DNA of 64,000 nucleotides from Escherichia phage SelmaRatti. The DNA is taken from sequence record MZ501103; one strand, given 5' to 3'. The position numbers were made by a program, and so were the translations under genes. Positions 1 through 64,000 of the stretch are shown here, piece after piece (within the stretch, counting starts at the first letter, position 1; each line of letters starts with the position of its first letter). The notes beneath the pieces are model-generated. The model did no database searches. It saw only the letters and a list, made by a program, of their open reading frames with translations, and was not told where the DNA came from.

Positions 1-483
1 ATGGCAAATGATGTATTAGTACCAGATCTTATGTCCCCTGAAGGGATGGATGTAATTGAAGCTTATTTACAGTGCGGTAGCGATGTGCCTTCTGCCGCAC
101 GTAGTCTTGGAATGTCCGAAATTGCTTTCCGAGATATTATGAATCGTAGTGAAGTTAAGAACTACTTAAATGATATTTTTATGGAGAGTGGTTTCCGTAA
201 TAGGGATCGTTTATTTGGTGTTCTGGATGAAGTTATTAAGCGTAAGCTGGAGGAACTGGAAGAAACTGGCATGGGTTCTGACCAAGATATTATGGATATT
301 CTCTGGAAAGCACATAAAATGAAAATGGAAGAAATGAAAATGATGGTAGAATTGGAGAAAGTGAAGGCAGCAGCCCGTACTCCAGCTAACCAGACCAACA
401 TCCAGAATAATATTATTGCTGGAGCTGGGGATCAAAACTACATGGACTTAATTACTTCCCTAGCTACTGGAGGTAAGAAGTAA
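1..483 (+). CDS. putative terminase small subunit (HTH DNA-binding protein); may be 5' complete or truncated at window edge
   Basis: 160-aa ORF directly upstream of and overlapping (TAATG) the large terminase; N-terminal HTH-like segment; position typical of terS. Confidence 0.45.
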
Positions 484-1799
484 TGGAAGTATCAAGACCC
501 TATGTTAATACAGTAGATGTTATTGACTTCGGAATAGATAAACGTTTCTTTCGTCTACCTGTTTCGGGAATACTAGCACAAGAGGGCATTACACCTAACG
601 GCCCTCAAATAGCGATCATCAATGCTCTAGAAGACCCTAGACATCGTTTTGTAACGGCGTGTGTATCACGCCGTGTGGGCAAGTCTTTTATAGCGTATAC
701 ACTTGGATTCCTAAAACTTCTGGAACCTAATGTGAAGGTGCTAGTAGTTGCCCCTAACTATTCACTGGCTAATATCGGATGGTCTCAGATTCGTGGTCTT
801 ATTAAGAAGTATGGCCTACAAACCGAACGTGAAAACGCTAAAGATAAAGAGATTGAGTTAGCTAATGGTTCTCTATTTAAACTAGCTTCCGCGGCTCAGG
901 CTGACTCCGCGGTTGGACGTTCATATGATTTTATCATCTTTGACGAGGCGGCAATTTCCGATGTGGGTGGTGATGCCTTCAGGGTTCAGCTGCGTCCTAC
1001 CCTAGATAAACCTAATTCTAAGGCTCTATTTATTTCCACCCCTCGTGGGGGTAACTGGTTTAAAGAGTTTTACGCCTACGGATTTGATGATACGTTGCCT
1101 AACTGGGTGTCTATTCATGGTACATATCGTGATAACCCACGTGCTGACTTGAATGATATTGAGGAAGCACGTCGTACAGTTAGTAAAAACTACTTCCGCC
1201 AGGAATATGAAGCTGACTTCTCTGTATTCGAAGGACAGATATTTGATACCTTTAATGCTATCGATCATGTTAAAGATCTCAAAGGTATGCGTCACTTCTT
1301 TAAAGAAGATGAAGCATTTGAAACATTACTTGGTATTGACGTTGGTTATCGTGATCCTACAGCAGTTCTTACTATTAAATATCATTACGATACGGATACT
1401 TACTATGTATTAGAAGAGTACCAGCAGGCGGAGAAAACTACAGCTCAGCATGCTGCGTATATTCAGCACTGTATAGATCGTTATAAAGTTGATCGTATTT
1501 TTGTTGACTCTGCCGCCGCTCAGTTCCGCCAGGATTTAGCTTACGAGCATGAAATTGCATCGGCTCCAGCTAAAAAATCTGTCCTAGATGGCCTAGCATG
1601 CTTGCAAGCGCTATTCCAGCAGGGCAAGATTATTGTAGATGCTTCATGTTCCTCATTAATCCATGCATTGCAGAACTATAAGTGGGATTTCCAAGAAGGT
1701 GAAGAAAAATTATCCCGTGAAAAACCACGTCATGATGCTAACTCTCACCTTTGTGATGCGCTCCGCTATGGAATTTACTCTATTTCCCGTGGTAAATAA
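483..1799 (+). CDS. terL: terminase large subunit
   Basis: 438 aa; Walker A-like VSRRVGKS and Walker B FIIFDEAA ATPase motifs, C-terminal nuclease-like region; GGAGG RBS 9 nt upstream; size as recalled for T5 TerL. Confidence 0.9.
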   Translation: MEVSRPYVNTVDVIDFGIDKRFFRLPVSGILAQEGITPNGPQIAIINALEDPRHRFVTACVSRRVGKSFIAYTLGFLKLLEPNVKVLVVAPNYSLANIGWSQIRGLIKKYGLQTERENAKDKEIELANGSLFKLASAAQADSAVGRSYDFIIFDEAAISDVGGDAFRVQLRPTLDKPNSKALFISTPRGGNWFKEFYAYGFDDTLPNWVSIHGTYRDNPRADLNDIEEARRTVSKNYFRQEYEADFSVFEGQIFDTFNAIDHVKDLKGMRHFFKEDEAFETLLGIDVGYRDPTAVLTIKYHYDTDTYYVLEEYQQAEKTTAQHAAYIQHCIDRYKVDRIFVDSAAAQFRQDLAYEHEIASAPAKKSVLDGLACLQALFQQGKIIVDASCSSLIHALQNYKWDFQEGEEKLSREKPRHDANSHLCDALRYGIYSISRGK

Positions 1800-1810
1800 A
1801 TAAGTATAGG

Positions 1811-1850
1811 ATGGGATACTACTCAGTTGGTATCCCATTCCTGCATTTTA
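1811..1850 (+). terminator. stem-loop with weak T-tract downstream of terL
   Basis: 9-bp stem atgggatac/gtatcccat with 10-nt loop, followed by tcctgcatttta. Confidence 0.4.
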
Positions 1851-2059
1851 AAATCCCCTTTACAAATTCGATACGATTATGTATACTATATTCATTGATC
1901 GGGAGAACTTCTCCCATAATAGAACGTAAACAAGAAAAATTATTTTGCTATGTTGCCTATATTAGAGGTAAAAATACCCGCCGAGGCAGCATAAAAATCT
2001 GTATAGTAGAGTTAATAATAACCGCATACAGTATTATAATAAAAAAGTTAGGAGCATTA

Positions 2060-2497
2060 ATGGCAACTAATGTAAAGTTTAAACGTGACGCTATTTCAAT
2101 CATGCGTGACGGTATAAAATCTAGGTATAGAAGAGGTGATTGCTGTGCCATTTGTGCTAGTAATGATGACCTAGAGTTGCATCATTATTTTACTGTTTCT
2201 CAATTAGTAAAAAAGTTCGCTAAAGAAAATCACTTAGATTTCACTGATGAGGAAGTTACCCTATCAAATAGGGAAGCATTCTATAAGCAATATGAGCGAG
2301 AGCTGATTGAAGAAGTAGTAACACTCTGCCAGCATCACCACCAACTGTTACATAAGGTGTACACTAAAGAGCCTCCTTTATTTTCTGCTAATAAGCAAAA
2401 AGTGTGGGTTCAAAAGCAGAAAGACAAATTACAGAATCCTCAAGAAAAGACACAAGTCAAGACTGAAACAAAATCAGGATTCGCAAGGTTCTTATAA
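2060..2497 (+). CDS. HNH homing endonuclease
   Basis: CCAIC...LELHHYF...CQHHHQLLH HNH/zinc motif; ATG at 2060 preceded by AGGAG; ORF-track N-terminal extension from 1811 looks non-coding. Confidence 0.75.
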   Translation: MATNVKFKRDAISIMRDGIKSRYRRGDCCAICASNDDLELHHYFTVSQLVKKFAKENHLDFTDEEVTLSNREAFYKQYERELIEEVVTLCQHHHQLLHKVYTKEPPLFSANKQKVWVQKQKDKLQNPQEKTQVKTETKSGFARFL

Positions 2498-3714
2498 TGG
2501 GTTTTAAAAGCTGGATTACTGAAAAGTTAAATCCGGGTCAACGTATTATAAGAGACATGGAACCAGTTAGTCATCGCACTAACCGTAAGCCTTTTACCAC
2601 TGGACAAGCCTACAGTAAAATTGAGATTCTCAATAGAACTGCTAATATGGTTATAGATAGTGCGGCGGAATGTTCTTATACTGTCGGAGATAAATATAAT
2701 ATTGTCACGTACGCTAATGGCGTCAAAACAAAGACTCTAGACACTCTCTTAAATGTACGACCTAATCCATTCATGGATATAAGCACATTCCGTAGACTTG
2801 TAGTCACTGACCTACTTTTTGAAGGTTGTGCATACATCTATTGGGATGGCACATCGCTTTACCATGTCCCGGCTGCTCTTATGCAGGTCGAGGCAGATGC
2901 CAATAAGTTTATCAAAAAATTTATATTTAATAACCAGATAGACTATCGCGTAGATGAGATTATCTTTATAAAGGATAACAGTTACGTGTGTGGCACAAAC
3001 TCTCAAATTTCTGGACAATCTCGTGTTGCTACTGTTATTGACTCTCTTGAGAAGCGTTCTAAAATGCTTAACTTTAAAGAGAAGTTCCTCGATAACGGCA
3101 CTGTGATTGGTCTTATTCTTGAGACGGATGAAATCCTGAACAAGAAATTGCGTGAGCGTAAACAAGAAGAATTACAACTCGATTATAATCCTAGTACTGG
3201 TCAGTCTTCTGTCCTGATTCTAGATGGTGGTATGAAAGCTAAACCGTACTCCCAAATATCCTCTTTTAAAGATCTAGACTTTAAGGAAGACATCGAAGGA
3301 TTTAACAAATCTATCTGTCTAGCCTTTGGAGTTCCGCAAGTACTACTTGATGGTGGTAATAATGCGAATATTCGACCAAACATCGAATTATTCTATTATA
3401 TGACTATCATTCCTATGCTGAACAAACTGACTAGTTCTCTTACTTTCTTTTTTGGTTATAAGATTACTCCTAATACTAAGGAGGTAGCTGCATTAACACC
3501 AGATAAAGAAGCTGAGGCTAAACATTTAACCTCATTGGTTAATAATGGTATTATGACTGGTAACGAAGCTCGTTTAGAGCTGAACCTTGAACCTTTAGAT
3601 GATGAGCAGATGGATAGAATTCGTATTCCTGCTAACGTTGCTGGTTCTGCAACAGGTGTATCTGGTCAAGAAGGTGGTAGACCTCAAGGTTCCACCGAGG
3701 GAGATAAAGAATGA
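2497..3714 (+). CDS. portal protein (pb7-like)
   Basis: 405 aa, position between terminase and prohead protease, TAATG overlap with upstream gene. Confidence 0.85.
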   Translation: MGFKSWITEKLNPGQRIIRDMEPVSHRTNRKPFTTGQAYSKIEILNRTANMVIDSAAECSYTVGDKYNIVTYANGVKTKTLDTLLNVRPNPFMDISTFRRLVVTDLLFEGCAYIYWDGTSLYHVPAALMQVEADANKFIKKFIFNNQIDYRVDEIIFIKDNSYVCGTNSQISGQSRVATVIDSLEKRSKMLNFKEKFLDNGTVIGLILETDEILNKKLRERKQEELQLDYNPSTGQSSVLILDGGMKAKPYSQISSFKDLDFKEDIEGFNKSICLAFGVPQVLLDGGNNANIRPNIELFYYMTIIPMLNKLTSSLTFFFGYKITPNTKEVAALTPDKEAEAKHLTSLVNNGIMTGNEARLELNLEPLDDEQMDRIRIPANVAGSATGVSGQEGGRPQGSTEGDKE

Positions 3715-3971
3715 TTGATTATAATGGTCTAAAGACCATTTTTGGTGAAAAACTGCCAGAATCTCATATCTTCTTTGCTACGGTTGCTGCGCATAAATAT
3801 GTTCCTAGCTATGCTTTTCTGCGTAGAGAACTAGGGCTTTCATCTGCGCATACTAACCGTAAAGTATGGAAGAAATTTGTAGGGGCTTATGGTGCAGCAG
3901 TTCCAACTACTCCTTCTAAAGATTTAACTGCTAGCATGCCTGTTAAAGGGGGGAGCAACGGTGACAGATAG
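3711..3971 (+). CDS. hypothetical protein
   Basis: 86-aa ORF with ATGA overlap to portal stop. Confidence 0.45.
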   Translation: MIDYNGLKTIFGEKLPESHIFFATVAAHKYVPSYAFLRRELGLSSAHTNRKVWKKFVGAYGAAVPTTPSKDLTASMPVKGGSNGDR

Positions 3972-4026
3972 TAATGATTCTACCGCTGGTACAGAGACAG
4001 TTTATCATGTGGCTGGAGTATAATAA

Positions 4027-4659
4027 ATGACACAAGCTGCTATTGACTATAACAAGTTAAAATCAGCACCGGTTCATTTAGACGCTTACATTAAGTCTAT
4101 TGATAGCGAATCCAAAGAGGGTGTTATAAAAATCCGTGGATTCGCTAATACAATTAGTAAAGATCGCGCAGGTGATGTAATTCCTGCTTCTGCGTGGAAA
4201 ACATCTAATGCACTTACTAACTACATGAAAAACCCGATTATTCTTTTCGGACACGACCATCGTCGTCCAATCGGTAAGTGTATTGATCTTAACCCTACTG
4301 AAATGGGTCTCGAAATCGAATGTGAGATCTATGAAAGTTCTGACCCGGCTATCTTTTCACTAATTAAAAACGGTGTACTGAAAACCTTCAGTATCGGATT
4401 CCGCTGCCTAGATGCAGAGTGGGATGAAGCTACTGATATATTTATTATTAAAGATTTAGAACTATACGAAGTTTCGGTAGTTTCTGTACCTTGTAATCAG
4501 GACTCAACGTTCAATATCGCTAAGAGCATGAATGGTCATGATTATACTGAATGGCGTAAATCTTTTACTGCAATAAGTTCTAAAGCTGTCCCAGCTCAAG
4601 AACGTAATCTTTCTGAACTAGAAAAACTTGCGATAGCTTTAGGCTACGTTAAAGAATAA
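4027..4659 (+). CDS. prohead (maturation) protease, HK97 family
   Basis: 210 aa; conserved LFGHDH His region typical of HK97-type prohead proteases; located between portal and capsid genes. Confidence 0.85.
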   Translation: MTQAAIDYNKLKSAPVHLDAYIKSIDSESKEGVIKIRGFANTISKDRAGDVIPASAWKTSNALTNYMKNPIILFGHDHRRPIGKCIDLNPTEMGLEIECEIYESSDPAIFSLIKNGVLKTFSIGFRCLDAEWDEATDIFIIKDLELYEVSVVSVPCNQDSTFNIAKSMNGHDYTEWRKSFTAISSKAVPAQERNLSELEKLAIALGYVKE

Positions 4660-4676
4660 CGGAGAATTATTTAAAA

Positions 4677-6053
4677 ATGACTATTGATATTAATAAGCTG
4701 AAAGAAGAACTTGGTCTGGGTGATCTGGCTAAATCTCTGGAAGGTCTGACCGCTGCTCAGAAAGCTCAGGAAGCTGAACGTATGCGTAAAGAGCAGGAAG
4801 AAAAAGAACTGGCTCGTATGAATGATCTGGTTTCTAAAGCAGTTGGCGAAGATCGTCAGAAGCTAGAAGAAGCTCTGGAACTGGTTAAATCCCTGGATGA
4901 AAAATCTAAGAAGAGCGCAGAACTATTTGCACAGACTGTAGAAAAGCAGCAGGAAACTATCGTTGGTCTTCAGGACGAAATCAAGTCTCTGCTGGCAGCT
5001 CGTGAAGGTCGTTCATTCGTAGGGGATAGCGTAGCTAAAGCACTGTACGGTACTCAGGAAGCTTTTGAAGATGAAGTTGAAAAACTAGTCCTCCTGTCTT
5101 ATATGATGGAGAAAGACGTATTCGAAACTGAACATGGTAAGGCTCACGTTAAAGCTGTTAACGGTTCTTCTTCCGTTTCCATGTCTAGCGAAGCATACGA
5201 AACTATCTTCTCTACCCGTATTATCCGTGACCTGCAGAAGGAACTGGTAGTTGGTGCACTGTTCGATGAACTGCCAATGTCCAGCAAAATCCTTACTATG
5301 CTCGTTGAACCAGAAGCTGGTCGTGCTACTTGGGTAGATGCTTCCAAATTCGGTACTGACGAAACTGTTGGTGACGAAGTTAAAGGTCAACTGACTGAAA
5401 TCAGCTTCAAAACTTACAAGCTGGCTGCTAAATCCTTCATCACTGATGAAACTGAGGAAGATGCAATCTTCTCCCTGCTGCCTCTGCTGCGTAAGCGTCT
5501 GATCGAAGCACACGCTGTTTCTATCGAAGAAGCTTTCATGTCCGGTAATGGTACTGGTCAGCCTAAGGGTCTGCTGAAACTGGCTGCTGATGATGGTGCT
5601 AAGGTTATTACCGAAGCTAAAGCTGACGGTTCTGTTCTGGTAACTGCTAAGACTATCTCCAAGCTGCGTCGTAAACTGGGCCGTCACGGTCTGAAACTGA
5701 GCAAACTGGTACTGATCGTATCTATGGATGCTTACTACGATCTGCTGGAAGATGAAGAATGGCAGGATGTTGCCCAGGTTGGTAACGATGCTGTTAAACT
5801 GCAGGGTCAGGTTGGTCGTATTTACGGTCTGCCGGTTGTAGTTTCTGAGTACTTCCCAGCTAAAGCTGCTTCCGCTGAATTCGCAGTTATTGTTTATAAA
5901 GATAACTTCGTAATGCCGCGTCAGCGCGCCGTTACTGTTGAACGTGAGCGCCAAGCTGGTAAACAGCGTGATGCATACTACGTTACTCAGCGTGTTAACC
6001 TGCAACGTTACTTTAATAATGGCGTTGTATCTGGTGCTTACGCTGCATCTTAA
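4677..6053 (+). CDS. major capsid protein with N-terminal scaffolding (delta) domain (pb8-like)
   Basis: 458 aa; N-terminal ~100 aa coiled-coil rich in E/K/L followed by HK97-fold-like capsid region; strong codon bias; no separate scaffold gene nearby. Confidence 0.9.
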   Translation: MTIDINKLKEELGLGDLAKSLEGLTAAQKAQEAERMRKEQEEKELARMNDLVSKAVGEDRQKLEEALELVKSLDEKSKKSAELFAQTVEKQQETIVGLQDEIKSLLAAREGRSFVGDSVAKALYGTQEAFEDEVEKLVLLSYMMEKDVFETEHGKAHVKAVNGSSSVSMSSEAYETIFSTRIIRDLQKELVVGALFDELPMSSKILTMLVEPEAGRATWVDASKFGTDETVGDEVKGQLTEISFKTYKLAAKSFITDETEEDAIFSLLPLLRKRLIEAHAVSIEEAFMSGNGTGQPKGLLKLAADDGAKVITEAKADGSVLVTAKTISKLRRKLGRHGLKLSKLVLIVSMDAYYDLLEDEEWQDVAQVGNDAVKLQGQVGRIYGLPVVVSEYFPAKAASAEFAVIVYKDNFVMPRQRAVTVERERQAGKQRDAYYVTQRVNLQRYFNNGVVSGAYAAS

Positions 6054-6063
6054 TATTGACTAC

Positions 6064-6118
6064 TATACCCTCTCAAAAGAGAGGGTATACCATATTACAG
6101 TTCATTCATATGGTATAC
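6064..6118 (+). terminator. two overlapping alternative hairpins downstream of major capsid gene
   Basis: 11-bp perfect stem 6064-6074/6079-6089 and 11-bp perfect stem 6085-6095/6108-6118 share 6085-6089; no U-tract. Confidence 0.4.
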
Positions 6119-6136
6119 TTGTATGGGGGTTACTAA

Positions 6137-6706
6137 ATGGCAGGAAAAGCGATACCTTATGAAATAAGGGAAAAGCAAATTCTAGAAATTTGCGAAAAAG
6201 AAGGGTATGTATATAAAGGGGTGGTTGGTAACTTTAAGAATTCAGAATCCAAAATACTGATAGAATGCACTAAGGATGGTAATTGTTGGACTCCACGCAT
6301 ACGTAATTTTGTCAATACTGGTTCACGATGTCCAAAATGTTGTCAAACACGTTTTTTGAAGGCAAAAGAAAATAAAGTAGTATCTATAGAAGATACTACT
6401 GCTATTTTTTATATTCAAAGATTGACTAACAATTATCACTCAGTTCTAAAATATGGAATAACTTCCCGAAATATTGATGTTCGGATTAGAGAACAATCAC
6501 GAGTATCAGCCTATACTCACGAACTACTCCTATCAGTGCAACTACCTTCTAGACAGGAGGCATTTATGTTAGAAGCCTTAGTAAAACAGTCTATTCCTTC
6601 TGGGTTTCTTACTCCTGCTCTTCTCCCTGATGGGTATACAGAAACCTGTCTTGAAAAATACCTGCCAGAGATAAAACATATAGTTTATAATTATATGTTT
6701 TCCTAG
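6137..6706 (+). CDS. zinc-ribbon + T5orf172 (GIY-YIG-like) domain protein, putative homing endonuclease
   Basis: One C-x-x-G-x-C-W...C-P-K-C zinc-ribbon unit followed by a T5orf172-like block (IFYIQRL...KYGITSRN...R..E); paralogous to 42636-43301 and 52729-53592. Confidence 0.6.
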   Translation: MAGKAIPYEIREKQILEICEKEGYVYKGVVGNFKNSESKILIECTKDGNCWTPRIRNFVNTGSRCPKCCQTRFLKAKENKVVSIEDTTAIFYIQRLTNNYHSVLKYGITSRNIDVRIREQSRVSAYTHELLLSVQLPSRQEAFMLEALVKQSIPSGFLTPALLPDGYTETCLEKYLPEIKHIVYNYMFS

Positions 6707-6724
6707 TAACGGCTCTTTAGCCGA

Positions 6725-6750
6725 AAGAGAGCTTCGGCTCTCTTTTTTAT
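6725..6750 (+). terminator. rho-independent terminator
   Basis: stem aagagagc/gctctctt with TTCG loop followed by TTTTTT. Confidence 0.7.
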
Positions 6751-6761
6751 TGGAAAAATAA

Positions 6762-7274
6762 ATGCAAATCATCACTATTGAAGACTACAGACTATATGCT
6801 AATGCAAAGCGACCTGATATGGAAACTCAGGTTGAGATGATGATTAAAGCTGCCAATACGCTGATTACAAGCCTTCTAGGTATGGATGATGCAGATGCGG
6901 TAGATCAATTAATCACTACAAAACCTAGCCGTAGGAAATATTTCCTGAGTTCTCCCTCAGCCACATCTATTACAAAGATGACTATTAACGAGAATGAAAT
7001 AGGCCAGGAACAGTTTAAATTGTACCCTAATGGTGTTATTCTTCTTAAATTTAATCCTCCTGAGGGATATATGGATGTAGAATATACCCAAGGTGGTTTC
7101 AACCCAATGCCTGAAGATCTTAAGCTGGCAGCATGCCTGTTAGTAGATCACTGGCATAAGCAGGATTATCGTCAAGCCAAGACTATTGGTGGGGAGACAA
7201 TTACGTTTAATAGTACTAAGTCTGGTATTCCAGAGCATATTCGTACAATCGTCGAAGTATATAGGAGAGTATAA
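6762..7274 (+). CDS. hypothetical virion protein (head completion/connector candidate)
   Basis: 170-aa ORF in head-tail joining region; assignment by synteny only. Confidence 0.45.
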   Translation: MQIITIEDYRLYANAKRPDMETQVEMMIKAANTLITSLLGMDDADAVDQLITTKPSRRKYFLSSPSATSITKMTINENEIGQEQFKLYPNGVILLKFNPPEGYMDVEYTQGGFNPMPEDLKLAACLLVDHWHKQDYRQAKTIGGETITFNSTKSGIPEHIRTIVEVYRRV

Positions 7275-8041
7275 TGGCTCTTTCTGATATAGCTACACAA
7301 ATTATTAAAGAGCAGCTAGATTCTGCTGGACGTTCTGAGAATAATAAGAATACTGTTGTATATACAGTTGAGACTGGTTTGAAAGATCTTACAAGAGACG
7401 GTACAGTTGCACAGGTATCTTTTAAGTTCTCTAAACCAGTATCTCAAGATTTACTTAATGTTAGGACTGCTTCTATCCTAAAAGCTGTATCTTCTAGCTT
7501 AGATCTAACAGGAGACTTAGGTGCTTTAGAAAGCCTTATTCAATCAACCGCAGGCAAGAAATCTTCTGTAGGTAAAAAACGTTCTACTGGTAGAGTAGAG
7601 GTAAACTTTGGGGATCCTAGAGACGTGGAAGATGGATATTCTGGTGCAGTAACAGGTGTTTCAGGACGTTTTGTATCTAATAGCAATATGAAGGTTATTC
7701 TGGAGTTGGTTGCTAAAGAATACTTAATAAAAGATATGAAAAAAGCAGGGGCTCCACTTAAATTTAGAACAGGTCGTTTTGCAAATTCTTTAAAAGTTAA
7801 AGATGTTATGCTTAGAGATGCTGGAACTAGCAAAGGTGCTCCTGAATTAAATGTTACATATAATTATATGGTACGTCCATATTCTGTGTTCAATCCGGCA
7901 GTATCTACATACAGAAGATTATCTCTACGACCTTATCCTGGCGCTAGAAACCCACAAAAACTTATTGGTGAGGCTATAGCAAAAGCTGCAAGAGACCTTA
8001 TTCACTCCAGGTACAAAATTAAGGTTAATCAAGGAACCTAA
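7274..8041 (+). CDS. hypothetical virion protein (tail completion candidate)
   Basis: 255-aa ORF, start overlaps upstream stop; synteny only. Confidence 0.45.
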   Translation: MALSDIATQIIKEQLDSAGRSENNKNTVVYTVETGLKDLTRDGTVAQVSFKFSKPVSQDLLNVRTASILKAVSSSLDLTGDLGALESLIQSTAGKKSSVGKKRSTGRVEVNFGDPRDVEDGYSGAVTGVSGRFVSNSNMKVILELVAKEYLIKDMKKAGAPLKFRTGRFANSLKVKDVMLRDAGTSKGAPELNVTYNYMVRPYSVFNPAVSTYRRLSLRPYPGARNPQKLIGEAIAKAARDLIHSRYKIKVNQGT

Positions 8042-8044
8042 TAA

Positions 8045-8533
8045 ATGGATCACAGAACAAGTATAGCACAAGCTCTGGTTGACCGAATAGCCAAACAAAT
8101 GGATGGCTCTCAACCAGATGAATATTTTAATAACTTGTATGGAAACGTCTCACGTCAAACTTATAAGTTTGAGGAGATACGAGAGTTTCCTTATGTAGCA
8201 GTCCATATTGGAACTGAAACTGGGCAGTATCTTCCTTCTGGTCAGCAGTGGATGTTTTTAGAACTTCCGATACTAGTATATGATAAAGAGAAGGATGGAG
8301 ATATTCAAACTTCCCTGGAAAAACTCGTAGCGGATATAAAAACCGTTATTGACACAGGTGGAAATTTAGAATATACTGTTAGTAAACCTAATGGATCGAC
8401 CTTCCTATGTGAGGCGACTGATATGATCATTACATCAGTTAGTACAGATGAGGGTCTACTGGCCCCATATGGTTTAGCAGAAATAAATGTAACAGTGAGG
8501 TATCAGCCTCCGCGTAGGTCACTTCGCAGATAA
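8045..8533 (+). CDS. hypothetical virion protein (tail terminator candidate)
   Basis: 162-aa ORF immediately upstream of tail tube gene; synteny only. Confidence 0.45.
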   Translation: MDHRTSIAQALVDRIAKQMDGSQPDEYFNNLYGNVSRQTYKFEEIREFPYVAVHIGTETGQYLPSGQQWMFLELPILVYDKEKDGDIQTSLEKLVADIKTVIDTGGNLEYTVSKPNGSTFLCEATDMIITSVSTDEGLLAPYGLAEINVTVRYQPPRRSLRR

Positions 8534-8559
8534 GTTACAGATTAGGAGAAAATAATTAA

Positions 8560-9951
8560 ATGTCTTTACAACTATTACGTAATACTCGAATCTTCGTGTC
8601 TACGGTTAAGACTGGTCATAATAAGACCAACACGCAAGAGATTCTAGTTCAGGATGATATTTCTTGGGGTCAGGACAGTAACTCAACAGATATTACTGTT
8701 AACGAAGCTGGTCCGCGTCCTACTCGTGGTTCTAAACGTTTTAACGATTCCTTGAATGCGGCTGAGTGGAGTTTTTCTACTTATATCCTGCCATACAAGG
8801 ATAAAACCTCTAATAAACAGATTGTTCCCGACTACATGTTATGGCATGCTCTTTCTAGTGGTAAAGCGTTAAACCTTGAGGGAGACACAGGTGCGCATAA
8901 TAATGAAGCTAACTTCATGGTTAACTTTAAAGATAACTCTTATCATGAGTTGGCTATGCTGCACATCTACATTCTTACTGACAAAGCATGGAGCTATATT
9001 GACTCTTGCCAGATCAACCAGGCAGAAGTTAACGTTGATATTGAGGATATTGGTCGTGTAACTTGGTCTGGTAAGGGTAATCAGCTTATTCCTCTGGATG
9101 CGCAACCATTTGATCCGGATAAGGTAGGTATTGATGATGAAACTTATATGACTATCCAGGGTTCTTACATTAAGAACAAACTAACCGTCTTGAAGATCAA
9201 GGATATGGATACCAATAAGTCTTATGACATACCAATTACCGGTGGTACTTTTACTATTAACAACAACATTACTTACCTAACACCTAATGTAATGTCCCGT
9301 GTTACTATTCCAATTGGTTCCTTTACTGGTGCTTTTGAATTAACTGGTTCTCTAACAGCATACCTTAACGATAAAGCTCTTGGTTCTATGGAACTGTATA
9401 AAGATCTTGTCAAAACCCTTAAGGTAGTTAACCGCTTCGAAATTGCTCTAGTACTTGGCGGTGAATACGATGAAGAACGTCCTGCGGCTATTCTAGTAGC
9501 TAAACAAGCACATGTTAATATTCCTACTATTGAAACTGATGATGTACTTGGTACTTCAGTAGAGTTTAAAGCTATTCCATCTGATCTGGATGCTGGTGAT
9601 GAAGGTTACTTAGGCTTCTCTAGTAAATATACCAAAACAACTATTAATAACTTGATTGTTAATGGTGATGGTGCTACTAATGCTGTAACCGCAATTACTG
9701 TTAAATCTGCTGGTAATGCTACTTCTGTTCGGACTGGACAAACTCTTCAGATGAGTGTTGAAGTTACCCCTTCTTCTGCAAAGAATAAGGATGTTACTTG
9801 GGCTATCACCAGCGGTGATGCAGCTACTATCAATGCAGCAGGACTATTAACAGCCCATGCTAGTAAAACAGGTGCGGTAACTGTTGAAGCTACAGCTAAG
9901 GATGGTTCTGGAGTTAAAGGCACTAAAGTTATTACTGTAATAGGTGGTTAA
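8560..9951 (+). CDS. major tail tube protein with C-terminal Ig-like (Big_2-type) domain (pb6-like)
   Basis: 463 aa; C-terminal ~80 aa show the T/S/V/A-rich beta pattern of Ig-like domains; AGGAG RBS; size as recalled for T5 pb6. Confidence 0.85.
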   Translation: MSLQLLRNTRIFVSTVKTGHNKTNTQEILVQDDISWGQDSNSTDITVNEAGPRPTRGSKRFNDSLNAAEWSFSTYILPYKDKTSNKQIVPDYMLWHALSSGKALNLEGDTGAHNNEANFMVNFKDNSYHELAMLHIYILTDKAWSYIDSCQINQAEVNVDIEDIGRVTWSGKGNQLIPLDAQPFDPDKVGIDDETYMTIQGSYIKNKLTVLKIKDMDTNKSYDIPITGGTFTINNNITYLTPNVMSRVTIPIGSFTGAFELTGSLTAYLNDKALGSMELYKDLVKTLKVVNRFEIALVLGGEYDEERPAAILVAKQAHVNIPTIETDDVLGTSVEFKAIPSDLDAGDEGYLGFSSKYTKTTINNLIVNGDGATNAVTAITVKSAGNATSVRTGQTLQMSVEVTPSSAKNKDVTWAITSGDAATINAAGLLTAHASKTGAVTVEATAKDGSGVKGTKVITVIGG

Positions 9952-9955
9952 TTAA

Positions 9956-10855
9956 ATGTTTTATTCTCTCATGCGAGAGTCTAAAATAGTTATTGAGTAT
10001 GACGGTAGAGGGTATCATTTCGATGCCCTATCAAACTATGATGTGCGTACTTCCTACGAAGAGTTCAAAACTCTTCGTAGAACTGTTCATCGTAGAACTA
10101 ACTATGCAGACTCTATTATAAATGCTCAAACTCCCTCTTCTATCTCTCTAGCAGTAAATTTCAGTAATACTCTTACTGAGGCTAACTTCTTTGAATGGTT
10201 AGGTTTTTATAGAAAAGGTAATACTTTCTTACTCCCACTATATAGTAGTAATATTGAACCTATTATGTTCAATATCTATATAGTAAATAAAGATAATAAC
10301 TGTGTATATTTTGAAAACTGTTATGTATCTACAGTAGATTTTTCTTTAGATAAGAATATACCAATTCTTAATGTTGGTATTGAGTCTGGAAAATTCTCAG
10401 AAGTATCTACGTATAGAGAAGCAGCCTCTATTATACAGGGTGAAGTAATGTCTTACAGCCCAGTAATAGCTTCTACTAATGGCAGCATCTTACCCGGTCT
10501 TATTTCTGCCTCTTTATCTTTCCAGCAGCAGTGCTCCTGGAGAGAGGATAAGAGTGTTTTTGATATAAATAAAATTTATAATAATAAAAGAGCTTATGTA
10601 AATGAAATGAATGCTTCGGCAACCATTTCCCTGTATTACTTAAAACGTTTTGCAGGAGATATGGTTTACAATATCGAACCGGAGACAGATGTACCTTTAA
10701 ATATAAGAAATAATAATATTTCTATAGATTTTCCTTCAGCACGTATTACAAAACGCCTAGATTTCTCAGATGTGTATAGAGTTGAGTGGGATATTATACC
10801 TACTGCTTCCTCAGACCCAGTGAGAATAGATTTCTTTGGAGAAATTAAAAAATGA
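9956..10855 (+). CDS. hypothetical protein
   Basis: 299-aa ORF between tube and chaperone-like ORFs. Confidence 0.5.
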   Translation: MFYSLMRESKIVIEYDGRGYHFDALSNYDVRTSYEEFKTLRRTVHRRTNYADSIINAQTPSSISLAVNFSNTLTEANFFEWLGFYRKGNTFLLPLYSSNIEPIMFNIYIVNKDNNCVYFENCYVSTVDFSLDKNIPILNVGIESGKFSEVSTYREAASIIQGEVMSYSPVIASTNGSILPGLISASLSFQQQCSWREDKSVFDINKIYNNKRAYVNEMNASATISLYYLKRFAGDMVYNIEPETDVPLNIRNNNISIDFPSARITKRLDFSDVYRVEWDIIPTASSDPVRIDFFGEIKK

Positions 10856-11256
10856 TTAATTTAAAAGATATTACTCTTGATACTCGTACTATTACTCTTT
10901 CCTACCCAGGTATGCCGAACTTTAAACTAGAACTTAACTATATGTCTCGTGCTACCTCTAAACGTGTTATTTCTTCTGCTAAACGCGATGAATGGGTTAA
11001 TGGTACTTTGATTCAGGTACAGGATGATGATAAGTTCATCGAAGCCTTTGTTGATGCAGCTATTAAAGGTTGGACTGGCTTAACTGTAGGTGACGTTGAA
11101 AAACTGATGCTGATTGAAACAGATGCTGATCCTGCTACTGAAGTTCCTTTTAGCCGCGATAATGCTGTAATGCTTATGCAGAACTCTGCTGCGTTTGATT
11201 CTTGGATCAACCAGACAGTGTTCCATTTAGATACTTTTCGTAGCCCAAAAGCGTAA
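10852..11256 (+). CDS. putative tail assembly chaperone
   Basis: 134-aa acidic ORF two genes upstream of the tape measure gene; positional inference. Confidence 0.4.
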   Translation: MINLKDITLDTRTITLSYPGMPNFKLELNYMSRATSKRVISSAKRDEWVNGTLIQVQDDDKFIEAFVDAAIKGWTGLTVGDVEKLMLIETDADPATEVPFSRDNAVMLMQNSAAFDSWINQTVFHLDTFRSPKA

Positions 11257-11317
11257 AGAACTTCTAGATGCTGTTGCTGATTTTGCAGATAAATGTATTA
11301 AGAGCTCAGCATCTAAA

Positions 11318-11686
11318 ATGACCAAACAACAATATTTAATACTTTGCGAGTCAATGGGTATAGAACCTGATCCTAAGGCTATGCCTGTTGAACTTGAAGA
11401 TTTTCCACCTATTGTAGCTATTAGTATGAATATTTATAATAGTCTAATTGACTGTTTCATACCGGGTGACTTTCCTATATTTATAGGTAAAGATAAAGCT
11501 GCTCTAGGTGTTTTATTTGATATTTATGGGATTACTGATCCTATAGAGAAAGAATTTGTTCTACACATCATCAATATATTCGATGCTAAAGCTGTAGATG
11601 CTGCACGTAAACGTGCTGAGAAGCATAAGCCGCAAAACGGAAGGATTCCTAACGTTAAGCCACATGCTAAATCTCGTGCACGATAA
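11318..11686 (+). CDS. hypothetical protein (possible chaperone frameshift extension)
   Basis: 122-aa ORF with weak RBS; its frame is open upstream to 11231 and overlaps the end of the preceding ORF. Confidence 0.4.
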   Translation: MTKQQYLILCESMGIEPDPKAMPVELEDFPPIVAISMNIYNSLIDCFIPGDFPIFIGKDKAALGVLFDIYGITDPIEKEFVLHIINIFDAKAVDAARKRAEKHKPQNGRIPNVKPHAKSRAR

Positions 11687-11723
11687 AAGTTTCCTCCAAT
11701 GGGGCGTTCCACGATGAGGCTTG

Positions 11724-11752
11724 GCTCTGGGTGATATGCCCAGAGCTTTTTT
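11724..11752 (+). terminator. rho-independent terminator immediately upstream of tape measure gene
   Basis: 8-bp stem gctctggg/cccagagc followed by TTTTTT. Confidence 0.7.
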
Positions 11753-11769
11753 ATTGGGAAAAATAAAAC

Positions 11770-14700
11770 ATGACTGATAAGCTAATACGAGAATTACTAA
11801 TAGACGTTAAACAGAAGGGGGCAACTCGTACTGCAAAGTCTATTGAAAACGTATCTGATGCGTTGGAAAACGCTGCTGCTGCTTCCGAACTGACAAATGA
11901 GCAGTTAGGTAAAATGCCCAAAACCCTTTACTCCATTGAGAGGGCAGCAGACAGAGCAGCAAAAAGTCTTACTAGAATGCAAGCTAGTAGGGGTATGGCT
12001 GGTATCACTAAATCCATTGATGGTATTGGTGTTAAGTTAGATGATCTAGCTATTGCAATGATCGAAGTAGCAGATAAACTAGAGGTTGGGTTTAATGGAG
12101 TATCTAGGTCTGTTAAAGCAATGGGTAATGATGCTGCGGCTGCAACAGAAAAAGTCTACGATAGATTATACGATACTAATAGGGCTTTAGTAGGTACATC
12201 TAGAGGTTTTAATAATACTGCTGGTGCTGCTGCTAGAGCTTCTAGAGCTATTGGTAATACTTCTGGTTCAGCACGTGGTGCAACTCGTGATTTTGCAGCA
12301 ATGGCTAAAGTAGGTGGTGGTTTACCTATACTATACGCAGCTCTTGCTTCTAACATCTACGTTTTGAAATCTGCATTTGAACACCTTAAACTAGGTGATC
12401 AGCTAAACAGATTGGAGCAGTTTGGTACTATTGTTGGTTCTATGACAGGTACACCAGTACAGACGCTAGCTCTAGCACTACAAAATGCTACTAATGGTGC
12501 TATATCCTTTGAAGAAGCTATGCGTCAAGCATCCACTGCTTCAGCCTATGGGTTTGATAGTAAACAACTAGAGCAGTTCGGCCTAGTAGCCCGTCGCGCT
12601 GCTGCTGTTCTTGGTGTTGACATGACCGATGCGCTTAACCGTGTAATTAAGGGCGTATCTAAGCAAGAAATAGAACTTCTAGACGAACTTGGTGTTACTA
12701 TTCGCCTTAACGATGCGTATGAAAATTATGTTAAACAGCTAAATGCTACCAGTACAGGCATTAAATATACTGTAGATAGCCTGACTACCTACCAGAGACA
12801 ACAAGCATATGCAAATGAAGTTATAGCAGAATCTACTAGACGTTTCGGATACCTAGATGATGCTCTTAAATCAACTTCTTGGGAACAATTTGCTGCCAAT
12901 GCTAACTCAGCTCTAAGAATTTTACAACAAAGTGCTGCAACCTACTTAAATCCTGTTATGGATACCCTTAATACTTTCTTATACCAAACTAAAGCTTCTC
13001 AATCGAGAGTTTCTGCAATGGCACGTAGTGCATCCGCTAAAACTACTCCATCCGAAAACGTTACAGCTTTAGTAGAGAATGCTGTAGGGGCGAGAGAAGA
13101 TCTAGATACATATCTTAAAGAAAGCGAAGAACGCGTTAAGAAAGCTCAAGAGCTTAAGCAGCAATTAGATGATCTTAAGGCAAAACAGGCAGCTACTGCT
13201 CCTGTCGCCAATGCTCTTACTGCCATCGGTATTGGGGGTGATGATAGTAATAAGTTAGTAACACAACTCACTAATGAATTGGCTCGTCAAAACAAAGAGA
13301 TAGAAGAACGCGCCAAAACTGAGAAGGTTCTAAGACAGGCTGTACAGGATACTGGAGAAGCTCTGTTACGTAATGGCAAACTAGCTGAGCAGTTAGGCGC
13401 TAAGATGAAATATGCTGCCACTGCTGTTCCAGGAGACAGAGGAATATTCGAAGTTGATCCTAATAACCTCAAAGCTGTATCAGAGATACAGAAGAACTTT
13501 GACTTCCTGAAGAAAAGCTCTAGTGATACTGCAAATAATATAAGAATGGCGGCAAGTAGTATTACTAACGCTAAAAAAGCCTCCAGTGACCTAAATAGTG
13601 TTGTAAAAGCAGTAGAAGATACCTCTAAAGTAACCGGGCAGAGTGCAGATACTCTAGTTAAGAACCTAAATCTAGGTTTCTCAAGCCTAGATCAAATGAA
13701 GAATGCTCAGAAAGGCCTAGCAGAATATGTAGCTGTTATGGATAAGAATGAGCAGAACGCGCTAGAAGTAGCTAAACGTAAGGACGAAGTTTACGCTCGG
13801 ACTAAGGATAAGGCTAAGGCAGAATCAGCAGCTAGAGAGGTGTTACTACGACAACAGCAGGAACAGCTTACGGCGGCAAAAGCGTTGCTAGCTATTAACC
13901 CTAATGATCCCGAAGCATTAAAACAAGTAGCTAAGATAGAAACAGAAATTCTTAATACTAAAGCCCAGGGATTTGAAAATGCTAAGAAGACTAAAGACTA
14001 TACTGATAAAATTCTTGGCATTGACGAAGAAATAGCTCTTCTGAATGACCACACTATGACTAGTACTCAGTATAGTTTGGCGCAGTTAAGACTAGAGCTG
14101 CAGTTAGAGCAGAAAAAAGAGAAGTTATACTCTAAACAAGCGGATGGTCAAGTTAAGGTAGAACAGTCAAGACGTGCTCAGGCACAGATAAGTAGAGAGC
14201 TATGGGAAGCAGAAAAACAGGCAACTGCCTCACATGTATCAGCTCTCATGGATGCCTTAGAGGTTAGCCAAACGCAGAAAAATGTCACTGGTCAGTCCCA
14301 GATTCTCACTGAAAGGTTATCTATTCTGCAGCAACAGCTGGAGCTGTCTAAAGGTAATACTGAAGAAGAAATTAAATATCGTAATGAGATTTATAAAACT
14401 TCGGCGGCCCTAGAACAGCTTAAAAAGCAAAGAGAGGATCAAACGTACAAATCAGTCATATCCTCACTAGGGGGTACATTCACTCTTACAACTGGTCTAT
14501 CTGGAGCAGATAAAGAGTTTGCTGATTTTGAGAATAGAATGTCTATGTACGATCAGGCTATAGCTAAGATGTCAGAAGTGGATTCTGCTTCTACAGCATT
14601 GGCTAACAGCATAGGTAATTTCTCCTTAGCAGTGGTGGCTAATGCACAAGATAGCTTGGATAGTATAACAACCATATCTGCAGGTATGCAGATGGTGGGA

Positions 14701-15429
14701 CAGATGATGGCATATTCCGCTAACCAGCAAATAAGTGCAATAGACCAGGCTATTGCAGCAGAACAGAAGCGTGATGGTAAATCTGAGGAATCTAAAGCTA
14801 AAATCAAGAAGTTGGAGGCAGAAAAGACTAAGATACAGCAGCGAGAAGCTAAAAAGCAAATAATCATATCTACAGCCGTAGCTATGATGAACGCTGCAGC
14901 TACCCGTCCGTTCTTACCATTAGGGTTAACGATGATGGCCACTGCGGCTGCTGCAGGCGCACTATCCTTAGCCGCTGCTTCTAGTGCATCCTCTATACCC
15001 TCTGTGGATTCTGGAGCAAATACTACTAGTTACTTAGCTCTAGGTGAACGACAGAAGAACGTTGATGTATCTATGCAAGCTAGCTCAGGAGAATTATCCT
15101 ACCTACGTGGTGATAAAGGTATTGGTAATGCCAACTCATTTGTTCCACGTGCTGAGGGTGGTATGATGTACCCTGGGGTTAGTTATCAAATGGGTGAGCA
15201 TGGTACCGAAGTAGTAACTCCTATGGTTCCTATGAAAGCTACACCTAATGATGAGCTAAAAACCTCATCCAACTCAACTTCAGGAAGACCTATCATACTG
15301 AATATTAGTGCTATGGATGCTGCTAGTTTTAGAGAGTTCGCCTCTAGTAATAGCGGCGCTCTGAGGGATGCAGTAGAATTAGCTCTGAATGAGAATGGTG
15401 CTAGCCTAAAAACACTAGGAAATTCTTAA
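11770..15429 (+). CDS. tail tape measure protein (pb2-like)
   Basis: 1219 aa, long Ala/Gln/Lys-rich coiled-coil, C-terminal hydrophobic segment; size as recalled for T5 pb2. Confidence 0.9.
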   Translation: MTDKLIRELLIDVKQKGATRTAKSIENVSDALENAAAASELTNEQLGKMPKTLYSIERAADRAAKSLTRMQASRGMAGITKSIDGIGVKLDDLAIAMIEVADKLEVGFNGVSRSVKAMGNDAAAATEKVYDRLYDTNRALVGTSRGFNNTAGAAARASRAIGNTSGSARGATRDFAAMAKVGGGLPILYAALASNIYVLKSAFEHLKLGDQLNRLEQFGTIVGSMTGTPVQTLALALQNATNGAISFEEAMRQASTASAYGFDSKQLEQFGLVARRAAAVLGVDMTDALNRVIKGVSKQEIELLDELGVTIRLNDAYENYVKQLNATSTGIKYTVDSLTTYQRQQAYANEVIAESTRRFGYLDDALKSTSWEQFAANANSALRILQQSAATYLNPVMDTLNTFLYQTKASQSRVSAMARSASAKTTPSENVTALVENAVGAREDLDTYLKESEERVKKAQELKQQLDDLKAKQAATAPVANALTAIGIGGDDSNKLVTQLTNELARQNKEIEERAKTEKVLRQAVQDTGEALLRNGKLAEQLGAKMKYAATAVPGDRGIFEVDPNNLKAVSEIQKNFDFLKKSSSDTANNIRMAASSITNAKKASSDLNSVVKAVEDTSKVTGQSADTLVKNLNLGFSSLDQMKNAQKGLAEYVAVMDKNEQNALEVAKRKDEVYARTKDKAKAESAAREVLLRQQQEQLTAAKALLAINPNDPEALKQVAKIETEILNTKAQGFENAKKTKDYTDKILGIDEEIALLNDHTMTSTQYSLAQLRLELQLEQKKEKLYSKQADGQVKVEQSRRAQAQISRELWEAEKQATASHVSALMDALEVSQTQKNVTGQSQILTERLSILQQQLELSKGNTEEEIKYRNEIYKTSAALEQLKKQREDQTYKSVISSLGGTFTLTTGLSGADKEFADFENRMSMYDQAIAKMSEVDSASTALANSIGNFSLAVVANAQDSLDSITTISAGMQMVGQMMAYSANQQISAIDQAIAAEQKRDGKSEESKAKIKKLEAEKTKIQQREAKKQIIISTAVAMMNAAATRPFLPLGLTMMATAAAAGALSLAAASSASSIPSVDSGANTTSYLALGERQKNVDVSMQASSGELSYLRGDKGIGNANSFVPRAEGGMMYPGVSYQMGEHGTEVVTPMVPMKATPNDELKTSSNSTSGRPIILNISAMDAASFREFASSNSGALRDAVELALNENGASLKTLGNS

Positions 15430-15436
15430 AACTGGA

Positions 15437-15462
15437 GGAGGACTTTGAGTCCTCCTTTTCTT
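15437..15462 (+). terminator. rho-independent terminator after tape measure gene
   Basis: stem ggaggac/gtcctcc followed by TTTTCTTT. Confidence 0.75.
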
Positions 15463-15482
15463 TATGGAAAAATAAAAATTTC

Positions 15483-15511
15483 TTGATAAAATTTTCTAAT
15501 ACTATTATAAT
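15483..15511 (+). promoter_or_regulatory. sigma70-type promoter (TTGATA-17-TATAAT) upstream of distal tail protein gene
   Basis: -35 15483-15488, -10 15506-15511, follows TMP terminator. Confidence 0.55.
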
Positions 15512-15538
15512 AATTGTATCTAAGAGGAGAAATTAACT

Positions 15539-16153
15539 ATGAGATTACCAGACCCATACACGAATCCAGAACTTTCAGGATTAGGATTCGAAAGTGTTAA
15601 CCTGATTGATAATGACCCAGTAATTCGTGATGAGTTACCTAATGGTAAAGTTAACGAAGTTAAGGTATCTGCTCAGTACTGGGGTATAAATATTTCTTAC
15701 CCAGAATTGTTTCCTGATGAATATAGTGTTCTAGATTCCTTTATTCTAGAGTATAAGAGGACAGGAGGCTACATTGATGTTATATTACCTCAGTATGAGG
15801 CTTTTAGAGTTAGAGGTAATACTAGCCTAGTAAATATACCTGCTGGACAGAAGGGTTCTAATATAACTATGGATACAAAAGGACTTCTCACAGGTACTCC
15901 AAAACCTGGAGATCTATTTAAGCTGTCTAACCACCCAAAAGTATATAAAATAACATCATTTAACAAATCAGGTAATACATGGTCTATAAACTTATACCCT
16001 GATTTATTTATAACTACTACTGGAGCGGAGAAGCCAGTATTTAATGGAATACTATTTAGAACAAAACTCATGAATGGTGATGCTTTTGGATCTACACTAA
16101 ATAATAACGGAACATATTCCAACATCTCATTAAATTTACGGGAAAGTCTATGA
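15539..16153 (+). CDS. distal tail protein (pb9-like)
   Basis: 204 aa immediately after the tape measure gene; own promoter and AGGAG RBS. Confidence 0.75.
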   Translation: MRLPDPYTNPELSGLGFESVNLIDNDPVIRDELPNGKVNEVKVSAQYWGINISYPELFPDEYSVLDSFILEYKRTGGYIDVILPQYEAFRVRGNTSLVNIPAGQKGSNITMDTKGLLTGTPKPGDLFKLSNHPKVYKITSFNKSGNTWSINLYPDLFITTTGAEKPVFNGILFRTKLMNGDAFGSTLNNNGTYSNISLNLRESL

Positions 16154-18999
16154 AAAAAATATTAGATAGTGCTAGAAACTACTTAAAAAATAATAGCAGA
16201 ATAAAAACTGCTAGTCTAATTTCTCTAGAATTACCCGGCTCTACTGGTACTAGTACTGCTTTTATTTACTTAACTGACTATTTTAGAGATGTACTATATA
16301 ATGGTATTTTGTACCAGGCCGGTAAAGTTAAGTCTATTAGCACACATAAACAAAATAGAGATTTATCTATTGGCAGCCTATCTTTTACTATTACTGGTAC
16401 AGCACAGGATGAAGTACTAAAACTAGTACAAAATGGTGTATCCTTCTTAGATAGAACCGTATCAATTCATCAAGCAATTATTACTGAAGATGGTTCTATT
16501 CTACCAGTAGATCCAGATACAAATGGTCCTTTACTATACTTTAGGGGGAGGATTACTGGAGGGGGTATTAAAGATAACATTAGTACCTCTGGAGTAGGAA
16601 CCTCTACAATTACCTGGAATTGTTCTAACCAATTCTATGACTTTGATAGAGTTAATGGTAGATATACTGATGACGCTTCCCATAGGGGGCTTGAAGTTGT
16701 AGCTGGACAGTTAGTACCATCTAATGGGGCTAAAAGACCTGAGTACCAAGAAGACTATGGGTTCTTCCACTCTAATAAAAGTATCTCTATCCTAGCAAAA
16801 TATCAGGTTCAAGAAGAAAGATACAAGCTAAAATCAAAGAAAAAATTATTTGGTTTATCTAGAAGCTACAGCCTTAAAAAATACTATGAAACTGTCACTA
16901 AGGAAGTGGATATAGATTTTAACCTTGCTGCTAAATACATACCGGTGGTTTATGGAGTTCAAAAAATTCCTGGAATACCCATTTTTGCTGATACAGAACT
17001 ACACAATCCTAATATAGTTTACGTAGTATATGCTTTTGCTGAAGGAGAGATTGATGGTTTTCTTGATTTCTCCTTTGGTGATAACCCTATGATCTGCGTA
17101 GATGCTAATGATAGCTCTGCTAGAACCTGCTTTGGTACTAAAAAAATAGCAGGAGATACAATGCAGAGGATAGCATCTGGAACCTCCTCTAGTAGTCCAT
17201 CCGTTCATGGTCAAGAGTATAAGTATAATGATGGAAATGGTGATATAAGGATTTGGACTTATCACGGAAAACCTGACCAAACGGCTTCTGAAGTACTAGT
17301 AGATATAGCTAAAGAACGTGGGTTCTACCTTCAGAATATGAATGGCAATGGACCGGAGTACTGGGATGCTAGATATAAACTACTAGATACTGCATACGCA
17401 GTGGTGCGCTTCACTATTAATGAAAATAGGACTGAGATTCCTGAAGTTAGTGCTGAGATTCAGGGTAAGAAGATAAAAATTTACCATTCTGATGGTAGAG
17501 TAACTGCCAATAGTACTAGTTTAAATGGTATTTGGCAAACACTTGATTACTTAACCTCTGATAGATATGGCGCTAATATTACTATTGATCAGTTCCCCCT
17601 TCAGCAACTAATACAGGAAGCAGCTATTTTAGATATTATAGATGAATCCTATCAGGTATCTTGGCAGCCATATTGGAGATACGTTGGATGGGCTGATCCA
17701 CTAGCAGAAAATAGACAAATAGTGCAAATGAATACTATTCTGGATACATCTGAATCAGTATTTAAAAATGTGCAAGGTTTGTTAGAGTCCTATGGTGGGG
17801 CTATTAACAATTTATCTGGCCAGTATAGGGTTACTGTAGAAAAATATTCCGATACTCCTCTAGAAATTAATTTTCTAGATACTTATGGTGATTTGGAGCT
17901 ATCTGATACTACTGGTAGAAATAAATTCAACTCAGTTCAAGCATCTATCGTAGATCCAGCCCTTAGCTGGAAAACTAATTCCATTACATTCTATAACTCC
18001 AAGTACAAGGAACAGGACAAGAACCTAGATAAAAAATTACAACTATCTTTTGCTAACATTACTAATTACTATACTGCAAGAAGTTTTGCTGATAGGGAAC
18101 TTAAGAAATCCAGATACTCAAGAACACTTTCTTTCTCATTGCCATACCAATTCATTGGTATTGAGCCTAATGATGCTATTGCATTTACATACGACCGTTA
18201 TGGGTGGGATAAGAAGTACTTCCTAGTAGACGAAGTGGAAAACTCTAGGGAAGGAAAGATAAATGTTACTCTACAGGAGTATGGAGAAGATGTATTCATC
18301 AACTCTGAGCAGGTTGATAATAGTGGTAATGATATTCCCGATATTAGTAATAATGTCCTTCCTCCTAGAGACTTTAAGTATACCCCTACTCCTGGCGGTT
18401 TAGTAGGCTCTATAGGTAAAAATGGTGAGTTATCCTGGCTTCCGAGTCTAACCAATAATGTAGTTTATTACTCTATTGTGCACTCAGGCCATGCCGAACC
18501 TTACATAATACAACAGTTAGAGACCAATCCTAACGAACGTATGATCCAAGAAATAATTGGGGAACCAGCAGGTCTGGCTATATTTGAGATAAGGGCAGTA
18601 GATATTAATGGTAGAAGAAGTTCTCCGGTGACTCTGTCTATAGAACTTAACTCTGCTAAAAACCTTAGTGTGGTATCTAATTTTAGGGTAACTAATACTG
18701 CTTCTGGAGATGTAACTGAGTTTGTTGGCCCAGATGTGAAACTAGCCTGGGATAGAATACCTGAAGAAGATATAATAGAGAGTATATTTTATACCCTTGA
18801 AATACACGATTCGCAAAATAGGATGTTAAGAAGTGTACGTATTGAAAATCAGTATACTTATGACTATTTATTAACATATAATAAGGCAGACTTTGCTCTC
18901 CAGAACAGCGGTGCTCTAGGTATAAATAGAAAATTGTATTTTCGTATTAGGGCAGAAGGGGATGATGGAGAACAGTCTGTGGAGTGGGCATCCATTTAA
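16150..18999 (+). CDS. baseplate hub / tail tip protein (pb3-like)
   Basis: 949 aa, position after distal tail protein; size as recalled for T5 pb3. Confidence 0.8.
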   Translation: MKKILDSARNYLKNNSRIKTASLISLELPGSTGTSTAFIYLTDYFRDVLYNGILYQAGKVKSISTHKQNRDLSIGSLSFTITGTAQDEVLKLVQNGVSFLDRTVSIHQAIITEDGSILPVDPDTNGPLLYFRGRITGGGIKDNISTSGVGTSTITWNCSNQFYDFDRVNGRYTDDASHRGLEVVAGQLVPSNGAKRPEYQEDYGFFHSNKSISILAKYQVQEERYKLKSKKKLFGLSRSYSLKKYYETVTKEVDIDFNLAAKYIPVVYGVQKIPGIPIFADTELHNPNIVYVVYAFAEGEIDGFLDFSFGDNPMICVDANDSSARTCFGTKKIAGDTMQRIASGTSSSSPSVHGQEYKYNDGNGDIRIWTYHGKPDQTASEVLVDIAKERGFYLQNMNGNGPEYWDARYKLLDTAYAVVRFTINENRTEIPEVSAEIQGKKIKIYHSDGRVTANSTSLNGIWQTLDYLTSDRYGANITIDQFPLQQLIQEAAILDIIDESYQVSWQPYWRYVGWADPLAENRQIVQMNTILDTSESVFKNVQGLLESYGGAINNLSGQYRVTVEKYSDTPLEINFLDTYGDLELSDTTGRNKFNSVQASIVDPALSWKTNSITFYNSKYKEQDKNLDKKLQLSFANITNYYTARSFADRELKKSRYSRTLSFSLPYQFIGIEPNDAIAFTYDRYGWDKKYFLVDEVENSREGKINVTLQEYGEDVFINSEQVDNSGNDIPDISNNVLPPRDFKYTPTPGGLVGSIGKNGELSWLPSLTNNVVYYSIVHSGHAEPYIIQQLETNPNERMIQEIIGEPAGLAIFEIRAVDINGRRSSPVTLSIELNSAKNLSVVSNFRVTNTASGDVTEFVGPDVKLAWDRIPEEDIIESIFYTLEIHDSQNRMLRSVRIENQYTYDYLLTYNKADFALQNSGALGINRKLYFRIRAEGDDGEQSVEWASI

Positions 19000-21056
19000 T
19001 GATTTCAAATAATGCACCAGCCAAAATGGTCTTAAATAGTATAATGACTGGATATACTTTGGCTTATGTCCAGCACTCCATTTATACTGATTATGATGTT
19101 ATTGGTAGATCTTTTTGGTTAAAAATAGGAGAAAGTATAGATAGACGTGATTACACCGGTATAGATACTTTCTTCGTAATGATTAATAATCTAACCCCCT
19201 CTACCTCCTATGAGATTCAGGGGGCTTTCTATGACTCAATTATTGACTCAGAGTTACTGGAAGCTAAGATTGGTATCAACCTCTCTAATGAAACTAACTT
19301 TAGAACAAAGGAAAAGCCAATAATTACTGCAGCAAGATCTGAATCAGAACCCGTTGACGTTGGTGTTGGTGCTCCAATAGTTGTTGTAGAGACTGCTGGT
19401 GAAGCTAGTTACTGCACTATTGAATTAAAAAGTACTGCATCAGAAGGTAGTGAATGGGTTAAATATTATATAGGCGCACTGGGACCTACTATCAAATTTG
19501 GTGGTGTTCCTGTTGGCGACTATAAGATCAGAATATCCGGTCAAGTTACTATGCCAGATGGTGTTACAGTTGACTCATCTGGTTATTATGAATATCCTAG
19601 CGTTTTCACTGTAGCTTATAATTTTGTACCACCTACTGCACCTACTAACATTGCCTTTAAAGCTGCACGAATCGCAGATGGTAAGGAACGATATGATGTT
19701 AGAATAGAGTGGGACTGGGAACGTGGTGCGGGTGCTAACGTCCGTGAATTTCTGGTTACTTATATAAACTCTGAAGAATACGCTAAGACTGGCTGGGCTA
19801 AAGCTCAAAAGATAAACGTTGGGGCTGCTAGAGCTGCAACGATTATATCATTCCCGTGGAAAGTTGAGCATACTTTTAAGGTATCATCAATTGCCTGGGG
19901 ACCAAATAAGCAAGATATAACAGAATCAGCTCCTGTAACGTTTATACTTAATGAAGATACTCCTCTAGACAACAGCTTTGTCAATGAGACGGGTATTGAT
20001 GTTAATTATGCCTTTATTAAGGGCAGCATGAAAGATGGAGAAATCTGGAGACAGACATTCTTAATCGACGCAGCTACTGGTGCTATTAACATTGGTCTGC
20101 TGGATGAAGAAGGAAAAGCACCTATTTCTTTTGACCCTATAAACCGTGTTGTTAACGTTGATGGTAAAGTAATTACTAGAGATATTAATGCTGCGAACTT
20201 TATCATGACTAACTTATCTGGTAAGGATAACCCAGCAATTTACACTCAAGGTAAATCTTGGGGGGATAATAACTCCGGTATTTGGATGGGTATGGATAAT
20301 ACCTCTGCCAAAGCTAAATTAGACATTGGTAACGCTACACAATGGATACGTTATGATGGTACTACCTTGCGTATCTCTAGTGGTGTAGTAATTGGGACAC
20401 CAAATGGTGACGTAGATATTGAAACTGGTTTACAAGGTAAACAGACAGTATTTGTTTATAAGTTAGCAACATCTCTACCTGCTAAACCACTAGAACAAGA
20501 TTATCCACCTCCTGGTTGGTCAAAAACTCCACCTAACCGTACAGATATGACACAAAATATCTATGCGACTACGGGTACACTTGATCCAGTTACTAATAGG
20601 TTATTAGAGGGCACTAGCTGGTCAGATGTGGTTCAGTGGAGCGGTACTGAAGGTACTATAGGGCATGATGGACAACGTGGTCCTGGGATGTACTCTGTAG
20701 GTATAGCAGGTTTAGGTGGTTGGGATGATGGACAAGCTAATTCCTTCTTTCAAAGTAACTTCGGTTCTCCCCCAGTTAAATATGATGTATTAACTGAATT
20801 TAATAGTAATGCCACACAATCAGCATTTACACGGCAATGGAATGGGTCTGGTTGGGTTAACCCTGCAATGGTTCTCCACGGAAACATGATTGTTAATGGG
20901 ACGGTGACGGCAGATAAAATTGTAGCAGGAAATGCTTTCTTATCTCAGATCGGTGTTAACATCATTTATGATAGGAACGCTGCGTTATCAGGAAACCCTG
21001 AGGCATACTACAAGATGAAGATAGACCTAAATAGTGGGTATATCCATATAAGGTAA
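18984..21056 (+). CDS. central straight fibre protein (pb4-like)
   Basis: 690 aa, beta-rich repeats, follows hub gene. Confidence 0.75.
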   Translation: MGIHLMISNNAPAKMVLNSIMTGYTLAYVQHSIYTDYDVIGRSFWLKIGESIDRRDYTGIDTFFVMINNLTPSTSYEIQGAFYDSIIDSELLEAKIGINLSNETNFRTKEKPIITAARSESEPVDVGVGAPIVVVETAGEASYCTIELKSTASEGSEWVKYYIGALGPTIKFGGVPVGDYKIRISGQVTMPDGVTVDSSGYYEYPSVFTVAYNFVPPTAPTNIAFKAARIADGKERYDVRIEWDWERGAGANVREFLVTYINSEEYAKTGWAKAQKINVGAARAATIISFPWKVEHTFKVSSIAWGPNKQDITESAPVTFILNEDTPLDNSFVNETGIDVNYAFIKGSMKDGEIWRQTFLIDAATGAINIGLLDEEGKAPISFDPINRVVNVDGKVITRDINAANFIMTNLSGKDNPAIYTQGKSWGDNNSGIWMGMDNTSAKAKLDIGNATQWIRYDGTTLRISSGVVIGTPNGDVDIETGLQGKQTVFVYKLATSLPAKPLEQDYPPPGWSKTPPNRTDMTQNIYATTGTLDPVTNRLLEGTSWSDVVQWSGTEGTIGHDGQRGPGMYSVGIAGLGGWDDGQANSFFQSNFGSPPVKYDVLTEFNSNATQSAFTRQWNGSGWVNPAMVLHGNMIVNGTVTADKIVAGNAFLSQIGVNIIYDRNAALSGNPEAYYKMKIDLNSGYIHIR

Positions 21057-21062
21057 TAAATA

Positions 21063-21485
21063 ATGAGTACTGAAAATAGAGTTATAGACTTAGTGATAGA
21101 TGAGAAAGTACCTTATGGTCTAATGATGCAATTCTTAGATGTTGATGATAGTACTTATCCGCCTACAAATACCCCTGTTAACTTAACAGGGTATTCTCTA
21201 AGGGGTACTATAAAGGCCGGGCTTGACGAGAATGCGGAAACTTTGGCATCTTTTACTACTAAAATTATTGATGCTGCTCAAGGTGCTATAGCTATAAGTT
21301 TACCTGTAGAGGCGGTAGATAATATTGGTGAAAAAGCCACCAAAGAGAGAGATAAGTATAACCCTCGCCAACGTTTTGCAGGATACTATGATATAATTAT
21401 GACGCGAGATGTCATAGGATCAGCTATTAGCTCTTTTCGTATAATGGAGGGTAAAGTATTTATCAGTGATGGGGTAACTAGATAA
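21063..21485 (+). CDS. tail collar protein (p132-like)
   Basis: 140 aa between pb4-like and fibre genes; size and position as recalled for T5 p132. Confidence 0.6.
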
Positions 21486-23098
21486 TGGCAATAACTACTA
21501 AGATTATTGTACAACAAATATTAAATATTGATGATACTAAAGCTACTGCTAGTAAATTTCCTAGATACACAGTAACTCTTGGAAATTCTATTAGCTCTAT
21601 TACTGCTAATGAGTTAGTATCCTCTATAGATGCCGCTGCTGCTTCTGCTACACAGGCAGGTAATAGTGCTGTTGAGGCCGGGCAACAAGCTAGCAATGCT
21701 GCTGGTAGTGCAAATAGCTCTAGAGTAGAAGCAGACCGTGCAAAAGCAGAAGCAGACCGTGCGGAAATTGCAGCTAACAGGGCTCCGGATCTTCAACCCT
21801 TCCCTGACGTATGGATTCCCTTTAATGACTCGCTTGATATGCTTGCAGGTTACTCGCCAGGATACAAGAAAATAACAGTTGGTGAAGATGTTATTACAAT
21901 GCCCTCGGATAAGATTGTCAGTTTCTCACGTGCGTCAAATGCAACATACATAAATAAGCATGGTGAATTTTGCATTGCTAATATCGATGAACCTAGATTT
22001 GAAAAGCAAGGACTCTTGATTGAAGGGCAGAGGACAAATCACATTACTTTCAGTAACGACCCGGCTTCTTTAAATACGGATAGACATCGTCTCGATGTTA
22101 CATATGGTGTTGATAAGTGTGGTTTTACATACACAACGGCAACTGTAAACCAAAATGGTCAAGGTGATACGCCAAACCTATTTTATTGTGAAACAGCAAA
22201 TGCGATTAACTGTCAGAAAAATGAATATGTCTCTTTATCCATACGAGTAAAAGCAGGCCAGGATATTTATATTACCCCTCAATTTTATTTAGTAGGTGAG
22301 GACGGAGGACTTATTCTCGGCGCTAGATCTGTCATAAGTTGCGGAACCGGCGAAATTTCTTCTGTAGTAGAAGGGAGCGGGACTATAGCACATAGAATAT
22401 ATAGAGAAGACAACGGATGGTTGAAAGTTGAAGCTATGTGTAAATTTGTGGAGATTGGCGGAAATTCTATTGGTTCGGTGAATTATTGTCGGGTGGATGG
22501 TCAGCCTTTACAAGTTGGGGATGAAATATCATTTTGTAACCCGCAATTTGAAAAGGGTTTTTGTGCATCCTCCTTCATTATTACGGGAAGCACGCCTGCA
22601 ACAAGGGCTCTGGATTATGTTACTATACCTGCAAGAAATAATTTCTTCGGGACAAATATTTCATTCCTTGCTGAGGTAAGCGTTAACTGGGATAGCTTTC
22701 AATTAGATAATGTATACCCAATGATAGTGGATAACAATCACTACTTCGTAAGAGGAAAAGCATTTGTTGCGGAATTTGACAGAACCTCTGTTACACCTTA
22801 CACGTATGTGGTAACTGAGGACGGATCAACTATATTGTCCAGAGGTTATTCATTTGAAAAACAATTTTCTCCGCATGTATTTGGTTTTATTCTTAGTGGC
22901 GATGTAGATGTCACCTCGTTTGTTAATGGTAATAGGGGTGAGACCTCACACGGTTTTACATGGAAAGGAACGGACTCGGATGCGCTAGTAGAAATAGGCG
23001 GTAGACTTTCAGACTCAACTAAATTGTATGGTCATATTCGTAACCTTAGAATATGGAATCGAGTATTAACGGATAATCAAATGCGGGAGAAGGTTTAA
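21485..23098 (+). CDS. side tail fibre protein, proximal part
   Basis: 537 aa; Ala/Ser-rich N-terminus with heptad coiled-coil repeat EADRAKAEADRAEIA; lies where T5 has a single long ltf gene. Confidence 0.7.
   Translation: MAITTKIIVQQILNIDDTKATASKFPRYTVTLGNSISSITANELVSSIDAAAASATQAGNSAVEAGQQASNAAGSANSSRVEADRAKAEADRAEIAANRAPDLQPFPDVWIPFNDSLDMLAGYSPGYKKITVGEDVITMPSDKIVSFSRASNATYINKHGEFCIANIDEPRFEKQGLLIEGQRTNHITFSNDPASLNTDRHRLDVTYGVDKCGFTYTTATVNQNGQGDTPNLFYCETANAINCQKNEYVSLSIRVKAGQDIYITPQFYLVGEDGGLILGARSVISCGTGEISSVVEGSGTIAHRIYREDNGWLKVEAMCKFVEIGGNSIGSVNYCRVDGQPLQVGDEISFCNPQFEKGFCASSFIITGSTPATRALDYVTIPARNNFFGTNISFLAEVSVNWDSFQLDNVYPMIVDNNHYFVRGKAFVAEFDRTSVTPYTYVVTEDGSTILSRGYSFEKQFSPHVFGFILSGDVDVTSFVNGNRGETSHGFTWKGTDSDALVEIGGRLSDSTKLYGHIRNLRIWNRVLTDNQMREKV
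21728..21762 (+). repeat. 14-bp direct repeat (gaagcagaccgtgc x2, 21-bp period) inside tail fibre gene
   Basis: encodes EADRAKA/EADRAEI heptads of the fibre coiled-coil. Confidence 0.6.
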
Positions 23099-23099
23099 A

Positions 23100-23366
23100 A
23101 TGAAAGATATTAATCTACAATTTAAAGACGAAGAGCATTATCGAGATGCTATCATTAATAGTAAGTGGCTTAAGACAAACTATGGTAAAGTGTTTGTAGA
23201 TGAAATTGGTTTTATTCCCGTGGTAGATGACCCTAAAAGTAAAACCCCTGCTATTATTGGTAAAGAAGGTTATTACATAAATATAAGGATAATAGGAGAT
23301 AACATAGACTTGTCAGACATCGAACAATTCATTATTGAGAATCCCGGTGTACGCAAATGGGCATAA
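23100..23366 (+). CDS. hypothetical protein between the two fibre genes
   Basis: 88-aa ORF starting 2 nt after the upstream stop. Confidence 0.4.
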   Translation: MKDINLQFKDEEHYRDAIINSKWLKTNYGKVFVDEIGFIPVVDDPKSKTPAIIGKEGYYINIRIIGDNIDLSDIEQFIIENPGVRKWA

Positions 23367-23376
23367 GAGGTGATCA

Positions 23377-25125
23377 ATGACTACTTATACTAATATCCCA
23401 CAGGATATTACAAAACTTAAAGACGAAAAGATGGATAAAAACAACAATTTATCCGATCTTGCAGACCGTGCAGCAGCATGGTTAAATGTGCGGCCTATTG
23501 GGTCCACCCCTCTTGCGGGGGATCCTGTTGGGGACTATGATGCCGCAACTAAACGTTGGGTAGAAAATAAGATTAACACCGGTACAGTCGGTCCCACCAT
23601 GAATGGTGTTATGAATTACGGCGTTGGTGATTTCCACCTTCGAGATAGTCGTGCGTATATTCAACCATACGAAGTCGTTTCTGACGGACAGCTTCTTAAT
23701 AGGGCTGACTGGCCTGAATTGTGGGCGTACGCGCAAATGGTTGGGGCCATAGATGATTCAGTTTGGTTAGCAGATAAATTTCAGCGTGGCAGATACTCAT
23801 TGGGTGATGGAACAACAACCTTTCGTGTTCCAGATAGAAATGGGGTGCAACAAGGATCAATACGTGCTCTTTATGGTCGTGGTGATGGTGGGAATAGTGG
23901 TGCAAATGGCCAACTATTTGAATCAGCTGCGCCTAATATAACAGGTATTGTTCCTAGCTACTCAAGTACTAGCTACGCTCAGGTATTTGGGGCTGCTGCT
24001 GCCGGTGCATTCTTTGTTAATAATGGGATTTTTCCTAGTGGGGATGGGGATGCGATCCCCAGTACAGGAAATATTGCATTAACTGGTCGCTATAATACAT
24101 TAAATTTTGACGCCTCACACTCAAGCCCGATCTATGGGGCATCAACTGACGAAATCCTTACACGAAACTTTGTCGGCGTTTGGGTGATTCGCGCATCTGG
24201 TGGATTTGTTGCCGCGAATACGCAATGGCAAGTCATCAATGCTGATGCTGTTCGCCCAGGGTCTGTAGTGAAGGCATCTTCTGGGCAGGTAAAGGCACAA
24301 TACAAAATTGGGACGACAGTTGAAGCAGAAGCAGGATTGCGATGCGATGCATACATGGATGATGTGTATTACGCAATAATGTCTGTATACAACAAAACAA
24401 AAGGGGTGACAAAAAACCTTGCCTTTGATGATACAGGTACATTAAACTCTGATAGATATAGCGCCCGCTATGGGACTATGATGGCTTGGAGTGAAACAGG
24501 TCTTGTTAAAGGTACATTTAGTACAGAAGAACAGGCTATTGGAACAAATTACGCTTTTAACAGTATTTTGAGTGGTTCCCAGTATTCTAATGCGGGGTAT
24601 AAAACATCTGCACATTTTGGATTAATTCATAATGACTTGGGTTCCTTTGCTGATTCTTGCTGGCACGTATCGGGAGACGCAGATAACAAATATGGTGTAC
24701 GTTTAAAAATTCAACCGAACAATAATAGTATTTATTTCTATTCTTGGTGGCCCAATGGCGCAGCAACGTATACTCTGCAGTTAAATGCTATATCTGATTC
24801 TCGTTTAAAGCATGATATTAAAGCTATAGATGCAACTAAGTCCATCGAGGTATTAAAAGGATTAGAATTCCAGTCCTTTATATACAACAATGATGAAGAA
24901 TCCCGTATCCGACGTGGGGTTATTGCTCAGCAAGTAGAGACTATAGAGCCACTCTATGTAAAGACTAGAAGATTCTATAATGATGACGGAGTAGAACAGG
25001 AGCAAAAGGAATTAGATACAACTCCAATGCTTCTTGACACTATGCATGTTGTGCAAGATCTTATTAAAAGGGTTGAAGACTTAGAGGAAGAACTCAAGCA
25101 ATTAAGAGCAAACCTAGTGCAGTAA
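23377..25125 (+). CDS. tail fibre protein with tail-collar domain and C-terminal intramolecular chaperone (peptidase S74-like)
   Basis: N-terminal LSDLADRAAAW...DAATKRWV fibre motif; collar-like LNRADWPELWAYA...GDGTTTFRVPDRNG; C-terminal SDSRLKHDI...coiled-coil typical of auto-cleaving chaperone domain. Confidence 0.8.
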   Translation: MTTYTNIPQDITKLKDEKMDKNNNLSDLADRAAAWLNVRPIGSTPLAGDPVGDYDAATKRWVENKINTGTVGPTMNGVMNYGVGDFHLRDSRAYIQPYEVVSDGQLLNRADWPELWAYAQMVGAIDDSVWLADKFQRGRYSLGDGTTTFRVPDRNGVQQGSIRALYGRGDGGNSGANGQLFESAAPNITGIVPSYSSTSYAQVFGAAAAGAFFVNNGIFPSGDGDAIPSTGNIALTGRYNTLNFDASHSSPIYGASTDEILTRNFVGVWVIRASGGFVAANTQWQVINADAVRPGSVVKASSGQVKAQYKIGTTVEAEAGLRCDAYMDDVYYAIMSVYNKTKGVTKNLAFDDTGTLNSDRYSARYGTMMAWSETGLVKGTFSTEEQAIGTNYAFNSILSGSQYSNAGYKTSAHFGLIHNDLGSFADSCWHVSGDADNKYGVRLKIQPNNNSIYFYSWWPNGAATYTLQLNAISDSRLKHDIKAIDATKSIEVLKGLEFQSFIYNNDEESRIRRGVIAQQVETIEPLYVKTRRFYNDDGVEQEQKELDTTPMLLDTMHVVQDLIKRVEDLEEELKQLRANLVQ

Positions 25126-25131
25126 TGTAAG

Positions 25132-25164
25132 AAAACCCCGGTGGACAAAATCCACCGGGGTTTT
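25132..25164. terminator. bidirectional rho-independent terminator between convergent late (+) and early (-) modules
   Basis: AAAACCCCGGTGGA caaaa TCCACCGGGGTTTT: 10-bp GC stem flanked by A-run and T-run. Confidence 0.8.
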
Positions 25165-25168
25165 TCTA

Positions 25169-25432
25169 TTACTTGCTTCTACAACCTTCTATAATACCAA
25201 GATTATAAATAGTTAGTAGTAATTTTAACTGCTCATTATCAGTATTAGTACAACGCTCTACAAAACCTTCAGGATCCCAGAAAGTAACATTACCTTCTTT
25301 ATCCGTTCTTAGCACAAATGTTTCTGGTTCAGTAGTTTTAATCTGATAAGTTGACTTATTAGTATCAATACCTACCATATTAGAATCAGTAAAATTATTT
25401 GCTTCCTGAACTTCCAAATCCGCCTTCCCCAC
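25169..25432 (-). CDS. hypothetical protein
   Basis: 87-aa ORF (GTG start) overlapping the 3' end of dut. Confidence 0.35.
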   Translation of the reverse strand: MGKADLEVQEANNFTDSNMVGIDTNKSTYQIKTTEPETFVLRTDKEGNVTFWDPEGFVERCTNTDNEQLKLLLTIYNLGIIEGCRSK

Positions 25433-25841
25433 GATCAGTCTCCCCTAGTTCGTCAACAATTTCAAAATTATGAGTTGAGTAGTGTGGTACTACTACCAGC
25501 TGACAAAGTCTTTCAAAATTCTCCAGAGTTTGAATTTCAGAACCATAGTTATAAAGGTTCATCTTAATAGTTCCACGATAGTCTGAGTCGATCACTCCCG
25601 CGGTATTTGCAATCATCAGATGACGCTTACCTAAAGAGCTGCGAGGAACTACCAAACCGAACCAACCTCGCGGAATTTCTACCGCGACACCGGTGTCAAT
25701 CATTAAGGATTTGCCTGGTGCAATAGCGCGTAAATCTGCGGCAGGATTAGTACCAAAGAATGCTCGCAGATCCATACCTGCGGCATCTTCGGAACCAATC
25801 TTAGGCATACAATCTGGATGAGTTAGTTTAATTTTAATCAT
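25395..25841 (-). CDS. dut: dUTP diphosphatase
   Basis: 148 aa; dUTPase motifs AGMDLRA, PRSSLG, GVIDSDYRG, C-terminal RGEGGFGSSG. Confidence 0.9.
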   Translation of the reverse strand: MIKIKLTHPDCMPKIGSEDAAGMDLRAFFGTNPAADLRAIAPGKSLMIDTGVAVEIPRGWFGLVVPRSSLGKRHLMIANTAGVIDSDYRGTIKMNLYNYGSEIQTLENFERLCQLVVVPHYSTHNFEIVDELGETDRGEGGFGSSGSK

Positions 25842-26713
25842 TGTTTTGCAATCTCCAAAATATCTTTTGTAAACTTATCTAGTACATCTTGACCTACAGC
25901 AGCAATAGCATCCACACAGTAGGTAGGTAAATCAACCAGAATTAGGTTTCGGTAAAGCAACTCTTCCGAAGCATTTAAATTCTGTATATATTTCTGCTTT
26001 CCAGGCAGTGGAAGCTGATCAATAATATCCAGAACGTTACCAAATTCACGAATAATGTTATACCCGCGTTTTGCCCCAATACCTTCAACACCACGGATAT
26101 TATCCCCTAAATCACCCATAATTGCTTTCAGAGAGATAAACTGCTCCACATCATCAACATTATGATGCTCATACATATCACGAAGATGGTATTCACGACG
26201 TGTTGTGAAAGAGAAGCGAGATACTTTATCAGTTAATAAAGTATCCCAGTCACCATCGGTAGAAATTAGCCAAACATGATCATAAAGATGCCCAATCAGC
26301 TTAACAATATAAGCTGCCATATCATCTGCTTCTACGCCACGAATAGTGAAGGTTGGAAATGTAGTTTCACATAGTTCGAAAGCATCTTTCAAATACTCGA
26401 AGAACTGCTCATCTAACGCTTTCTCCTCTTCCGTACGCTGAGAGTATTTCTCATCTCGATTCCCTTTATACTCTGGAAGATGCTCTAAGCGGAATGCAGA
26501 CTTCCCTTTATCTCCTAAAACTATTGTAGTTCTAGCAGAATAAGATTTTGCTAGAGATTGAATCGTAGAAACATAACTTGAGGCAAATGGTTTTTTACTA
26601 TTGTTATGCTTGAAGCGAAAGCCTAAGTTAGTTCCATCAACAATCATTAGATTACGACGGGAAGCCATTTCAGCTTCCTCTTCTTCAATAAATTTTCCCC
26701 AGGATTTACTCAT
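25838..26713 (-). CDS. flap endonuclease / 5'-3' exonuclease (T5 D15-like)
   Basis: 291 aa; N-terminal acidic nuclease motifs (MIVDGTNLGFR...VLGDKGKS), HhH region; ATGA overlap with dut. Confidence 0.85.
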   Translation of the reverse strand: MSKSWGKFIEEEEAEMASRRNLMIVDGTNLGFRFKHNNSKKPFASSYVSTIQSLAKSYSARTTIVLGDKGKSAFRLEHLPEYKGNRDEKYSQRTEEEKALDEQFFEYLKDAFELCETTFPTFTIRGVEADDMAAYIVKLIGHLYDHVWLISTDGDWDTLLTDKVSRFSFTTRREYHLRDMYEHHNVDDVEQFISLKAIMGDLGDNIRGVEGIGAKRGYNIIREFGNVLDIIDQLPLPGKQKYIQNLNASEELLYRNLILVDLPTYCVDAIAAVGQDVLDKFTKDILEIAKQ

Positions 26714-27195
26714 TATTTAGTTAAGTCCTCAACAGATGCATGATGTAGCCACGGCTCAAATAAACCAATTACGATTTCCATGTCTTTCTTATTTAACACC
26801 ATATGGGTACGACTCATTAAGTTGTCAACCATCGGGTCTGAGCTATCCAAAGCTATTAACCACTGTCCTCTGTCTTTCTTGAATATTAATGCAGGTTTTG
26901 AGTTCATCTGCTCACCTTCGCGTGAGCACTGCTGCCACCACTTCTCTAGAGTGGATTCACCAACATTAAATAAATTACTTGATATATTATCATCTTTATA
27001 CCACTTAACTTCGAAGCAGTATTTACTAATGTGTCCACTTTGTGGTGGAAGGTAGATGTCACCCTTCAGTCCATGGCTCTGGCCAAAAGCACCAGAGCCA
27101 GGAACACGTTCCCACTCAAGACCTGTACGCTCACGTAGAATATCTCTTACCTGATATTCACCGCGTTTACCTTTCTCTCTACTATCTACAGCCAT
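26713..27195 (-). CDS. hypothetical protein (T5 D14-like, nuclease-associated)
   Basis: 160-aa ORF between SbcC-like and flap endonuclease genes. Confidence 0.45.
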   Translation of the reverse strand: MAVDSREKGKRGEYQVRDILRERTGLEWERVPGSGAFGQSHGLKGDIYLPPQSGHISKYCFEVKWYKDDNISSNLFNVGESTLEKWWQQCSREGEQMNSKPALIFKKDRGQWLIALDSSDPMVDNLMSRTHMVLNKKDMEIVIGLFEPWLHHASVEDLTK

Positions 27196-27198
27196 GTT

Positions 27199-29037
27199 TT
27201 ATTCTAAGTAGGAAAATCCTTCTGCATCTTTTTTGACAGTAATCTTATGAGCTAGGGGATGCGTATGCCCATGAGAAACAATGATAGAATTTAGACTTTC
27301 TTCCTCATTTAATAGCTCAACTAGGGTGTCAAGTCCTTTAGTATCAATAAAGCTAATTACTTCATCAAGGAATAGAAGATTAATATTAACTTTACTAATA
27401 GATGTTAACAGCATCCGAATAGCTAACAGGGTTGCTAGATTAATTCTACTTTGCTGACCAGTAGAGCAGTTCTCCATACTAGTACGATTTCCATCATTGA
27501 AGATTACTACTTGTAATTTTGTTTCATCAAGTTCAAATCCAAGTGCGAACTTACCGCCAGTCATAATGGAAAGGTATTTATTAATTAGTTCTTCAAATAC
27601 TTTCACACTATGCTCTAGCTTATATCCTACTAGATTTTTCAATGCGGTGATCAGAATATCGAGATCAGCAACAGCTTCTGATACTCCATCCAGTTTGGAA
27701 GTAATCTCAGACATTTCTGCTTCAGCTTTCTCAATCTGTTCTAGTTTCGCCCTATATTTTGCATTGGCTAATTCAACATTTGCATTATGCTCTTTGGCAA
27801 TTGCAACCTTAGAACGGCCATCAGCGATTTCCTGTTCTAGTTGTCGGATTTGCACCTGTAGGTTTTGCACATTGAGTTCTTCAAAAGAAGTATCACTCAT
27901 TGAATCTTTGAACTCGTCTCTAACTACCACTGCTTTATCCAAAGCATCCTTTGCTCTAGTATACGCAACGTACTCAAGTTGTTCTTTCTTCAACTGTTCT
28001 AGCTTAGCTTCAAGAGATTGCTTCTCTTTGAACAGAGGATCATATTCTGTTCTAGCCATATCCATTGCTTTTTGAGCAGCAGTTGTATCCAGATGGGTAC
28101 CACAGGTTGGGCATTCAGTATTTGAAGCCTCTTGCTTGAACTTCTGATAACGTTTCTTAACTTCGCCCGCACGTGAGGTCACAATCGTTAGGTCACGCGT
28201 AACACTCGAGATCTCTTCATTTTGGTCAGTGGGCGCGGGTAAATTTTTGAAAGGCTCGAAAGATTGTTCGGCAACTTGTACAGCTTTGTCCAAATTACGC
28301 AATTTAGTAATATTAGCCTCTTGAGACTTGGCTAATGCCGCCTTAATTTTCGATTCAGTAAGTTCTTGTGCTAATGGCTCTTCATCAAACTCTGGTACTT
28401 CTACAGGTTCCTGCAAAGTTCCCAGATTATTCTTTCCATTAAGGATTTTAGTAATTACAGCCATTTGGCCATGCAAATTATTTAAGGTATTTGCTATTTC
28501 TTTACGGTCAGCCTTAATAGTTTCTGACATTTCTTTGTATTGCTCTTGATTGAACAAGTTAACAAGAAAAGCCTTACGTGTTGCATCTGTTGCTTTTAGG
28601 AAGTCTAGATTAGAACCCACTGATTGATAAATCAGTTTGGTGAATGTTTGAAAGTCACCACCCATAATTTCTTCAATCATCTTATATGTTTGGGTTGCCG
28701 TATGCCCACTAATATCTTCCCCATTCTTAATCAACGTTACTTTAGCAGTTGATTTAACTACTTTATGCAATTCATACTCATCTTCATCTTTTGAGAAGTA
28801 AGCGTGCATATCATACTCTTTTTTCGGAGTAGACCAGGAGAACAGAGCATCCTTCTTAATGCCGCGCGAGTTCTTATTATAAAATAGTTCTTCAATAACA
28901 GTAGCAATAGTGGATTTCCCTAGCCCATTGCCACCAATTAGTTGAGTAACTGGATTCTTATCGAAATGAATTACGATGTCCTTACCGTAAGACATAACGT
29001 TACTAAATTTTAGTGTCTTAATTGTAATCTTTGACAT
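27199..29037 (-). CDS. SbcC/Rad50-like ATPase subunit of recombination nuclease (D13-like)
   Basis: Walker A GGNGLGKST, central coiled-coil with CPTCG zinc hook, C-terminal LLFLDEV D-loop; start moved to ATG at 29037 (MSKITIK). Confidence 0.85.
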   Translation of the reverse strand: MSKITIKTLKFSNVMSYGKDIVIHFDKNPVTQLIGGNGLGKSTIATVIEELFYNKNSRGIKKDALFSWSTPKKEYDMHAYFSKDEDEYELHKVVKSTAKVTLIKNGEDISGHTATQTYKMIEEIMGGDFQTFTKLIYQSVGSNLDFLKATDATRKAFLVNLFNQEQYKEMSETIKADRKEIANTLNNLHGQMAVITKILNGKNNLGTLQEPVEVPEFDEEPLAQELTESKIKAALAKSQEANITKLRNLDKAVQVAEQSFEPFKNLPAPTDQNEEISSVTRDLTIVTSRAGEVKKRYQKFKQEASNTECPTCGTHLDTTAAQKAMDMARTEYDPLFKEKQSLEAKLEQLKKEQLEYVAYTRAKDALDKAVVVRDEFKDSMSDTSFEELNVQNLQVQIRQLEQEIADGRSKVAIAKEHNANVELANAKYRAKLEQIEKAEAEMSEITSKLDGVSEAVADLDILITALKNLVGYKLEHSVKVFEELINKYLSIMTGGKFALGFELDETKLQVVIFNDGNRTSMENCSTGQQSRINLATLLAIRMLLTSISKVNINLLFLDEVISFIDTKGLDTLVELLNEEESLNSIIVSHGHTHPLAHKITVKKDAEGFSYLE

Positions 29038-29995
29038 ATTTCGCAGCTCTAGCCAAGATTCTATCAATGTCACCTTGAGATAGCTTCTCGACTTCACGGA
29101 AGTAAAGTTCAAGTTCACCTAACATATCAAGATCAACAAGATTTAACTTAGCGTCTTTAGTAACTCGATGGTTAATCTTCTTATCTAATAAATCAGAATC
29201 TTTGATTGACTTTAATTGAACAACGTCACCAGTAACTTCATAGACTACACGATCATAATCACTAGGTTCCATCTCTTCACCAGCTACAATTGTTTTACGA
29301 ATAAGTTGTGGTAAATCACCTAGTTCAATCCATTCTACTTTTAATGTGTCGGTATCAACGATAAAGCAACCATTTGTACCTTTTGTGCGTTCTCTATGGA
29401 ACGATGTAGTTAATGGAGACCCTGGGTAGAGGAGTCTAGTAGATCCGATAGTCTGGCTATTAGTATAAGAATGTAAATCGCCAGCAATTACAGTATCATA
29501 ACAGTTGTACTTAGTTAGATCAATTTCTGGTTTTACATGTGGAGGGATTTCACCACGAACATGCGTGAAACATAGTTTTGATTCAGGAGATTTCCACTTA
29601 GATTTATGGATCTCATCATATGGAACAATATCAAATTCAGGGGAGCGATATGGTTTGGTAATTACTTCCCACTTACCACTCGTTACCTTATTAATAACTC
29701 CTGCATAATGATACAGACATGAAATAGTTTTAGTTATTAATTCATGATTACCTGTAAATACCATTCCTATATGATCTAGCCTAGACATAAATTTTTCTAG
29801 AAGTTCTACTTCTTCCGACGACGGGTCGGAATGATCAAATAAATCACCACCAATAATATGCAAATCACAGTTATGATTATGGAATATATTATTTAGACGG
29901 TCTCCCAGCATTAAGAATCTTTTCTTCTGCCATTCTTTGGGAATTTTATCTTGCCCAAGTTTGATATGATGATCAGCACTAAATAATATTCTCAT
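29018..29995 (-). CDS. SbcD/Mre11-like nuclease subunit (D12-like)
   Basis: 325 aa; metallophosphoesterase motifs ADHH, GDLFDH, GNHE. Confidence 0.85.
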   Translation of the reverse strand: MRILFSADHHIKLGQDKIPKEWQKKRFLMLGDRLNNIFHNHNCDLHIIGGDLFDHSDPSSEEVELLEKFMSRLDHIGMVFTGNHELITKTISCLYHYAGVINKVTSGKWEVITKPYRSPEFDIVPYDEIHKSKWKSPESKLCFTHVRGEIPPHVKPEIDLTKYNCYDTVIAGDLHSYTNSQTIGSTRLLYPGSPLTTSFHRERTKGTNGCFIVDTDTLKVEWIELGDLPQLIRKTIVAGEEMEPSDYDRVVYEVTGDVVQLKSIKDSDLLDKKINHRVTKDAKLNLVDLDMLGELELYFREVEKLSQGDIDRILARAAKYVKDYN

Positions 29996-30000
29996 ATGTT

Positions 30001-30024
30001 AAAAAGAAAGGGGGCGAAGCCCCT
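30001..30024 (-). terminator. GC hairpin with U-tract between SSB-like gene and sbcD-like gene
   Basis: stem GGGGC/GCCCC with GAA loop, U-rich tail on - strand. Confidence 0.45.
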
Positions 30025-30031
30025 CTATTTA

Positions 30032-30805
30032 TTAGTCGTCCAGATCGCTTGCAGCTTCGTGGTCAATACCTTTCTGGGAACCTGCATTGCTATTACCAGA
30101 TTTGGCATCATCATCTTTATTCTCACGACCTTCCATGAAGGCTTGAATTGCTTCTTTCTGCTCTTCATAGGTAGGAACCGGATAGGTTTGTTCCAGAGAA
30201 GGGACTTTCTCAAACTTAATGATGTCGCCATCTTCATCACACATAGCTTCACCAATCAGATCTACATCTGCAGCATGTTGCTTAGATTCTGCACTGTTAG
30301 GATCTTGCAGCTTAATCTGGAACTGCATAGCAGCAATCTGCTGTACATCATACTCAGTATCGAAACCTTTGCCTTTTTTCTCGATAGAAATATCAATATC
30401 AAACGGAGTTGCCAGATTCAGCTGCTTCATGATAGACTGGATGCCTTTCAGAATAGTAGCTTTGACTTCCATTACTTTCAGTTTGTTATCAGAACGGTCG
30501 ATAACAAAAGCGATATAGTTTTTCTTCGGTTTCAGCGGAACGCGATTGCCATCTTTATCCAGCTCTTTCTCGAAGAAGCCCATCTCATGAACTGGATCAG
30601 CTTTACCACGAACAAAGCTCTCTTTGTCACGGTTAAAACGGAGACATTCAAAAGGAGCTACGTTACCCTCTTTATTAGTCAGCCAATAGACATAACGTGG
30701 AAGAACACCAGAAACGATACGAACACGAGTGATACCGTTGTTGAACTTCAGGAATTCGATTTTATCGTTAGAACCGCCAGTAGTTTCGCCCCAAGACTTA
30801 GCCAT
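30032..30805 (-). CDS. putative single-stranded DNA-binding protein (gp2.5-like) with acidic C-terminal tail
   Basis: 257 aa; C-terminus ...EAASDLDD, basic/aromatic central region; position in replication module. Confidence 0.4.
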   Translation of the reverse strand: MAKSWGETTGGSNDKIEFLKFNNGITRVRIVSGVLPRYVYWLTNKEGNVAPFECLRFNRDKESFVRGKADPVHEMGFFEKELDKDGNRVPLKPKKNYIAFVIDRSDNKLKVMEVKATILKGIQSIMKQLNLATPFDIDISIEKKGKGFDTEYDVQQIAAMQFQIKLQDPNSAESKQHAADVDLIGEAMCDEDGDIIKFEKVPSLEQTYPVPTYEEQKEAIQAFMEGRENKDDDAKSGNSNAGSQKGIDHEAASDLDD

Positions 30806-31082
30806 ATTTTATTTCCTCTTTAAAGATTAATTTAGATTTGTTAATCGCGATTAGTGGGTTAGTGTCGATTACTAAACGTGGTATCCATACTGGAACATAT
30901 TGTATGTCCAAACTAGGATCGTTTGTAAACTTGTATTCGGCATAATTTCGTAGACTTAAAATTCCTAGATATTCTGCCAGTTGTCTATTAGACAATTTAT
31001 TTGGATTATCAACTATTGTTGATTCATTCAAAATGAATGAGGAACCGACCAATAATTGGTGAGCATCAGGCTCTGTAAGCAT
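30798..31082 (-). CDS. hypothetical protein
   Basis: 94-aa ORF downstream of a strong promoter. Confidence 0.4.
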   Translation of the reverse strand: MLTEPDAHQLLVGSSFILNESTIVDNPNKLSNRQLAEYLGILSLRNYAEYKFTNDPSLDIQYVPVWIPRLVIDTNPLIAINKSKLIFKEEIKYG

Positions 31083-31189
31083 TCTTTTGAATAGCTTAAT
31101 AATTAGGTCGGAATTTCCTCTAGCTAGTAAGTATAGCTTTTCATAATCGAAGAATTTAATTTTTGTTTTCTCCTCGAATTTATGTATAT

Positions 31190-31219
31190 ATTATACTAGA
31201 TTTCGAGAGAATTTAGCAA
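31190..31219 (-). promoter_or_regulatory. T5-type early promoter (TTGCTA-18-TATAAT) with conserved A+T leader
   Basis: reverse complement reads TTGCTA...TATAATATATACATAAATTCGAGGAG. Confidence 0.65.
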
Positions 31220-31302
31220 CTAAAATTTTTATTTTTCTGCTTCGGACTTTCTTATCAATCCGAAACTTTCTCTCTCAAATTTATGTATATATTATACATC
31301 AT

Positions 31303-32655
31303 TTATGAGCTGTTGCCAAATGCAATTTTAGCTAATTGAACTGCTTTCTCCGGAGTCATAGTAATAGTTTTCCACCCGTTGTTACGATATACTGCCATAC
31401 GTCCAGAAGCCTGTCTTAGTCCAGTGCCACCTTTCATAATTAGATCTACAACAATAGGGTCTAGTTTACCTTCAACAATACGTTGAACACGTCCTGCAAG
31501 CTGTTCAATGAGAGATTCATTATTAATGAGGCTTCCCATTATTAAACAAGACAGCTCATTAAGGGAAATACCTTCAGAGAAGATACTTTGAGCTGCTGCA
31601 AGTACACAAGGCCCACCTTTTGCTATATCTTCCTGAATTTTTAATCGGTCATCCAAGTGGGTTGCCCCTATAATTTCATATGTTGTAACACCACGCTGTG
31701 CAAGAGCTTCTAGTACTGTTTGAATTAACTCTGTTCTATCACTTACAATGAGTACTTTATGCCCCATATTCACGTATAAATGTGCTAGATTTATAATAGT
31801 CTCTCGATATTCAGGATGATTGTATACATCGTTAGCACGTAATGCCCATTGTACGTTTTGGTTCCCTGATAACTCAACAGGTACGGAGTACCTATGGATT
31901 GTAGGTGCAACAGTATTATTAACCGGTGGGCTAAAGATCTTATATCCAAAGAAATCTTTGAACATAACTTGCAAGCCATCCTTACGTTTTAACGTACCAG
32001 ATAGCCCAATCTTATAGCGAGCACATGATATTTCTAGGAAGTTAGTGAAAGTTGTAGCCACACAATGGTGAACTTCATCAACTATAACAGTACCGAATAC
32101 TTTAGAAAGATTATTCGCATGTTTATTCACTGTTTGAATATTACTGACCACAATTGGTGGATCAATATTGTATTTTCCAGAACCTATGATACCTGGTTCA
32201 AACCCAAACCATTTACGAACTTCTGCCGCCCACATTTCACGAATAGATGTGTTGGTACAAATTACCAAAGTTTTCTGGCCAAATTTATACGCAAGTGCAA
32301 GGGCTAAGATAGTTTTACCAAATCCAGGCTTACCATTAATAATACAGGTATCATCACACTCTTCATATATTGGAAGCTGGTCTTCTTCACGCAGTTTGAA
32401 CTTAGGTTTTGGTATATCTACCGGAGCTAATGTGCGTTTATCTACTAATTCGTATTTTACTCCTTTAGCATCTAATAAATCTAGACGCGTGATAGGAATC
32501 CACTTAATCTCTTTGGCAACAACACCACTATTCTTATACATAATAGGGTATTTACTAGTCATTGTCTCAATGTGATAAGTGGTTTGCTTACTACAATAAT
32601 CCCAAAGTTCATCATCGGGCTTGAAATAGGCTTTATTAGATATAACAACCTTCAT
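31303..32655 (-). CDS. SF2 DEXH-box helicase (T5 D10-like)
   Basis: 450 aa; Walker A GKPGFGKT, DEVHH box, C-terminal helicase motifs (QLAGRVQR). Confidence 0.8.
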   Translation of the reverse strand: MKVVISNKAYFKPDDELWDYCSKQTTYHIETMTSKYPIMYKNSGVVAKEIKWIPITRLDLLDAKGVKYELVDKRTLAPVDIPKPKFKLREEDQLPIYEECDDTCIINGKPGFGKTILALALAYKFGQKTLVICTNTSIREMWAAEVRKWFGFEPGIIGSGKYNIDPPIVVSNIQTVNKHANNLSKVFGTVIVDEVHHCVATTFTNFLEISCARYKIGLSGTLKRKDGLQVMFKDFFGYKIFSPPVNNTVAPTIHRYSVPVELSGNQNVQWALRANDVYNHPEYRETIINLAHLYVNMGHKVLIVSDRTELIQTVLEALAQRGVTTYEIIGATHLDDRLKIQEDIAKGGPCVLAAAQSIFSEGISLNELSCLIMGSLINNESLIEQLAGRVQRIVEGKLDPIVVDLIMKGGTGLRQASGRMAVYRNNGWKTITMTPEKAVQLAKIAFGNSS

Positions 32656-33149
32656 AATTTTATTCTAAGTCTAGGAATTTCAGGCTCCTCTTGATGGACT
32701 TGGTAAATAACCGGGCTATTATTTACTAGAATATAGCTTATATACGCTGGAACATAGGATAATACAAATGGATAAGGTACTTTAGCCACATAGCATTGGT
32801 ATTTTCCGTTATAAATTCTAGCCGAATGCAAAACTTTAGAGGTGGCAACATCATAGAACGTAGTTTTCTTCCAGTTAATAAGATTTCCATCAGAATCTAT
32901 AAATTGGCTACGCTTTGACCCAACTAATTGAGACAACATTGATATTCTACCTCTAATAGGATAGAGCTTGTACGGTAATTCCTTCCGTTTCTCAAATAGA
33001 ATAAGTCTACGTTGAGAAAAAGTGCCAGGCAACTTCCTGTTATCTAACACATATTTATTATATCTTGTTGTAATTACGGAATAATCACCTTCTTGCTCAA
33101 TTGATACAAACGCCCGTAAAGCATATACGGGCAATTTGAAATCAAGCAC
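32652..33149 (-). CDS. hypothetical protein
   Basis: 165-aa ORF, ATGA-coupled to helicase start. Confidence 0.45.
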   Translation of the reverse strand: MLDFKLPVYALRAFVSIEQEGDYSVITTRYNKYVLDNRKLPGTFSQRRLILFEKRKELPYKLYPIRGRISMLSQLVGSKRSQFIDSDGNLINWKKTTFYDVATSKVLHSARIYNGKYQCYVAKVPYPFVLSYVPAYISYILVNNSPVIYQVHQEEPEIPRLRIKL

Positions 33150-36100
33150 CTAAAATCCTTTTCACATTATCCAGATCTTTACATACAGCAATAAACTTAT
33201 CATCCTTGTACTTGCTGTGGTCTGGATGCTCTTTATCCATTGCAGCTAACTTCTTATACTCGAAATCTGCATCGAGTAATACACCCTTAACATAACGAGT
33301 ATACTCATCATCATCAATACAAGCGATTGATGGATGCTGCTTCTTCATCTTACCACAAGAGTAGTCACGAGAACCTCCAGCTTCAGAATCAGAATCAATA
33401 CCAATCGGACAACCAGGAATACTGATACCACGGTCTTTCTGAATATTACGAATCAGGATTTCATTGTATTGGTCGATCAAATCCTCACGAACAATAGCAA
33501 CTACGGAGTCGTGAACTAGCATAACAATCTTCATCTCTTGTTCTAGGCCAAGAGAAATGATCTCATTATCTGCATCTACAGCACCTAAAAGGAGACTATC
33601 AGAAGAAGCAGACTGAATGATTGCGTTAAATCCAGAACGGATTTCTTCACCTTGAACACCACGGTCTTCGGAGTGGATATTATGCAGACGACGTTTACGA
33701 CCAAAGTGACTGTAGATAAATCCATGATTCTTGATCTGATCATGGCACTTATCAATCCAACGCTTAAGCTGCGAGAACTGACCGAAGTAAGTTTCAATGT
33801 ACTCTTTAGCATCTGCAACAGTACACTCTACAAACGGTTCGCCTGTCTTAGCAGCCTGCTCCAGAAGAGCTTCGTTAACAGAATGAGCTACTTTAGATGG
33901 GCCAGAACCATACAAAATACCAAAGGTAATTGCTTTAGCTGCTTGACGCAGAGCTGGGAATAGCTTTTTAACATCACGAGGTTCGCATTGGAGCTTAAAT
34001 ACCATGTGTGCGATGTTAGAGTGGAAGTCAGGGTATTTATCAGGTTCATTTCTCATGTTGATAAATACTTGTTGCATATTTCTATCACCAGATAGAACAG
34101 CAGCATAATAAACTTCCGCAGTTGTTAAGTCCCATGCAATTACACGGTATCCAGGTGGTGCAACTACACAACCCTTGATAATAGATTCATCACGAGGTAA
34201 CTGTTGAAGGTTCAGTTTACCAGAAGAACTCAGACGACCAGAGGTAGTCATGTGTTCATGGAAGCCAGTACGAATGCAACCATCAGCATCAATACTCAGT
34301 AGAATCTTCTCAACATAAGTAGAGATCAGCTTAGTCAGCTTACGAATCTCTAGCAGAGTTTTAGCAATTGGATGCTGCGTAGCCAGTTCATTTAGAGCTT
34401 CTGCATCTGTAGAGTCTGCTCCAGTATCCGTCAATTTACCTGTTGGAGTTAAGCCAACATAATCAAACAGAAGAACACGTAGCTGCTTAACAGAGTTAGG
34501 ATTAAACGCTTCATTCTGGTCTTTCTCTAGCTGAACGACTTCTGGATAAGTATACAGTTTCTCACGAGCCTTATTCAGGTTATGGGTTAACTGGTACTGT
34601 GCTTCTTTCAAGCGATCAATAGAAATTGGTACACCACGATCCTCAACACGCTGGAGAAATACACAACCAGGCATTAGAACATCATAATACAGACTACAAA
34701 GTTTTTCATTCTTCTCAATTTTTGGTAAGAAGAAATTGTGCAAACGTATGGTGGCATCTGTATCTTTACAGTTGTGAACTACACCAACTTTAGTTACAAA
34801 GTTATGATTATCTTTTACATCTATGCACCAACTGGTAGAGTAACCTCTTCTAGAAGCTGGAACTATCCAATCCTCAATCCCATACACTTCTGCGTAGTAG
34901 TACTTAGATGTTGAAAAATCCCAAGTTCCTATTCCTACTAAATGCTTGAATCTTTCTGGCACCTTGTAAGCCATAGAGCTATGCATATATGGAGCAATCA
35001 AAGGGAATAGTTCTTCATTATCTAATACAAAGAACTGATTATTTTCTCCATCGTTATGGTAGTGTGCTGTAACGCCTAGATTTTTACACCATTCTATGAA
35101 ATTTTGCTGCTCTTCTCTACAATCAGCAACTGTTCTAGACCAAATGCGTGCATTTCCTTGTGGCAGGGTACCAGCATCTTGATACCAAATAGCTAGTGCT
35201 TTTTCATCTAACCCTTCTAGATTTTTCTTAGTAATTTTTAACTTATACTTTGTAGTATTATCTCGCACCTCTAAGGTAGAGAATAAGTCAGAATACTCAG
35301 AGGTATATGGGAAACTATACGTATATGCTTTTTTATCTCCCTTTGTAGAAACACTAAGAGTTGGTGTTTCTACTTGAGAAGCTGCCTTAAAATCTAGATA
35401 CTCTTTATGCGCTTCTGACTGTGTCAGTTGTAGACCAGCGCCCCATTTATTTCTAGATACCAGAGCACCATCCCCAAATAGGGATGCCATTAATACTTGC
35501 TTACTATCAGATGGTAAAGCAATTTCTTCAGTTTGGATTTTATCCTGTCCTGGAATAATATCTTGTACTTCTATGTATCCATTCTGAGTTAATACCCTAT
35601 GGTCTGGTGTAAATACTGGACCATTAATAGTACCACTAGAGTTTCTTTTCTGAGATTTAACTACTAACTTCTTCCATTTTTTGGATTTATGTTCATTTTT
35701 ATACCATCCAGTAATAGGTTTGTTCTCAAATTGCCCAGTTGATTCGTTGAATGATACTACAGCTTCTGTAGATTTGGTACGAACAAGTTCCCCAATAGTC
35801 TTCCAATTCCCTGAAGCCATCTTAACTTGGGAATCGTGAGTAAGACATGCATAAGGCCACATAATATCAAACGGAATTAAATCATAGGTGAAATCTTCTT
35901 TCTTGATTTTATGTGCTTTGCAGTAATCATCTTTGAACTTATCTAGTTCGAAGTCATAGTCACCCATATCTGTATACTTCATTGCTAGAGATTTCAAGCC
36001 ATGAGTACCACGACGTTCATCTAGAACATAGTGCTGCAACATGGTATCATGGAGCCTGCGTTCTTTATGTGCTTTATCAAAGGTAAGTCCCAGATGGTAC

Positions 36101-36786
36101 TTATAAAAGTGCATATCAAACTTCAAGTTGTGAAAAACAATAGTGTGGTTTTCACTATCCAGAATTTTCTGGAGGTAATATACTGCAACCTCTGTGAGAC
36201 AATCAGAATCTATATATACACCCTGATACTCTTGGTGAGAAATAGAAACACCAAGCAAATAACCATCTCGACAGTATAGTGCTGAGGTTTCGGAGTCGAA
36301 TGCGATAGGTCCGATAACCATATTATACACCATCTTGATATATTCTTCCGCCTCGTCAGGGTCAGTAATAGGACGGTAATCACCAGCTTTTGCAATCTTC
36401 TCACGACCATTGATAATATCGTGGATATTCTCTACTGTTGCATCAAAAACTGGTTTCATTTCAGGCTTAAAGTGTAACTGGGCTGGGCTGATACTCGCAA
36501 TCCAGTTAGCATATCCATTATACTCTACACGTTTACCAGTATAGTCACCAATGCCTTTCTTACCTGCGAAGTACAGGAAAGGTTCAGCACCTACTAGTAT
36601 AACAAAATCATAATCATTCGGATCAAATGGGTTTTCCGGAGTCCCGATAGTAATATGCTTTTTGAGCAAACGACCGGATAACTTCTCGTTACACATATGG
36701 AATACATCAACTTCCTCGCCGTATAGCTGGAAATGTTTATCATAACGAGTGTTATTTAGAGCTTTATCAACTACTGCGATTTTCAA
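33142..36786 (-). CDS. family-A DNA polymerase with 3'-5' exonuclease domain, interrupted by an intein
   Basis: 1214 aa; exo motif IAFDSETS, polymerase motifs RVIAWDLTTAEV and MLVHDS; TTG start with GAGGAG RBS; 359-aa insertion with intein hallmarks. Confidence 0.9.
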   Translation of the reverse strand: MKIAVVDKALNNTRYDKHFQLYGEEVDVFHMCNEKLSGRLLKKHITIGTPENPFDPNDYDFVILVGAEPFLYFAGKKGIGDYTGKRVEYNGYANWIASISPAQLHFKPEMKPVFDATVENIHDIINGREKIAKAGDYRPITDPDEAEEYIKMVYNMVIGPIAFDSETSALYCRDGYLLGVSISHQEYQGVYIDSDCLTEVAVYYLQKILDSENHTIVFHNLKFDMHFYKYHLGLTFDKAHKERRLHDTMLQHYVLDERRGTHGLKSLAMKYTDMGDYDFELDKFKDDYCKAHKIKKEDFTYDLIPFDIMWPYACLTHDSQVKMASGNWKTIGELVRTKSTEAVVSFNESTGQFENKPITGWYKNEHKSKKWKKLVVKSQKRNSSGTINGPVFTPDHRVLTQNGYIEVQDIIPGQDKIQTEEIALPSDSKQVLMASLFGDGALVSRNKWGAGLQLTQSEAHKEYLDFKAASQVETPTLSVSTKGDKKAYTYSFPYTSEYSDLFSTLEVRDNTTKYKLKITKKNLEGLDEKALAIWYQDAGTLPQGNARIWSRTVADCREEQQNFIEWCKNLGVTAHYHNDGENNQFFVLDNEELFPLIAPYMHSSMAYKVPERFKHLVGIGTWDFSTSKYYYAEVYGIEDWIVPASRRGYSTSWCIDVKDNHNFVTKVGVVHNCKDTDATIRLHNFFLPKIEKNEKLCSLYYDVLMPGCVFLQRVEDRGVPISIDRLKEAQYQLTHNLNKAREKLYTYPEVVQLEKDQNEAFNPNSVKQLRVLLFDYVGLTPTGKLTDTGADSTDAEALNELATQHPIAKTLLEIRKLTKLISTYVEKILLSIDADGCIRTGFHEHMTTSGRLSSSGKLNLQQLPRDESIIKGCVVAPPGYRVIAWDLTTAEVYYAAVLSGDRNMQQVFINMRNEPDKYPDFHSNIAHMVFKLQCEPRDVKKLFPALRQAAKAITFGILYGSGPSKVAHSVNEALLEQAAKTGEPFVECTVADAKEYIETYFGQFSQLKRWIDKCHDQIKNHGFIYSHFGRKRRLHNIHSEDRGVQGEEIRSGFNAIIQSASSDSLLLGAVDADNEIISLGLEQEMKIVMLVHDSVVAIVREDLIDQYNEILIRNIQKDRGISIPGCPIGIDSDSEAGGSRDYSCGKMKKQHPSIACIDDDEYTRYVKGVLLDADFEYKKLAAMDKEHPDHSKYKDDKFIAVCKDLDNVKRILGA
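34771..35847 (-). mobile_element. intein with LAGLIDADG homing endonuclease domain inside DNA polymerase (residues 314-672)
   Basis: Begins with Cys after MWPYA, ends VVHN followed by Cys; LAGLIDADG-like LMASLFGDGAL and LAIWYQDAGTL; block F-like WCIDVKDNHNFVT. Confidence 0.8.
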
Positions 36787-36847
36787 ATTTAATCTCCTCT
36801 TGGTAAGTAAGTATAACTTCAGTGTTTCTTCTCTAACTTACCAATAT

Positions 36848-36877
36848 ATTATACCAAATCTTTAAGCGATTCAGCAA
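36848..36877 (-). promoter_or_regulatory. sigma70-type promoter (TTGCTG-18-TATAAT) upstream of DNA polymerase
   Basis: -10 36848-36853, -35 36872-36877 on - strand. Confidence 0.5.
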
Positions 36878-37739
36878 CTAAAATTTCAATACGTTTTGCT
36901 AACATATCAATCTCTTCTTTATTTAAGTCACCAGGGTCTTTACCTTCAGGCAGAAGAAAGTTAGCAATTACAGGTGTTAAACGCGTTTTTGTACGAATTA
37001 GCTTGGCCAATGCTTGTGCAGCTTTAGTACCAGAAGCATCATTATCTAGTAAGATAACAACAACTTTAACACCAGCAATAATATACGGACTGAACTTATC
37101 TGCAATGTTATCCGAAGTAAACTGATGTGTACCAAAGCAGCAAGAAGCATAGTCTATACCATTATCCTCTAGGTTCAGCATATCAAAGATACCTTCAACT
37201 AAAATAAGAACTGGAGTATTATATCGTACAGGAAAAATTGGCGGTGAAACTTGTTTTGGTTTTACTAAGTATTTAGGAGGGGCAGAACTGTTTATAGAAC
37301 GACCCAAAAATAGGATATTGCGTCCAACAGCATCTGTGATTGGGAATACAATTCTGCCTTCCCAGTTCTCTTGATGTTGGAAAGCAAAATACTTCTTCAA
37401 GGTCTTAGAACTGATACCTCGGAAATCACCTTCAAAAAGAAAGGCAGATTCTGGGATTGCAAGATTCGTAGATCCATTTCTAATCTCTGAAATCTTTTTA
37501 CGTACCTGCGATAGTCTTGGAGACTGTCGGTACTGAGTCTCATTAAAATAATGGTAAATGCTCGGTATACCTTTACCGAAGCCACAACTCAAGCAGTGCA
37601 TGACCCCTGACTCGGGGTCAATACGTAGACTTGGGTGTTTATCGTCATGATCTGGATTGAGGCAGCATATAAGAATATCCCCGCCTGTATCCTTATACTC
37701 AATTCCTTTTAGATCAAGTAACTCTGTTATTCTACTCAT
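36849..37739 (-). CDS. DNA primase (DnaG-like)
   Basis: N-terminal CHC2 zinc finger (C..C...H.C.SC), Toprim motifs LVEGIFD and LLDNDASG. Confidence 0.85.
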   Translation of the reverse strand: MSRITELLDLKGIEYKDTGGDILICCLNPDHDDKHPSLRIDPESGVMHCLSCGFGKGIPSIYHYFNETQYRQSPRLSQVRKKISEIRNGSTNLAIPESAFLFEGDFRGISSKTLKKYFAFQHQENWEGRIVFPITDAVGRNILFLGRSINSSAPPKYLVKPKQVSPPIFPVRYNTPVLILVEGIFDMLNLEDNGIDYASCCFGTHQFTSDNIADKFSPYIIAGVKVVVILLDNDASGTKAAQALAKLIRTKTRLTPVIANFLLPEGKDPGDLNKEEIDMLAKRIEILVAESLKDLV

Positions 37740-39208
37740 ATATCACTGGCCTGTTCACCTGTTGAATTTTCAGCTTTGTCTTTCTTAGCACGTTTAGGTT
37801 GAGCCGACTTATCCTTCTCAATAGGGATAACGAACTCAGCTTCCATTTGAGATATATCTTCCATTGCTAGGTTGGTAGTGTTATCCATCCGCAAGGTTTC
37901 CCAGTTCATTTTAGGCATAAACTTCACGCTATCAGAAGAACGAGTCTTAACGAAGTCAAACATAATAGCACCTTGACCATTATCAGCTTTTGCAGCATTA
38001 AGATTAGCAGCCATGTCTGCGGAATCAAGAATCCCCTTTGACATACGTGTTCTACCGTCTTGATCGATCTGGTAAGGAGCTACACCAGCCACGTTATGTT
38101 TCTGGCAAATAGATTTGAAAGACGAGCTAACAACCATCTGTTCTTTCCAGTCATACATATCAATGGTTTTAGAATCTGGAAGTCGGGTTTGGTTAATATA
38201 GTCCAGTAAAGCTACTGTAACTTTATCCCCATATCTAGCAACTAATTTATTTAATTCTACGTCAACTGTTGTAATAGACAGCTCAGGATCATAAACAATA
38301 ATCATAGGAGTATGTAGCTCATACCCTTCTATTAGCTTACTTTCCATATCGTAGAAATCACTCATCTTAGCCATTGTGTACTGTTTAACGAAGTTATCGA
38401 AAAGCTCTTCACCACCGTTAAACATCCTGGCTCTAGTTCTGGCTAATCTCAACAGAGCTGCACCTTCTAGAGTATTATTACGCATTGCTAGTGCTGATAC
38501 ACCAGCTAACATGGCTAGATTACGTCTAAATACTTCATGTTCTTTCATCTCAATTGAGAAGTATGGAGCAATATCTCCATTCAAATATTGCTGAACCTGT
38601 ATGTTTGAACAGATAATGGATTTACCGGTACCACGCCAACCACCAAGCAGTAACGTTTCTGTGCGAGCTAAACCAATTTGAGCGTCGAACTCATTACAAA
38701 TACCAAGAGCGATTAAGTTCAGTTTGGTATCTTCTTCTCTCTGGAAAATACGCATGTTATCTGCGTTGAATACTTTTCCAGTATTCGTTACTTTCTCTTC
38801 TAATTTTAAGTGAAGGGAGGCAACTCGGTTAAGAATTTCTCCCTGATCCAGCATTGTTAAATCTTGAAGCACGTCTGTTTCTAGAAGCTTCAGGAATAAA
38901 TCCTGTGTATACTCGGCTTCTAGGACTTCAAGTGCCTGTTCCATGCTAACTTCTGGAATTTGAGTGTTAGCTAAGACGACTAGAGCTTGAGAAAGGCGGG
39001 CGTTCCTATTAGCCTCAAGCATCAGTGCGTCAATGGACGGCATTGTGTTATATTTTTTATAATAATTCTGGACGGCTTGGTAAATTGAGGAGAAAGCGTC
39101 ATTAAAATGATCTTTATGCAGTTTTGAGAATGTTTCCAATGCTATTTGCTTCTGTTCGGAAGCTAGAAGCATCTTCAACACTACAGCTTGCACGTTAAAC
39201 AAGGTCAT
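37736..39208 (-). CDS. replicative DNA helicase (DnaB-like)
   Basis: Walker A GGWRGTGKS, RecA-like C-terminal domain; start set to ATG at 39208 after AAGGAGA (TTG at 39202 is an alternative); the ORF-track start at 39259 lies inside a terminator hairpin. Confidence 0.75.
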   Translation of the reverse strand: MTLFNVQAVVLKMLLASEQKQIALETFSKLHKDHFNDAFSSIYQAVQNYYKKYNTMPSIDALMLEANRNARLSQALVVLANTQIPEVSMEQALEVLEAEYTQDLFLKLLETDVLQDLTMLDQGEILNRVASLHLKLEEKVTNTGKVFNADNMRIFQREEDTKLNLIALGICNEFDAQIGLARTETLLLGGWRGTGKSIICSNIQVQQYLNGDIAPYFSIEMKEHEVFRRNLAMLAGVSALAMRNNTLEGAALLRLARTRARMFNGGEELFDNFVKQYTMAKMSDFYDMESKLIEGYELHTPMIIVYDPELSITTVDVELNKLVARYGDKVTVALLDYINQTRLPDSKTIDMYDWKEQMVVSSSFKSICQKHNVAGVAPYQIDQDGRTRMSKGILDSADMAANLNAAKADNGQGAIMFDFVKTRSSDSVKFMPKMNWETLRMDNTTNLAMEDISQMEAEFVIPIEKDKSAQPKRAKKDKAENSTGEQASDI

Positions 39209-39240
39209 TCTCCTTTGCACGCTTTCGTGCCTTCTAAATG

Positions 39241-39271
39241 CAAAAAGGGGAAGGAGCATAGCCCCCTCCCC
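39241..39271 (-). terminator. rho-independent terminator upstream of DnaB-like helicase gene
   Basis: - strand GGGGAGGGGGC tat GCTCCTTCCCC followed by TTTTTG. Confidence 0.65.
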
Positions 39272-39290
39272 TTAGGTTTAATTTACCAGA

Positions 39291-40058
39291 TTATTCAGCA
39301 GCCGCAGCTTTTGCATCCAGTTTAGCACGCTTAGCGGCACCATCATAGTCCTTAGCAACCAGACCACGACGAGACAGCATAGATTTAACACCGCGCTCAG
39401 ACTTACCAGTTTTCTCAGCGATCTCAGCAACAGTCATGTTAACCAGATCCAGACCTTCTAACAGATCTTCACGAGTTTTAGCACTTGAAGTTTCCTGTAC
39501 CGGCATAGCAGCGATACGACCTTCACGAAGCAAGCTCAGAGCTTTACCACGGATCTGCTTGATATTACGACCGAAGTGAGCAGCGATAGCTTCAATAGTA
39601 GCACCAGCAACAACCTGATTAACAAAATCAGTTTCTTCATCCGGAGTGAAGGAACGAACTGCAGCAGCTTTTTCGGTTGGCTTAACAGAAGCGGTCATTT
39701 CCAGACTCAGGATCTTACCCTGTACCTGCTTAGCACCGAACTGACCACCAGCTACAGCAGCAGCGATTTCAGCATAGGTATACTGACCATCATGAGCGTT
39801 CAGGAAATCAACCAGTTCAGCTTCCTGCTCAGGAGTCCACGGGGATTTCTGTACTTCGTTAGCTTTCTGTACTTCGAAACCTTCTTTACGCAGCTTAGAG
39901 CCAACAGAGCGAGCGGTAACGTCTTTGCCAGTTTCAGTAGCCAGTTCAGCAGCGATAGCGGCTACTTGTTCTTGAGAGATTACAGAAACACCCAGAGCAG
40001 TGGCTTTTGCTTTCAGAGACTCGGTTACACCTTCTACGTTCCAGTTCAGTTTAGACAT
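39291..40058 (-). CDS. hypothetical protein with four tandem HTH-like repeats
   Basis: 255 aa Ala-rich; ~35-aa repeats such as TVAEIAEKTGKSERGVKSMLSRRGL. Confidence 0.5.
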   Translation of the reverse strand: MSKLNWNVEGVTESLKAKATALGVSVISQEQVAAIAAELATETGKDVTARSVGSKLRKEGFEVQKANEVQKSPWTPEQEAELVDFLNAHDGQYTYAEIAAAVAGGQFGAKQVQGKILSLEMTASVKPTEKAAAVRSFTPDEETDFVNQVVAGATIEAIAAHFGRNIKQIRGKALSLLREGRIAAMPVQETSSAKTREDLLEGLDLVNMTVAEIAEKTGKSERGVKSMLSRRGLVAKDYDGAAKRAKLDAKAAAAE

Positions 40059-40830
40059 TATTATTTTTCTCCAATAGTTCTTTAATCGACAGGATTTCTA
40101 TCCCATTCGTTTCGGCTTTCTTATAAGATGAGGAAGAACGCTTAGATTCATCCTCACAGATTAGGTATTTAACGTCTTTGGTAACTGATTTTTTAACAGT
40201 ATACCCTAGACTTTCTAAATAGTTTGTTGCATCCGTTCTATTTGCAAAATCTTGCAAAGATCCGGTAATACATACCGCGATTCCATTTGGCTGGGCAACT
40301 AATTCATCTGTAGTGATAATATTAGCTTTAGTGCCCTTAATACCAGTTGAAAATTTCCACGGTAGTTCAATAACATCCTTGCCTTGTGGGGAATTTAGCC
40401 AGGCTCTATAGTTTTCTCCAGCCTTGCCGTCAGCCTTCACATCGTGGAAGCTAGTGCAATTTTGGGATAATTTCTTTGCTGCAACCTCTCCAATTAGAGG
40501 GATTCCTAAAGAACCGAGAACTGAACCAAAGTCAATGTCTCCGCGAACTTTAGTATTTAATTCGCTAATTAACTTAGCGGCAACCTTGCTACCCACGGCT
40601 CTAACCAAATCTTCTTCGGTTAGGTAAAATAGTTCTGAAATCTTCGTCAGCTCCAGCTTCTCAATAGTTTTTGGGCCAAAGCCCTTTAACTTCATTTTTG
40701 AACAGAAGTTCTCAATTAACTTACTTGATTGCGCTGGACAGTTGGACTTATTCCGACAGAATAATTGTCCGTTGACAAGATCTAGCTTAGAACCACAAGA
40801 GGGACATTGTGTTGGAATTTCGATTTTCAT
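40051..40830 (-). CDS. lig: NAD-dependent DNA ligase, C-terminal subunit (zinc finger, HhH, BRCT)
   Basis: CPSCGSKL...C..C zinc finger, HhH (GIPLIGEVAAKKL), C-terminal BRCT-like (VCITGSL); ATG at 40830 with AAGGAAG RBS. Confidence 0.8.
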   Translation of the reverse strand: MKIEIPTQCPSCGSKLDLVNGQLFCRNKSNCPAQSSKLIENFCSKMKLKGFGPKTIEKLELTKISELFYLTEEDLVRAVGSKVAAKLISELNTKVRGDIDFGSVLGSLGIPLIGEVAAKKLSQNCTSFHDVKADGKAGENYRAWLNSPQGKDVIELPWKFSTGIKGTKANIITTDELVAQPNGIAVCITGSLQDFANRTDATNYLESLGYTVKKSVTKDVKYLICEDESKRSSSSYKKAETNGIEILSIKELLEKNNNV

Positions 40831-40860
40831 CAAATTTCTTCCTTATCAATTTATATAAAT

Positions 40861-40889
40861 ATTATAGCAAGTATTTAAGCATTTAGCAA
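40861..40889 (-). promoter_or_regulatory. T5-type early promoter (TTGCTA-17-TATAAT) in ligase spacer
   Basis: reverse complement TTGCTAaatgcttaaatacttgcTATAAT then ATTTATATAAATTGATAAGGAAG leader. Confidence 0.65.
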
Positions 40890-41032
40890 CTACAATTTTA
40901 ACTAACTTTGCTTACCCTCGCCATAACTTTCTATCCCTCAACTGAATGATAATAGTATATACCTAAGCGGCGAAAATGTCAATAACCACTTTATAATTCC
41001 GATATGGTAGATGGGTAGCAAAGGGTTATGTA

Positions 41033-42004
41033 TTAATCGTATACTCGCTCTACTATACACGGGATTACACCACCAGCACGAATCACTCGAATTTGGCAAC
41101 CGATCTCTAGATCAAGAGAGTTAATATAATCAACGTTATTAAGAGTCGCTTTAACAATTGTAGCATCATCAATAATTACCGGTTCGAAATAACCAACTGG
41201 AGTTACTTTACCAGAAGCCCCTACCTGCCATTCAACTTTAGTAAGAGTTGTAATCTCGCCTTCTTCATCCTCTTTAATAGCGAATGCTCCGCGAGGGAAT
41301 TTATTAGTCCAGCCTTCTCGGAAGAATTTGTTGTTGTCATTAATACGAACAACTTTACCATCTGTCGGAATCCATTTAAAGAAGGAACGCACATTAACAA
41401 CTGTTAAGAAGTTCTCATTCTCTAGCCAAAGCATATCTTTTAAATACGTTTCTGTAATACCTACAGATTCAGCAGAACACTGGATACCATATGCAACGAA
41501 GATTAAACCACCTTCTCCGATACGTTGTACGAAATCATCACTATCTTTTAGGTTAATAGCACCAGAGGCAAAGTTACGTTTATTTTCTACTTCTTTTGTA
41601 ATTAGAACTTCACCAGTGATTTGAGTAGGTACTTTTTGGGAAATCTTTTTAGGGATGTTCAGCAATCTTACGTTGCTTGTGACATCATTCCCTAGAATAC
41701 CATTACCACGAGTTAGTGCTTGAACAAATTCGCCATTAATATATAACAAAGAAATCGCACAACCATCTAACTTATCAGTTTCTACCTGACCTAATGGGTT
41801 AAACGGAGGTTTATCCCCACGATTATAATAAACTTTCTGTAAAGAATACATACGATACAGATGTGGGATATCACCCTTAGGCCCGATCTCTTCTTCTAAC
41901 GGGAATCTTTTAATAAGACGATCATATTCTTCGTCAGAGATTAAAGACATTCCCTGGTAATACGCTTCTTGACAACGTTTAATAAAGTCTTTTATATTAG
42001 TCAT
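41033..42004 (-). CDS. lig: NAD-dependent DNA ligase, N-terminal subunit (adenylation + OB domain)
   Basis: N-terminal YY..M..ISDEEYD, adenylation KLDG motif (TDKLDGCAISLLY), OB-fold ending RAGGVIP. Confidence 0.85.
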   Translation of the reverse strand: MTNIKDFIKRCQEAYYQGMSLISDEEYDRLIKRFPLEEEIGPKGDIPHLYRMYSLQKVYYNRGDKPPFNPLGQVETDKLDGCAISLLYINGEFVQALTRGNGILGNDVTSNVRLLNIPKKISQKVPTQITGEVLITKEVENKRNFASGAINLKDSDDFVQRIGEGGLIFVAYGIQCSAESVGITETYLKDMLWLENENFLTVVNVRSFFKWIPTDGKVVRINDNNKFFREGWTNKFPRGAFAIKEDEEGEITTLTKVEWQVGASGKVTPVGYFEPVIIDDATIVKATLNNVDYINSLDLEIGCQIRVIRAGGVIPCIVERVYD

Positions 42005-42277
42005 TTATTCTGCCTCATAGTACGTGGGTTGTCTAGTGGATCCGTGCCATGTAAAATTTTTGCAGAGATGCAAATACGTGGTTTTTACTAGCCTACCTGA
42101 CAATGGAGAGTATATTTCAGCTATTAATACTTCTTTTTCGTAATGAAGTGAAATCAGCTTATACCCACTTCTAGTTTTAGTATACTTTTCTCCATTAATC
42201 TTCTCCTCCCACATAAGTATAAGAGGCTGTCCGATATATGGGAAAGGTTTAAGTGTACTTATATTTATCTTTTTCAC
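42005..42277 (-). CDS. hypothetical protein
   Basis: 90-aa ORF, GTG start with GAGGG RBS, downstream of promoter. Confidence 0.45.
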   Translation of the reverse strand: MKKINISTLKPFPYIGQPLILMWEEKINGEKYTKTRSGYKLISLHYEKEVLIAEIYSPLSGRLVKTTYLHLCKNFTWHGSTRQPTYYEAE

Positions 42278-42307
42278 TTTGCAACCCTCTCATTAATTTA
42301 TATAAAT

Positions 42308-42336
42308 ATTATATAACAAAACTGAGTTGAAAGCAA
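42308..42336 (-). promoter_or_regulatory. T5-type early promoter (TTGCTT-17-TATAAT)
   Basis: -10 42308-42313, -35 42331-42336; conserved ATTTATATAAATTAATGAGAGGG leader. Confidence 0.65.
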
Positions 42337-42342
42337 ATACAT

Positions 42343-42654
42343 TTATTCTTTTTCCGCCAGGCGTTTAGCTTCTTTTTCTACTTCTAATAAAACCTCACTA
42401 TTAGATAATATTTTAGTAAATGCCTTAAATAAATGAGATGTTGTTTCTAGAGTGTATGGCATACTGAATCCACTTTTTGTTGGAAACCATTCACCTTCTA
42501 TATCTTGGAGCCAGTACCTAATTCCTAAGTATAGATTCCCCCTAAACTCAGATACAGTTAGCCTAACCTGTTGGCCATCTTCTCTCTCCCAGATAACTAT
42601 GGACTGATCATCTACATGTCCAACATAATCCTGATTTACATTATCTCCTGACAT
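42343..42654 (-). CDS. hypothetical protein
   Basis: 103-aa ORF. Confidence 0.45.
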   Translation of the reverse strand: MSGDNVNQDYVGHVDDQSIVIWEREDGQQVRLTVSEFRGNLYLGIRYWLQDIEGEWFPTKSGFSMPYTLETTSHLFKAFTKILSNSEVLLEVEKEAKRLAEKE

Positions 42655-43301
42655 TTTATTGCTCCCTGACTTAGGAGATATTCCTCTGCCTCCTCTGGTT
42701 GAATACTGAAAAACTCAGTAGAACCGTCAAATATTGACTCTGTAAATATCTGCATACTAGAAAAGAATTGATGGGCTTTATTTTCTAGGGTATATGCAGA
42801 GCCTTCATAAGAGTATACCCCATGTATACTCAGATCCACCAAATTAGAATCTTTTTTGATCTCTTGAAGTCTTCTATCTGGGTTTTTAGATGTTCCTATT
42901 TTTGTTCCTAGCTGCGGGCTATAAAATAGATACAAATAGCTTGTAGCCGCACAGATAGGGCAAGATCTTCTAGCATTTTTAATCTTATCCACGCTGCTAG
43001 CCCATCTATGCCCTTCTACACACTCGAACTCTGCTTGACTACGGGAATTAATATAGGGAGATACAAGTTTTATACCCCTACTAGCTAGCTGTTGGTTTAT
43101 TTGCTCTACAGTAAGCTTAGCTTTATTACTACAATGTGGGCAACCACTACCCTTTCTTATATTATTTAGGTAAGCTTTCCATTGGTGGCCATTTAAGCAT
43201 TTAAACATGGCTGGTGTTCTTATGTTAACCCATTCACTTACTATACTAAAGCCTCGTGACTCTAACTCTTTATTTATTTGTTTTGCTGTTAACTTTTTCA
43301 C
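42636..43301 (-). CDS. zinc-ribbon (x2) + T5orf172 (GIY-YIG-like) domain protein, putative homing endonuclease
   Basis: Two C..GH.W......I..G.GCP.C repeats then LYLFYSPQLGTKIGTSKNPDRRLQEI block. Confidence 0.6.
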   Translation of the reverse strand: MKKLTAKQINKELESRGFSIVSEWVNIRTPAMFKCLNGHQWKAYLNNIRKGSGCPHCSNKAKLTVEQINQQLASRGIKLVSPYINSRSQAEFECVEGHRWASSVDKIKNARRSCPICAATSYLYLFYSPQLGTKIGTSKNPDRRLQEIKKDSNLVDLSIHGVYSYEGSAYTLENKAHQFFSSMQIFTESIFDGSTEFFSIQPEEAEEYLLSQGAIKCQEIM

Positions 43302-43348
43302 TATACTTTATATACAACAAAGGAGAGCCGAAGCTCTCCTTTTCTTTA

Positions 43349-43639
43349 TTATTTTTTACCTACTGGCGTAGCTCTATCAAGTTCACTAGACAATGAAGTG
43401 ATACGTTTTACCTTATTTACCGGGATGAATCGGAAGCTATCATTAGTACGGCTAAATACTAGAATCTCGTCGTCTTTTGGTTGGCGAATACGCTCCTGGG
43501 CGAATCGTTTACTGAGATACTTATCAGAAAAGTCCATAGTACCTTGAAGATACGTAGTACCTTTTTGACGTAATTTCTCATAATGAAGGTAGAACTCGTT
43601 ATGAGCTTCACATGCGGAGATGATTTCTTGTTTATTCAT
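43349..43639 (-). CDS. hypothetical protein
   Basis: 96-aa ORF. Confidence 0.4.
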   Translation of the reverse strand: MNKQEIISACEAHNEFYLHYEKLRQKGTTYLQGTMDFSDKYLSKRFAQERIRQPKDDEILVFSRTNDSFRFIPVNKVKRITSLSSELDRATPVGKK

Positions 43640-43654
43640 GCAAAAATCCCCTTA

Positions 43655-44065
43655 TTACTTAGTGATAGCTCGGATTGCTTCTGCCAGATGAGCAGCCGCT
43701 TTACCAGTCAGTTTGTCGATAATTGCATCATCCAGAAAATCTGGTGCTAGGCCAGCATCAGAGAATGCTGAACGAAGATCGGCATGAGCTTGGGCTTTAG
43801 AAGTGCGAGAACCACCAGAAGCTTTTTCTCCAGTAGATGCGCTAGATTTAGAAGCAGAGCCAGCAGCTTTCTTGATGTACAAACCTGCTTTAGTCAGCTT
43901 CATACGAAAACCGTTCGGAGTTACACCATTTTCCTGGGCAATTTCGCTAACAATTTCCATGCTAACACCCGGACGTTCATCCTCTGGGAATTGCTCCATA
44001 CGAGCAACGTATTCGGAAGACATTTTTTCGAACAGTTCATCAGTCCACTGAGTTGGAGTAGTCAT
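43655..44065 (-). CDS. hypothetical protein with HTH-like repeat
   Basis: 136 aa; AAGGAA RBS; Ala/Ser-rich linker, similar in style to 39291-40058 product. Confidence 0.45.
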   Translation of the reverse strand: MTTPTQWTDELFEKMSSEYVARMEQFPEDERPGVSMEIVSEIAQENGVTPNGFRMKLTKAGLYIKKAAGSASKSSASTGEKASGGSRTSKAQAHADLRSAFSDAGLAPDFLDDAIIDKLTGKAAAHLAEAIRAITK

Positions 44066-44122
44066 ATTTTATATTTCCTTAATTAAGAATTAAACAGAAT
44101 AGTTCTTTCAAACTATGAGAAT

Positions 44123-44151
44123 ATTATATCAAGAATTATAGGATTAAGCAA
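44123..44151 (-). promoter_or_regulatory. sigma70-type promoter (TTGCTT-17-TATAAT)
   Basis: -10 44123-44128, -35 44146-44151 on - strand. Confidence 0.55.
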
Positions 44152-44171
44152 CTGAAATTTTTCGGTAATTG

Positions 44172-44426
44172 CTACACATCTAGTTCAACAATCTCCCAAT
44201 CGTCGGCCAGAGCCTCGTCTAGGGTAAGGTTTACTTGACGGATAAGTGGGGATTCCATACCGTTCTCCCACACATGTTCAGTCACTGTACCCTGCTCTAC
44301 GTTAAATTCTAAAACCACTGTAAAGTGTTTATTATTTTCCCAGCTATCCCGCTGGAGATATTTTACATCCCCATCTTTCAGTAAATCTGTTAGCTTACTC
44401 ACGGCGTTTTCCTTTTTCTTTATCAA
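44172..44426 (-). CDS. hypothetical protein
   Basis: 84-aa acidic ORF. Confidence 0.4.
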   Translation of the reverse strand: MIKKKENAVSKLTDLLKDGDVKYLQRDSWENNKHFTVVLEFNVEQGTVTEHVWENGMESPLIRQVNLTLDEALADDWEIVELDV

Positions 44427-45099
44427 GTTTCAGGGCAGCCTTGACAGCTTCGTTAATCAACGTAATAATTTCTTCACGAGTCCATTTATATCCTAGAGAT
44501 TTTACGTCAACCCCTAGCTTTTCCAGATGTTTAACAGAGGCCAACTCGTAATTCATATAGTGGACGTTCTGTTGTTTGCCTTCCGATAGAAGCCATACAC
44601 GGTAACAACCAACAGGATTATCCATTGCTTTTTTGATTTCACCGATACACTGGTATCCAGGAACCCAAACAAGCTCACCAACTGCAAATTCTTCTGCTAC
44701 AGCATCATCAGGAATAATTGGAGGATTCAATGGATCTACAATATCGTTCAAACGAAGTAGAGCACCGTATCGTTCCAGAACAGATTTAACCATTGCTACA
44801 GAGCGATAATTACGATCGGCAATTTCTTCGAAAGAATCACCAGATAAATACTGCTCAATAACGTTAGCTAACTCGATGCCTTCAATGAGTGTGCCACGTT
44901 TCTTTTTCTTCATTTCGGCAACTTGAATCTGGCGATCTTGCCACTCCTCAATCATCCTTTCCATAGTTGGATTGGACGATACGCCGAGCATTTCACATGC
45001 TGCTTTCTTAGTACCACCGTTCTCCAGATGCTCTATAACCTTTTTAAAGACTTCATCTGGGATTTCATGGATATGTTTCTTTCTACGAGAACCAGCCAT
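44395..45099 (-). CDS. putative DNA-binding protein (HTH)
   Basis: 234 aa; HTH-like GGTKKAACEMLGVS; first gene downstream of PN25-like promoter with GAGGAG RBS. Confidence 0.5.
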   Translation of the reverse strand: MAGSRRKKHIHEIPDEVFKKVIEHLENGGTKKAACEMLGVSSNPTMERMIEEWQDRQIQVAEMKKKKRGTLIEGIELANVIEQYLSGDSFEEIADRNYRSVAMVKSVLERYGALLRLNDIVDPLNPPIIPDDAVAEEFAVGELVWVPGYQCIGEIKKAMDNPVGCYRVWLLSEGKQQNVHYMNYELASVKHLEKLGVDVKSLGYKWTREEIITLINEAVKAALKLDKEKGKRRE

Positions 45100-45130
45100 A
45101 TTTAAACTCCTCTCTCAAATTTATGAATCT

Positions 45131-45159
45131 ATTATACAGAAATTTTTTGAACTATGCAA
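45131..45159 (-). promoter_or_regulatory. T5 PN25-like early promoter (TTGCAT-17-TATAAT)
   Basis: reverse complement TTTGCATagttcaaaaaatttctgTATAATAGATTCATAAATTTGAGAGAGGAG, nearly identical to the T5 PN25 promoter as I recall it. Confidence 0.8.
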
Positions 45160-45167
45160 ATAAATTT

Positions 45168-45410
45168 TTATGATTCCTTGAGCAAAGAAGCAAGTTCAGC
45201 ATAGACTTTATCTAATTCAAAGCCGATGCGAAGAGACACGTTTGTTTTCCGTTGTTTAAGTAACCACTCGGATATGTTAGGGATGCCAGCTAGTCTAGCA
45301 GGAACCACCCTACATAGCTTTTCCGAAGTGTCGTAAACAGGAAATTTATGTTCTTTTACTGGAAACTTCCTTGTTTCCCATTTTTTATTCTTCACTGTCA
45401 TTTCTAGCAC
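45168..45410 (-). CDS. hypothetical protein
   Basis: 80-aa ORF overlapping end of upstream gene. Confidence 0.4.
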   Translation of the reverse strand: MLEMTVKNKKWETRKFPVKEHKFPVYDTSEKLCRVVPARLAGIPNISEWLLKQRKTNVSLRIGFELDKVYAELASLLKES

Positions 45411-48174
45411 CTAGCTCCGCCATTGCTTCATCATGCATATGTTTCTCCTCATCAGTCATAAACTTATACGGGATTGGCATACACTCGATTTTACAATAAG
45501 TCCTGTACCAGTCTACAATATTCTCCGTGTTCATATCCTTGCCAATACCCATCATACCAAGATACATTCTTGCATATTTTGGGTTAGCACTCTGACCTGT
45601 TTTAAGGAAGAAATCTTTCTTCTTACCTTTCAGAGCTTCTATGAATGGTTTGATAGTGACATTTGAACACTTCTTAATATCTTCCCAGAACATCTCGTGC
45701 ATCTTATGGAAGAATGCAGCTCGATCATTAGGTTTATCCTTGATATATTGTTCAACATGCTCAACTGTTACATCTTTAATAGACTCAAGATGATAGTAGC
45801 GAACAAGAAGTAGTTTAGCTTCATACGCATCTGCATGGCGTGGAGCACAATAATCAGGAGTTGAATACAAAATAGCTTTGATTCGCTCTTCCGTATATTC
45901 CTTCCCAGCACCTTCGATAGTTCCCCAGCTTTCACTGAAAATATCAATAGTTGCACCCTGATCAAGCAAGTAATAGCGTAGAGTACTAGTATAGTTTCTA
46001 GATTCCAGCTCCCTGCGACGTGCATATAGTTGCTGTGCTAACTCCAGCCAACCCTCATCAATGTTATATTGCTCAGAACCTGCGGAGAATCCACTCGTAG
46101 ATTTATCAATAAAATAATAGATATTCTGAGCACCACGGTCGCGCCTGATTGCTTGAAAACGCATGTTTGGCGCTTGGTTACTGGTTCTAGTGATAACGAA
46201 TACGTTATCAAAATAGTTGAAGTCAACACCACTAGTTACGGATGGACTACATAATAAGCAATCAATTTGTTGATCAATCAGCTCATTAGTTGTGTAATCC
46301 AGAATACGTCTAATATCCACATCAGACGTAGAATTTGAGTGGATTTCCTTAACTAACGCACCCGTATTACGACGTAATGCCATACCCTTCTCATTCAGCT
46401 CATCAGGGCCACAATCAGATACCAGAATAGATTTCTCACCCATCTCTAGAGAAGTCTGAAGTGCAACCCAAATACTGGATTCATCAGGAAACTCATAAGC
46501 ATGAGCTTTTGACAGCATTTTACGGTGATGATTATAAAATGCAACCGGTTTATCAAACTCGATCAAAGAACCATATGCTTCAATTGTTTCTGCACTAATA
46601 TCACCATCTGATAATATAATGATTTTTGCAGTTGCAAGAATATCCCGAAGAACCTGAATACATTCACGACGTTGTTTAACAACCGGGGCGAATAATAGGT
46701 CGTTCATTACTGCATCACATTCATCGATAAAGATTGCATCAATTTGACCAATAAAACTCTTGAACTTATGCAAAGAGTGAATAGTTGTGGACATACGGTC
46801 AATAGCACCACGCTTAAAATTAAGCATATCTACAGACTTATCATATTGTCCTGCACTAAATTTCTTAGCATTGGAAGATACTAGCGCTCTAGTATTTGTA
46901 ACTGCTAAAAAGTTGCCAGGAAGAACACCTGCGTCCAGCCATTTAGTTACTGCCGTAGTTTTACCAGTACCAAGACTTGCCTTAACAAAGGTTATGTGGC
47001 CTTTTGGAGGCACAATGTTAATCTTCAGGTATGGAACTTCTGGTGGAGAATCCACTTCTAATTTCTTGAGTGGAACACCCTTCAGATTTAATGGAATCTC
47101 ACGTTTAGAATTATTAACAAACGCTTTGAGAGCCTGCTTACGACCGTTATTAAAGTAATCTTGAATATTACGACTGTTATCTTTAGTTGCAATATATTCA
47201 GATAAAGCGGGTTTAATCTCACGTTCTAGCCATGCGAAATCAACACCATCCTCTAATGCTCTATGGTATAGTTTAGGGATAATACGCAAGTACACCCCAT
47301 CCTCAGCTTCTTCCAATTCGCTGATAGTTTCTTCTACTTTATCAGACGCGATCTTTTTGCCTTTAATTTGGTCAAGTAAGGAATAGAATTCCTCTTTGAA
47401 CTCCCCTCTAGTTGTTTCATAGTCAACCAGATTATTAGGCAAATTTACCTTCGAACCTTTAACATACACCAGACGTGGCTTACTATCCGCTTTAAACGGA
47501 TCAACAATACCATCACTAAATAAAGGATCGGCAAAATAATGGAGCTGGACAGATGAATAATAAGCTAAGTCGGCAATGTCAAAACCGAATTTTTGCTTAC
47601 TACTATCATTGATAGACGTAAATAAGAACTTTAACTGACCTTGAGTTACCTTGACGTTAGATTCTAGCATTAAGTGCATTCGGATACCTGGTTTTAGGCC
47701 AGCCGAAGACGATGCATGAGCAATAAACCCTGCATCAAGAGGAAACATGTCCTCACTAATACTATTCAACATCTTAATAATGTGACGGGCCATGCCTACA
47801 AGATTAAACTTGTCGTACCCACCGGTATCTAGGATACCATCCACGTCCATAGCAATAATATTGCTAGGGTTAGACACATTAAAGTTACCTTTCTTACGTC
47901 GCACATTATTTTTAGGTGCAAGACATCGACCTCGTACCGCAACGATATGAGGGTCAGACGTTAAACGTCTCATAAGTGGTAACATTTCGGCAAGGCTTTG
48001 CGGGTCGTGCTCTTCTATTACATCAAATTTGAAGGGCATAGAGGCTGGTTTACCTTCTGGATGCTCTTTCGAGAATCGCTTGGCAAAGGTATAATCTTCC
48101 GCTTTGATTTCTCGCCAAATACCTGTTGCTAAATCACGAGAAAATCCGGCGTGACCTTGAAGAATAGAAAACAC
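45385..48174 (-). CDS. putative replication origin-binding protein / helicase-like ATPase
   Basis: 929 aa; Walker A ASLGTGKTTA, DExx-like FIDECD; GTG start with AGGAG RBS. Confidence 0.6.
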   Translation of the reverse strand: MFSILQGHAGFSRDLATGIWREIKAEDYTFAKRFSKEHPEGKPASMPFKFDVIEEHDPQSLAEMLPLMRRLTSDPHIVAVRGRCLAPKNNVRRKKGNFNVSNPSNIIAMDVDGILDTGGYDKFNLVGMARHIIKMLNSISEDMFPLDAGFIAHASSSAGLKPGIRMHLMLESNVKVTQGQLKFLFTSINDSSKQKFGFDIADLAYYSSVQLHYFADPLFSDGIVDPFKADSKPRLVYVKGSKVNLPNNLVDYETTRGEFKEEFYSLLDQIKGKKIASDKVEETISELEEAEDGVYLRIIPKLYHRALEDGVDFAWLEREIKPALSEYIATKDNSRNIQDYFNNGRKQALKAFVNNSKREIPLNLKGVPLKKLEVDSPPEVPYLKINIVPPKGHITFVKASLGTGKTTAVTKWLDAGVLPGNFLAVTNTRALVSSNAKKFSAGQYDKSVDMLNFKRGAIDRMSTTIHSLHKFKSFIGQIDAIFIDECDAVMNDLLFAPVVKQRRECIQVLRDILATAKIIILSDGDISAETIEAYGSLIEFDKPVAFYNHHRKMLSKAHAYEFPDESSIWVALQTSLEMGEKSILVSDCGPDELNEKGMALRRNTGALVKEIHSNSTSDVDIRRILDYTTNELIDQQIDCLLCSPSVTSGVDFNYFDNVFVITRTSNQAPNMRFQAIRRDRGAQNIYYFIDKSTSGFSAGSEQYNIDEGWLELAQQLYARRRELESRNYTSTLRYYLLDQGATIDIFSESWGTIEGAGKEYTEERIKAILYSTPDYCAPRHADAYEAKLLLVRYYHLESIKDVTVEHVEQYIKDKPNDRAAFFHKMHEMFWEDIKKCSNVTIKPFIEALKGKKKDFFLKTGQSANPKYARMYLGMMGIGKDMNTENIVDWYRTYCKIECMPIPYKFMTDEEKHMHDEAMAELGARNDSEE

Positions 48175-48672
48175 AACAATACTCCTGTGTTGGTTAATCG
48201 AAAATCTTTTCTTTAGGACTATTCAGAAAGAATAGAACAACTATTACTACTATTTACGTAAACATCAATTATCATCAAGCAATATGAATAAGTTATCATA
48301 TCTCAGTGCTGTGCTCTCTTCGCTCATATACAGAATAGAACCTAGGTCATTGGCCGCTAAGCCGATTCTATTTGTCCTCACTATCCTATTGGTAGGTGAC
48401 TACTGTACGTGCCGCCATTCGCTGCTCTTTTCGTTCGCACCCCCATATAAAGCTCTGCCTATATAACGAGCTAAATATGCACGGTTTGGATTTACCTTTC
48501 CGAATTCAGGGTACACAGATCACTTAATTGAAGATTAACTAATGCAATATAAACACTAGTAACAGTTAAAACAACCCTTAATGGGGCAGCCTAACTGTTC
48601 CGTATCGCGGATTGTAAACAAGAAAAATTAGCAAAATCAATTTTTACTAATGTCTCTCAATTCAATATAAAT

Positions 48673-48701
48673 ATTATATCAAGATTTTGAGCACCGTGCA
48701 A
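48673..48701 (-). promoter_or_regulatory. T5-type early promoter (TTGCAC-17-TATAAT) with no adjacent ORF
   Basis: -10 48673-48678, -35 48696-48701; conserved ATTTATATTGAATTGAGAG leader. Confidence 0.55.
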
Positions 48702-48740
48702 GTAAATTTTTCCCAAAGGTGCTATCAGTGTCTTTGAGTA

Positions 48741-48769
48741 CAGAGAAAACCGAGCCAAAATGACTCGGT
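48741..48769 (-). terminator. possible terminator hairpin after paralog gene
   Basis: 6-bp stem accgag/ctcggt with U-rich tail on - strand. Confidence 0.4.
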
Positions 48770-48792
48770 AATCAGAGTTCAGCTAGTAAAAA

Positions 48793-49185
48793 TCATTCAT
48801 CATTTAGGCCTGGAACATAAATCCCAATACGGTTTAATTGTTCTTTAGCTTCTTTGAGAATATCTGGAGTGTACTCCCAAATATCATCTTTCACCTGTAA
48901 AAGATGGGGCGAACAACCGTCATCAGGCACACGACATATGGCAAAACCACGTGGATGGAACAAAGAGAAATTTAGGGAAACAATTAAACCCATAGAGGAC
49001 AATTCATTCCAGTCCATCTCCCATTCCCCGGCATATCCAGACAGGAAAACGCCAGTGCAGGGATCATCTATTTGCTGCTCTGGAAAAGTGAAGGAGGCTT
49101 GCTTTACCCCCAACCAACGTTGTAGCAGCTTCTCAGCACGCTTCACCAAACTAGGATCAATCTGGCGCCAATATACTTGTTCCAT
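48793..49185 (-). CDS. hypothetical protein (paralog of 49195-49623)
   Basis: 130 aa; shared blocks GL(I/V)...LN..LF.P and G(I/Y)..PGL with neighbour. Confidence 0.5.
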   Translation of the reverse strand: MEQVYWRQIDPSLVKRAEKLLQRWLGVKQASFTFPEQQIDDPCTGVFLSGYAGEWEMDWNELSSMGLIVSLNFSLFHPRGFAICRVPDDGCSPHLLQVKDDIWEYTPDILKEAKEQLNRIGIYVPGLNDE

Positions 49186-49194
49186 TCTGCCTCC

Positions 49195-49623
49195 TTAAGC
49201 AGTTAAACCTGGGATCATATACCCGAAACGGCGAAGTTTCTGAATCCCCTCATTCACTTCTTCCGGTGAGTAAGACCAACCATAACGTTCATTAACCTGA
49301 AAACCAGGAGATTCACTAGTTTTATAGTTAACAACTAGGCGATGCTTAGCAGGCATAAACAGCTTATAGTTTAACGCAAAAACTAAGCCCATTTCGTCTA
49401 ACTCTTTCCAGCCCACAATCTCTTCAAGACCATCCTCTACCTGCACAATTAAACCAATACAGGGGGCCTCATCAATATCATCCTTAAAAGCAAAGGAGAT
49501 TTCGTTATTCTCACACCATATTTTCAAAGAGTTAATAGCCTCATTATACAGGCTAGCTGGGAGAGTACGCCAAAAGTTAACCAAAATTGGGTTAGCTTCT
49601 TTAGAGAATACATTATTGAACAT
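49195..49623 (-). CDS. hypothetical protein (paralog of 48793-49185)
   Basis: 142 aa; tandem duplicate. Confidence 0.5.
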   Translation of the reverse strand: MFNNVFSKEANPILVNFWRTLPASLYNEAINSLKIWCENNEISFAFKDDIDEAPCIGLIVQVEDGLEEIVGWKELDEMGLVFALNYKLFMPAKHRLVVNYKTSESPGFQVNERYGWSYSPEEVNEGIQKLRRFGYMIPGLTA

Positions 49624-49625
49624 AT

Positions 49626-50075
49626 TTACACCTTAAATTGTTGTAAGGATTTACACATTTCAATATCTGGGCTAAATTCTAGCATATAGCTAACAGCTTT
49701 TAAATCTTGAAGATTTATCCCAGTCCTACCGTTGACTATAACCGTTGGATACTGATACATCATAGCACCAGCACGCTCAATAAGGTCATCAACGTTAGTA
49801 GTCAAATTTACTACTTGACCAGGATATTTCTTATACCATTCCCCAATACGCAAGTGTGCAAGGTTAGGTTCAACAGTTTCTAGCTCTTCACGTCGCTTGT
49901 TGTAAAACATATGGGTTTTATGATAAAAGTTACCACGAAAGGCATGAATATTACATACCTCTTCTAAGTCATAATCATCCCACAATGCTTTACCACTAGC
50001 AGTATCAGTACGGAAGGCTCGTACACCACTTTCAACACTCAAACCTACACCACTGATAATAATTAATCTACGCAT
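49626..50075 (-). CDS. Sir2-like (sirtuin N-terminal half) NAD-binding protein, truncated
   Basis: ISGVGLSVESGVRAFR resembles sirtuin GAGIS..SGI..FR; LW, FY..R.E motifs; NLTTNVDDLIERAG resembles ITQNID.LH.RAG; no zinc ribbon or catalytic HG. Confidence 0.5.
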   Translation of the reverse strand: MRRLIIISGVGLSVESGVRAFRTDTASGKALWDDYDLEEVCNIHAFRGNFYHKTHMFYNKRREELETVEPNLAHLRIGEWYKKYPGQVVNLTTNVDDLIERAGAMMYQYPTVIVNGRTGINLQDLKAVSYMLEFSPDIEMCKSLQQFKV

Positions 50076-50289
50076 TTTTCACCTGTTCTCTAAAGTTTTG
50101 CCCAATACTGTCTAACAGCTCAGCTAATTCTTTATTGCCTTTCTCCATTAAGGTATTAGCAATAACTTCTAGCATAGTAGCGCAGGATTCAACACCATCC
50201 TTATAGCCAGTTTCCCAGTGCTGCATTAATGCGTTTTCCAAAGCGGTGTTTAAATCACTGCCTGGTAGCATCGGCTTCGAGAATGCCAT
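50068..50289 (-). CDS. hypothetical protein
   Basis: 73-aa ORF. Confidence 0.4.
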   Translation of the reverse strand: MAFSKPMLPGSDLNTALENALMQHWETGYKDGVESCATMLEVIANTLMEKGNKELAELLDSIGQNFREQVKNA

Positions 50290-50461
50290 AAAGTTTCTCC
50301 TCTAGTTCCATAACACGATTTTCATAAGAGGCACGCAACTTTTCAATTGCCAGTGCACGCACTGTAACCTCATTAGAATTAATAGCTAATTGGGCCAGAT
50401 CTTCTGTTTCCATACGTCCGTTGTAAATTAAGCGATATTTAAGATGTTTTACGTTTTTCAT
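50255..50461 (-). CDS. hypothetical protein
   Basis: 68-aa ORF. Confidence 0.4.
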   Translation of the reverse strand: MKNVKHLKYRLIYNGRMETEDLAQLAINSNEVTVRALAIEKLRASYENRVMELEEKLYGILEADATRQ

Positions 50462-50817
50462 ACTTTTAGCTCCGCCCCAATATCCTCATAGAAGTAATCG
50501 TAGTAAACTTGCTTAATATGATGCTTAATAACAGAGGAGAAATCCTCTGTGCCATTAGAGGTAACATTAAATACTTGTAAGTGGTTCCAATACACAAATT
50601 CTAGAGTCTCTTTTAAGTCTTCAGGTTCTTCGTATATAGGATTATAGACAGTAATATCTAATTCTTGCTCTACAAAGTCGCCTAGTAATGTAGGATACCC
50701 AATACCTTCTAGTAATGAGTAATCACCCGTAGCAGCAAAAATAGCTTCCTGAATAGTATCTACCCCTAAGTGATAATGTCCTAACTTAGATACAACAATA
50801 AATGGTTTTAGTTCCAT
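50458..50817 (-). CDS. hypothetical protein
   Basis: ATG at 50817 with GAGGAGGG RBS directly downstream of promoter; ORF-track N-terminal 12 aa are promoter/leader. Confidence 0.5.
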   Translation of the reverse strand: MELKPFIVVSKLGHYHLGVDTIQEAIFAATGDYSLLEGIGYPTLLGDFVEQELDITVYNPIYEEPEDLKETLEFVYWNHLQVFNVTSNGTEDFSSVIKHHIKQVYYDYFYEDIGAELKV

Positions 50818-50844
50818 ATACCCTCCTCTCAAATTTATAAATCT

Positions 50845-50873
50845 ATTATACATATATTTTTAGCTGAAAGCAA
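50845..50873 (-). promoter_or_regulatory. T5-type early promoter (TTGCTT-17-TATAAT)
   Basis: reverse complement TTGCTT...TATAATAGATTTATAAATTTGAGAGGAGGG then ATG. Confidence 0.7.
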
Positions 50874-50907
50874 ATAAAATAAAAGCCAGGTCGACTAGCA
50901 ACCTGGC
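50872..50907 (-). terminator. rho-independent terminator after nrdD
   Basis: 7-bp stem gccaggt/acctggc then TTTTATTTTATTT on - strand. Confidence 0.6.
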
Positions 50908-50915
50908 TGATTAGC

Positions 50916-52742
50916 TTATTTAAGATTTAAGTGTTTTACTCTACCAAGCACTTCTTTTTGTTTCCCAGAATTGAAAGGCCTACTGCCCGGGGATCCCAGG
51001 TACCCGCAAACCCTACGTGTAACCTCTATTTCTTCAGATCCACAACCCGGACATACAAACCCACGTTCAGAAGCAACAGATTCACCCATATATCCGCAGT
51101 TGAAACACTCATCAATTGGTATATTAACACCAATATAATGGCTACATTCTAGCCCCTTATCCACCACATACTCAAGAGCTTTGTGGAACTTTTTCATTTG
51201 AGGTAGTTCCACAAATGATATATTACCACCATTAGCTATTTTGGTAAAATGAGCTTCGTACTCAAATTTAGTATCTGGGGCTACTTTCTCTCTTACGTCC
51301 AAATGGTGACTATTAGTAAGATAGCCTTTATCTGTTAACCAAGAATACTCTGGGAACCTACGTTCTAGTAATTTATTAAAACGATTACATAGAGACTCAC
51401 TAGGAGTAGCATACAAGCTAAACCCAAGATTAGTCTCATTAGCTTTAACTTCGCAACGATTTTTTAGGTGAGTGAGAACTTCCTCTGTAAATTCAATACA
51501 ATCCCTATGGGTTTGTGGTAGACCAAACATTATTTGGCACATCTCATAGACCCCAATGTATCCAAGAGATACAGAAGATCTACCCTCAAAAATAGGCCAT
51601 ACATACTCTTCCCCATCTAAACGCACACCAAAACCCCCGTGCATATAAAGAATAGGGGCTTGTTTAGCCTTCACTTTCTTAAGTCTATTTAAGAAAAAAT
51701 CATGAGCTTCAAAAGCCTCATCCACATATTTGTCCAGAATATCCCAGAAATCTTCAAAAACCCCATCTGCCTCAGCAGCAACCATAGGTAGATTAATAGA
51801 CACTACACCTAAATTATTGCGCCCTGCAATTTCTCCGGAGGGGATAGCAGATAAAAAGCTACGACAACCCATAGGTGCTTTAAAATCACCAGTAACAGCT
51901 ACAACTTTCTCGTAACTTAAATAGTCCGGGTACATACGGGTAGCAGAACACTCAAGTGCTAGCTGTTTTATATCGTAGTTAGGGTCGCCTGGATTTTTAT
52001 TTAACCCTTCTTTAACTGAGAATACTAGTTTAGGGAAGATAGGGGTTGACTCAGCAGCACCTAAACCTTTAATACGGTTTTGGAGGATGGCTTTCTGAAT
52101 CATCCTTTCCTCCCACCCCTGTCCTAGCCCAAAGCCAAGCGTAACAAAAGGAGTCTGTCCATTAGAGTTAAATAATGAATTAGTTTCATACTCTAGGGCT
52201 TGGAATGCGTCATAACACTCTTTTTCAGTAAGTTCAGTAGCATATACAGCAGCTTTCCTTTCATCCTTGAGCCAACGTAGACCACGACCCAGATGTTTAT
52301 TGTAAGACTTTCTGACATACGGGGCTAGAACCTCATCGATACGATCAATAGAGGTGCCACCATACTGAGCACCAGATACTTGGGCAATAATCTGAGCAGT
52401 GATTGCACATGCAGTAGTTATGGATTTAGGAGTTTCAATATTTGCATTACCAATTTTAGTACCATTCTTCAGCATGCTACCAAGGTCTACTAAGCAACAG
52501 TTAGTGTACCCCTGTGCTCTGTAATCCATATCATGAATGTGTATCTTACCTAGATTATGGGCGTCTAACAGGTGTTTAGGTAACTCTTGCGATACTAAAT
52601 ACTTGTTAACTTCCCCAGCTAATAAGTCTCTTTGAGTATGGAACATCTCACTAGGTTTATTAGCATTATTATGCTGTAAATCCTTATCCGCAGTTAGAGT
52701 GAGCAGACCTTTGCAATTCTCAATTAATTCATTCTCTGTCAT
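50916..52742 (-). CDS. nrdD: anaerobic ribonucleoside-triphosphate reductase
   Basis: 608 aa; C-terminal glycyl-radical motif RVCGYLG; zinc site CFNCGY...CPGCGS. Confidence 0.9.
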   Translation of the reverse strand: MTENELIENCKGLLTLTADKDLQHNNANKPSEMFHTQRDLLAGEVNKYLVSQELPKHLLDAHNLGKIHIHDMDYRAQGYTNCCLVDLGSMLKNGTKIGNANIETPKSITTACAITAQIIAQVSGAQYGGTSIDRIDEVLAPYVRKSYNKHLGRGLRWLKDERKAAVYATELTEKECYDAFQALEYETNSLFNSNGQTPFVTLGFGLGQGWEERMIQKAILQNRIKGLGAAESTPIFPKLVFSVKEGLNKNPGDPNYDIKQLALECSATRMYPDYLSYEKVVAVTGDFKAPMGCRSFLSAIPSGEIAGRNNLGVVSINLPMVAAEADGVFEDFWDILDKYVDEAFEAHDFFLNRLKKVKAKQAPILYMHGGFGVRLDGEEYVWPIFEGRSSVSLGYIGVYEMCQIMFGLPQTHRDCIEFTEEVLTHLKNRCEVKANETNLGFSLYATPSESLCNRFNKLLERRFPEYSWLTDKGYLTNSHHLDVREKVAPDTKFEYEAHFTKIANGGNISFVELPQMKKFHKALEYVVDKGLECSHYIGVNIPIDECFNCGYMGESVASERGFVCPGCGSEEIEVTRRVCGYLGSPGSRPFNSGKQKEVLGRVKHLNLK

Positions 52743-53592
52743 TGATTATTTCCTCGATAAACTTTATAGCTACTTTTGGTTCAATATTGAAGAATTCCGT
52801 AGCACCGTCAAAATCTTTGTACTGGCAATTCTGCTCTTTAAAGTAGTTATGGGCTAATTTTTCTATTAGAACTGCACCACTATATTCTCCAATTTCAAAT
52901 ACTTTAATTATTTCCAAATCAGTAAGGTGGCTACTAGACCTAATATGTAGAAGTCTACGCTCTGGATTGTTAGATCTACCTATTTTAACTCCGTGTGATG
53001 GGCTATGCATAACATATATCTTAGTACTTTCTAAATCTCTATAACTACAGTAAGGACAACCATTCCCTCTTAATACAGATCCTGGAGTAGCTTCCCACCT
53101 ATGCCCTGCACCACAAAGAAAGGCGGTCTTAGTATTCGCATTACTATACTCACCCACTATTCTGATATTTCTGGCAGCAAGACGATCATTTATAGTATTA
53201 ACACTAAGTTTCTGTTTATTAGCAGCACAAGATGGGCAGCCACTACCTCTATTAATTATACTATTAAGTGTAGTAGCCCACTCATGACCACAAACACACC
53301 TAAATTTAGTATTTATATCAGCACTATTTTTATAGCCGTTCAACAATGTAATACCTCTGTCCTGTAATATAGTATTAATTTTATCAATATCTAGTTTACG
53401 GCTACTAATAGAGCAAGTATGACACTTGGTCTTTCCATTCCTAATGGCGTCAAATTTAGCTGTCCATTGATGACCGTATTCGCACTGATACGTATGCCTA
53501 TACCTAGAATTTTGATATGGCTTATCCACCATAGTAAAACCACGCTCGGCTAGGCATTTATCTACTTCTTCTTGAGTTAATTTTTTCGGCAT
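52729..53592 (-). CDS. zinc-ribbon (x3) + T5orf172 (GIY-YIG-like) domain protein, putative homing endonuclease
   Basis: Three tandem ~50-aa C..GH.W...G..CP.C repeats then KIYVMHSPSHGVKIGRSNNPERRL block; ATG at 53592 with GGAG RBS. Confidence 0.6.
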   Translation of the reverse strand: MPKKLTQEEVDKCLAERGFTMVDKPYQNSRYRHTYQCEYGHQWTAKFDAIRNGKTKCHTCSISSRKLDIDKINTILQDRGITLLNGYKNSADINTKFRCVCGHEWATTLNSIINRGSGCPSCAANKQKLSVNTINDRLAARNIRIVGEYSNANTKTAFLCGAGHRWEATPGSVLRGNGCPYCSYRDLESTKIYVMHSPSHGVKIGRSNNPERRLLHIRSSSHLTDLEIIKVFEIGEYSGAVLIEKLAHNYFKEQNCQYKDFDGATEFFNIEPKVAIKFIEEIINDRE

Positions 53593-53620
53593 TCCACTTC
53601 TCCACAGAATTTTTACACCT

Positions 53621-53649
53621 ATTATACTAAACATTATCCACTATGTCAA
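53621..53649 (-). promoter_or_regulatory. sigma70 consensus promoter (TTGACA-17-TATAAT) for the triple zinc-ribbon endonuclease gene
   Basis: -10 53621-53626, -35 53644-53649 on - strand; divergent from phoH promoter. Confidence 0.6.
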
Positions 53650-53786
53650 TTAAAATTTTCTTTCGCCATCTAATACTGTAATATTTCGCGTATAAATAAA
53701 TGATTATCTAGTATCATATTTCTACCTTTATAAGCAAGTAAATTTTTTATTTAAAAGCAATATCATAGGTTTATTTAAAATTATAC

Positions 53787-53815
53787 TTGCTTTTTGCTGT
53801 AAACCTTGTTATAAT
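53787..53815 (+). promoter_or_regulatory. sigma70-type promoter (TTGCTT-17-TATAAT) upstream of phoH
   Basis: -35 53787-53792, -10 53810-53815. Confidence 0.6.
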
Positions 53816-53891
53816 ATATTTGTAAGTTGATAAACAAGATCTCTTTGTTGATCCTCTGTTAGAAGCGAAGTACACTATAGGAGTGTTATTT

Positions 53892-54644
53892 ATGGGAAAA
53901 GCACGTCAAAAAAGAGAGAACCGCAATGGTTCAAGAAAGCGTGGCAACAAATATGAGAATAACGTAATTCAGGCTGATTTTTCTAATGATTACGCTAACC
54001 CAGTTGCTAAATCCCTAGTAGGTAAAAACCGAGAGCAAAAATCATATATCAATATGATCAAGAACAACACAGTGACTGTGGGTATTGGTGAGCCAGGTAC
54101 TGGTAAAACCTTTATCCCGTCTGTTCTTGCAGCTCAGGAACTCGTAGACATTCACTCAGATATTGAGCAAGTGATTCTAGTCCGTCCTAATGAACCTCTA
54201 GGTAAGTCTCTTGGTATGCTTCCTGGTGATCTAGCAGAAAAGCTAGAGCCTTGGTTAGAGCCAATAGCTGATGGTATGAAATGGGCCATCGGTGATCATG
54301 CCTATAATGGGTATGTCGAACGTCAGAAAATTAAATTTTTGGCTGTAGAACATGCTCGTGGCAGAACTTTCAACAACTCCTATGTAATTGTCGATGAAGC
54401 TCAGAATATTTCCGTTGAGGCAATGATTTGTCTCCTAACTCGTGTAGGACAAGACTGCCGTTTAATTATCTGTGGAGATATAGCTCAGAAAGACATTAAA
54501 GGTGACTCAGGTCTAGCACTCCTTATGGAAGTCTATGAAAAATACGAAAATGCCCCATTCTCAATGATCGAATTGATTGATAACGTTCGTTCTGTTGAGT
54601 CTAAAGCATTCTATGATATTTTTAAAGACATGGGGAAGGTGTAA
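53892..54644 (+). CDS. phoH: PhoH-like ATPase
   Basis: Walker A GEPGTGKTF, Walker B IVDEAQN; ATG at 53892 after TAGGAG. Confidence 0.85.
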   Translation: MGKARQKRENRNGSRKRGNKYENNVIQADFSNDYANPVAKSLVGKNREQKSYINMIKNNTVTVGIGEPGTGKTFIPSVLAAQELVDIHSDIEQVILVRPNEPLGKSLGMLPGDLAEKLEPWLEPIADGMKWAIGDHAYNGYVERQKIKFLAVEHARGRTFNNSYVIVDEAQNISVEAMICLLTRVGQDCRLIICGDIAQKDIKGDSGLALLMEVYEKYENAPFSMIELIDNVRSVESKAFYDIFKDMGKV

Positions 54645-54645
54645 T

Positions 54646-54843
54646 ATGGGAGACGTTGTACATCTACACCGAAAAACTAAAATACATCGTACTTCACTGA
54701 GTGCTGCTAATATGATTACACGTAAGGAAGGGGAAGAAAGTCCTAAGACTACCCTAGCGTGGAAAATTGTAACCTCAAATCCAAATCGGCCCTTCAATTA
54801 TAATGAACTAAGTACCTCAATAGATATTCTGCTGAGAACTTAA
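54646..54843 (+). CDS. hypothetical protein
   Basis: 65-aa ORF, ATG 2 nt after phoH stop with GGGGAAGG RBS. Confidence 0.4.
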   Translation: MGDVVHLHRKTKIHRTSLSAANMITRKEGEESPKTTLAWKIVTSNPNRPFNYNELSTSIDILLRT

Positions 54844-54920
54844 GTGGCCAAAAACTAGACTGACAACACAGAAGGCCTGGGTATGAAAATGCTCGGGCCT
54901 TTTCTATCAGAAAATTTTAT

Positions 54921-54949
54921 TTGCCAAATGACTGAGAATAAAGTAAACT
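54921..54949 (+). promoter_or_regulatory. possible promoter (TTGCCA-17-TAAACT) upstream of nrdA
   Basis: weaker match to sigma70 consensus. Confidence 0.35.
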
Positions 54950-54987
54950 ATTTCCTAAATCCTGATAACTATAAAAAGGAAAGCCAA

Positions 54988-57900
54988 ATGAGCCATCGCA
55001 TTGAAAAAGTAATTAAACGTGACGGTACTGTAGAAGACTTTGCTCCTGAAAAACTCAATGGTTGGGCAGAGTATGGTTGCAAAACAGTTGATGTAAGTTG
55101 GTCAGCCATTACTATGGCTGCTCAAAAAACCCTACCTAAAGGGGTTGTAGATTCCGACACTCTTATGGACGCATTAATTAAAGCTGCTGAAAGTCTTATC
55201 AAAGATAACCCAGCATACGATGTGCCAGCAAAGGAATTACGTCTTGCGCAAATGCGTAAGCGCCTTTATGACTCTTTCGAACCACCTTCTCTACGCTTCT
55301 TCCATGACCACATGGTTAGCGTAGGTACATGGGAAGACATGAGTGCATGGATTACCGATGAGCAATTTGAAGCTCTGAATCAGGTTATCGACCATGATCG
55401 TGACCGTCTTTTTACTAGTGGTGGGCTGAAGCAGTTCTTTGATAAGTATTCACGTCGTAACATAGCCACTGGTGAAATTTACGAAACCCCTCAATTCGCC
55501 TATATGGGTATGGCAATGGCGATGTTATCTCAACCTAACTGGACAATTCTAGATGCAATCGATCTCTACAATGCAATGTCGCTCCACAAGATCAACGTTC
55601 CTACGCCGCCATTGGTTGGCTTGCGCTCTAGTGACCGTGGATTTGCTAGTTGCTGCCTCGTGGATTCCACTGACACATTGGATTCAATCGACACAGCAGA
55701 GCACATCGTCTTCAAAATGGTCGCAGCCAGAGCGGGAATCGGGTATCATCTTGAAAGCAGATCAATTGCTGATCCGGTGCGAAATGGGGCATTCCCGCAT
55801 TCCGGAAAACTGCCATATTATCGACACATTGACCGCTCAGTAAAGGCCAATACTCAGCAAACTCGTGGTGGTTCTGCTACAGTGTCTTATCCATACTTCG
55901 ACCCTGAAATCATTCAATTGATGCAGGTTAAGCAACAACGTGCTACAGATGAGAATAAAATCGATAAGATGGATTATTCTCTGAGCTTTAACAATCTTTT
56001 GTTAAAACGTTATCTTAAAAACGAAGATATTACGCTAATGTCATACTTCTATGCTCCAGAAGTTCATGAAGCGTTTTATAGTGATGACGAGGCTAAATTT
56101 GAAGAAATCTACGTGGCAGCGGAGAAACGTGTGGCATCTCTTACAAAAATCGACCACGAAGGAAAAACAGTTCCAGCAGCTCCTAAAGTCTCTGCAAAAG
56201 AAATCCTAGATACTTGGCTACGTATCCGAATGGAAACAGGACGTATGTACGCTCACCACATCGGGGAATCTAATCGTCACGGTAACTTTCTTGATCCAAT
56301 CCGTATGACTAACCTTTGTGTAGCTCCAGAAACAAAAATTTTAACCAAAAATGGTAACATAGAGATTATTGATTTAGTTGGTAAAGAAGTAGAGATTTGG
56401 AACGGGCAAGAATGGTCAACAGTTATCCCTGCTAAAACTGGGGAAGCTCAGGAGTTGATGAAAATCACATTCTCTGATGGATCTACTATTGAATCTACTC
56501 TTTATCATAAGTTCTACCACCAGCCCAAATATGTAAGAGAGGATCGTAGTACCTCCTTCAAACAGGGTCTAGAAGAGGTACGAGCAGTAGACTTGCAAGT
56601 AGGTATGAAAATGCCTAAATTTAGTAATCCTATTGTAGATCATGGAAATATGGTACTAAAATCTCCTTATACTAACGGTTTCTTCACTGGAGATGGAACT
56701 TATGGAAGACATGGAGAACCTAAGCTGTACTTCTATGAAAAAGGAGGCAAACTACCATTAGTGGATAAAATTGACGCAAAGATTCAGGGAAGTGGATTAC
56801 TGGACAGCACAGGTAGACTGAGTTATATTGTTAAGTCTGATTTAATGCCGAAGTATTTTGTACCTGGCCCAGAATACACTATTGATAGCCGTATCAAATG
56901 GTTAGAGGGATATTTAGATGCAGATGGCTGCATACAGAAAAATGGCACAACCCCTAGTATTGTGGTTGCTTCGGCAGAGCCTGATTTTCTAAGTAAAGTG
57001 AAGGATTTGTTACTAGAATTGGGGATTACTAGCAAGATTATTTTAGGACGCCAAGAAGGTGACTACGAGTTACCAGATGGTACTGGTAGTAGTAGTAAAC
57101 TATACCACTGCAAGGAGACTAGTAGGCTTATTGTGGGGAGTAGTGGCTTCTGGAAACTTAAAGATTTAGGACTCTCTTTGGATAAAGAGAAACTCTTAAA
57201 CCTAACACGCCCCAATAGAGACGCAACCCGTTTTGTAACTGTAACTAACGTTGAGTTTACTGGTCGTATTAGTGATACCTATTGCTTTACAGAACCTAAA
57301 TTAAACTTGGGTGTATTTAATGGCATTTTAGCTGGTAACTGTGTAGAGATTACTCAGCCTACACGCCCGTTCCACCACATCACAGAGCTGTATAAGACAA
57401 AAGAGCAGCTTGATCAAATGAAGCCGGAGGATATTGGTGAAGTATCTCTGTGTAACTTAGGTGGTGTTGTACTTGGACGCATGGAATCTCTGGCTGAGTG
57501 GGAAAAAACTTGCTACATCCTTCTGAAATTCGTTGATACAATTATTGAAATTCAGGATTATCCGTTCCCAACTATGGAATATACGGCTAAGAAACGTCGT
57601 AATGTTGGTATTGGCCTGATGAACGCAGCAGGTGCAATGGCAGCAGAAGGTCTGGCTTATGAAGGTATTGAAGCCCGTAACTGGATTCACCGTGAGGCTG
57701 AAAAACTGTCTTACTTCCTGCATAAAGCCTCTGTACGCCTAGCTAAAGAACAGGGCGCATGTGAGTGGTTTGATCGTACTAAACCATCTAAAGGAATTCT
57801 GGTAATCGACACTTACAAGAAAACTGTTGATGAACTGGTATCCGTAGGTCTAGAAATGGATTGGGAATCTCTGCGTGCAGATATTCTGAAATACGGTATG

Positions 57901-58344
57901 CGTAACTCTGTTCTGACTGCGCAGATGCCTGGAGAAAGCTCTTCTGTACTATTGGGTGTTACCAACTCAATTGAGCCACCTCGTAAGATTGTATCTATCA
58001 AGGGTAGTGCAGTGAATAAAGTAATTGCAATTGCTCCAGGTGCAACCGATTGGGATACTCTCATGAGCTATAAACTGGCCTATGATATTGATCGCACTGA
58101 GTGGATCAAGTGGAACGCCGTTTACCAAAAATTCTTGAGTCAGTCATCAAGTTTCCAGATGTATTATGATTACTCTAAATTCGAGAATGAAATCATCCCT
58201 GGCCCAGTAGTAGTTCGTGACTTTATGACTGCGGTTAAGTATGGTATAAAAACCTGGTATTATGCTAACTTTAACACTGCGAATGGTGGAGGAGCTGGTG
58301 AAGAGGCGGCAACAGGTTGTGCATCAGGCGGTTGTCAGTTATAA
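54988..58344 (+). CDS. nrdA: ribonucleoside-diphosphate reductase alpha subunit, interrupted by an intein
   Basis: N-terminal ATP-cone (VIKRDGTVEDF); active-site NxCxE split as TNL | intein | CVEI; C-terminal Cys pair; start set at ATG 54988 with AAGGAAAG RBS. Confidence 0.9.
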   Translation: MSHRIEKVIKRDGTVEDFAPEKLNGWAEYGCKTVDVSWSAITMAAQKTLPKGVVDSDTLMDALIKAAESLIKDNPAYDVPAKELRLAQMRKRLYDSFEPPSLRFFHDHMVSVGTWEDMSAWITDEQFEALNQVIDHDRDRLFTSGGLKQFFDKYSRRNIATGEIYETPQFAYMGMAMAMLSQPNWTILDAIDLYNAMSLHKINVPTPPLVGLRSSDRGFASCCLVDSTDTLDSIDTAEHIVFKMVAARAGIGYHLESRSIADPVRNGAFPHSGKLPYYRHIDRSVKANTQQTRGGSATVSYPYFDPEIIQLMQVKQQRATDENKIDKMDYSLSFNNLLLKRYLKNEDITLMSYFYAPEVHEAFYSDDEAKFEEIYVAAEKRVASLTKIDHEGKTVPAAPKVSAKEILDTWLRIRMETGRMYAHHIGESNRHGNFLDPIRMTNLCVAPETKILTKNGNIEIIDLVGKEVEIWNGQEWSTVIPAKTGEAQELMKITFSDGSTIESTLYHKFYHQPKYVREDRSTSFKQGLEEVRAVDLQVGMKMPKFSNPIVDHGNMVLKSPYTNGFFTGDGTYGRHGEPKLYFYEKGGKLPLVDKIDAKIQGSGLLDSTGRLSYIVKSDLMPKYFVPGPEYTIDSRIKWLEGYLDADGCIQKNGTTPSIVVASAEPDFLSKVKDLLLELGITSKIILGRQEGDYELPDGTGSSSKLYHCKETSRLIVGSSGFWKLKDLGLSLDKEKLLNLTRPNRDATRFVTVTNVEFTGRISDTYCFTEPKLNLGVFNGILAGNCVEITQPTRPFHHITELYKTKEQLDQMKPEDIGEVSLCNLGGVVLGRMESLAEWEKTCYILLKFVDTIIEIQDYPFPTMEYTAKKRRNVGIGLMNAAGAMAAEGLAYEGIEARNWIHREAEKLSYFLHKASVRLAKEQGACEWFDRTKPSKGILVIDTYKKTVDELVSVGLEMDWESLRADILKYGMRNSVLTAQMPGESSSVLLGVTNSIEPPRKIVSIKGSAVNKVIAIAPGATDWDTLMSYKLAYDIDRTEWIKWNAVYQKFLSQSSSFQMYYDYSKFENEIIPGPVVVRDFMTAVKYGIKTWYYANFNTANGGGAGEEAATGCASGGCQL
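56317..57339 (+). mobile_element. intein with LAGLIDADG homing endonuclease domain inside NrdA (341 aa)
   Basis: Starts CVAPETKIL, LAGLIDADG-like NGFFTGDGTYG and WLEGYLDADGCIQ, block F-like DTYCFTEP, ends NGILAGN followed by Cys. Confidence 0.8.
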
Positions 58345-58353
58345 TAAAAACAA

Positions 58354-58380
58354 GGAGATCTTCGGGTCTCCTTTTTCTTT
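58354..58380 (+). terminator. rho-independent terminator after nrdA
   Basis: stem GGAGATC/GGTCTCC with UUCG tetraloop followed by TTTTTCTTT. Confidence 0.8.
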
Positions 58381-58390
58381 GAAATTTTAC

Positions 58391-58419
58391 TTGCTAATCG
58401 CTACCAGATTTGCTATAAT
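58391..58419 (+). promoter_or_regulatory. sigma70-type promoter (TTGCTA-17-TATAAT) upstream of nrdB
   Basis: -35 58391-58396, -10 58414-58419; follows nrdA terminator. Confidence 0.65.
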
Positions 58420-58450
58420 ATTCCTGAAATAGTGAGAAAGAGGAAAATCA

Positions 58451-59596
58451 ATGACTACTTTACTAAACCTGAATTGGGATCATACTAATGCTGACCTTTT
58501 CCTGGGAGATTCTCTCGGTATCGCAGATTATGTACGTGTAGCACATCCAGAACTAGAACGTCTGGCGTTATTAGCTCGCTCTCAATTTTGGACTGAAACT
58601 GAAATCAGTCTGGAAGCAGATAAGAAACAATGGCCTAATCTCCCACGAGAAATTCAGGAAATTACCCTCCTGAACTTAGCATGGCAGACTCAAACAGATT
58701 CTTTCATTAGTCGCGCGCCTGAAGCAGCTATTATGCCGCTTGTAAGTCGTCCAGAATTGGAAGGCATGCTCAAACAGTGGAGCTATTTTGAAGACCTGCA
58801 TAGTCGTGCTTATAGCAATATTATTCGTAATGTTCTGACTGATCCAGCAGAATTTATTGATTCTGTAACCAAAAACCAAGAAGCATTCGCACGCATCGCT
58901 GATTCTGTTGAACTATTCGATGAACTGTACCAGTTAGGTCAGTATTTCATCGCAGTACGCGATCATCGTGGTGACAATACATATCCAGAAACTGAGTTCC
59001 CTGAAGTTAAACGTGAAACTCAGGCTAAGCTATTAGACGCTTACTTTGCGATCTATGGTCTGGAAGCAATGCAGTTTTACGCATCCTTTGCATGTACCTT
59101 TGCATTAGCAGAGAACGATATTCTGCAAGGTATTGCTAAAAATCTGCAATTAATCGCTAAAGATGAAGCTCTGCACACTCAGATGTCCAAAGCAATCATC
59201 CAGATTATGTTCCAGCAGTTTGACAAAGATCTGGTGGATGAAGCAGTGGCTAAAGCACCAGCACAGCTCCTGAAAACTCTGAAAACTGAAATTGAATGGG
59301 GTCACTTCATTTTCAAAGGTCGTAGTCTTATTGGCTTGAATGCAGAACTTCTAGAAGAATATCTGTACTTTGTGGGGCGTAATGCATTTATGCACATCGG
59401 TGTAGAATGGCCTAGTCATTTACCAGCAATCACTAAGAACCCCATTCCGTGGATCATGAACTGGCTGGATACCACTTCTTTACAGCCTGCTCCACAAGAA
59501 ATCCAGATCGGTGCAGCATATCGTGTAGGTCAAGTCACCGAAACCTCTACTGATACTCTGAAAGATCTGGGTAATGAATTTGGAGATTTCTTATGA
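58451..59596 (+). CDS. nrdB: ribonucleoside-diphosphate reductase beta subunit
   Basis: 381 aa; di-iron ligand blocks (E..H) and radical-Tyr region; own promoter and RBS. Confidence 0.9.
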   Translation: MTTLLNLNWDHTNADLFLGDSLGIADYVRVAHPELERLALLARSQFWTETEISLEADKKQWPNLPREIQEITLLNLAWQTQTDSFISRAPEAAIMPLVSRPELEGMLKQWSYFEDLHSRAYSNIIRNVLTDPAEFIDSVTKNQEAFARIADSVELFDELYQLGQYFIAVRDHRGDNTYPETEFPEVKRETQAKLLDAYFAIYGLEAMQFYASFACTFALAENDILQGIAKNLQLIAKDEALHTQMSKAIIQIMFQQFDKDLVDEAVAKAPAQLLKTLKTEIEWGHFIFKGRSLIGLNAELLEEYLYFVGRNAFMHIGVEWPSHLPAITKNPIPWIMNWLDTTSLQPAPQEIQIGAAYRVGQVTETSTDTLKDLGNEFGDFL

Positions 59597-60126
59597 TTAC
59601 AGCAATGTATGCAGTTGGGCCGAATGGAGAGTTCGGCCTCCGAGGTAAACTTCCCTGGGGTTCCTTCAAAGAAGAACTAGATGCTTTCTATTCTCAACTG
59701 GACGTGTTGAATCCAGATAACATCATCATTGGTGCGGGTACTTATTTAGCACTTCCAGAAGTTGTTCGGCAACGTATGATTGGAGAATCTGACCTCTTTA
59801 TTCGTGCGGATCGTCCTCTGCCTGATGATATTAAACATGGTATTTACACTCCAATTTCTAAGATTGGGGATACATTACCTACATTCTTAAAAGATCAACA
59901 GACAGTGGTTTTAGGTGGCGCAACATTACTGTACGAAATGTATATTCATGGACATATTGAAAGTGCTTTTGTATCAACAATCTTTAGTAATCAAAAACTA
60001 GAGGCAGATGTACATCTGGATAATATGATTCTAGATTACAACTATGAATCTACTCGTTTAGTTTACGCAACCGGCGCAAACAGTGATAACAGCCTGCGAT
60101 TTGTACAGGAATTGGTTACTTATTAA
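59593..60126 (+). CDS. frd: dihydrofolate reductase
   Basis: 177 aa; N-terminal MITAMYAVGPNGEFG..LPW typical of DHFR; ATGA-coupled to nrdB. Confidence 0.85.
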   Translation: MITAMYAVGPNGEFGLRGKLPWGSFKEELDAFYSQLDVLNPDNIIIGAGTYLALPEVVRQRMIGESDLFIRADRPLPDDIKHGIYTPISKIGDTLPTFLKDQQTVVLGGATLLYEMYIHGHIESAFVSTIFSNQKLEADVHLDNMILDYNYESTRLVYATGANSDNSLRFVQELVTY

Positions 60127-60959
60127 TGAAACAGTATATTGATTTAATTAATAAAGTTTTATCTGAGGGAACTCACGTGTCTGACCGGACAGGTGTAGGT
60201 ACTATCTCTTCCCTAAATAATATTGTCTCTTTTGACCTTACTAAAGGGTTTCCAGCAGTAACAACAAAAGCACTAGCGTGGAAATCCGTGGTAGGGGAGT
60301 TGTTGTGGTTCCTCTCAGGATCCACTAACTTGTATGATCTAGAAGAGTATACTCATGGGACTAGAGGAGAGAAGCGTACTATCTGGCATCCTAATTATGA
60401 AAAACAAGGGGTCGAAAAAGGCTACACTGAAGGTTATCTGGGATATATTTATGGGAAAACCTGGAGAGACTTCTTCGGCACAGACCAGATTATGAAACTA
60501 ATCGAGGATATCAAATCCGATACTTTTCATAATAGAAAAATGGTAGTCTCAGCATGGAATCCTGCAAAACTTGACGACGTTGTGCTTTCCCCCTGCCACG
60601 TAATGTTCTCCGTAAACCAAAGAGATGGACACCTACACTTAACATGGTACCAGGTTAGTTGTGATGTATTTCTGGGATTACCATTTAATATAGCTAGCTA
60701 TGCCTTACTCTGTCATATTTTAGCTGCACTCACAGGAAAGAAACCTGGGTCAGTAACGGGACATCTTGTGGACACTCATATTTACTTAAATCACCTAGAC
60801 CAAGTAAAGGAGCAAGTAACTAGAGAACCCCTGGAGCTACCTAGACTAGTGCTACCAAACTTCTCTTCCTTAGAAGATCTTCTGGCCCTAACACCCAAAG
60901 ACTTTATCCTGGAAGAATATAAACATCACCCTAAATTAACTGGTAAAATGGCAGCATGA
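60126..60959 (+). CDS. thyA: thymidylate synthase
   Basis: 277 aa; GELLWFL and catalytic SPCH region. Confidence 0.9.
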   Translation: MKQYIDLINKVLSEGTHVSDRTGVGTISSLNNIVSFDLTKGFPAVTTKALAWKSVVGELLWFLSGSTNLYDLEEYTHGTRGEKRTIWHPNYEKQGVEKGYTEGYLGYIYGKTWRDFFGTDQIMKLIEDIKSDTFHNRKMVVSAWNPAKLDDVVLSPCHVMFSVNQRDGHLHLTWYQVSCDVFLGLPFNIASYALLCHILAALTGKKPGSVTGHLVDTHIYLNHLDQVKEQVTREPLELPRLVLPNFSSLEDLLALTPKDFILEEYKHHPKLTGKMAA

Positions 60960-61729
60960 TTTACATCTATAGTATAACTCAGTTATCTACTGGAAGACAG
61001 TACGTTGGATCGACTAAGGATATTGAGGCTAGAAAGCGTAAACATTTTTACTCACTAAGTAAGGGGAACCACCATAACGCTTTTCTACAGAGAGCTTATG
61101 ATAAAACCGGAAAGCAAGACTTTGTATTTGACATCTTAGATACTACTGAAGAAGTAGATCAGCAGTTCCTACTAGAAGAAGAGTGGGCTAAGGAGCTGGG
61201 AGCAGAGTTCAACATAGGTAGTTACGGTGGTGGGGATAATCTCACAAATAATCCTCGAAGAGAGGAGATTATTAAGAGAATTGGTGAGAGTGTTAGAAAG
61301 CATATAGCGTCCTTATCTGAAGAAGAAAGAAAAGCCCGGTGGAGTAGACCAGGTGAGCTAAACTATAACTGGAAGGGAGGAGTATCTACTCGCTCAAAAA
61401 CATGTATTGATTGTGGTTCCCTACTAGCCCTTAATAACACTAATGGGGAGTACTGTAATAGTTGCAGGGATCGAACAGGTGAGAATAACCCCTTTTATGG
61501 GAAGAAGCATACTGAAGAGGCTCTGAGCAAGATGTCTCAGGCTTCTAAGCAGTACCAAGAAAGTATTAGAGAGGGAAAGACACCCCTTCCTACCCACTTT
61601 AAGGCAGTACGTGTGGATGGTGTGGAATACGTTAGTATGAGTGCAGCAGCTATAGCATTGGGGTGTTCCACAGCGACTATAGGTAATAGAGTTCGTTCAC
61701 CTAAGTTCCCGACGTATGAGTTTGTATAA
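60956..61729 (+). CDS. GIY-YIG homing endonuclease with C-terminal zinc finger/NUMOD-like region
   Basis: N-terminal IYIYSITQLSTGRQYVGST...R...H GIY-YIG motif; CIDCGS...CNSC; ATGA overlap with thyA. Confidence 0.75.
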   Translation: MIYIYSITQLSTGRQYVGSTKDIEARKRKHFYSLSKGNHHNAFLQRAYDKTGKQDFVFDILDTTEEVDQQFLLEEEWAKELGAEFNIGSYGGGDNLTNNPRREEIIKRIGESVRKHIASLSEEERKARWSRPGELNYNWKGGVSTRSKTCIDCGSLLALNNTNGEYCNSCRDRTGENNPFYGKKHTEEALSKMSQASKQYQESIREGKTPLPTHFKAVRVDGVEYVSMSAAAIALGCSTATIGNRVRSPKFPTYEFV

Positions 61730-61734
61730 TTTAA

Positions 61735-61760
61735 ATAGCCCTTCGGGGCTATTATATTTA
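61735..61760 (+). terminator. terminator hairpin after GIY-YIG gene
   Basis: stem ATAGCCC/GGGCTAT with TTCG loop, T/A-rich tail. Confidence 0.55.
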
Positions 61761-61768
61761 AATTTCAT

Positions 61769-61797
61769 TTGCTTATTTAGTGAAATTTAAATATAAT
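61769..61797 (+). promoter_or_regulatory. sigma70-type promoter (TTGCTT-17-TATAAT)
   Basis: -35 61769-61774, -10 61792-61797. Confidence 0.6.
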
Positions 61798-61831
61798 ATA
61801 CTCAATTAATAAACAAAGGATAAATACGAAT

Positions 61832-62341
61832 ATGATTAATCCAAAAGTAGCTAATGCCTATATTAAGTACAAAGAAGGGACAGCTTCAAAAGAGCAGCTA
61901 AAGTTGCTGCTAGATGTAATAGCCCAAACGTTCCATTATATGGAACTACATGCACTAAATAGTGATGAGGACTGCCAGCTAGTCATTCGTTATGATGGAG
62001 TAGGTCAGGAAGAGGAATGGCCGGACTATCTAGCAGAGGAGATAGATAGTATAGAGTGTGATGAATCTTTAACTGCTGAGGAAACAGCACAGAAGGTTCA
62101 AAGAGTACTAGATGAATATTATAAAACCAAACCTAAGAGGGGTGCAACCTGTTCCATAGAAACTCTCACACCTTGTGAAGATGATATTCAAGAGGTAACT
62201 GAGTGGTTCTCAGAGTTTAAAGAATATACCCACTACTTTAGTGAGCCAGCTTTTCTCTCACTATTAGCACTACCTAGAATGTATAAACCAGCAGATAGTG
62301 AACCATCACATTGGCCTGAAGATACCTACGAAGGGGAATAA
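61832..62341 (+). CDS. hypothetical acidic protein
   Basis: 169-aa ORF downstream of promoter. Confidence 0.5.
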   Translation: MINPKVANAYIKYKEGTASKEQLKLLLDVIAQTFHYMELHALNSDEDCQLVIRYDGVGQEEEWPDYLAEEIDSIECDESLTAEETAQKVQRVLDEYYKTKPKRGATCSIETLTPCEDDIQEVTEWFSEFKEYTHYFSEPAFLSLLALPRMYKPADSEPSHWPEDTYEGE

Positions 62342-62343
62342 TA

Positions 62344-62820
62344 ATGTCGGTTTTCCACGTTTACACAGATGGGGCTTGTAAGGGTAATCCGGGTTTAGGT
62401 GCTTGGGGTTTCGTAGTTTATGATCCTAATGACGAACGTTTAGGTTCTAAGTCGGGTTTCAGCCCAAAAACTACAAATAATGAAATGGAACTCACAGCTA
62501 TTGTTGAAGTTCTGCGCTGGGCCACTAAGAATGATAAACGCCCAGTTATAATTTACACTGACTCTGCATACTGTAAAAATGGTATGGAGAGTTGGGTATT
62601 TGCCTGGCAAAAGAAAGGATGGAAAAAAGCAGATGGTGAGGCCCCTCTTAATCTAGAACTATGGAAAGAGGCATTTTCTTTACTACAGAAATATATAAAC
62701 TTCCATGACACTACGCCTACTTTTATAAAAGTCAAAGGTCACTCAGGGGACCCTAGAAATGATGAAGTAGATGCTCTATGTAACACAGTTATTACTGAGC
62801 AAGAACTTGCTGAGATGTAA
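62344..62820 (+). CDS. rnh: ribonuclease H
   Basis: 158 aa; VYTDGACKGNPG, ELTAI, YTDS RNase HI motifs. Confidence 0.85.
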   Translation: MSVFHVYTDGACKGNPGLGAWGFVVYDPNDERLGSKSGFSPKTTNNEMELTAIVEVLRWATKNDKRPVIIYTDSAYCKNGMESWVFAWQKKGWKKADGEAPLNLELWKEAFSLLQKYINFHDTTPTFIKVKGHSGDPRNDEVDALCNTVITEQELAEM

Positions 62821-62840
62821 TAAATAAATTAAAAATCTTC

Positions 62841-62869
62841 TTGCTTAAAGCCCTCTAATTTAGTATAAT
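62841..62869 (+). promoter_or_regulatory. sigma70-type promoter (TTGCTT-17-TATAAT)
   Basis: -35 62841-62846, -10 62864-62869. Confidence 0.6.
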
Positions 62870-62896
62870 ATTCGTATTGAAAGTGAGGAGGGCTTT

Positions 62897-63175
62897 ATGC
62901 GAATTTATAACTCAAATTCATTAGGATTTAAACCGTTGAGAAAACGTGCACAATCACCTCGTCAAATAAGAAAGGCTAATATTGGTGAGCCAGAAACACG
63001 TCTCCCACCTCCTCCAGAACAACGTTTAGTTTATCTGGATGAAGAATTAGCTGAACGCGAAAGAAAAGCTCAAGAAGAGATTGAGCGTAAGAAAATGTGT
63101 ACTGCTCCAGCGTATAATAAAGGAGCGTATCAATATGTTTCCGATGCAGAACAAGCCAAGATGGTTGGTAGATAA
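62897..63175 (+). CDS. hypothetical protein
   Basis: 92-aa ORF with GAGGAGGG RBS downstream of promoter. Confidence 0.45.
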   Translation: MRIYNSNSLGFKPLRKRAQSPRQIRKANIGEPETRLPPPPEQRLVYLDEELAERERKAQEEIERKKMCTAPAYNKGAYQYVSDAEQAKMVGR

Positions 63176-63191
63176 TTTTTAAAAAATTCAG

Positions 63192-63220
63192 TTGCTAAAC
63201 GCTTCAAATTCTCGTATAGT
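63192..63220 (+). promoter_or_regulatory. sigma70-type promoter (TTGCTA-17-TATAGT)
   Basis: -35 63192-63197, -10 63215-63220. Confidence 0.5.
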
Positions 63221-63258
63221 ATACTTCATAAATTGATAAACAAAAAGGAAAACAAATA

Positions 63259-63774
63259 ATGGCTAAGCAGAAAAACGCAAAAACTCAAGCAGCTACTACA
63301 GTTAAAACTTTCCCGCAGACTGAGGCTAACCGCAAAGCTCGTCTGGAACGCCACCTGCGCAAGCACCCTACTGATGCTCAAGCTGCACAGGCACTGAATC
63401 GTCCGGCTCCTATTCGTCAAAAGCCGAAGGCTAAGAATGCTACTCGTTCTGTAGCCCGCCTTGTGACCTATGTACAGGGTTATGGTCACAAATCTGTTCC
63501 AGTAACACTGAGTTTCAATGCTGGAGCTGAATTGTTCTCTCGTAATGGCATGGCCATGAAAGATTATGAGAAAGCAGTTAACCAGAAGCGTAAACCAACG
63601 GCAGATGTACTGCGTGATGCTCGTGGACAGTTTGGTTCTGTTAAGCCAAATATCTTCGGTGTAGAGTATAGCAAAGATAACGTTCGTGCTCTGTGCTACG
63701 GTGTAGGGATTAAATTCACGGGCGATTCTGCTCGTAAATCTGCTAAACCAGCTCGTAAACGTAAAGCGAAGTAA
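63259..63774 (+). CDS. hypothetical basic protein (possible DNA-binding)
   Basis: 171 aa, Lys/Arg/Ala-rich termini; own promoter. Confidence 0.5.
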   Translation: MAKQKNAKTQAATTVKTFPQTEANRKARLERHLRKHPTDAQAAQALNRPAPIRQKPKAKNATRSVARLVTYVQGYGHKSVPVTLSFNAGAELFSRNGMAMKDYEKAVNQKRKPTADVLRDARGQFGSVKPNIFGVEYSKDNVRALCYGVGIKFTGDSARKSAKPARKRKAK

Positions 63775-63780
63775 TAGATA

Positions 63781-63808
63781 AGAGGGGCTTTCGCCCCTCT
63801 TAGTTTGG
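63781..63808 (+). terminator. terminator hairpin
   Basis: stem agaggggc/gcccctct with TTTC loop followed by tagtttgg. Confidence 0.55.
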
Positions 63809-63815
63809 AGAAACT

Positions 63816-64000
63816 ATGCGTAATTTTGTAGTAAAGAATGATTTTAACCGTGCTAGCACTCATAAGTCTGCTAGAGATTACACACGACTTTCTAGTCATG
63901 AGATAATGGATTTAGCAGTGGATGAGTTAGACTTAGATGACCTCTCTATGGAAGAGAACTGGGATGTCAGTGAAGATATGCTTCCTGGTTTTAAAGACCC
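63816..64000 (+). CDS. hypothetical protein, 3'-truncated by window end
   Basis: ATG at 63816 after GGAG; ORF runs off the window. Confidence 0.35.
   Translation, partial: MRNFVVKNDFNRASTHKSARDYTRLSSHEIMDLAVDELDLDDLSMEENWDVSEDMLPGFKD

Follow-up and report, generated by a model that had tools for sequence, protein, structure and literature searches.

A pair of abutting hairpins in the leader of a putative homing-endonuclease cassette of T5-like phages: a possible RNA-level insulator behind the capsid gene

Introduction

The homing-endonuclease genes of T-even phages are often promoter-less cassettes carried on upstream transcripts, and they are held down by RNA hairpins located at the ribosome-binding site or a short way 5′ of it (PMC2988022). 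Examples are I-TevI, I-TevII, I-TevIII, segB and mobE of Aeh1, together with seg43(25) of Aeromonas phage 25 (PMC2988022). In T5-like phages, genes of the T5orf172 type with CapR-like domains are reported to be abundant and often to lie near capsid genes (PMC10448857). Hairpins can also be made at the DNA level. Loop inversion, perfect stems and the replacement of whole stems are footprints of template switching during DNA synthesis (PMC8794818).

We analyzed a stretch of 64,000 nucleotides from Escherichia phage SelmaRatti (sequence record MZ501103), called the window here. Two perfect hairpins, H1 and H2, stand between the stop codon of the capsid gene and the start of an endonuclease-like gene. 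The locus is similar to the T-even systems in that a stable leader structure precedes a selfish nuclease gene that would be carried on the message of the host gene before it. In two of the four clades of leaders (clades A and B), folding predictions place the ribosome-binding site in a paired region. As in seg43(25), the strongest hairpins in the window's leader lie just upstream of the ribosome-binding site and not over it. Unlike the T-even systems, the phage is T5-like, the nuclease is of the CapR-domain/T5orf172 type, and there is no sequence similarity. Two abutting hairpins and a predicted long-range closing stem are seen here as against one hairpin there, no internal late promoter is detectable, and occlusion of the Shine–Dalgarno (SD) sequence is not conserved in the four clades.

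Stabilizing stem-loops are also found between the cistrons of polycistronic mRNAs, for example the REP elements in malEFG and the hairpins of the puf operon. There are one or two of them, they are very stable and lack a U-tract, and they separate highly from weakly expressed cistrons. The hairpins described here are like these in that they would function through the stability of the stem, with sequence turnover and loop inversion tolerated. Unlike these, they sit on a mobile cassette and do not belong to the operon.

Results

Sequence reading and a repeat finder revealed two hairpins on the + strand. H1 (6064–6089) is GC-rich and made of the arms TATACCCTCTC (6064–6074) and GAGAGGGTATA (6079–6089) closed by the tetraloop AAAA. 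H2 (6085–6118) is AT-rich, and its arms, GTATACCATAT (6085–6095) and ATATGGTATAC (6108–6118), enclose a loop of 12 nt. Both stems measure 11 bp, with arms that are 100% complementary. The initial annotation had described these two stems, the sharing of positions 6085–6089 and the lack of a U-tract after either hairpin, and all of this was borne out: the repeat finder gave the same shared positions, and the terminator scan was empty at 6064–6118. First-order Markov simulations of the window, in which perfect 11-bp stems with loops of 3–14 nt were counted, gave an expectation of 0.22 ± 0.54 such hairpins per 64 kb. The window holds six distinct ones, of which two adjoin each other here. The fold of the 106-nt region has a z score of −4.08 relative to dinucleotide shuffles, none of which (0/200) was as good. 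Chance is excluded, and the hairpin pair is real and non-random. A permissive Rfam 15 scan of 5800–6900 returned chance-level matches alone (E ≥ 1.4) and none at the gathering score. The 3′ foot of H2 carries the motif TATACT (6114–6119, + strand), which the alignment shows to be invariant in all leaders, at a distance of 17 nt from the ATG (21 nt in clade D). This invariance is accounted for by none of the models considered below.

Further hairpins were noted elsewhere in the window. There is a 12–13 bp hairpin at 10054–10080 (CTACGAAGAGTT / AACTCTTCGTAG) without a U-tract, within the coding sequence of the ORF 9956–10855 and just downstream of a 463-aa ORF (8560–9951). The region 61735–61810 shows another pairing of a GC-rich with an AT-rich hairpin, here with a clear promoter: the terminator-like ATAGCCC-TTCG-GGGCTAT comes first, and after it an AT-rich inverted repeat of 11 bp (TTTAAATTTCA / TGAAATTTAAA) brackets the −35 element TTGCTT of a T5-type promoter (TATAAT, then ATACT). 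The 14-bp perfect hairpin at 25132–25164 (AAAACCCCGGTGGA / TCCACCGGGGTTTT) has A and T runs on its flanks and, judged by its sequence, looks like a bidirectional terminator between converging genes.

The window comes from a T5-like phage, and its positions 5850–6900 share 99.7% identity with Escherichia phage TrudiRoth (Bas30). Of the 445 phage records that match part of this region, only 26 reach a query coverage of 80% or more. The major capsid protein gene occupies 4677–6053 on the + strand and ends with the TAA codon at 6051–6053; both come from the ORF list, and the gene is annotated as such in TrudiRoth. Salmonella phage SB9 does not have the endonuclease. The sequence after its capsid stop reads TAATA-CA-GGCTTTTCAGCC-GATAAG-GAGAGCTTCGGCTCTC-TTTTTT, and the order is capsid stop, small hairpin, textbook terminator and then the head-completion gene. 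In the window, about 655 bp separates TAATA from GGCT. The small ancestral hairpin GGCT-CTTT-AGCC, which aligns with the sequence right after the capsid stop in SB9, is found at 6711–6722 (+ strand). It is followed at 6727–6748 (+ strand) by the ancestral intrinsic terminator of the capsid gene, GAGAGC-TTCG-GCTCTC with six T residues, which was identified by the terminator scan and by alignment with the endonuclease-free allele. Phages that carry the 655-bp insert and phages that lack it have the same flanks, and the cassette is a presence/absence polymorphism at a precise intergenic point. Since the terminator in the window stands 3′ of the endonuclease gene, the hairpins and the gene together make up a single insertion of approximately 655 bp between the stop codon and the terminator of the capsid gene. 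This cassette of leader and ORF (about 6056–6710, + strand) is missing from most relatives.

We also considered that the leader might be a dispersed mobile regulatory element. A sensitive blastn search placed the 83-nt leader solely at this locus and only alongside the endonuclease gene (26 records), and the idea was rejected. The leader has no annotation in any of the records examined. By these comparisons, the hairpins are the 83-nt leader of the endonuclease cassette and not the native 3′ end of the capsid gene. The initial annotation had proposed an RNA stability element that protects the 3′ end of the capsid mRNA. The pairing is conserved, and stability or insulation is still the most sensible reading, but the element does not form the native 3′ end of the capsid gene: the terminator of the endonuclease-free relatives persists at 6727–6748, and the hairpins never occur without the cassette.

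The gene behind the hairpins (6137–6706, + strand) is a homing-endonuclease-like ORF of 189 residues. It consists of a CapR-like DNA-binding domain at the N-terminus and a putative nuclease-family C-terminal half. The Pfam CapR homology domain was identified with E = 5.8e-9 and PHROG 681 (“endonuclease”) with E = 1e-42. No Pfam nuclease domain reached the threshold, and no relative was found in the PDB. Relatives carry the annotations putative homing endonuclease or GIY-YIG nuclease, and the T5orf172/GIY-YIG assignment derives from these annotations and from PMC10448857. Between the leader clades, the endonuclease proteins are 59–79% identical. More distant homologues at other loci are without the leader, and no paralogue of the gene was found in the window. 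A leader common to the wider endonuclease family was considered and rejected, with differing upstream regions in the 37%-identical homologue of IrisVonRoten and in a Klebsiella phage homologue.

Some of the records deserve separate mention. In HildyBeyeler, the endonuclease ORF (L006, 588–1158) is split into three annotated small ORFs and is probably a decaying gene; its leader is intact, with an H2 that reaches 13 bp. An 8-codon mini-ORF, ATG GTA TAC TTG TAT GGG GGT TAC TAA, occupies 6110–6136 in the window. It starts within the 3′ arm of H2 and stops immediately 5′ of the endonuclease ATG. Phage Tennessee has lost the stop of this mini-ORF, and its annotated endonuclease is 10 codons longer (L009, 558–1157). 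The records OR846901 and OR848485 (“Listeria phage”) and MG065642 (“Campylobacter phage A148”) contain T5-like capsid and endonuclease sequence about 96–97% identical to the window. The named hosts are not expected for T5-like phages. The two Listeria-named records bear the mark UNVERIFIED_ORG, and mislabelling or contamination of the assemblies is probable.

Leaders were gathered from 16 phage records and two metagenome contigs and can be grouped in four clades. Protein and pattern scans of IMG/VR for further lineages returned SP3 and NR01 alone, and the metagenome scan contributed one variant each of clades A and D; the independent lineages behind the comparative evidence are four only. Clade A comprises the window, TrudiRoth, SA001, HildyBeyeler, smaug, phagemcphageface, Tennessee and others. 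Its H1 and H2 are both 11 bp, with H2 extended to 13 bp in Tennessee as it is in HildyBeyeler. Clade B (NR01 and YJin-2024a) has H1 made of ATATCCCCTC / GAGGGGATAT and an H2, TATATAGTACAGATATAGT / ACTATATCTGTACTATATA, that is a perfect palindrome with 19-bp arms. In clade C (SP3 and the Kenya phages), H1 is (TAT)ACCCCCTC / GAGGGGGT(ATA), and H2 is a perfect palindrome with 20-bp arms, GTATATTATATTAGTATGAC / GTCATACTAATATAATATAC. Clade D (JLBYU43, PHZ191 and one gut metagenome contig) has ATACACCTCTT / AAGAGGTGTAT as H1 and GTATACAATAGCTA... / ...TAGCTATTGTATAC as H2.

The arrangement of a GC-rich H1 abutting an AT-rich H2 is kept in all four clades. H1 lies 6–13 nt 3′ of the capsid stop in each of them and has a stem of 8–11 bp with a tetraloop. 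The H2 sequences are unrelated between clades outside the shared GTATA...TATAC foot, and the unrelated sequence at the H2 position of the other clades again forms a perfect hairpin, of 13–20 bp. Pairing was counted for 13 distinct leaders with a hand-specified structure on a MAFFT alignment. RNAalifold on this alignment recovered H1 and missed H2, for which the hand-specified structure was therefore used; clades A and D are out of register there. Overall, 87% of the cells are paired (H1 core 100%, H2 88%, closing stem P0 79%), and 14 pairs have changed on both sides, three of them in the H1 core and eight in H2. None of 500 shuffles matched this pairing, which falls to 32–56% when the partners are slid by 1–3 columns. 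Within clade A, leader substitutions are confined to the loops and the spacer between the SD and the AUG; none is in the stems. The stems are perfect Watson–Crick in all of the about 18 sequences, with essentially no G–U in H1 and H2.

RNA folding and covariation across related phages had been put forward in the initial annotation as the check on the pair, and in the four clades the pairing is kept with compensated changes. The retention of pairing through unrelated H2 sequences is strong comparative evidence that the structure is maintained. By the same comparison, three replacements of H2 by new perfect complements cannot be chance. Since pairing is conserved in the relatives with fully compensated sequence change, the structure is selected or actively maintained. 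In NR01 (L003, about 1746–1784) and SP3 (L014, about 531–570), H2 is a perfect palindrome of 38–40 bp with no central spacer. The H2 sequences of clades B and C resemble an inverted duplication more closely than they do an RNA stem that evolved step by step.

The initial annotation held that only one of the two hairpins can form at a time. This is overstated. In the isolated 55-mer, structures within 0.4 kcal mol−1 of each other (−20.8 to −21.2 kcal mol−1) contain both hairpins, and the boundary between H1 and H2 slides over the five shared bases at near-equal energy. In context, the predicted fold is a three-way junction of −34.8 kcal mol−1 that is made of the H1 core (6069–6074/6079–6084, 6 bp), the full H2 and an outer stem, P0. 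P0 and H2 both form with a pair probability of about 0.97; for the outer pairs of the full H1, it is 0.02. Forcing the full H1 costs just 3 kcal mol−1, and H2 stands at about 0.96 in the ensemble. The overlap of H1 and H2 amounts to 5 nt in clade A and K36, 4 nt in clade D, 3 nt in clade B and K20, and shrinks to 2 nt in SP3, K38 and K44; thus, mutual exclusion is not a conserved property.

The 5′ strand of P0 (6057–6068, + strand) begins 4 nt past the capsid stop, and it is seen in the minimum free energy structure and in the ensemble with a pair probability of 0.97–0.98. The 3′ strand (6121–6132, + strand) is predicted to cover the SD sequence GGGGG at 6125–6129, which H1 and H2 themselves do not include. 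The predicted unpaired probability of the SD is 0.19 in the window, the third lowest among 36 genes tested there, and 0.15 in clade B. Clades A and B have a common P0 register with two fully compensated pairs and several G–U pairs. As P0 contains G–U pairs, it is specific to the RNA of the + strand. When a ribosome footprint was masked at the capsid stop, the accessibility of the SD rose to 0.70–0.75 in clades A and B, so P0 could couple translation of the endonuclease to termination of capsid translation. Clade C is predicted to have a different and weaker SD pairing. Clade D has no P0, and its AUG is placed by the prediction in a small local hairpin. The fraction of 5′-flank shuffles with an equally hidden SD was 0.11 in clade A, 0.01 in B, 0.37 in C and 0.20 in D, and this support for occlusion is marginal in clade A and clear in clade B. 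The control weakens SD occlusion as a unifying mechanism. In the folding models, P0 appears well supported in two of the four clades only, and SD occlusion appears to be a lineage-specific add-on and not part of the conserved core.

The H1 tetraloop (6075–6078 in the window) is reverse-complemented between near-identical phages in three clades. Clade A shows AAAA or TTTT, clade B TAAT or ATTA, and clade C TATC or GATA together with the palindromic GATC. TTTT is present in leaders L006, L007 and L008; L003 and L010 carry TAAT and ATTA, respectively, and L012/L013, L011/L014 and L015/L027 carry TATC, GATA and GATC. HildyBeyeler (TTTT) and Tennessee (AAAA) have other leader changes in common, as do smaug (TTTT) and SA001 (AAAA). 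Because the state of the loop disagrees with these linked variants, the inversion in clade A occurred more than once. That the H1 loop can be inverted without loss implies that only the stem matters. Judging from the sequences, the inversions appear to be the mark of template switching. Like the hairpins ascribed to this process (PMC8794818), those at this locus have perfect stems, replacement of whole stems and recurrent inversion of a four-nucleotide loop. The published cases lie in rRNA and microRNA genes, whereas here the site is the edge of a homing-endonuclease cassette. As repair synthesis would copy the cassette at each homing event, a leader at its edge would have repeated chances for template switches.

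Discussion

We favor the reading that the hairpin pair is the structured 5′ leader of a free-standing cassette and acts as an RNA-level insulator between capsid and endonuclease expression. We put this at a probability of roughly 45%, and it is tentative. In a subset of T5-like phages, the cassette was inserted ahead of the capsid gene's terminator, directly behind its stop codon. With no recognizable promoter of its own, its endonuclease would be transcribed as the tail of a very abundant capsid message. Two very stable, abutting stem-loops would shield the capsid segment while the poorly translated endonuclease segment decays from the 3′ side, and they would hold endonuclease translation down by barring access to ribosomes from upstream. 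In the lineage of the window and in clade B, the leader would fold into the three-way junction, with the SD region paired in its outer stem to the 12 nt that follow the capsid stop. Insulation would depend on the stability of the stems and not on their sequence. This dependence is suggested because the stems are free to change in sequence, lie 6–13 nt past the capsid stop and 17–21 nt before the endonuclease start, and are indifferent to loop orientation. We infer the RNA level of action and both consequences, capsid shielding and low endonuclease translation, from the arrangement, the conservation and the predicted fold. No published transcript maps for T5-like phages were found in the literature.

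Other readings at the level of transcription or RNA folding explain less of the locus. H1 could be a leaky, non-canonical intrinsic terminator that ends most capsid transcripts and replaces the displaced native one. It resembles a Rho-independent terminator in having a GC-rich stem and a tetraloop just past a stop codon, and the H1 core (CCCTCTC/GAGAGGG) with its tetraloop is such a GC-rich stem-loop; this placement and a GC-rich stem of 8–11 bp recur in every clade. The bases 3′ of the core are always A/U-rich (UAUA...), and clade C has TATATTAT (5 T in 8) after the stem, which the consensus scan considers terminator-like. However, only 3 U are present in the 8 nt after the core in clade A, where the scan makes no call, and clades B and D are likewise uncalled; the real terminators of the phage (6727–6748 and 25132–25164) do have a U-tract. 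The proposal also leaves H2 unexplained. Placed ahead of 6727–6748, a second efficient terminator would cut off the supply of transcripts to the head-completion and tail genes, which are essential and for which no promoter is present from the terminator to the start codon. We consider a leaky terminator improbable, and, as these essential genes have no promoter of their own there, strong control of transcriptional read-through by the hairpins is unlikely. The initial annotation had raised a switch controlling read-through into the endonuclease gene. In a bistable RNA of this sort, conformers with the full H1 or the full H2 would toggle read-through or translation. In the window, 5 nt do belong to both 11-bp stems, some overlap is present in every clade, and in the window the 5′ TATAC freed from H1 can pair with the SD region instead. 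An either/or switch of this kind does not hold up: both stems coexist with a sliding boundary at equal energy, and in context H2 dominates over the full H1, with no trigger evident. H1 is unable to extend in three clade C phages, so that bistability is not conserved, and no Rfam family matches. A bistable switch is therefore hardly credible. An internal promoter of the I-TevI type is scarcely more convincing. TATACT, or TAnnnT followed by ATACT, would be a −10 element at the 3′ foot of H2, and short transcripts without the inhibitory 5′ strand would be translated. TATACT is invariant and at a fixed distance from the ATG, the motif resembles the −10 element and discriminator of some T5-type promoters in the window (for example, at 61792 and 63215), and a TG stands at the extended −10 position in clade A. 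However, no clade has a −35 element at 16–18 nt or the upstream block AAAAATTT of the real promoters of the window. Consensus scans and comparison with these promoters gave no sigma-70 promoter on the + strand in or after H2, and sigma-70 promoters are reported for the late genes of T5 (PMC7472727). Transcription from this site would also start at or within the SD. We regard such a promoter as very unlikely.

Perfect Watson–Crick stems and the palindromes of clades B and C would fit maintenance at the DNA level as well as selection at the RNA level. The hairpins could matter as DNA, either as palindromes bound by a dimeric protein or as hairpins or cruciforms extruded in replication or homing repair. 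An example would be binding of the palindromes by the endonuclease's own CapR-like domain, with autorepression as for I-TevI; this domain is homologous to CapR, a known transcriptional repressor (PMC10448857). The perfection of the stems in all of the sequences, the spacer-less palindromes in H2 and the loop inversions, which show that a DNA hairpin forms during synthesis (by the mechanism in PMC8794818), are in line with such a role, as is the joint divergence of H2 sequence and endonuclease protein. The points against it are that no promoter is present for repression, that the H2 loop of clade A is 12 nt and non-palindromic, and that template switching alone accounts for perfect stems and flipped loops. 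An I-TevI-type operator that mimics the homing site was rejected. Local alignments of the leader with the endonuclease-free allele, the presumed homing site, are at chance level in all four clades, with 207–300 of 300 shuffles scoring as high. We hold a DNA role, including binding by the CapR-like domain, to be unlikely. It is still less likely that the pair is a DNA-level module of the homing cassette, instead of or besides an RNA element, in which the hairpins, at the leading edge of the cassette, are extruded when repair synthesis copies it into a genome that has been cut and are rebuilt by template switching each time. Such rebuilding would account both for the flipped loops and for the wholesale exchange of H2 for new perfect palindromes. 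The module might also aid homing, for example if it restricted resection or co-conversion into the capsid gene or bound the CapR-like domain.

For annotation, the hairpins at 6064–6118 should not be taken for the capsid terminator. The recurrent loop inversions and whole-stem replacements are a clear natural example of template switching making and keeping hairpins. If the RNA-level insulator is correct, the theme of regulatory hairpins in T4 homing endonucleases would extend to another phage family and another nuclease family. The cassette would bring its own structured insulator and leave the host terminator intact downstream, thus suggesting how a selfish nuclease gene may take a place directly after the structural gene with the heaviest expression and leave that gene unharmed.

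Follow-up and report, generated by a model that had tools for sequence, protein, structure and literature searches.

Known two-chain and one-piece ligases

The split NAD+-dependent DNA ligase of phage T5, its genes and the promoters in the spacer between them are already known and annotated. According to a citation in PMC1684257, publication on the split enzyme goes back to 2005 (Wang et al. 2005, Virology 332:45), and the record of T5 st0 (AY692264) annotates ligA, ligB and the promoters P-K 28b and P-K 28a. An orthologous two-chain enzyme is represented by PDB entries 9HU3 and 9I5I, released in January and February 2026, whose title reads 'PR1 phage heterodimeric DNA ligase in complex with 21-mer nicked DNA...'. 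The chains of both entries are named 'DNA ligase (NAD(+))' (chain A) and 'DNA ligase subunit B' (chain B), and the 244 residues of chain B that were rebuilt from the alignment are 100% identical to LigB of Providencia phage PR1 (vB_PreS_PR1, Priunavirus). A literature search for split or heterodimeric ligases returned nothing beyond PMC1684257, and the publication behind 9HU3 and 9I5I was not found. The one-piece form of the enzyme is that of Escherichia coli LigA (PDB 2OWO), a single chain of 671 aa in which domain Ia, the nucleotidyltransferase (NTase) domain, the OB fold, the zinc finger, the helix-hairpin-helix (HhH) domain and the BRCT domain follow one another.

A ligase encoded by two genes in Escherichia phage SelmaRatti

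The DNA analyzed here, called the window, is a stretch of 64,000 nucleotides from Escherichia phage SelmaRatti (sequence record MZ501103). We conclude, with a probability of about 0.93, that one region of it encodes a T5-type heterodimeric NAD+-dependent DNA ligase. The ORF list and the sequence place both ligase ORFs on the minus strand, as an earlier note on this DNA had claimed, within the following arrangement.

42277..42005, minus strand: 90-aa ORF that abuts ligA, its TAA being followed immediately by the ATG
41033..42004, minus strand: ligA, 323 aa; short domain Ia, nucleotidyltransferase (adenylation) domain and OB fold (ORF, Pfam, PDB, residue check)
40831..41032, minus strand: ligA-ligB spacer, 202 nt, with two promoters (sequence)
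40051..40830, minus strand: ligB, 259 aa from the ATG; C4 zinc finger, reduced HhH and BRCT (ORF, Pfam, PDB)
39291..40058, minus strand: gene for a D5-like DNA-binding protein, 255 aa (ORF; HTH and sigma-70 region 4-like Pfam matches)
39245..39273, minus strand: terminator-like hairpin just past the D5-like gene, with a 13-bp stem, 8 G-C pairs and a T-run (terminator scan)

The domains are not all on one polypeptide. A TAA follows the OB fold, the 202-nt spacer after it has stops in all frames, and a new Shine-Dalgarno sequence and ATG then open ligB. The ORF lister puts the ligB start at TTG 40833; ATG 40830, from which the earlier note also counted, is the likelier start because it lies 7 nt past the Shine-Dalgarno sequence AAGGAAG. 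The gene order around the ligase (PC4-like, ligA, ligB, D5-like, dnaB) is that of the T5 early replication module, and records of relatives label the D5-like gene "D5 protein" or putative transcription factor.

The window is that of a T5-like phage (Tequintavirus). The T5 ligA and ligB (T5p114/T5p115, AAU05253/AAU05254) are the same genes with the same breakpoint and neighbors, the proteins of T5 isolate T5_ev212 are 98% (LigA) and 96.5% (LigB) identical to those of the window, and we see no difference of substance between the two, the window representing another Tequintavirus isolate. Over the 2.3-kb ligase region, identity to T5-like phages reaches 97.4%, with Escherichia phage HK6 as the best overall match. 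The same layout, annotated as ligase subunit A and subunit B, occurs in 429 records, and about 930 phage records hold a LigB homologue. When LigA and LigB were fused into one query, 1031 records covered at least 80% of it, and the ligase was in two separate pieces in all 25 best of the 1031. The split is conserved in Demerecviridae of Klebsiella, Providencia, Proteus and Vibrio. The record of Salmonella phage STWB21 begins inside the spacer and is uninformative.

Domains, breakpoint and conserved residues

The earlier note had assigned a KLDG-bearing adenylation/OB-fold portion to one ORF and a zinc-finger/HhH/BRCT portion to the other, and both assignments agree with what was found. KLDG occupies aa 78-81 of LigA (K78-L-D-G), which matched DNA_ligase_aden (PF01653; E 6.5e-24) and DNA_ligase_OB (PF03120; E 3.8e-22). 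LigB matched BRCT (5.9e-08) and HhH_2 (2.9e-05), the latter at 24.6 bits, which is below the Pfam curated cut-off of 27 bits, and its cysteines 9, 12, 25 and 31 align with the zinc ligands of E. coli LigA. The succession of OB fold, C4 zinc finger, HhH and BRCT of the one-piece enzyme is therefore present, spread over ligA and then ligB.

Alignment to E. coli LigA, run here to locate the breakpoint (E. coli numbering is marked Ec), bears out the claim that the split falls at a domain boundary. The break lies at Ec 393/394, in the linker that leads from the OB fold to the zinc finger; LigA ends at Ec 393, LigB begins in the linker ahead of Cys408, and LigB aligns to Ec 402-529 and 581-666. The same linker is broken in PR1 and in the Klebsiella, Proteus and Vibrio phages, where subunit A ends at Ec 391-393 and subunit B starts at Ec 394-402.

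The phage enzyme shares motif I (KxDG), motifs III, IV and V and the four zinc cysteines with E. coli LigA. In a residue check, the window LigA was found to keep K78, D80, G81, R99, E132, R143, D215, G216 and K244, among which K78/D80/G81, E132, D215/G216 and K244 align with Ec K115/D117/G118, E173, D285/G286 and K314, so that motifs I, III, IV and V of an adenylation domain are all found in LigA. We take Ec Y22, H23, D32, Y35 and D36, from the E. coli LigA mutational literature, to be the residues of domain Ia that bind NMN. Their counterparts in the window are Y15, Y16 (replacing the His), D24, Y27 and D28, and the site that goes with specificity for NAD+ rather than ATP is thus retained. 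The phage enzyme differs from E. coli LigA in the absence of about 20 residues of domain Ia and of Ec 180-195, and in a degenerate fourth HhH motif (G553 is Asp), three of the four HhH glycines being kept in LigB. Ec K290, R208, R277, R333 and T334 are further important positions of E. coli LigA. All seven phage lineages sampled have Arg in place of K290 and Asn or Gln in place of R208; in the window R208 is replaced by Asn, R333 by Ala and T334 by Ser, and R277 is without an aligned counterpart. Over the two halves, the core catalytic Lys and Asp/Glu, the four Cys and three of the four HhH glycines are present, and several other checked residues are substituted.

The two proteins also correspond to the two chains of the PR1 structure. 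Window LigA matched chain A of 9HU3 with an E value of 2.4e-104, and window LigB matched chain B with 5.6e-81. The AlphaFold model of LigA (pLDDT 93) had 9i5i_A and 9hu3_A as its best Foldseek matches, with a TM score of 0.73-0.75 between PR1 chain A and the model. The PR1 ligase has the same domain split as that of the window; it comes from a phage of another host genus, shows 57% amino acid identity in both halves and, by alignment, has a LigB about 11 residues shorter between the HhH and BRCT domains. Values of dN/dS of 0.06-0.17 for ligA and 0.08-0.15 for ligB indicate that both genes are under strong purifying selection.

Promoters in the spacer and transcription

The spacer, put at about 200 bp in the earlier note, is 202 nt long and holds both promoter matches reported there (40889..40861 and 40982..40954). 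Together with the ribosome-binding sequence of ligB and a promoter farther upstream, they make up the following set of elements.

42308..42336, minus strand: early promoter of the P-K28a class (TTGCTT-17-TATAAT), upstream of the 90-aa ORF (sequence; alignment with P-K28a and other copies)
40928..41002, minus strand: P-K28b, with -35 TTGACA at 40982..40977, -10 TATACT at 40959..40954 and a spacing of 17 (scan 11/12; identical to 'promoter P-K 28b' of AY692264)
40835..40909, minus strand: P-K28a, with -35 TTGCTA at 40889..40884, TG-extended -10 TATAAT at 40866..40861 and a spacing of 17 (scan 10/12; 'promoter P-K 28a' of AY692264)
40844..40838, minus strand: Shine-Dalgarno sequence AAGGAAG, downstream of P-K28a and ahead of ligB

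In the consensus promoter scan, P-K28b and P-K28a were the two best minus-strand matches in 4.5 kb; the scan by itself was not above chance, with 15 sites versus 11.3 +/- 3.7 in shuffles. Both promoters were judged real because they are conserved and 100% identical to the promoters annotated in T5, where they occupy the same position directly upstream of ligB. The spacer is 100% identical to that of T5 st0 (AY692264 58273-58484; 212 nt compared) and reaches an identity of 95% or more in 433 phage records. The tandem pair before ligB, its members about 95 nt apart, was kept in 7/7 Demerecviridae lineages sampled: relatives from Klebsiella, Providencia, Proteus and Vibrio have a strong -35/-10 match at the P-K28b position, about -150 to -160 relative to the ligB ATG, P-K28a is conserved at -57 to -61 from ligB across the family, and the PR1 spacer has tandem promoters too. 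P-K28a is a member of an early-promoter family that is repeated in the window, and T5 st0 has a 'putative promoter' annotated at the place equivalent to 42308..42336. A search of the literature for the promoter sequence as text gave no match. We take P-K28a and P-K28b to be the strong sigma-70 T5 promoters of the Bujard laboratory (Gentz & Bujard 1985).

Two further candidates in the spacer were rejected. The leader behind P-K28b folds well in the window (-26.1 kcal/mol, z -4.15), but no consensus fold emerged when seven members of the family were aligned. A mini-ORF behind P-K28b (MARVSKVS, 40924..40898) has lost its ATG in the Klebsiella phage and is absent in River4, and the peptides at its place in PR1, Stubb and VCPH are unrelated.

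We infer the exact transcription units of ligA and ligB from this layout. The ATG of the D5-like gene overlaps the stop codon of ligB (ATGTCTAA), which suggests that the D5-like gene is co-transcribed with ligB. P-K28b and P-K28a, as sigma-70 early promoters, would drive both genes up to a terminator at about 39250, and the hairpin at 39245..39273 is likely the end of this unit. The 90-aa ORF and ligA would be transcribed from the upstream promoter of the P-K28a class.

A probable heterodimeric ligase and the alternatives to it

The suggestion in the earlier note that the two genes encode a functional two-subunit ligase is well supported by the spread of the two-piece ligase among phage records, by purifying selection, by the retained core residues and by the heterodimeric structure from PR1. 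In the scheme that we propose, LigA, comprising domain Ia, the adenylation domain and the OB fold, would react with NAD+ to form lysyl-AMP on K78 and would perform the nucleotidyl-transfer chemistry. LigB, with its zinc finger, HhH and BRCT domains, would be the DNA-clamping half, a separate polypeptide corresponding to the C-terminal part of a one-piece LigA. The two together would encircle and seal a nick, as the PR1-phage heterodimer appears to do on nicked DNA, with the break falling in the flexible linker that joins OB fold to zinc finger. We infer that the LigA and LigB of the window associate and seal nicks because they are orthologous to the PR1 enzyme, with which they share, as given above, more than half of their residues in each subunit. 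Points against this reading are the changes at Ec K290, R208, R333 and T334, the missing counterpart of R277, the degenerate fourth HhH motif and a promoter scan that by itself does not exceed chance.

Two adjacent ORFs that together amount to one LigA-like protein could also be a broken ligase, either a pseudogene or a single gene interrupted by a sequencing or assembly frameshift. The probability of this is negligible, given that the layout recurs in hundreds of independently sequenced genomes, that ligB has its own Shine-Dalgarno sequence, ATG and promoters, all conserved among relatives, that dN/dS stays far below 1 for each of the two genes, that a gap of 202 nt, much longer in relatives, is unlike a frameshift, and that the ortholog was crystallized as two chains. 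It is also possible to picture the two proteins in separate jobs, LigA being a minimal stand-alone ligase or adenylyltransferase and LigB an independent DNA-binding protein or BRCT scaffold expressed alongside the D5-like protein. This would suit the tandem promoters of ligB and its operonic arrangement with the D5-like gene rather than with ligA, and a LigN fragment truncated at the boundary at which LigA ends, and equivalent to it, still self-adenylates normally (PMC1684257). However, ligA and ligB are adjacent or near-adjacent in 7/7 Demerecviridae lineages and in one metagenomic contig inspected, both halves are found in all 25 best of the 1031 matches to the fused query, and the two PR1 subunits make up a single complex on nicked DNA. 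In the literature on E. coli LigA, fragments without zinc finger and HhH are described as unable to join nicks. Taken together, these observations make separate jobs very improbable, although LigB may have an additional moonlighting role.

The remaining alternative, also raised in the earlier note, concerns origin only and is compatible with present function as a heterodimer. It holds that a one-piece ligase gene was once interrupted by a mobile element, such as a homing-endonuclease gene, a group I intron or an intein, whose loss left the split as a scar. Mobile endonuclease genes are numerous in T5-like genomes, and the window has a T5orf172/GIY-YIG-like ORF about 630 bp upstream of ligA. 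The slot between ligA and the promoter pair is variable and holds extra genes in relatives, and fused homologues of 555-586 aa in the same gene order indicate that fission did occur. Against this, two conserved promoters fill most of the 202-nt spacer, for which the ORF list shows nothing of 30 aa or longer and Rfam gave no match, to an intron or otherwise, at E<=1; the alignment shows no extra residues at the LigA C terminus or the LigB N terminus that could be intein halves, nor any intein-sized sequence at the junction. The endonuclease remnants that the earlier note would have sought in the spacers of T5-like phages did not appear: the gap genes of relatives, scanned with Pfam and PHROG, gave no endonuclease match and comprised one NADAR gene, one DprA-like gene and otherwise small, uninformative ORFs with no match or matches to families of unknown function. 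Extra DNA in phC11/phA11, suspected to be a spacer insertion, proved to be a 66-aa ORF upstream of ligA, outside the spacer. On this evidence, we regard a mobile-element scar as unlikely.

Fused relatives and the meaning of the split

Uncultured T5-like phages encode fused ligases of 555-586 aa that are 36-46% identical to the window LigA and have LigB-like C-terminal halves; two of these proteins, P0034 (566 aa) and P0043 (557 aa), reach 44-46% identity to LigA. These phages share the gene order PC4, ligase, D5-like, DnaB, primase and PolA, and in their ligases a linker of about 15-20 aa takes the place of the stop codon, the 202-nt promoter spacer and the new start of T5. The fused versions in the same gene order thus imply that the split arose by gene fission, or that re-fusion took place, at the linker. 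In a neighbor-joining tree, which was star-like, fused and split forms were interspersed; its resolution was too poor for fission events to be counted.

As a discovery the locus carries little weight, since the split ligase is annotated in hundreds of genomes, its promoters are named and an orthologous heterodimer has been in the PDB since 2026. What is added here is small, namely, the tandem promoters in 7/7 lineages and fused relatives that share the gene order. The system offers a clean case from nature of a multidomain enzyme that stays functional although it is divided at a linker, and the family-wide tandem promoters, the fused relatives and the variable slot for accessory genes make it useful for asking why T5-like phages keep their ligase in two pieces. 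One answer, tentative and rather unlikely, is that the fission is maintained by selection because it allows LigB, with the D5-like protein, to be dosed or timed apart from the catalytic LigA. The tandem promoters in 7/7 lineages, the intermingling of split and fused forms among uncultured T5-like phages and the use of the gap as a repeated landing site for accessory genes (NADAR, DprA-like) are compatible with such selection. If the fission is selected, LigB could be an abundant nick-binding protein or BRCT scaffold that recruits LigA only when needed, possibly in connection with programmed nicking of T5-type genomes or with NAD+-centered host defense.

Ligase genes, domains, and breakpoint

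The NAD-dependent DNA ligase of this T5-like phage is encoded by two genes, the products of which are referred to here as subunits A and B.

42004..41033, minus strand, ligA, an ORF of 323 aa
41032..40831, minus strand, ligA-ligB spacer of 202 nt, with no ORF of at least 30 aa in an ORF listing
40830..40051, minus strand, ligB, 259 aa counted from the ATG (a mechanical ORF list starts it at a TTG 3 bases earlier)

In Pfam, ligA matched two domains of NAD-dependent ligases, adenylation (6.5e-24) and OB fold (3.8e-22), and ligB matched BRCT (5.9e-08) and, more weakly and under the curated cut-off, HhH (2.9e-05). The KLDG motif occupies residues 78-81 of subunit A, and the C4 zinc finger of subunit B consists of cysteines 9, 12, 25, and 31. 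An earlier note made from the sequence was therefore correct in the coordinates and domains that it gave to the two halves. Its further claim, that the split falls at a domain boundary, was borne out when the window pair and six other phage pairs were aligned with Escherichia coli LigA and an unsplit jumbo-phage ligase: both halves were matched, subunit A ended at E. coli residue 393, and subunit B began in a short linker ahead of zinc-finger Cys408, so that the break lies in the OB/zinc-finger linker with only ~6 linker residues absent at the junction. A LigN fragment with the same end boundary still forms the enzyme-adenylate (PMC1684257).

Identity of the ligase region to T5-like phages reaches 97.4%; 446 phage records matched, and 429 of these carry nearly the whole 2.3 kb, with the genes annotated as ligase subunits A and B. 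The split ligase of T5 has been known since 2005 (Wang et al., Virology 332:45, as cited in PMC1684257). Subunits A and B appear as routine annotation in PMC3632103 and PMC4319617.

The residues checked in the alignment to E. coli LigA were those reported to be essential in mutational work of the Shuman laboratory. Domain Ia positions Y15/Y16/D24/Y27/D28 were mostly kept, as were K78, D80, G81, R99, E132, R143, D215, G216, and K244 of LigA, R309/V313/I314 of the OB fold, and, in subunit B, all four cysteines and three of the four HhH glycines, the fourth HhH being degenerate. In contrast, the motif IV lysine (Ec K290) is Arg (window R220, 41345-41347, minus strand) and Ec R208 is Asn or Gln (window N151, 41552-41554, minus strand) in all seven Demerecviridae lineages sampled, whereas the unsplit jumbo-phage ligase retains K and R there. 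Ec R277 had no aligned counterpart, and the window enzyme has Ala for R333 and Ser for T334. Purifying selection acts on both genes: in comparisons with four or five relatives, dN/dS was 0.06-0.17 (ligA) and 0.08-0.15 (ligB). AlphaFold modeled subunit A with high confidence (pLDDT 93).

Two PDB entries contain both orthologous chains together: 9HU3 (released 2026-01-14), titled 'PR1 phage heterodimeric DNA ligase in complex with 21-mer nicked DNA containing phage nick sequence', and 9I5I (released 2026-02-18), the title of which is a variant ending '(random sequence)'. The chain B sequence of 244 residues, reconstructed from the alignment to the PDB entry, is 100% identical over its length to LigB of Providencia phage vB_PreS_PR1 (PR1). 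The assembly of a functional heterodimer on a nick is thus documented structurally in an ortholog sharing 57% identity with the window enzyme in each half, and by orthology the window pair would act in the same way. Together with conservation and purifying selection, this supports the functional two-subunit ligase proposed in the earlier note.

A pseudogene or sequencing artifact is also excluded: both genes are conserved and under selection, and the crystal structures contain two chains. Independent functions for the two halves are unlikely because both always co-occur in the genomes inspected and the PR1 pair is found in one complex. The split could also have originated through a lost intron, intein, or homing endonuclease, and the earlier note had raised a scar of a lost mobile insertion; no trace of one was found, there being no Rfam match, no extra residues at the A/B junction, and no endonuclease match among the gap genes of relatives.

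Extent and origin of the split

LigA-like matches occurred in 1,188 phage records and LigB-like matches in 931. The ligase is split in the same linker in all seven Demerecviridae lineages inspected (T5-like, Klebsiella [Sugarlandvirus], Providencia [Priunavirus], Proteus [Novosibvirus], and three Vibrio), whereas jumbo-phage ligases, at ~30% identity, are unsplit. The content of the ligA-ligB gap varies.

T5, Klebsiella, and PR1: ~200 nt, no ORF
Proteus phage Stubb: 205-aa NADAR-domain gene (L003:3492-4109; Pfam 1.6e-31)
Vibrio phages VCPH and D36: one or two small ORFs
Vibrio phage River4: three ORFs, including a DprA-like gene (L006:4112-4672)

Stubb does have a DprA-like gene, but immediately upstream of ligA rather than in the gap. 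The NADAR and DprA-like genes may hint at an NAD/ADP-ribose theme beside an NAD-consuming ligase.

An exhaustive profile-free LigA search (E<=1e-30) gave 127 clusters at the 50% identity level. Most of the best 80 of these were stand-alone LigA-type proteins of 305-335 aa, and 13 were proteins of 555-586 aa, with LigB-like C-terminal halves in all six that were read. Contigs of uncultured T5-like phages encoding such homologs have the T5 replication-module gene order.

P0034 (fused): ligase, D5-like, DnaB, primase, PolA
P0043 (fused): PC4, ligase, 237-aa protein, DnaB, primase
P0035 (distant split form): LigA, 86-aa ORF, LigB, 238-aa protein, DnaB, primase, PolA

The D5-like protein of the P0034 contig is 38% identical to that of the window (E 3e-47), and ligB of P0035 has its own TTGACT-17-TATAAT promoter. 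In T5-like phages, then, one and the same gene position is occupied by a ligase in a single piece or in two, meaning that a gene was split (or re-fused) at the OB/zinc-finger linker. In a quick NJ tree, cultured Demerecviridae formed one all-split clade; the tree was star-like with fused and split forms interspersed, and the number of fission or fusion events is not readable from it.

Spacer promoters and transcription unit

The spacer is 100% identical to that of bacteriophage T5 st0 (AY692264), in which ligA is T5p114, ligB is T5p115, and two promoters are annotated between them.

41002..40928, minus strand, P-K 28b, including the TTGACA-17-TATACT candidate of the earlier note
40909..40835, minus strand, P-K 28a, including the strong T5-type promoter placed by that note at 40889..40861

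Both candidates are thus annotated T5 promoters, conserved in relatives. A consensus scan alone was not above chance (15 sites versus 11.3 +/- 3.7 in shuffles), with these two sites as its best minus-strand matches. P-K28a belongs to a repeated early-promoter family with an A-rich upstream element (A-tract), TTGCTA, a 17-nt spacer, TATAAT, and then ATTTATATAAATT; copies identified by sequence alignment are found at 31177-31229 (-), 48657-48710 (-), 58379-58422 (+), and 63183-63239 (+), and another precedes the 90-aa ORF adjoining ligA (42336..42308, also 42289-42313, minus strand). The end of ligB runs into the beginning of the gene for the D5-like DNA-binding protein, after which a terminator scan placed a strong terminator-like hairpin (39273..39245, minus strand); transcription from the P-K28 promoters therefore most probably covers two genes, ligB and the D5-like gene.

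Across the 210 nt upstream of ligB in the window and six further phage loci (L007, L013, L003, L004, L005, and L006), the final ~160 nt held two strong -35/-10 matches in all seven lineages, at nearly fixed positions from the ligB ATG (-150 to -160 and -57 to -61). The pair is kept in enterobacterial and Vibrio Demerecviridae whatever genes sit upstream, and between T5-like and Klebsiella phages the block is conserved far above synonymous sites of the flanking genes. The tandem promoters thus accompany ligB as a module across the Demerecviridae. A conserved 'ATTATCAT...TTGAGGGA/TTGGGGA' element after the distal -10 looks like an initial-transcribed sequence plus Shine-Dalgarno, and no conserved ORF lies behind it in the seven loci compared.

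Several other features were noted. Between the two promoters (40898-40924, minus strand) is a mini-ORF of eight codons, MARVSKVS, that has a plausible Shine-Dalgarno but no conserved counterpart in the Klebsiella and Vibrio relatives. The predicted P-K28b leader RNA (40825-40948, minus strand) has an unusually stable fold (-26.1 kcal/mol, z -4.15) that pairs with the P-K28a -10 region; no consensus structure was found across seven family members. A strong antisense promoter-like match in the ligA 5' end (TTGACA-18-TATATT, 11/12; 41969-41998, plus strand) is probably due to chance in AT-rich DNA. P-N 25 and P-N 26 are annotated in the T5 record (L015, AY692264) at 1-62 and 1014-1088. Their distances upstream of ligA in T5 st0 are 2.3 kb and 1.2 kb, and their window equivalents should lie near 43.2-44.3 kb. 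The T5 promoter used in common expression vectors derives from P-N 25. A 221-aa ORF (42636-43301, minus strand), situated between the PC4-like gene and the early gene that follows, combines two treble-clef zinc-finger repeats with a T5orf172/MUG113 (GIY-YIG-like) domain; T5 isolate T5_ev212 has no gene there, and so the ORF probably represents a mobile insertion of the endonuclease type.

Most of this was already known, namely the genes and their split, the two promoters, and the heterodimeric mechanism; the comparison adds the conservation of the tandem promoters throughout the family, the syntenic relatives with a fused ligase, and a variable slot for cargo genes, one of them NADAR. A mildly interesting possibility is that LigB is dosed separately through its own promoters.

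Follow-up and report, generated by a model that had tools for sequence, protein, structure and literature searches.

The repeated module found on the minus strand of a 64,000-nucleotide stretch of the genome of Escherichia phage SelmaRatti (MZ501103; the whole of this stretch is referred to below as the window) is the well-known early promoter family of phage T5; the original prediction of this module is correct and describes something that was already known. The sites are very probably sigma-70 early promoters of a T5-like phage, each consisting of a composite element of about 70 bp that includes a transcribed block promoting escape. The present work adds to this the confirmation of the family in SelmaRatti, the delimitation of the block to -6..+17, its independence from proximity to the RBS, and figures for its conservation across genera. 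The "T5 promoter" of expression vectors derives from this family, N25 is a standard model of promoter escape, and the recognition of the family in a new T5-like genome aids the annotation of transcription units, early/late class and leader lengths. Individual T5 promoters were reportedly cloned and sequenced by Gentz and Bujard in 1985, and work on the role of the N25 transcribed region is said to have started with Kammerer et al. in 1986.

The DNA examined is that of a T5-like phage (Demerecviridae), and a 2-kb probe taken around the finding matched 469 phage records, the top ones being T5-like Salmonella, Escherichia and Klebsiella phages with 97% identity. The first 25 kb of the window carry late (tail) genes, and the remainder (about 25.1-64 kb) is colinear with about 45-82 kb of T5, in reversed orientation; this part of T5 is its early region. 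In the T5 reference used (RefSeq NC_005859) promoters are annotated as 75-nt features, viz. P-N25 before D2, P-N26 before D3, one without a name before the ligA block, P-K28b and P-K28a before ligB, one before pol and P31A/P31B before T5.125/D11, with more features towards nrdD and on the opposite strand, P-H207 included. All eight minus-strand sites originally proposed were present, each consisting of TTG, a 17/18 bp spacer and TATAAT followed by a related A+T-rich block, and all of them are orthologues, by both position and sequence, of annotated T5 promoters (P-N25, P-N26, P-K28a, P31A, P31B and three without a name). Their identity as PN25-like early promoters is thus borne out by the synteny with T5, the annotation at the same positions and the identity of 62-75 of the 75 nt. 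The list of minus-strand sites was incomplete, as 36853 and 53626 are also members of the class, and the class, which was proposed to drive minus-strand early genes, does so at the eight sites but is also found on the plus strand (53810, 58414, 61792, 62864 and 63215), and thereby serves early transcription units that diverge from one another. The promoters are listed below with the -35 hexamer, spacer length and -10 hexamer, the identity to the T5 orthologue (out of 75 nt), the initial transcribed sequence (ITS) and, as "leader", the number of the 18 specified positions matched in the leader string originally proposed, A.ATT.ATAAATTTGAGAGG. The +1 positions were transferred from the N25 register (PMC7472727).

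31164..31233, minus strand: P31B orthologue, site 31190; TTGCTA-18-TATAAT; 75/75; leader 14/18; ITS ATAAATTCGAGGAG; gene start at 31082, about +102.
31265..31334, minus strand: P31A orthologue, site 31291; TTGGCA-17-TATAAT; 75/75; leader 16/18; ITS ATAAATTTGAGAGAG; no start codon next to it, read-through of a hairpin into P31B, gene start at about +203.
36822..36891, minus strand: Ppol orthologue (T5 70987-71061), site 36853; TTGCTG-18-TATAAT; discriminator ATATTG; ITS GTAAGTTAGAGAAG; pol start codon at +56.
40835..40904, minus strand: P-K28a orthologue, site 40861; TTGCTA-17-TATAAT; 75/75; leader 12/18; ITS ATAAATTGATAAGGAAG; ligB ATG at +25.
40928..40997, minus strand: P-K28b orthologue, a variant in tandem with K28a; TTGACA-17-TATACT; ITS ATTCAGTTGAGGGA.
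42282..42351, minus strand: orthologue of T5 65284-65358 (no name; before the ligA block), site 42308; TTGCTT-17-TATAAT; 62/75, the most diverged; leader 12/18; ITS ATAAATTAATGAGAGGG; GTG at +25.
44097..44166, minus strand: P-N26 orthologue, site 44123; TTGCTT-17-TATAAT; 70/75; leader 8/18; discriminator ATTCTC and ITS ATAGTTTGAAAGA, both kept in Klebsiella phage Sugarland; D3 start codon at +52, a long leader.
45105..45174 (-50..+20), minus strand: P-N25 orthologue, site 45131, upstream of D2; -35 TTGCAT (45159-45154), 17 bp, -10 TATAAT (45136-45131); 69/75; leader 17/18; +1 A at 45124; ITS ATAAATTTGAGAGAGGAG; D2 ATG at 45099 (+26).
48647..48716, minus strand: orthologue of T5 58999-59073 (no name), site 48673; TTGCAC-17-TATAAT; 68/75; leader 12/18; ITS ATTGAATTGAGAGAC; start at +493, GTG 48174 of the origin-binding-protein gene.
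50819..50888, minus strand: orthologue of T5 55708-55782 (no name), site 50845; TTGCTT-17-TATAAT; 72/75; leader 18/18; ITS ATAAATTTGAGAGGAGG; ATG at +22; directly 3' of a terminator-like hairpin (50908-50884).
53595..53664, minus strand: nrdD upstream promoter (position of T5 53884-53958), site 53626; TTGACA-17-TATAAT; ITS AAAAATTCTGTGGAG; ATG at +23.
53772..53841, plus strand: divergent early promoter, orthologue of T5 53638-53712, site 53810; TTGCTT-17-TATAAT; discriminator ATATTT; ITS GTAAGTTGATAAAC.
58376..58445, plus strand: early promoter, orthologue of T5 50061-50135, site 58414; TTGCTA-17-TATAAT; ATG at +26.
61754..61823, plus strand: early promoter at the position of T5 46937-47011, site 61792; TTGCTT-17-TATAAT; weak match to the ITS consensus; ATG at +29.
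62826..62895, plus strand: early promoter, orthologue of T5 46337-46411, site 62864; TTGCTT-17-TATAAT; ATG at +22.
63177..63246, plus strand: P-H207 orthologue, site 63215; TTGCTA-17-TATAGT, then ATACTTC and ATAAATTGATAAAC, with the ATAAATT block displaced by one base.

The -35 element, spacing, -10 element, discriminator and ITS are common to the T5 early promoters and their orthologues in the window, which differ from them only by small substitutions. The copy at 45131 (minus strand 45131-45174, tcataaaaatttaTTTGCATagttcaaaaaatttctgTATAATagattcATAAATTTGAGAGAGGAGtttaaatATG), in the upstream A-tract of which the stop codon of the upstream gene falls, had been described as nearly identical to T5 PN25, and from -19 to +20 it does not differ from it at all. 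Outside this segment, TTGCTT of T5 is replaced here by TTGCAT (-31/-30), the first half of the spacer is altered, the upstream A-tract is shorter by one A, and there is one extra T at +21.

TATAAT hexamers occur 85 times on the two strands, and a TTG is present at a distance of 17/18 bp in 18 cases, of which 15 form a single class. All 15 members of this class are located 5' of a co-oriented gene, and 14 of them lie in the early region (31-64 kb). The pattern TTGCWW-N16-19-TATAAT was matched 10 times in the window in comparison to 0.69 expected matches, a number that was reached in 0/100 shuffles; the motif is thus clearly enriched. A scan of 31-51 kb with a generic sigma-70 consensus showed no enrichment (65 matches vs 60.9), indicating that the signal is specific to the T5-type module and does not reflect promoter-likeness in general.

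When the class members are anchored on their -10 element, positions -45..-40 are occupied in the consensus by an A-tract plus T and -35..-32 by TTGC; after an A+T-rich spacer and TATAAT come A at -6, T at -5, the word ATAAATT (+1..+7) and a run rich in purines and poor in C that extends to about +17. The upstream A-tract and T, which make the module longer than originally described, are well represented, the A being present at -45..-42 in 10-13 of 14 copies and the T at -40 in all 14. A -35 TTGC, at the 17-18 bp spacing, is present in 12/15 class members. The -35 hexamer TTGC(T/A)(T/A) had been taken to be shared by the named sites, and this holds for six of them, the exceptions being 48673 with TTGCAC and 31291 with TTGGCA, a hexamer also found in its T5 orthologue P31A. 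Within the A/T-rich discriminator, A(T/G)(A/T)T(T/A)N, the A at -6 is found in 14/14 copies and the T at -5 in 12/14, and 5-7 of the 7 positions of ATAAATT are matched in 11/15 copies. The ITS can be written approximately as ATAAATT(T/G)GA(G/A)AG (72% purine, 5% C), and the overall composition of +1..+20 on the non-template strand is A 48%, G 24%, T 23% and C 5%, in comparison to a window background of 20% C.

The downstream limit of the block is also well defined. Past about +17 the information profile is at noise level, and in leave-one-out matrix analysis the segment -6..+17 set class members apart from the remaining TATAAT sites (Mann-Whitney p about 1e-9), whereas no separation of the class from these sites was seen for +18..+39 (p = 0.14). 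When the whole window was searched with a matrix based upon the downstream part only, each of the top eight matches was located directly 3' of a TATAAT. The proposed leader string itself was matched at 8-18 of its 18 specified positions at the eight sites, as compared with an average of 5.5/18 for the 77 other TATAAT hexamers. However, the full ATAAATTTGAGAGG with at most one mismatch is present at three sites only (31271, 45111 and 50825), and with 3 mismatches it was not enriched in the window (14 found vs 12.7 expected), so that the signal appears only when the register is anchored. Hence, a related block does follow all eight promoters as was proposed, but the part of it that is truly common is -6..+10.

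An additional conserved position lies within the spacer, where a C at -25, often as part of GCT (TTGCTAAAYGCT; e.g. window 40879-40877 and 50863-50861, minus strand), carries information equal to that of the -35 positions. This C is present in 11/13 promoters from the window, 11/15 from T5, 10/18 from Sugarland and 5/7 from GSW6, the background being about 20% C, and no mention of it was found in the part of the literature that was covered.

The same module has been described for the T5-like phage AKFV33, whose genome has 32 such promoters with the consensus TTGCTw, 17-18 bp, TATAATA, with AAAAATT at -43 and TAAATT at +1 (Niu et al. 2012, PMC3326045). The description there is at the level of a sequence logo, and no mention of the purine-rich extension to +17, the -25 C or conservation across genera was found in the text covered here (PMC3326045). 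The promoters lambda PR, PL and T7 A1 are likewise used by the host RNAP holoenzyme and possess near-consensus hexamers, UP-like upstream DNA, a 6-bp discriminator and an output limited by escape (PMC12464699). They differ from the T5 class in being single copies with unrelated transcribed sequences, whereas the members of the T5 class recur within a genome and have a +1..+10 word in common.

The conservation of the different parts of the module was examined using eight orthologous D-region promoters from Klebsiella phage Sugarland (genus Sugarlandvirus). The identity between the window and Sugarland was 100% for the -10 hexamer, 88% for the -35 hexamer, 80% for +1..+10, 71% for the discriminator, 64% for +11..+20, 53% for -55..-37, 52% for the spacer and 49% for +21..+40, and the first 450 nt of the downstream genes were 64-73% identical. 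As judged from this comparison, in which +1..+10 ranks above both coding DNA and the spacer, the transcribed block appears to be under selection. Sugarland and Erwinia phage KEY, which was examined by pattern search only, carry the same module, including TATAAT-AG(A/C)TT(C/T)-ATAAATT(T/G)GA, and the module is thereby kept in phages of Escherichia, Salmonella, Klebsiella and Erwinia. When a 201-nt probe was compared with distant relatives, the match at the DNA level was confined to the cassette portion of the probe and occurred at promoters of unrelated genes. The comparison across genera provides modest support for the first ~10 transcribed bases being a selected part of the promoter, and it raises no new question.

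Published work on N25 provides a likely reason for such selection. N25 has a near-consensus core, a UP element and an A+T-rich spacer element; its complexes with polymerase are very stable, and its output is limited by escape, at +11 (PMC12464699). Escape is fastest with the native ITS, which is purine-rich and lacks C up to +30, and productive synthesis in a purified system without translation drops about 10-fold when the "anti" sequence takes the place of +3..+20 (PMC12464699). Changes in the ITS shift in vivo strength by more than 10-fold (PMC5961368), and purine content correlates with productive yield (PMC5961368; PMC10911233). These published escape experiments concern N25 alone and not its sibling promoters (PMC12464699). 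The class in the window exhibits over +1..+20 the same compositional signature as the published N25 ITS, namely a purine-rich, C-poor non-template strand as expected of an ITS optimized for escape.

Based upon these observations, the sites, which correspond one for one to T5 PN25, PN26, PK28a/b, Ppol, P31A/B, PH207 and their siblings without a name, would be early promoters read by unmodified host RNA polymerase. Each is a composite of about 70 bp, made up of an A-tract at -45..-40 resembling a UP element, TTGCTw, an A+T-rich spacer of 17-18 bp, a perfect TATAAT and an A/T-rich discriminator followed by the ITS. By analogy with N25, the very tight upstream contacts would make escape rate-limiting, and the native purine-rich and A+T-rich transcribed sequence would speed up escape and thereby set the output. 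The shared block may thus have been kept because a tightly bound polymerase can then clear the promoter fast. In promoters with a start codon at +22..+29, this stretch of 20 bases would double as the whole 5' UTR, which would be short and unstructured, with an A/U-rich beginning and a Shine-Dalgarno GAGG/GGAG. Of the co-evolving unit originally envisaged, the part comprising the promoter and the initial transcribed region is supported by the conservation across genera together with the published effects of the native N25 ITS on escape and output, whereas the RBS does not belong to it where the leader is long. Two observations count against this explanation: purine and A+T composition alone does not account for the retention across genera of the specific word ATAAATT, and the plus-strand members match the ITS consensus weakly (2-5/7 positions) although they, too, are presumably early promoters.

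The late region contains a single strong site, at 15506 on the plus strand, which lies within 15463-15537, the orthologue of the late promoter P-G25 of T5 (92%), and the site at 8372 on the same strand lies within 8329-8403, the orthologue of the T5 late promoter P-J5 (100% identical). These two orthologues, which have TTGATA/TTGACA at -35 and lack ATAAATT, make a helpful comparison with the early class. The full module is present in the T5 early lpp promoter, located elsewhere in the genome. T5 Ppol transcripts show early kinetics in vivo (PMC7472727). The restriction of the block to early promoters in the window agrees with the report that it is chiefly the discriminator that separates early from late promoters in T5, with ATATT present in all known early ones (Klimuk et al. 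2020, PMC7472727).

In view of this restriction, it is possible, though not likely, that -6..+10 serves mainly as a label of temporal class, whereby a phage factor reads the discriminator and start and turns the early promoters down at the onset of the late stage. The factor might conceivably be gpT5.026 bound to the beta subunit of RNA polymerase, or some early shut-off protein. gpT5.026 reduces the binding of RNAP to an N25 -12/+2 non-template oligonucleotide 8-fold, and its mutant shows more early and fewer late transcripts (PMC7472727); the sequence-specific conservation across genera also exceeds what a compositional rule would need. However, the in vitro effect of gpT5.026 is moderate and limited to -5/+2 (PMC7472727), host RNAP by itself suffices for high activity of N25 when the ITS is the native one (PMC12464699), and no operator-like dyad symmetry or repeat is visible in the block. 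A temporal label of this kind and selection for rapid escape are compatible and not mutually exclusive.

The lengths of the leaders bear upon a different explanation for the block. The leader had been proposed to end in the RBS, and this is true for 40861, 42308, 45131 and 50845 (start at +22..+26) but not for the other four named sites, whose leaders are 52 (44123), about 102 (31190), about 203 (31291) and 493 nt (48673) long. In the class as a whole, start codons are found at +22..+29 in 8/15 members, with GAGG/GGAG at +10..+17, and the RBS is part of the unit only in these short-leader promoters, where the promoter, transcribed region and RBS overlap physically within an intergenic gap of about 68 nt. 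It is unlikely that the block has been kept for a role in the RNA, with the unstructured A/U-rich 5' end acting as a translation enhancer (S1 binding) or as a determinant of stability and its location inside the promoter being a by-product of the very short leaders. The positions of the start codons and Shine-Dalgarno sequences in these eight promoters fit such a role, as do the low C content of the block (5%) and the weak folding of the N25 leader, in which a marginal hairpin of -1.8 kcal/mol carries the Shine-Dalgarno sequence in its loop. However, ATAAATT is equally well kept in promoters whose start codons are 33-490 nt away (5.9 vs 5.8 of 7 positions in long- and short-leader promoters, respectively; p = 1.0), and TTGAGAGA is found at two sites that have no start codon close by (31291 and 48673), both of which observations indicate that the RBS is not the cause of the conservation. 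The effects of the N25 ITS, moreover, arise in purified transcription systems in which there is no translation (PMC12464699). A 5' hairpin considered for the pol leader was not supported (-2.2 kcal/mol, z = +1.13).

Some sequence identities between the genera involve promoters that are not orthologous. A comparison of the window with 43.5 kb of Sugarland gave 38 exact matches of 18 nt or more; 13 of them fall in cassettes, and cassettes account for 2.3% of the window. The longest of these (32 nt) covers -16..+16 of the 48673 promoter (48651-48682) and corresponds to about 12729-12760 of Sugarland L007, and the 29-nt N25 core (45108-45136) corresponds to about 15035-15063 of Sugarland L002. Both matches, which span the -10 element, discriminator and ITS, pair non-orthologous promoters, and the Sugarland orthologue of the 48673 promoter has another ITS subtype. 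The identical cores suggest either that cassette cores have been exchanged between promoter positions or that they are under extreme constraint. In addition, the identity to T5 switches from 95% to low or none at or beside cassettes at about 53.7, 42.3, 62.9 and 61.8 kb, and at 61792 the similarity to T5 persists only in the terminator and part of the promoter. Other boundaries of T5 identity in this comparison of two genomes lie at endonuclease/intein insertions or inside genes, and the evidence for shuffling at the cassettes is here anecdotal. T4-type phages also possess reiterated early promoters conserved beyond the hexamers, and their PeSL cassettes have been proposed to be sites of modular gene shuffling. 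A stem-loop partner as in the T4-type PeSL was not found in the T5 cassettes.

A portable address label, consisting of the -16..+17 core, swapped between promoters by recombination and read by a phage factor for early timing, may be compatible with the identical cores across genera, the boundaries of T5 identity at promoters and the conserved -25 C, and we consider it quite unlikely. That the copies are alike merely through recent duplication or gene conversion, with the transcribed part unselected, is very improbable, for although identical -16..+16 blocks occur at non-orthologous promoters across genera and spacer starts such as TTGCTTTCA are common to some copies, the module persists in the phages of four host genera and orthologous spacers and upstream flanks have diverged to about 52% identity while the -10, -35 and +1..+10 segments remain at 80-100%, an uneven divergence that points to position-specific constraint rather than uniform recent copying.

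A number of other features were observed in the vicinity of these promoters. In the P31A/P31B tandem (window 31190-31283, minus strand) a hairpin, GUUUCGGAUU...AGUCCGAAGC, is located between the two promoters, and its stem is also present in Sugarland, where the loop is shorter. The P31A ITS UUUGAGAGAG can pair with the P31B spacer UUCUCUCGAAA (MFE -23.3 kcal/mol, z = -4.75); this pairing was rejected as a conserved element as the partners are absent in Sugarland, and it is regarded here as either lineage-specific or coincidental. At 12925-12937 of Sugarland L007, the annotated start of the gene after P31B is only 4 nt 3' of TATAAT, which implies that the P31B transcript is leaderless or that translation occurs from the P31A transcript only.

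Terminator-like hairpins on the minus strand just upstream of the promoters at 50845 (50884-50908) and 48673 (48749-48769) form terminator-promoter junctions, and a bidirectional terminator-like hairpin is present at 43319-43342 (both strands). Between the 48673 promoter and the origin-binding-protein gene, a segment of about 490 nt without an ORF (48174-48666, minus strand) is 98-99% identical to T5, which is above its surroundings. Another promoter-like site, TTGATT-18-TACAAT, lies within it at 48640-48611, and the only repeat in it is the 10-nt word GTTCTATTCT, present in three copies. Rfam covariance models at the gathering score gave no match in the whole window, this segment included. 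The segment could be an origin or a regulatory region.

Two of the genes in this region are longer than their T5 counterparts. The DNA polymerase ORF (33142-36786, minus strand) encodes 1214 aa in comparison to 855 aa in T5, and the in-frame insertion that lengthens it, about 360 aa in size (aa ~323-672; about 34767-35849), has a match to LAGLIDADG_2 and a weak match to Intein_splicing, below Pfam's cutoff; this insertion is probably an intein that is absent from T5. The nrdA ORF (54883-58344, plus strand) encodes 1153 aa in comparison to 811 aa in T5, and its insertion (about 56321-57340), with an in-frame LAGLIDADG_3 domain (aa 672-758) within the reductase barrel domain, is probably a second intein or a homing-endonuclease insertion.

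Follow-up and report, generated by a model that had tools for sequence, protein, structure and literature searches.

A Sir2-HAD chimeric reading frame of the T5-like Escherichia phage SelmaRatti, most likely the scar of a microhomology deletion

Introduction

Does a lytic phage make use of half a sirtuin, or is such a reading frame only what an accident has left of a complete gene? This question is raised by a locus of Escherichia phage SelmaRatti, a viable T5-like phage of the BASEL collection (PMC11619597), where a reading frame of 149 codons encodes the N-terminal part of a sirtuin and continues into unrelated sequence. A preliminary description of this locus had interpreted the product as a truncated sirtuin that could bind NAD+ or ADP-ribose, or serve as a decoy or antagonist of Sir2-based host defences. 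The analysis reported here covers a stretch of 64,000 nucleotides (hereafter the window) of the 107,080-bp genome, which belongs to the genus Tequintavirus.

One reading frame derived from two genes

An exact-sequence look-up identified the product as QXV84355.1, a protein of SelmaRatti annotated as 'Sir2-like protein'. Its reading frame consists of segments derived from two different genes, which meet at a short repeat:

49626 to 50075, minus strand: chimeric open reading frame of 149 aa, from ATG to TAA (list of open reading frames)
49767 to 50075, minus strand: Sir2-derived segment, codons 1-103 (Pfam SIR2, PHROG 2162, identity to phiAPCEc03)
49766 to 49773, minus strand: deletion junction, 8-bp repeat TGCTGGTG (nucleotide comparison with phiAPCEc03, T5 and L005)
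49626 to 49765, minus strand: HAD-derived tail, about codons 104-149 and the stop codon (tail matches to PHROG 18062 and PHROG 1818)

The similarity of the N-terminal half to sirtuins is far beyond chance. Residues 9-105 match the Pfam family SIR2 (PF02146) with an E-value of 6.6e-12 and 46.2 bits (cutoff 24), residues 1-104 match the phage Sir2 family PHROG 2162 (E 2.8e-51), and residues 3-104 match CobB of E. coli (1S5P, E 6.9e-13). Identity to intact phage Sir2 proteins is 96-98% over residues 1-103, and 96% for the corresponding residues of the Sir2 protein of phiAPCEc03. This segment comprises the first Rossmann strand, the GVGLS motif, a helical module, the second Rossmann strand and the motif TTNVDD..ERAG. 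The sirtuin motifs ISGVGLSVESGVRAFR and NLTTNVDDLIERAG are both present, so that the N-terminal signature noted in the preliminary description is genuine.

That description had also placed the end of the sirtuin before its catalytic half, which is confirmed by the coverage of the SIR2 profile (positions 1-96 of 180 in the chimera versus 1-178 of 180 in an intact phage Sir2) and by the lack of the catalytic His-Gly. In the intact protein this HG is found at residue 113, past the junction at residue 103, and inspection of the chimera revealed neither His-Gly nor CxxC. The missing zinc ribbon, which had been listed alongside the missing catalytic residues, has a different weight. The motif is indeed absent, but its absence is uninformative because a CxxC...CxxC zinc ribbon is also missing from intact Sir2 in this phage clade, where cysteines occur only at positions 41 and 183; its loss was for this reason dropped as a sign of truncation. 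The reference protein for this pattern is the following:

3426 to 4244 of the phiAPCEc03 sequence (L001): intact Sir2, with the same Cys pattern in T5.102

Nor does the product simply stop where the sirtuin ends, as had been assumed, since residues from about 104 to 149 are the C-terminus of a HAD_SAK_2 phosphatase. Residues 98-149 of the chimera match positions 41-92 of 92 in PHROG 18062 and positions 120-161 of 161 in PHROG 1818, and the tail, derived from the final ~46 codons of a T5.105-type gene, aligns to residues 120-171 of the HAD protein with 90% identity. The parental protein is a member of PF18143 (HAD_SAK_2, the 'Swiss-army-knife' RNA repair type) with an E-value of 4.3e-20, and a Pfam search of the chimera did not detect PF18143. 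In comparison with the T5.105-type phosphatases (PF18143; PHROG 1818/18062), the chimera has the last ~46-52 residues in common and shares the HAD stop codon as well as the coupling to a DUF7415 gene, but it lacks the N-terminal ~120-125 residues. These deleted residues, upstream of the retained tail, include the DIDG nucleophile (residue 15) and the DD motif (residue 122), the latter just before the junction.

In RefSeq, homologues of T5.105 are labelled 'Sir2 (NAD-dependent deacetylase)' via PHROG 18062, a family that in truth corresponds to the HAD protein's C-terminal half:

2427 to 2942 of the phiAPCEc03 sequence (L001) and 4642 to 5148 of L003: T5.105 homologues mislabelled as Sir2 (RefSeq annotation)

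The label of PHROG 18062 probably goes back to Sir2-HAD chimeras, such as the one of phage DT57C described below, that entered the clustering. Both annotations at this locus are therefore misleading, namely 'Sir2-like protein' in GenBank for the chimera and 'Sir2' in RefSeq/PHROG 18062 for the HAD gene.

Parental gene arrangement and origin of the fusion

A segment of 2,201 bp of the window matches phiAPCEc03, HdH2, NBEco002, chee24 and T5 at 91-95% identity. In phiAPCEc03, HdH2 and T5, the order of genes is nrdD, a terminator, two to three small ORFs, Sir2, one to three ORFs of ~60 aa, HAD, two DUF7415 genes and a second terminator. The Sir2 proteins of these relatives (T5.102) have 272-274 aa and the HAD proteins (T5.105) 168-171 aa, while the small ORFs between them correspond to T5.103/104 and the DUF7415 pair to T5.106/107. 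The comparison with HdH2 relied on searches and annotation tables, the one with DT57C on protein sequences.

BLAST comparison with phiAPCEc03 resulted in two collinear pieces that meet at positions 49768-49773 of the window. The DNA of the relatives that is left unmatched at this junction amounts to 1368 bp in phiAPCEc03, 1198 bp in T5 and 1041 bp in the metagenomic sequence L005; the differences in size reflect how many small ORFs lie between sir2 and the HAD gene. With the intact Sir2, the HAD protein and the three ORFs between them as queries, tblastn against the 64-kb window detected no more than the two retained pieces; hence, there is no frameshifted or relocated copy. This also settles the concern, raised in the preliminary description, that the full Sir2 domain might appear once a sequencing frameshift was corrected. 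The search returned Sir2 residues 1-103 and no C-terminal half of Sir2 within the window, and the 1.0-1.4 kb in question are absent rather than shifted. Splitting of the gene by a homing endonuclease or an intron was likewise rejected, as the window is shorter than its relatives at this site and not longer.

Both parental proteins have Ala-Gly at the break, which is marked here by a slash: LIERAG/VPHSD in Sir2 and VLDDAG/AMMYQ in the HAD protein. At the nucleotide level, the breakpoints of the T5-type and L005-type sequences share a perfect 8-bp direct repeat, which has the context CG-TGCTGGTG-TTCC in sir2 and GA-TGCTGGTG-CTAT in the HAD gene; phiAPCEc03 matches at 7 of 9 positions of the repeat site. 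In the window, the repeat is located at 49773-49766 on the coding strand, where it forms the codons for Ala102 and Gly103 and the first base of the codon for Ala104, and it has the same codon phase in both parental genes. Since both genes read the repeat in one and the same phase, as Ala-Gly, a fusion at this site is necessarily in frame, and selection is not needed to explain the open reading frame.

Microhomology at both breakpoints is a classical signature of illegitimate recombination or replication slippage. The ancestor of SelmaRatti would have had an intact sir2 gene (272 aa), one to three ORFs of ~60 aa and a HAD gene of 168-171 aa. Two copies of TGCTGGTG, one at codons 102-104 of sir2 and the other at codons ~124-126 of the HAD gene, would then have recombined or allowed replication to slip, with the loss of 1.0-1.4 kb. 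The outcome would have been the in-frame fusion of Sir2 residues 1-103 to the C-terminal ~46 aa of the HAD protein, with the ribosome-binding site of sir2 and the stop codon of the HAD gene being retained. With good confidence, we thus regard the chimera as the scar of one recent microhomology deletion in an early operon of the T5.100-T5.107 type, most likely without a function of its own.

As the junction is found in one deposited genome only, it might also be an artefact of assembly or sequencing, or a minority laboratory variant of a phage that is in reality intact. However, an 8-bp repeat is far below the k-mers used by assemblers, so that an assembly would not collapse at it. Both flanks align cleanly and collinearly, and an analogous real deletion is known from DT57C. 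In addition, a frame-preserving junction at a microhomology is typical of biological deletions. An artefact is, accordingly, extremely unlikely.

Operon context and translation signals

On both sides of the chimera, the genes and signals of the operon have been retained:

50884 to 50908: second terminator-like hairpin, after nrdD and upstream of the operon (position also annotated in T5 and HdH2)
50068 to 50853, minus strand: three small operon genes upstream of the chimera (131, 68 and 73 aa), intact (PHROGs 11748, 5236 and 5827)
50080 to 50084, minus strand: Shine-Dalgarno sequence AGGTG of the chimera, 4 nt before the ATG (read from the sequence)
49629 to 49634, minus strand: Shine-Dalgarno sequence AAGGTG of the DUF7415 gene with its ATG at 49623, within the last codons of the chimera
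48793 to 49623, minus strand: two paralogous DUF7415 genes (homologues of T5.106/T5.107), intact, downstream (Pfam PF24187, E 2.6e-35 and 2.1e-31)
48749 to 48769, minus strand: terminator-like hairpin closing the operon (same position annotated in T5 and HdH2)

The 73-aa gene located directly upstream (50068-50289) overlaps the start of the chimera by 8 nt (ATGCGTAG), and because this overlap and the AGGTG are both retained, the native start context of sir2 is intact. At the other end, the stop codon of the chimera precedes the next ATG by 2 nt, which is the same spacing as in phiAPCEc03, HdH2 and DT57C. The native arrangement that couples the HAD gene to T5.106 is preserved in SelmaRatti. The chimera probably still yields a transcript and a protein, and the downstream genes are probably expressed normally. 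With translation signals retained at both ends of an in-frame fusion, a stable product is conceivable. The tandem DUF7415 genes encode proteins of 142 and 130 aa (PHROG 2502) and are translationally coupled to the chimera; in all relatives examined, this pair adjoins the Sir2-HAD pair.

Two further observations concern the neighbourhood of nrdD. Between nrdD and a PhoH-like gene, where T5 has only a promoter region of ~370 bp, the window contains an ORF of 301 aa (52729-53634, minus strand) that overlaps the start of nrdD by 14 nt. Its Pfam matches are T5orf172/MUG113 (GIY-YIG-like), a DUF4379 treble-clef zinc finger and a CapR domain. The ORF resembles a mobile insertion of the homing-endonuclease type. 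In HdH2, nrdD is annotated as two adjacent CDSs, one of 648 bp and a longer part (L002 4758-6242), whereas NrdD of the window is a single protein of 608 aa. The two-part nrdD of HdH2 could be a split gene, a frameshift or an annotation artefact.

Distribution of the chimera and other lesions at the locus

The chimera is confined to SelmaRatti in all collections that were searched. Among the 245 phage records with a nucleotide match to the 450-bp ORF, there was none in which it is contiguous, and all matches break at nucleotide ~308-310. Among ~15 billion proteins, the only full-length copy was the entry of SelmaRatti itself, and the hits of a search of 5.8 billion protein clusters were without exception either Sir2 proteins, aligned to ~69% of the query, or HAD proteins, aligned to ~35%. 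The exact-match cluster contained, besides the SelmaRatti entry, one partial Sir2 fragment at a contig end. A pattern spanning the junction was absent from the contigs of IMG/VR and the JGI metagenomes; the intact HAD-side pattern used as positive control was found in 10 T5-like contigs of IMG/VR. Intact sir2 is the norm among relatives, with at least 80% of Sir2 being contiguous in 858 of the 999 phage records that have a Sir2 match.

Nevertheless, the gene has repeatedly been lost in T5-like phages, as two further lesions demonstrate:

2501 to 2773 of the DT57C sequence (L004): Sir2-HAD chimera, in frame, ending at the HAD stop codon
3001 to 3825 of a Logan contig of SRR26805010 (L005): sir2 pseudogene, with similar contigs in other samples (several SRA assemblies)

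DT57C encodes a protein of 90 aa annotated as 'putative Sir2-like protein (defective)' (YP_009149862), which consists of Sir2 residues ~171-212 and HAD residues ~135-171. Like the chimera of SelmaRatti, it joins parts of sir2 and the HAD gene in frame at this locus and ends at the HAD stop codon. The two fusions have arisen from independent deletions with different breakpoints, and while SelmaRatti keeps the N-terminal half of Sir2, this half has been lost in DT57C. In the L005 lineage, a GGA to TGA change at the Gly of the catalytic HG (codon 114) leaves a fragment of 113 aa, and the remainder of the sir2 sequence is still present and called as a separate ORF of 110 aa. Hence, two independent lesions have produced N-terminal fragments of similar length, 103 aa of Sir2 in SelmaRatti and 113 aa in the nonsense allele. 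This could be a coincidence or a hint that such a fragment is tolerated or useful.

The recurrence of lesions bears on whether the deletion itself was selected, with the ORF being a by-product. Loss of the Sir2-HAD pair or of the small ORFs could have been advantageous if one of the lost genes sets off a host defence, consumes NAD+ to no purpose or carries a cost on the laboratory isolation host, and in-frame losses ending at the HAD stop would have been favoured because they keep the coupling to the DUF7415 genes. At least three independent sir2 lesions in T5-like phages are in agreement with this explanation, as is the fact that the alleles of SelmaRatti and DT57C are both in frame and both run to the native HAD stop, which leaves 2 nt before the next gene; moreover, the single event in SelmaRatti hit both partners of a predicted module (see below). 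On the other hand, the Ala-Gly repeat in the same phase fully explains the in-frame outcome, and two in-frame alleles would be obtained by chance in about 1 of 9 cases. A general cost of the gene is contradicted by the great majority of relatives in which Sir2 is intact, and a search of the literature retrieved no work linking T5.102 or T5.105 to the triggering of a defence. Selection for the loss is therefore unlikely, and an accidental deletion remains the preferred origin of the chimera.

Remaining capability of the product

Intact Sir2 of T5-like phages (T5.102/YP_006930, PHROG 2162, PF02146) is a CobB-like protein, with which the chimera shares the genomic position as well as the start and the ribosome-binding-site context. 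In contrast to this protein, the chimera lacks residues 104-272, which comprise the HG, the other Rossmann strands and the C-terminal extension, and it has an additional substitution in the NAD-binding loop. This loop reads G-V-G-L-S instead of G-A-G-x-S as a result of a single GCA to GTA change that replaces Ala10 by Val, although Ala is found at this position in 73 of 73 aligned homologues. Among the 42 columns that are conserved to at least 95% across homologues, A10V is the only deviation of the chimera.

Substitutions private to the chimera are few: two nonsynonymous and five synonymous ones in the Sir2 part, and one nonsynonymous and no synonymous one in the tail. With three nonsynonymous and five synonymous changes in total, relaxed constraint cannot be shown statistically. 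The deletion is recent; the retained Sir2 part has hardly decayed, and the time since the deletion may have been too short for decay.

A structural model of the product was computed with AlphaFold2 from an alignment of 74 Sir2 and 10 HAD homologues. Residues 1-105 adopt a sirtuin-like conformation with pLDDT values of 74-92, whereas residues 107-149 remain below 50, and the foreign tail is thus not predicted to pack. Only two Rossmann strands (residues 4-8 and 88-92) are modelled, together with the helical module, and four of the six strands of a sirtuin are lost. Foldseek searches with the model retrieved CobB (E 5.5e-7), SIRT5 and Sir2Af over ~105-112 columns, with TM-scores of 0.3-0.4 when normalised to the target, so that by this measure the predicted structure amounts to less than half a sirtuin. 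Structure prediction and the PF02146 profile search thereby agree in assigning the N-terminal half to the sirtuins, as proposed in the preliminary description. The pLDDT of this half is, however, no evidence for the stability of the fragment, because it derives from the full-length sirtuins in the alignment. The model was consequently discarded as proof of a foldable fragment, and only its unplaced tail is informative.

These losses exclude both parental activities. The chimera cannot be a sirtuin enzyme, because the catalytic His and four of six Rossmann strands are absent and the GAG motif is damaged, and it cannot be a HAD phosphatase, because DxD and DD are gone and the last ~46 residues of the domain are all that remains. 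As for host defence, the SIR2 NADases of defence systems (ThsA, DSR1/2, Sir2-HerA, pAgo-Sir2) have the broad sirtuin superfamily in common with the phage protein, but the intact phage protein is a member of the classical CobB-like PF02146 family and is matched by no PADLOC model. Searches against PADLOC-DB at E ≤ 0.01 gave 0 families for the chimera and 0 for the intact phage Sir2. Since the models match neither of them, there is no basis in the sequence for mimicry of a defence-type SIR2.

A functional half-sirtuin would require that the N-terminal half folds alone or as an oligomer and then acts as an NAD+ or ADP-ribose module, or as a decoy or dominant-negative form against host Sir2 defences or CobB. 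Such a role would be compatible with a genuine and nearly undecayed N-terminal half, the sirtuin-like conformation modelled for residues 1-105, an ORF that is in frame behind a good ribosome-binding site, and the second lineage in which a nonsense mutation leaves an N-terminal fragment of 113 aa. However, the predicted conformation is silent on the stability of the fragment, as outlined above, the C-terminal NAD-contacting half is gone with only two of six Rossmann strands left, and the invariant Ala of the GAG motif has been changed to Val. Moreover, the fusion occurs in a single genome and originates from an accidental microhomology deletion, and DT57C keeps a C-terminal piece of Sir2 instead, so that no fragment is consistently retained. 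Together with the missing PADLOC matches of a CobB-like clade, this makes a functional half-sirtuin very unlikely. Neither of the two roles suggested in the preliminary description is therefore upheld. A dedicated module for binding NAD+ or ADP-ribose is not what would be expected of an accidental fusion in one genome with A10V, two of six Rossmann strands and an unplaced tail, and the proposal of a decoy or antagonist of Sir2 defences fails on the same accidental, single-genome origin and on the PADLOC result. The chimera is an ordinary deletion remnant of a single genome, pseudogene-like, with a known precedent at the same locus in DT57C.

Implications for a predicted RNA repair module

The pair of a sirtuin and a SAK-HAD protein in SP15-like and T5-like phages has been predicted to form an NAD+-dependent module for the repair of RNA ends (Iyer, Burroughs, Aravind et al. 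2022, PMC9503650, section 3.7.3). According to this proposal, such sirtuins act like KptA/Tpt1 by removing 2'-phosphates from RNA ends that were cut by metal-independent nucleases (PMC9503650). In the literature, no experimental work on T5.102, T5.105 or phage sirtuins was found beyond this computational prediction, and the study of NARP3 deals with another NAD+ module, in another phage of the BASEL collection (PMC13464706). The locus of SelmaRatti has the same gene pair as the predicted module and belongs to the same phage group, but both genes have been truncated by one deletion. As a consequence, the predicted repair module should be non-functional in SelmaRatti.

It is conceivable, though highly improbable, that the fusion protein is stably made early in infection and that its helical or substrate-binding sirtuin module still binds the natural target of the phage sirtuin, which would be an RNA with a damaged end or else a protein of the host, or an NAD-derived ligand, and has a sequestering or dominant-negative effect. 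If this were true, the recurrent N-terminal fragments of SelmaRatti and of the 113-aa allele would represent tolerated or useful 'half-sirtuins' and not debris.

As a protein, the chimera is of little importance and is regarded here as a gene scar. The deletion that produced it, by comparison, is of interest for the biology of this phage group: SelmaRatti lost both members of the predicted module in one event, yet it still grows lytically on E. coli K-12. It is thus a natural and viable double knock-out of the sirtuin and SAK-HAD pair that can be used for testing the predicted repair module, for which BASEL sister phages annotated with a Sir2-like protein, such as HildyBeyeler and GreteKellenberger, are possible comparators.
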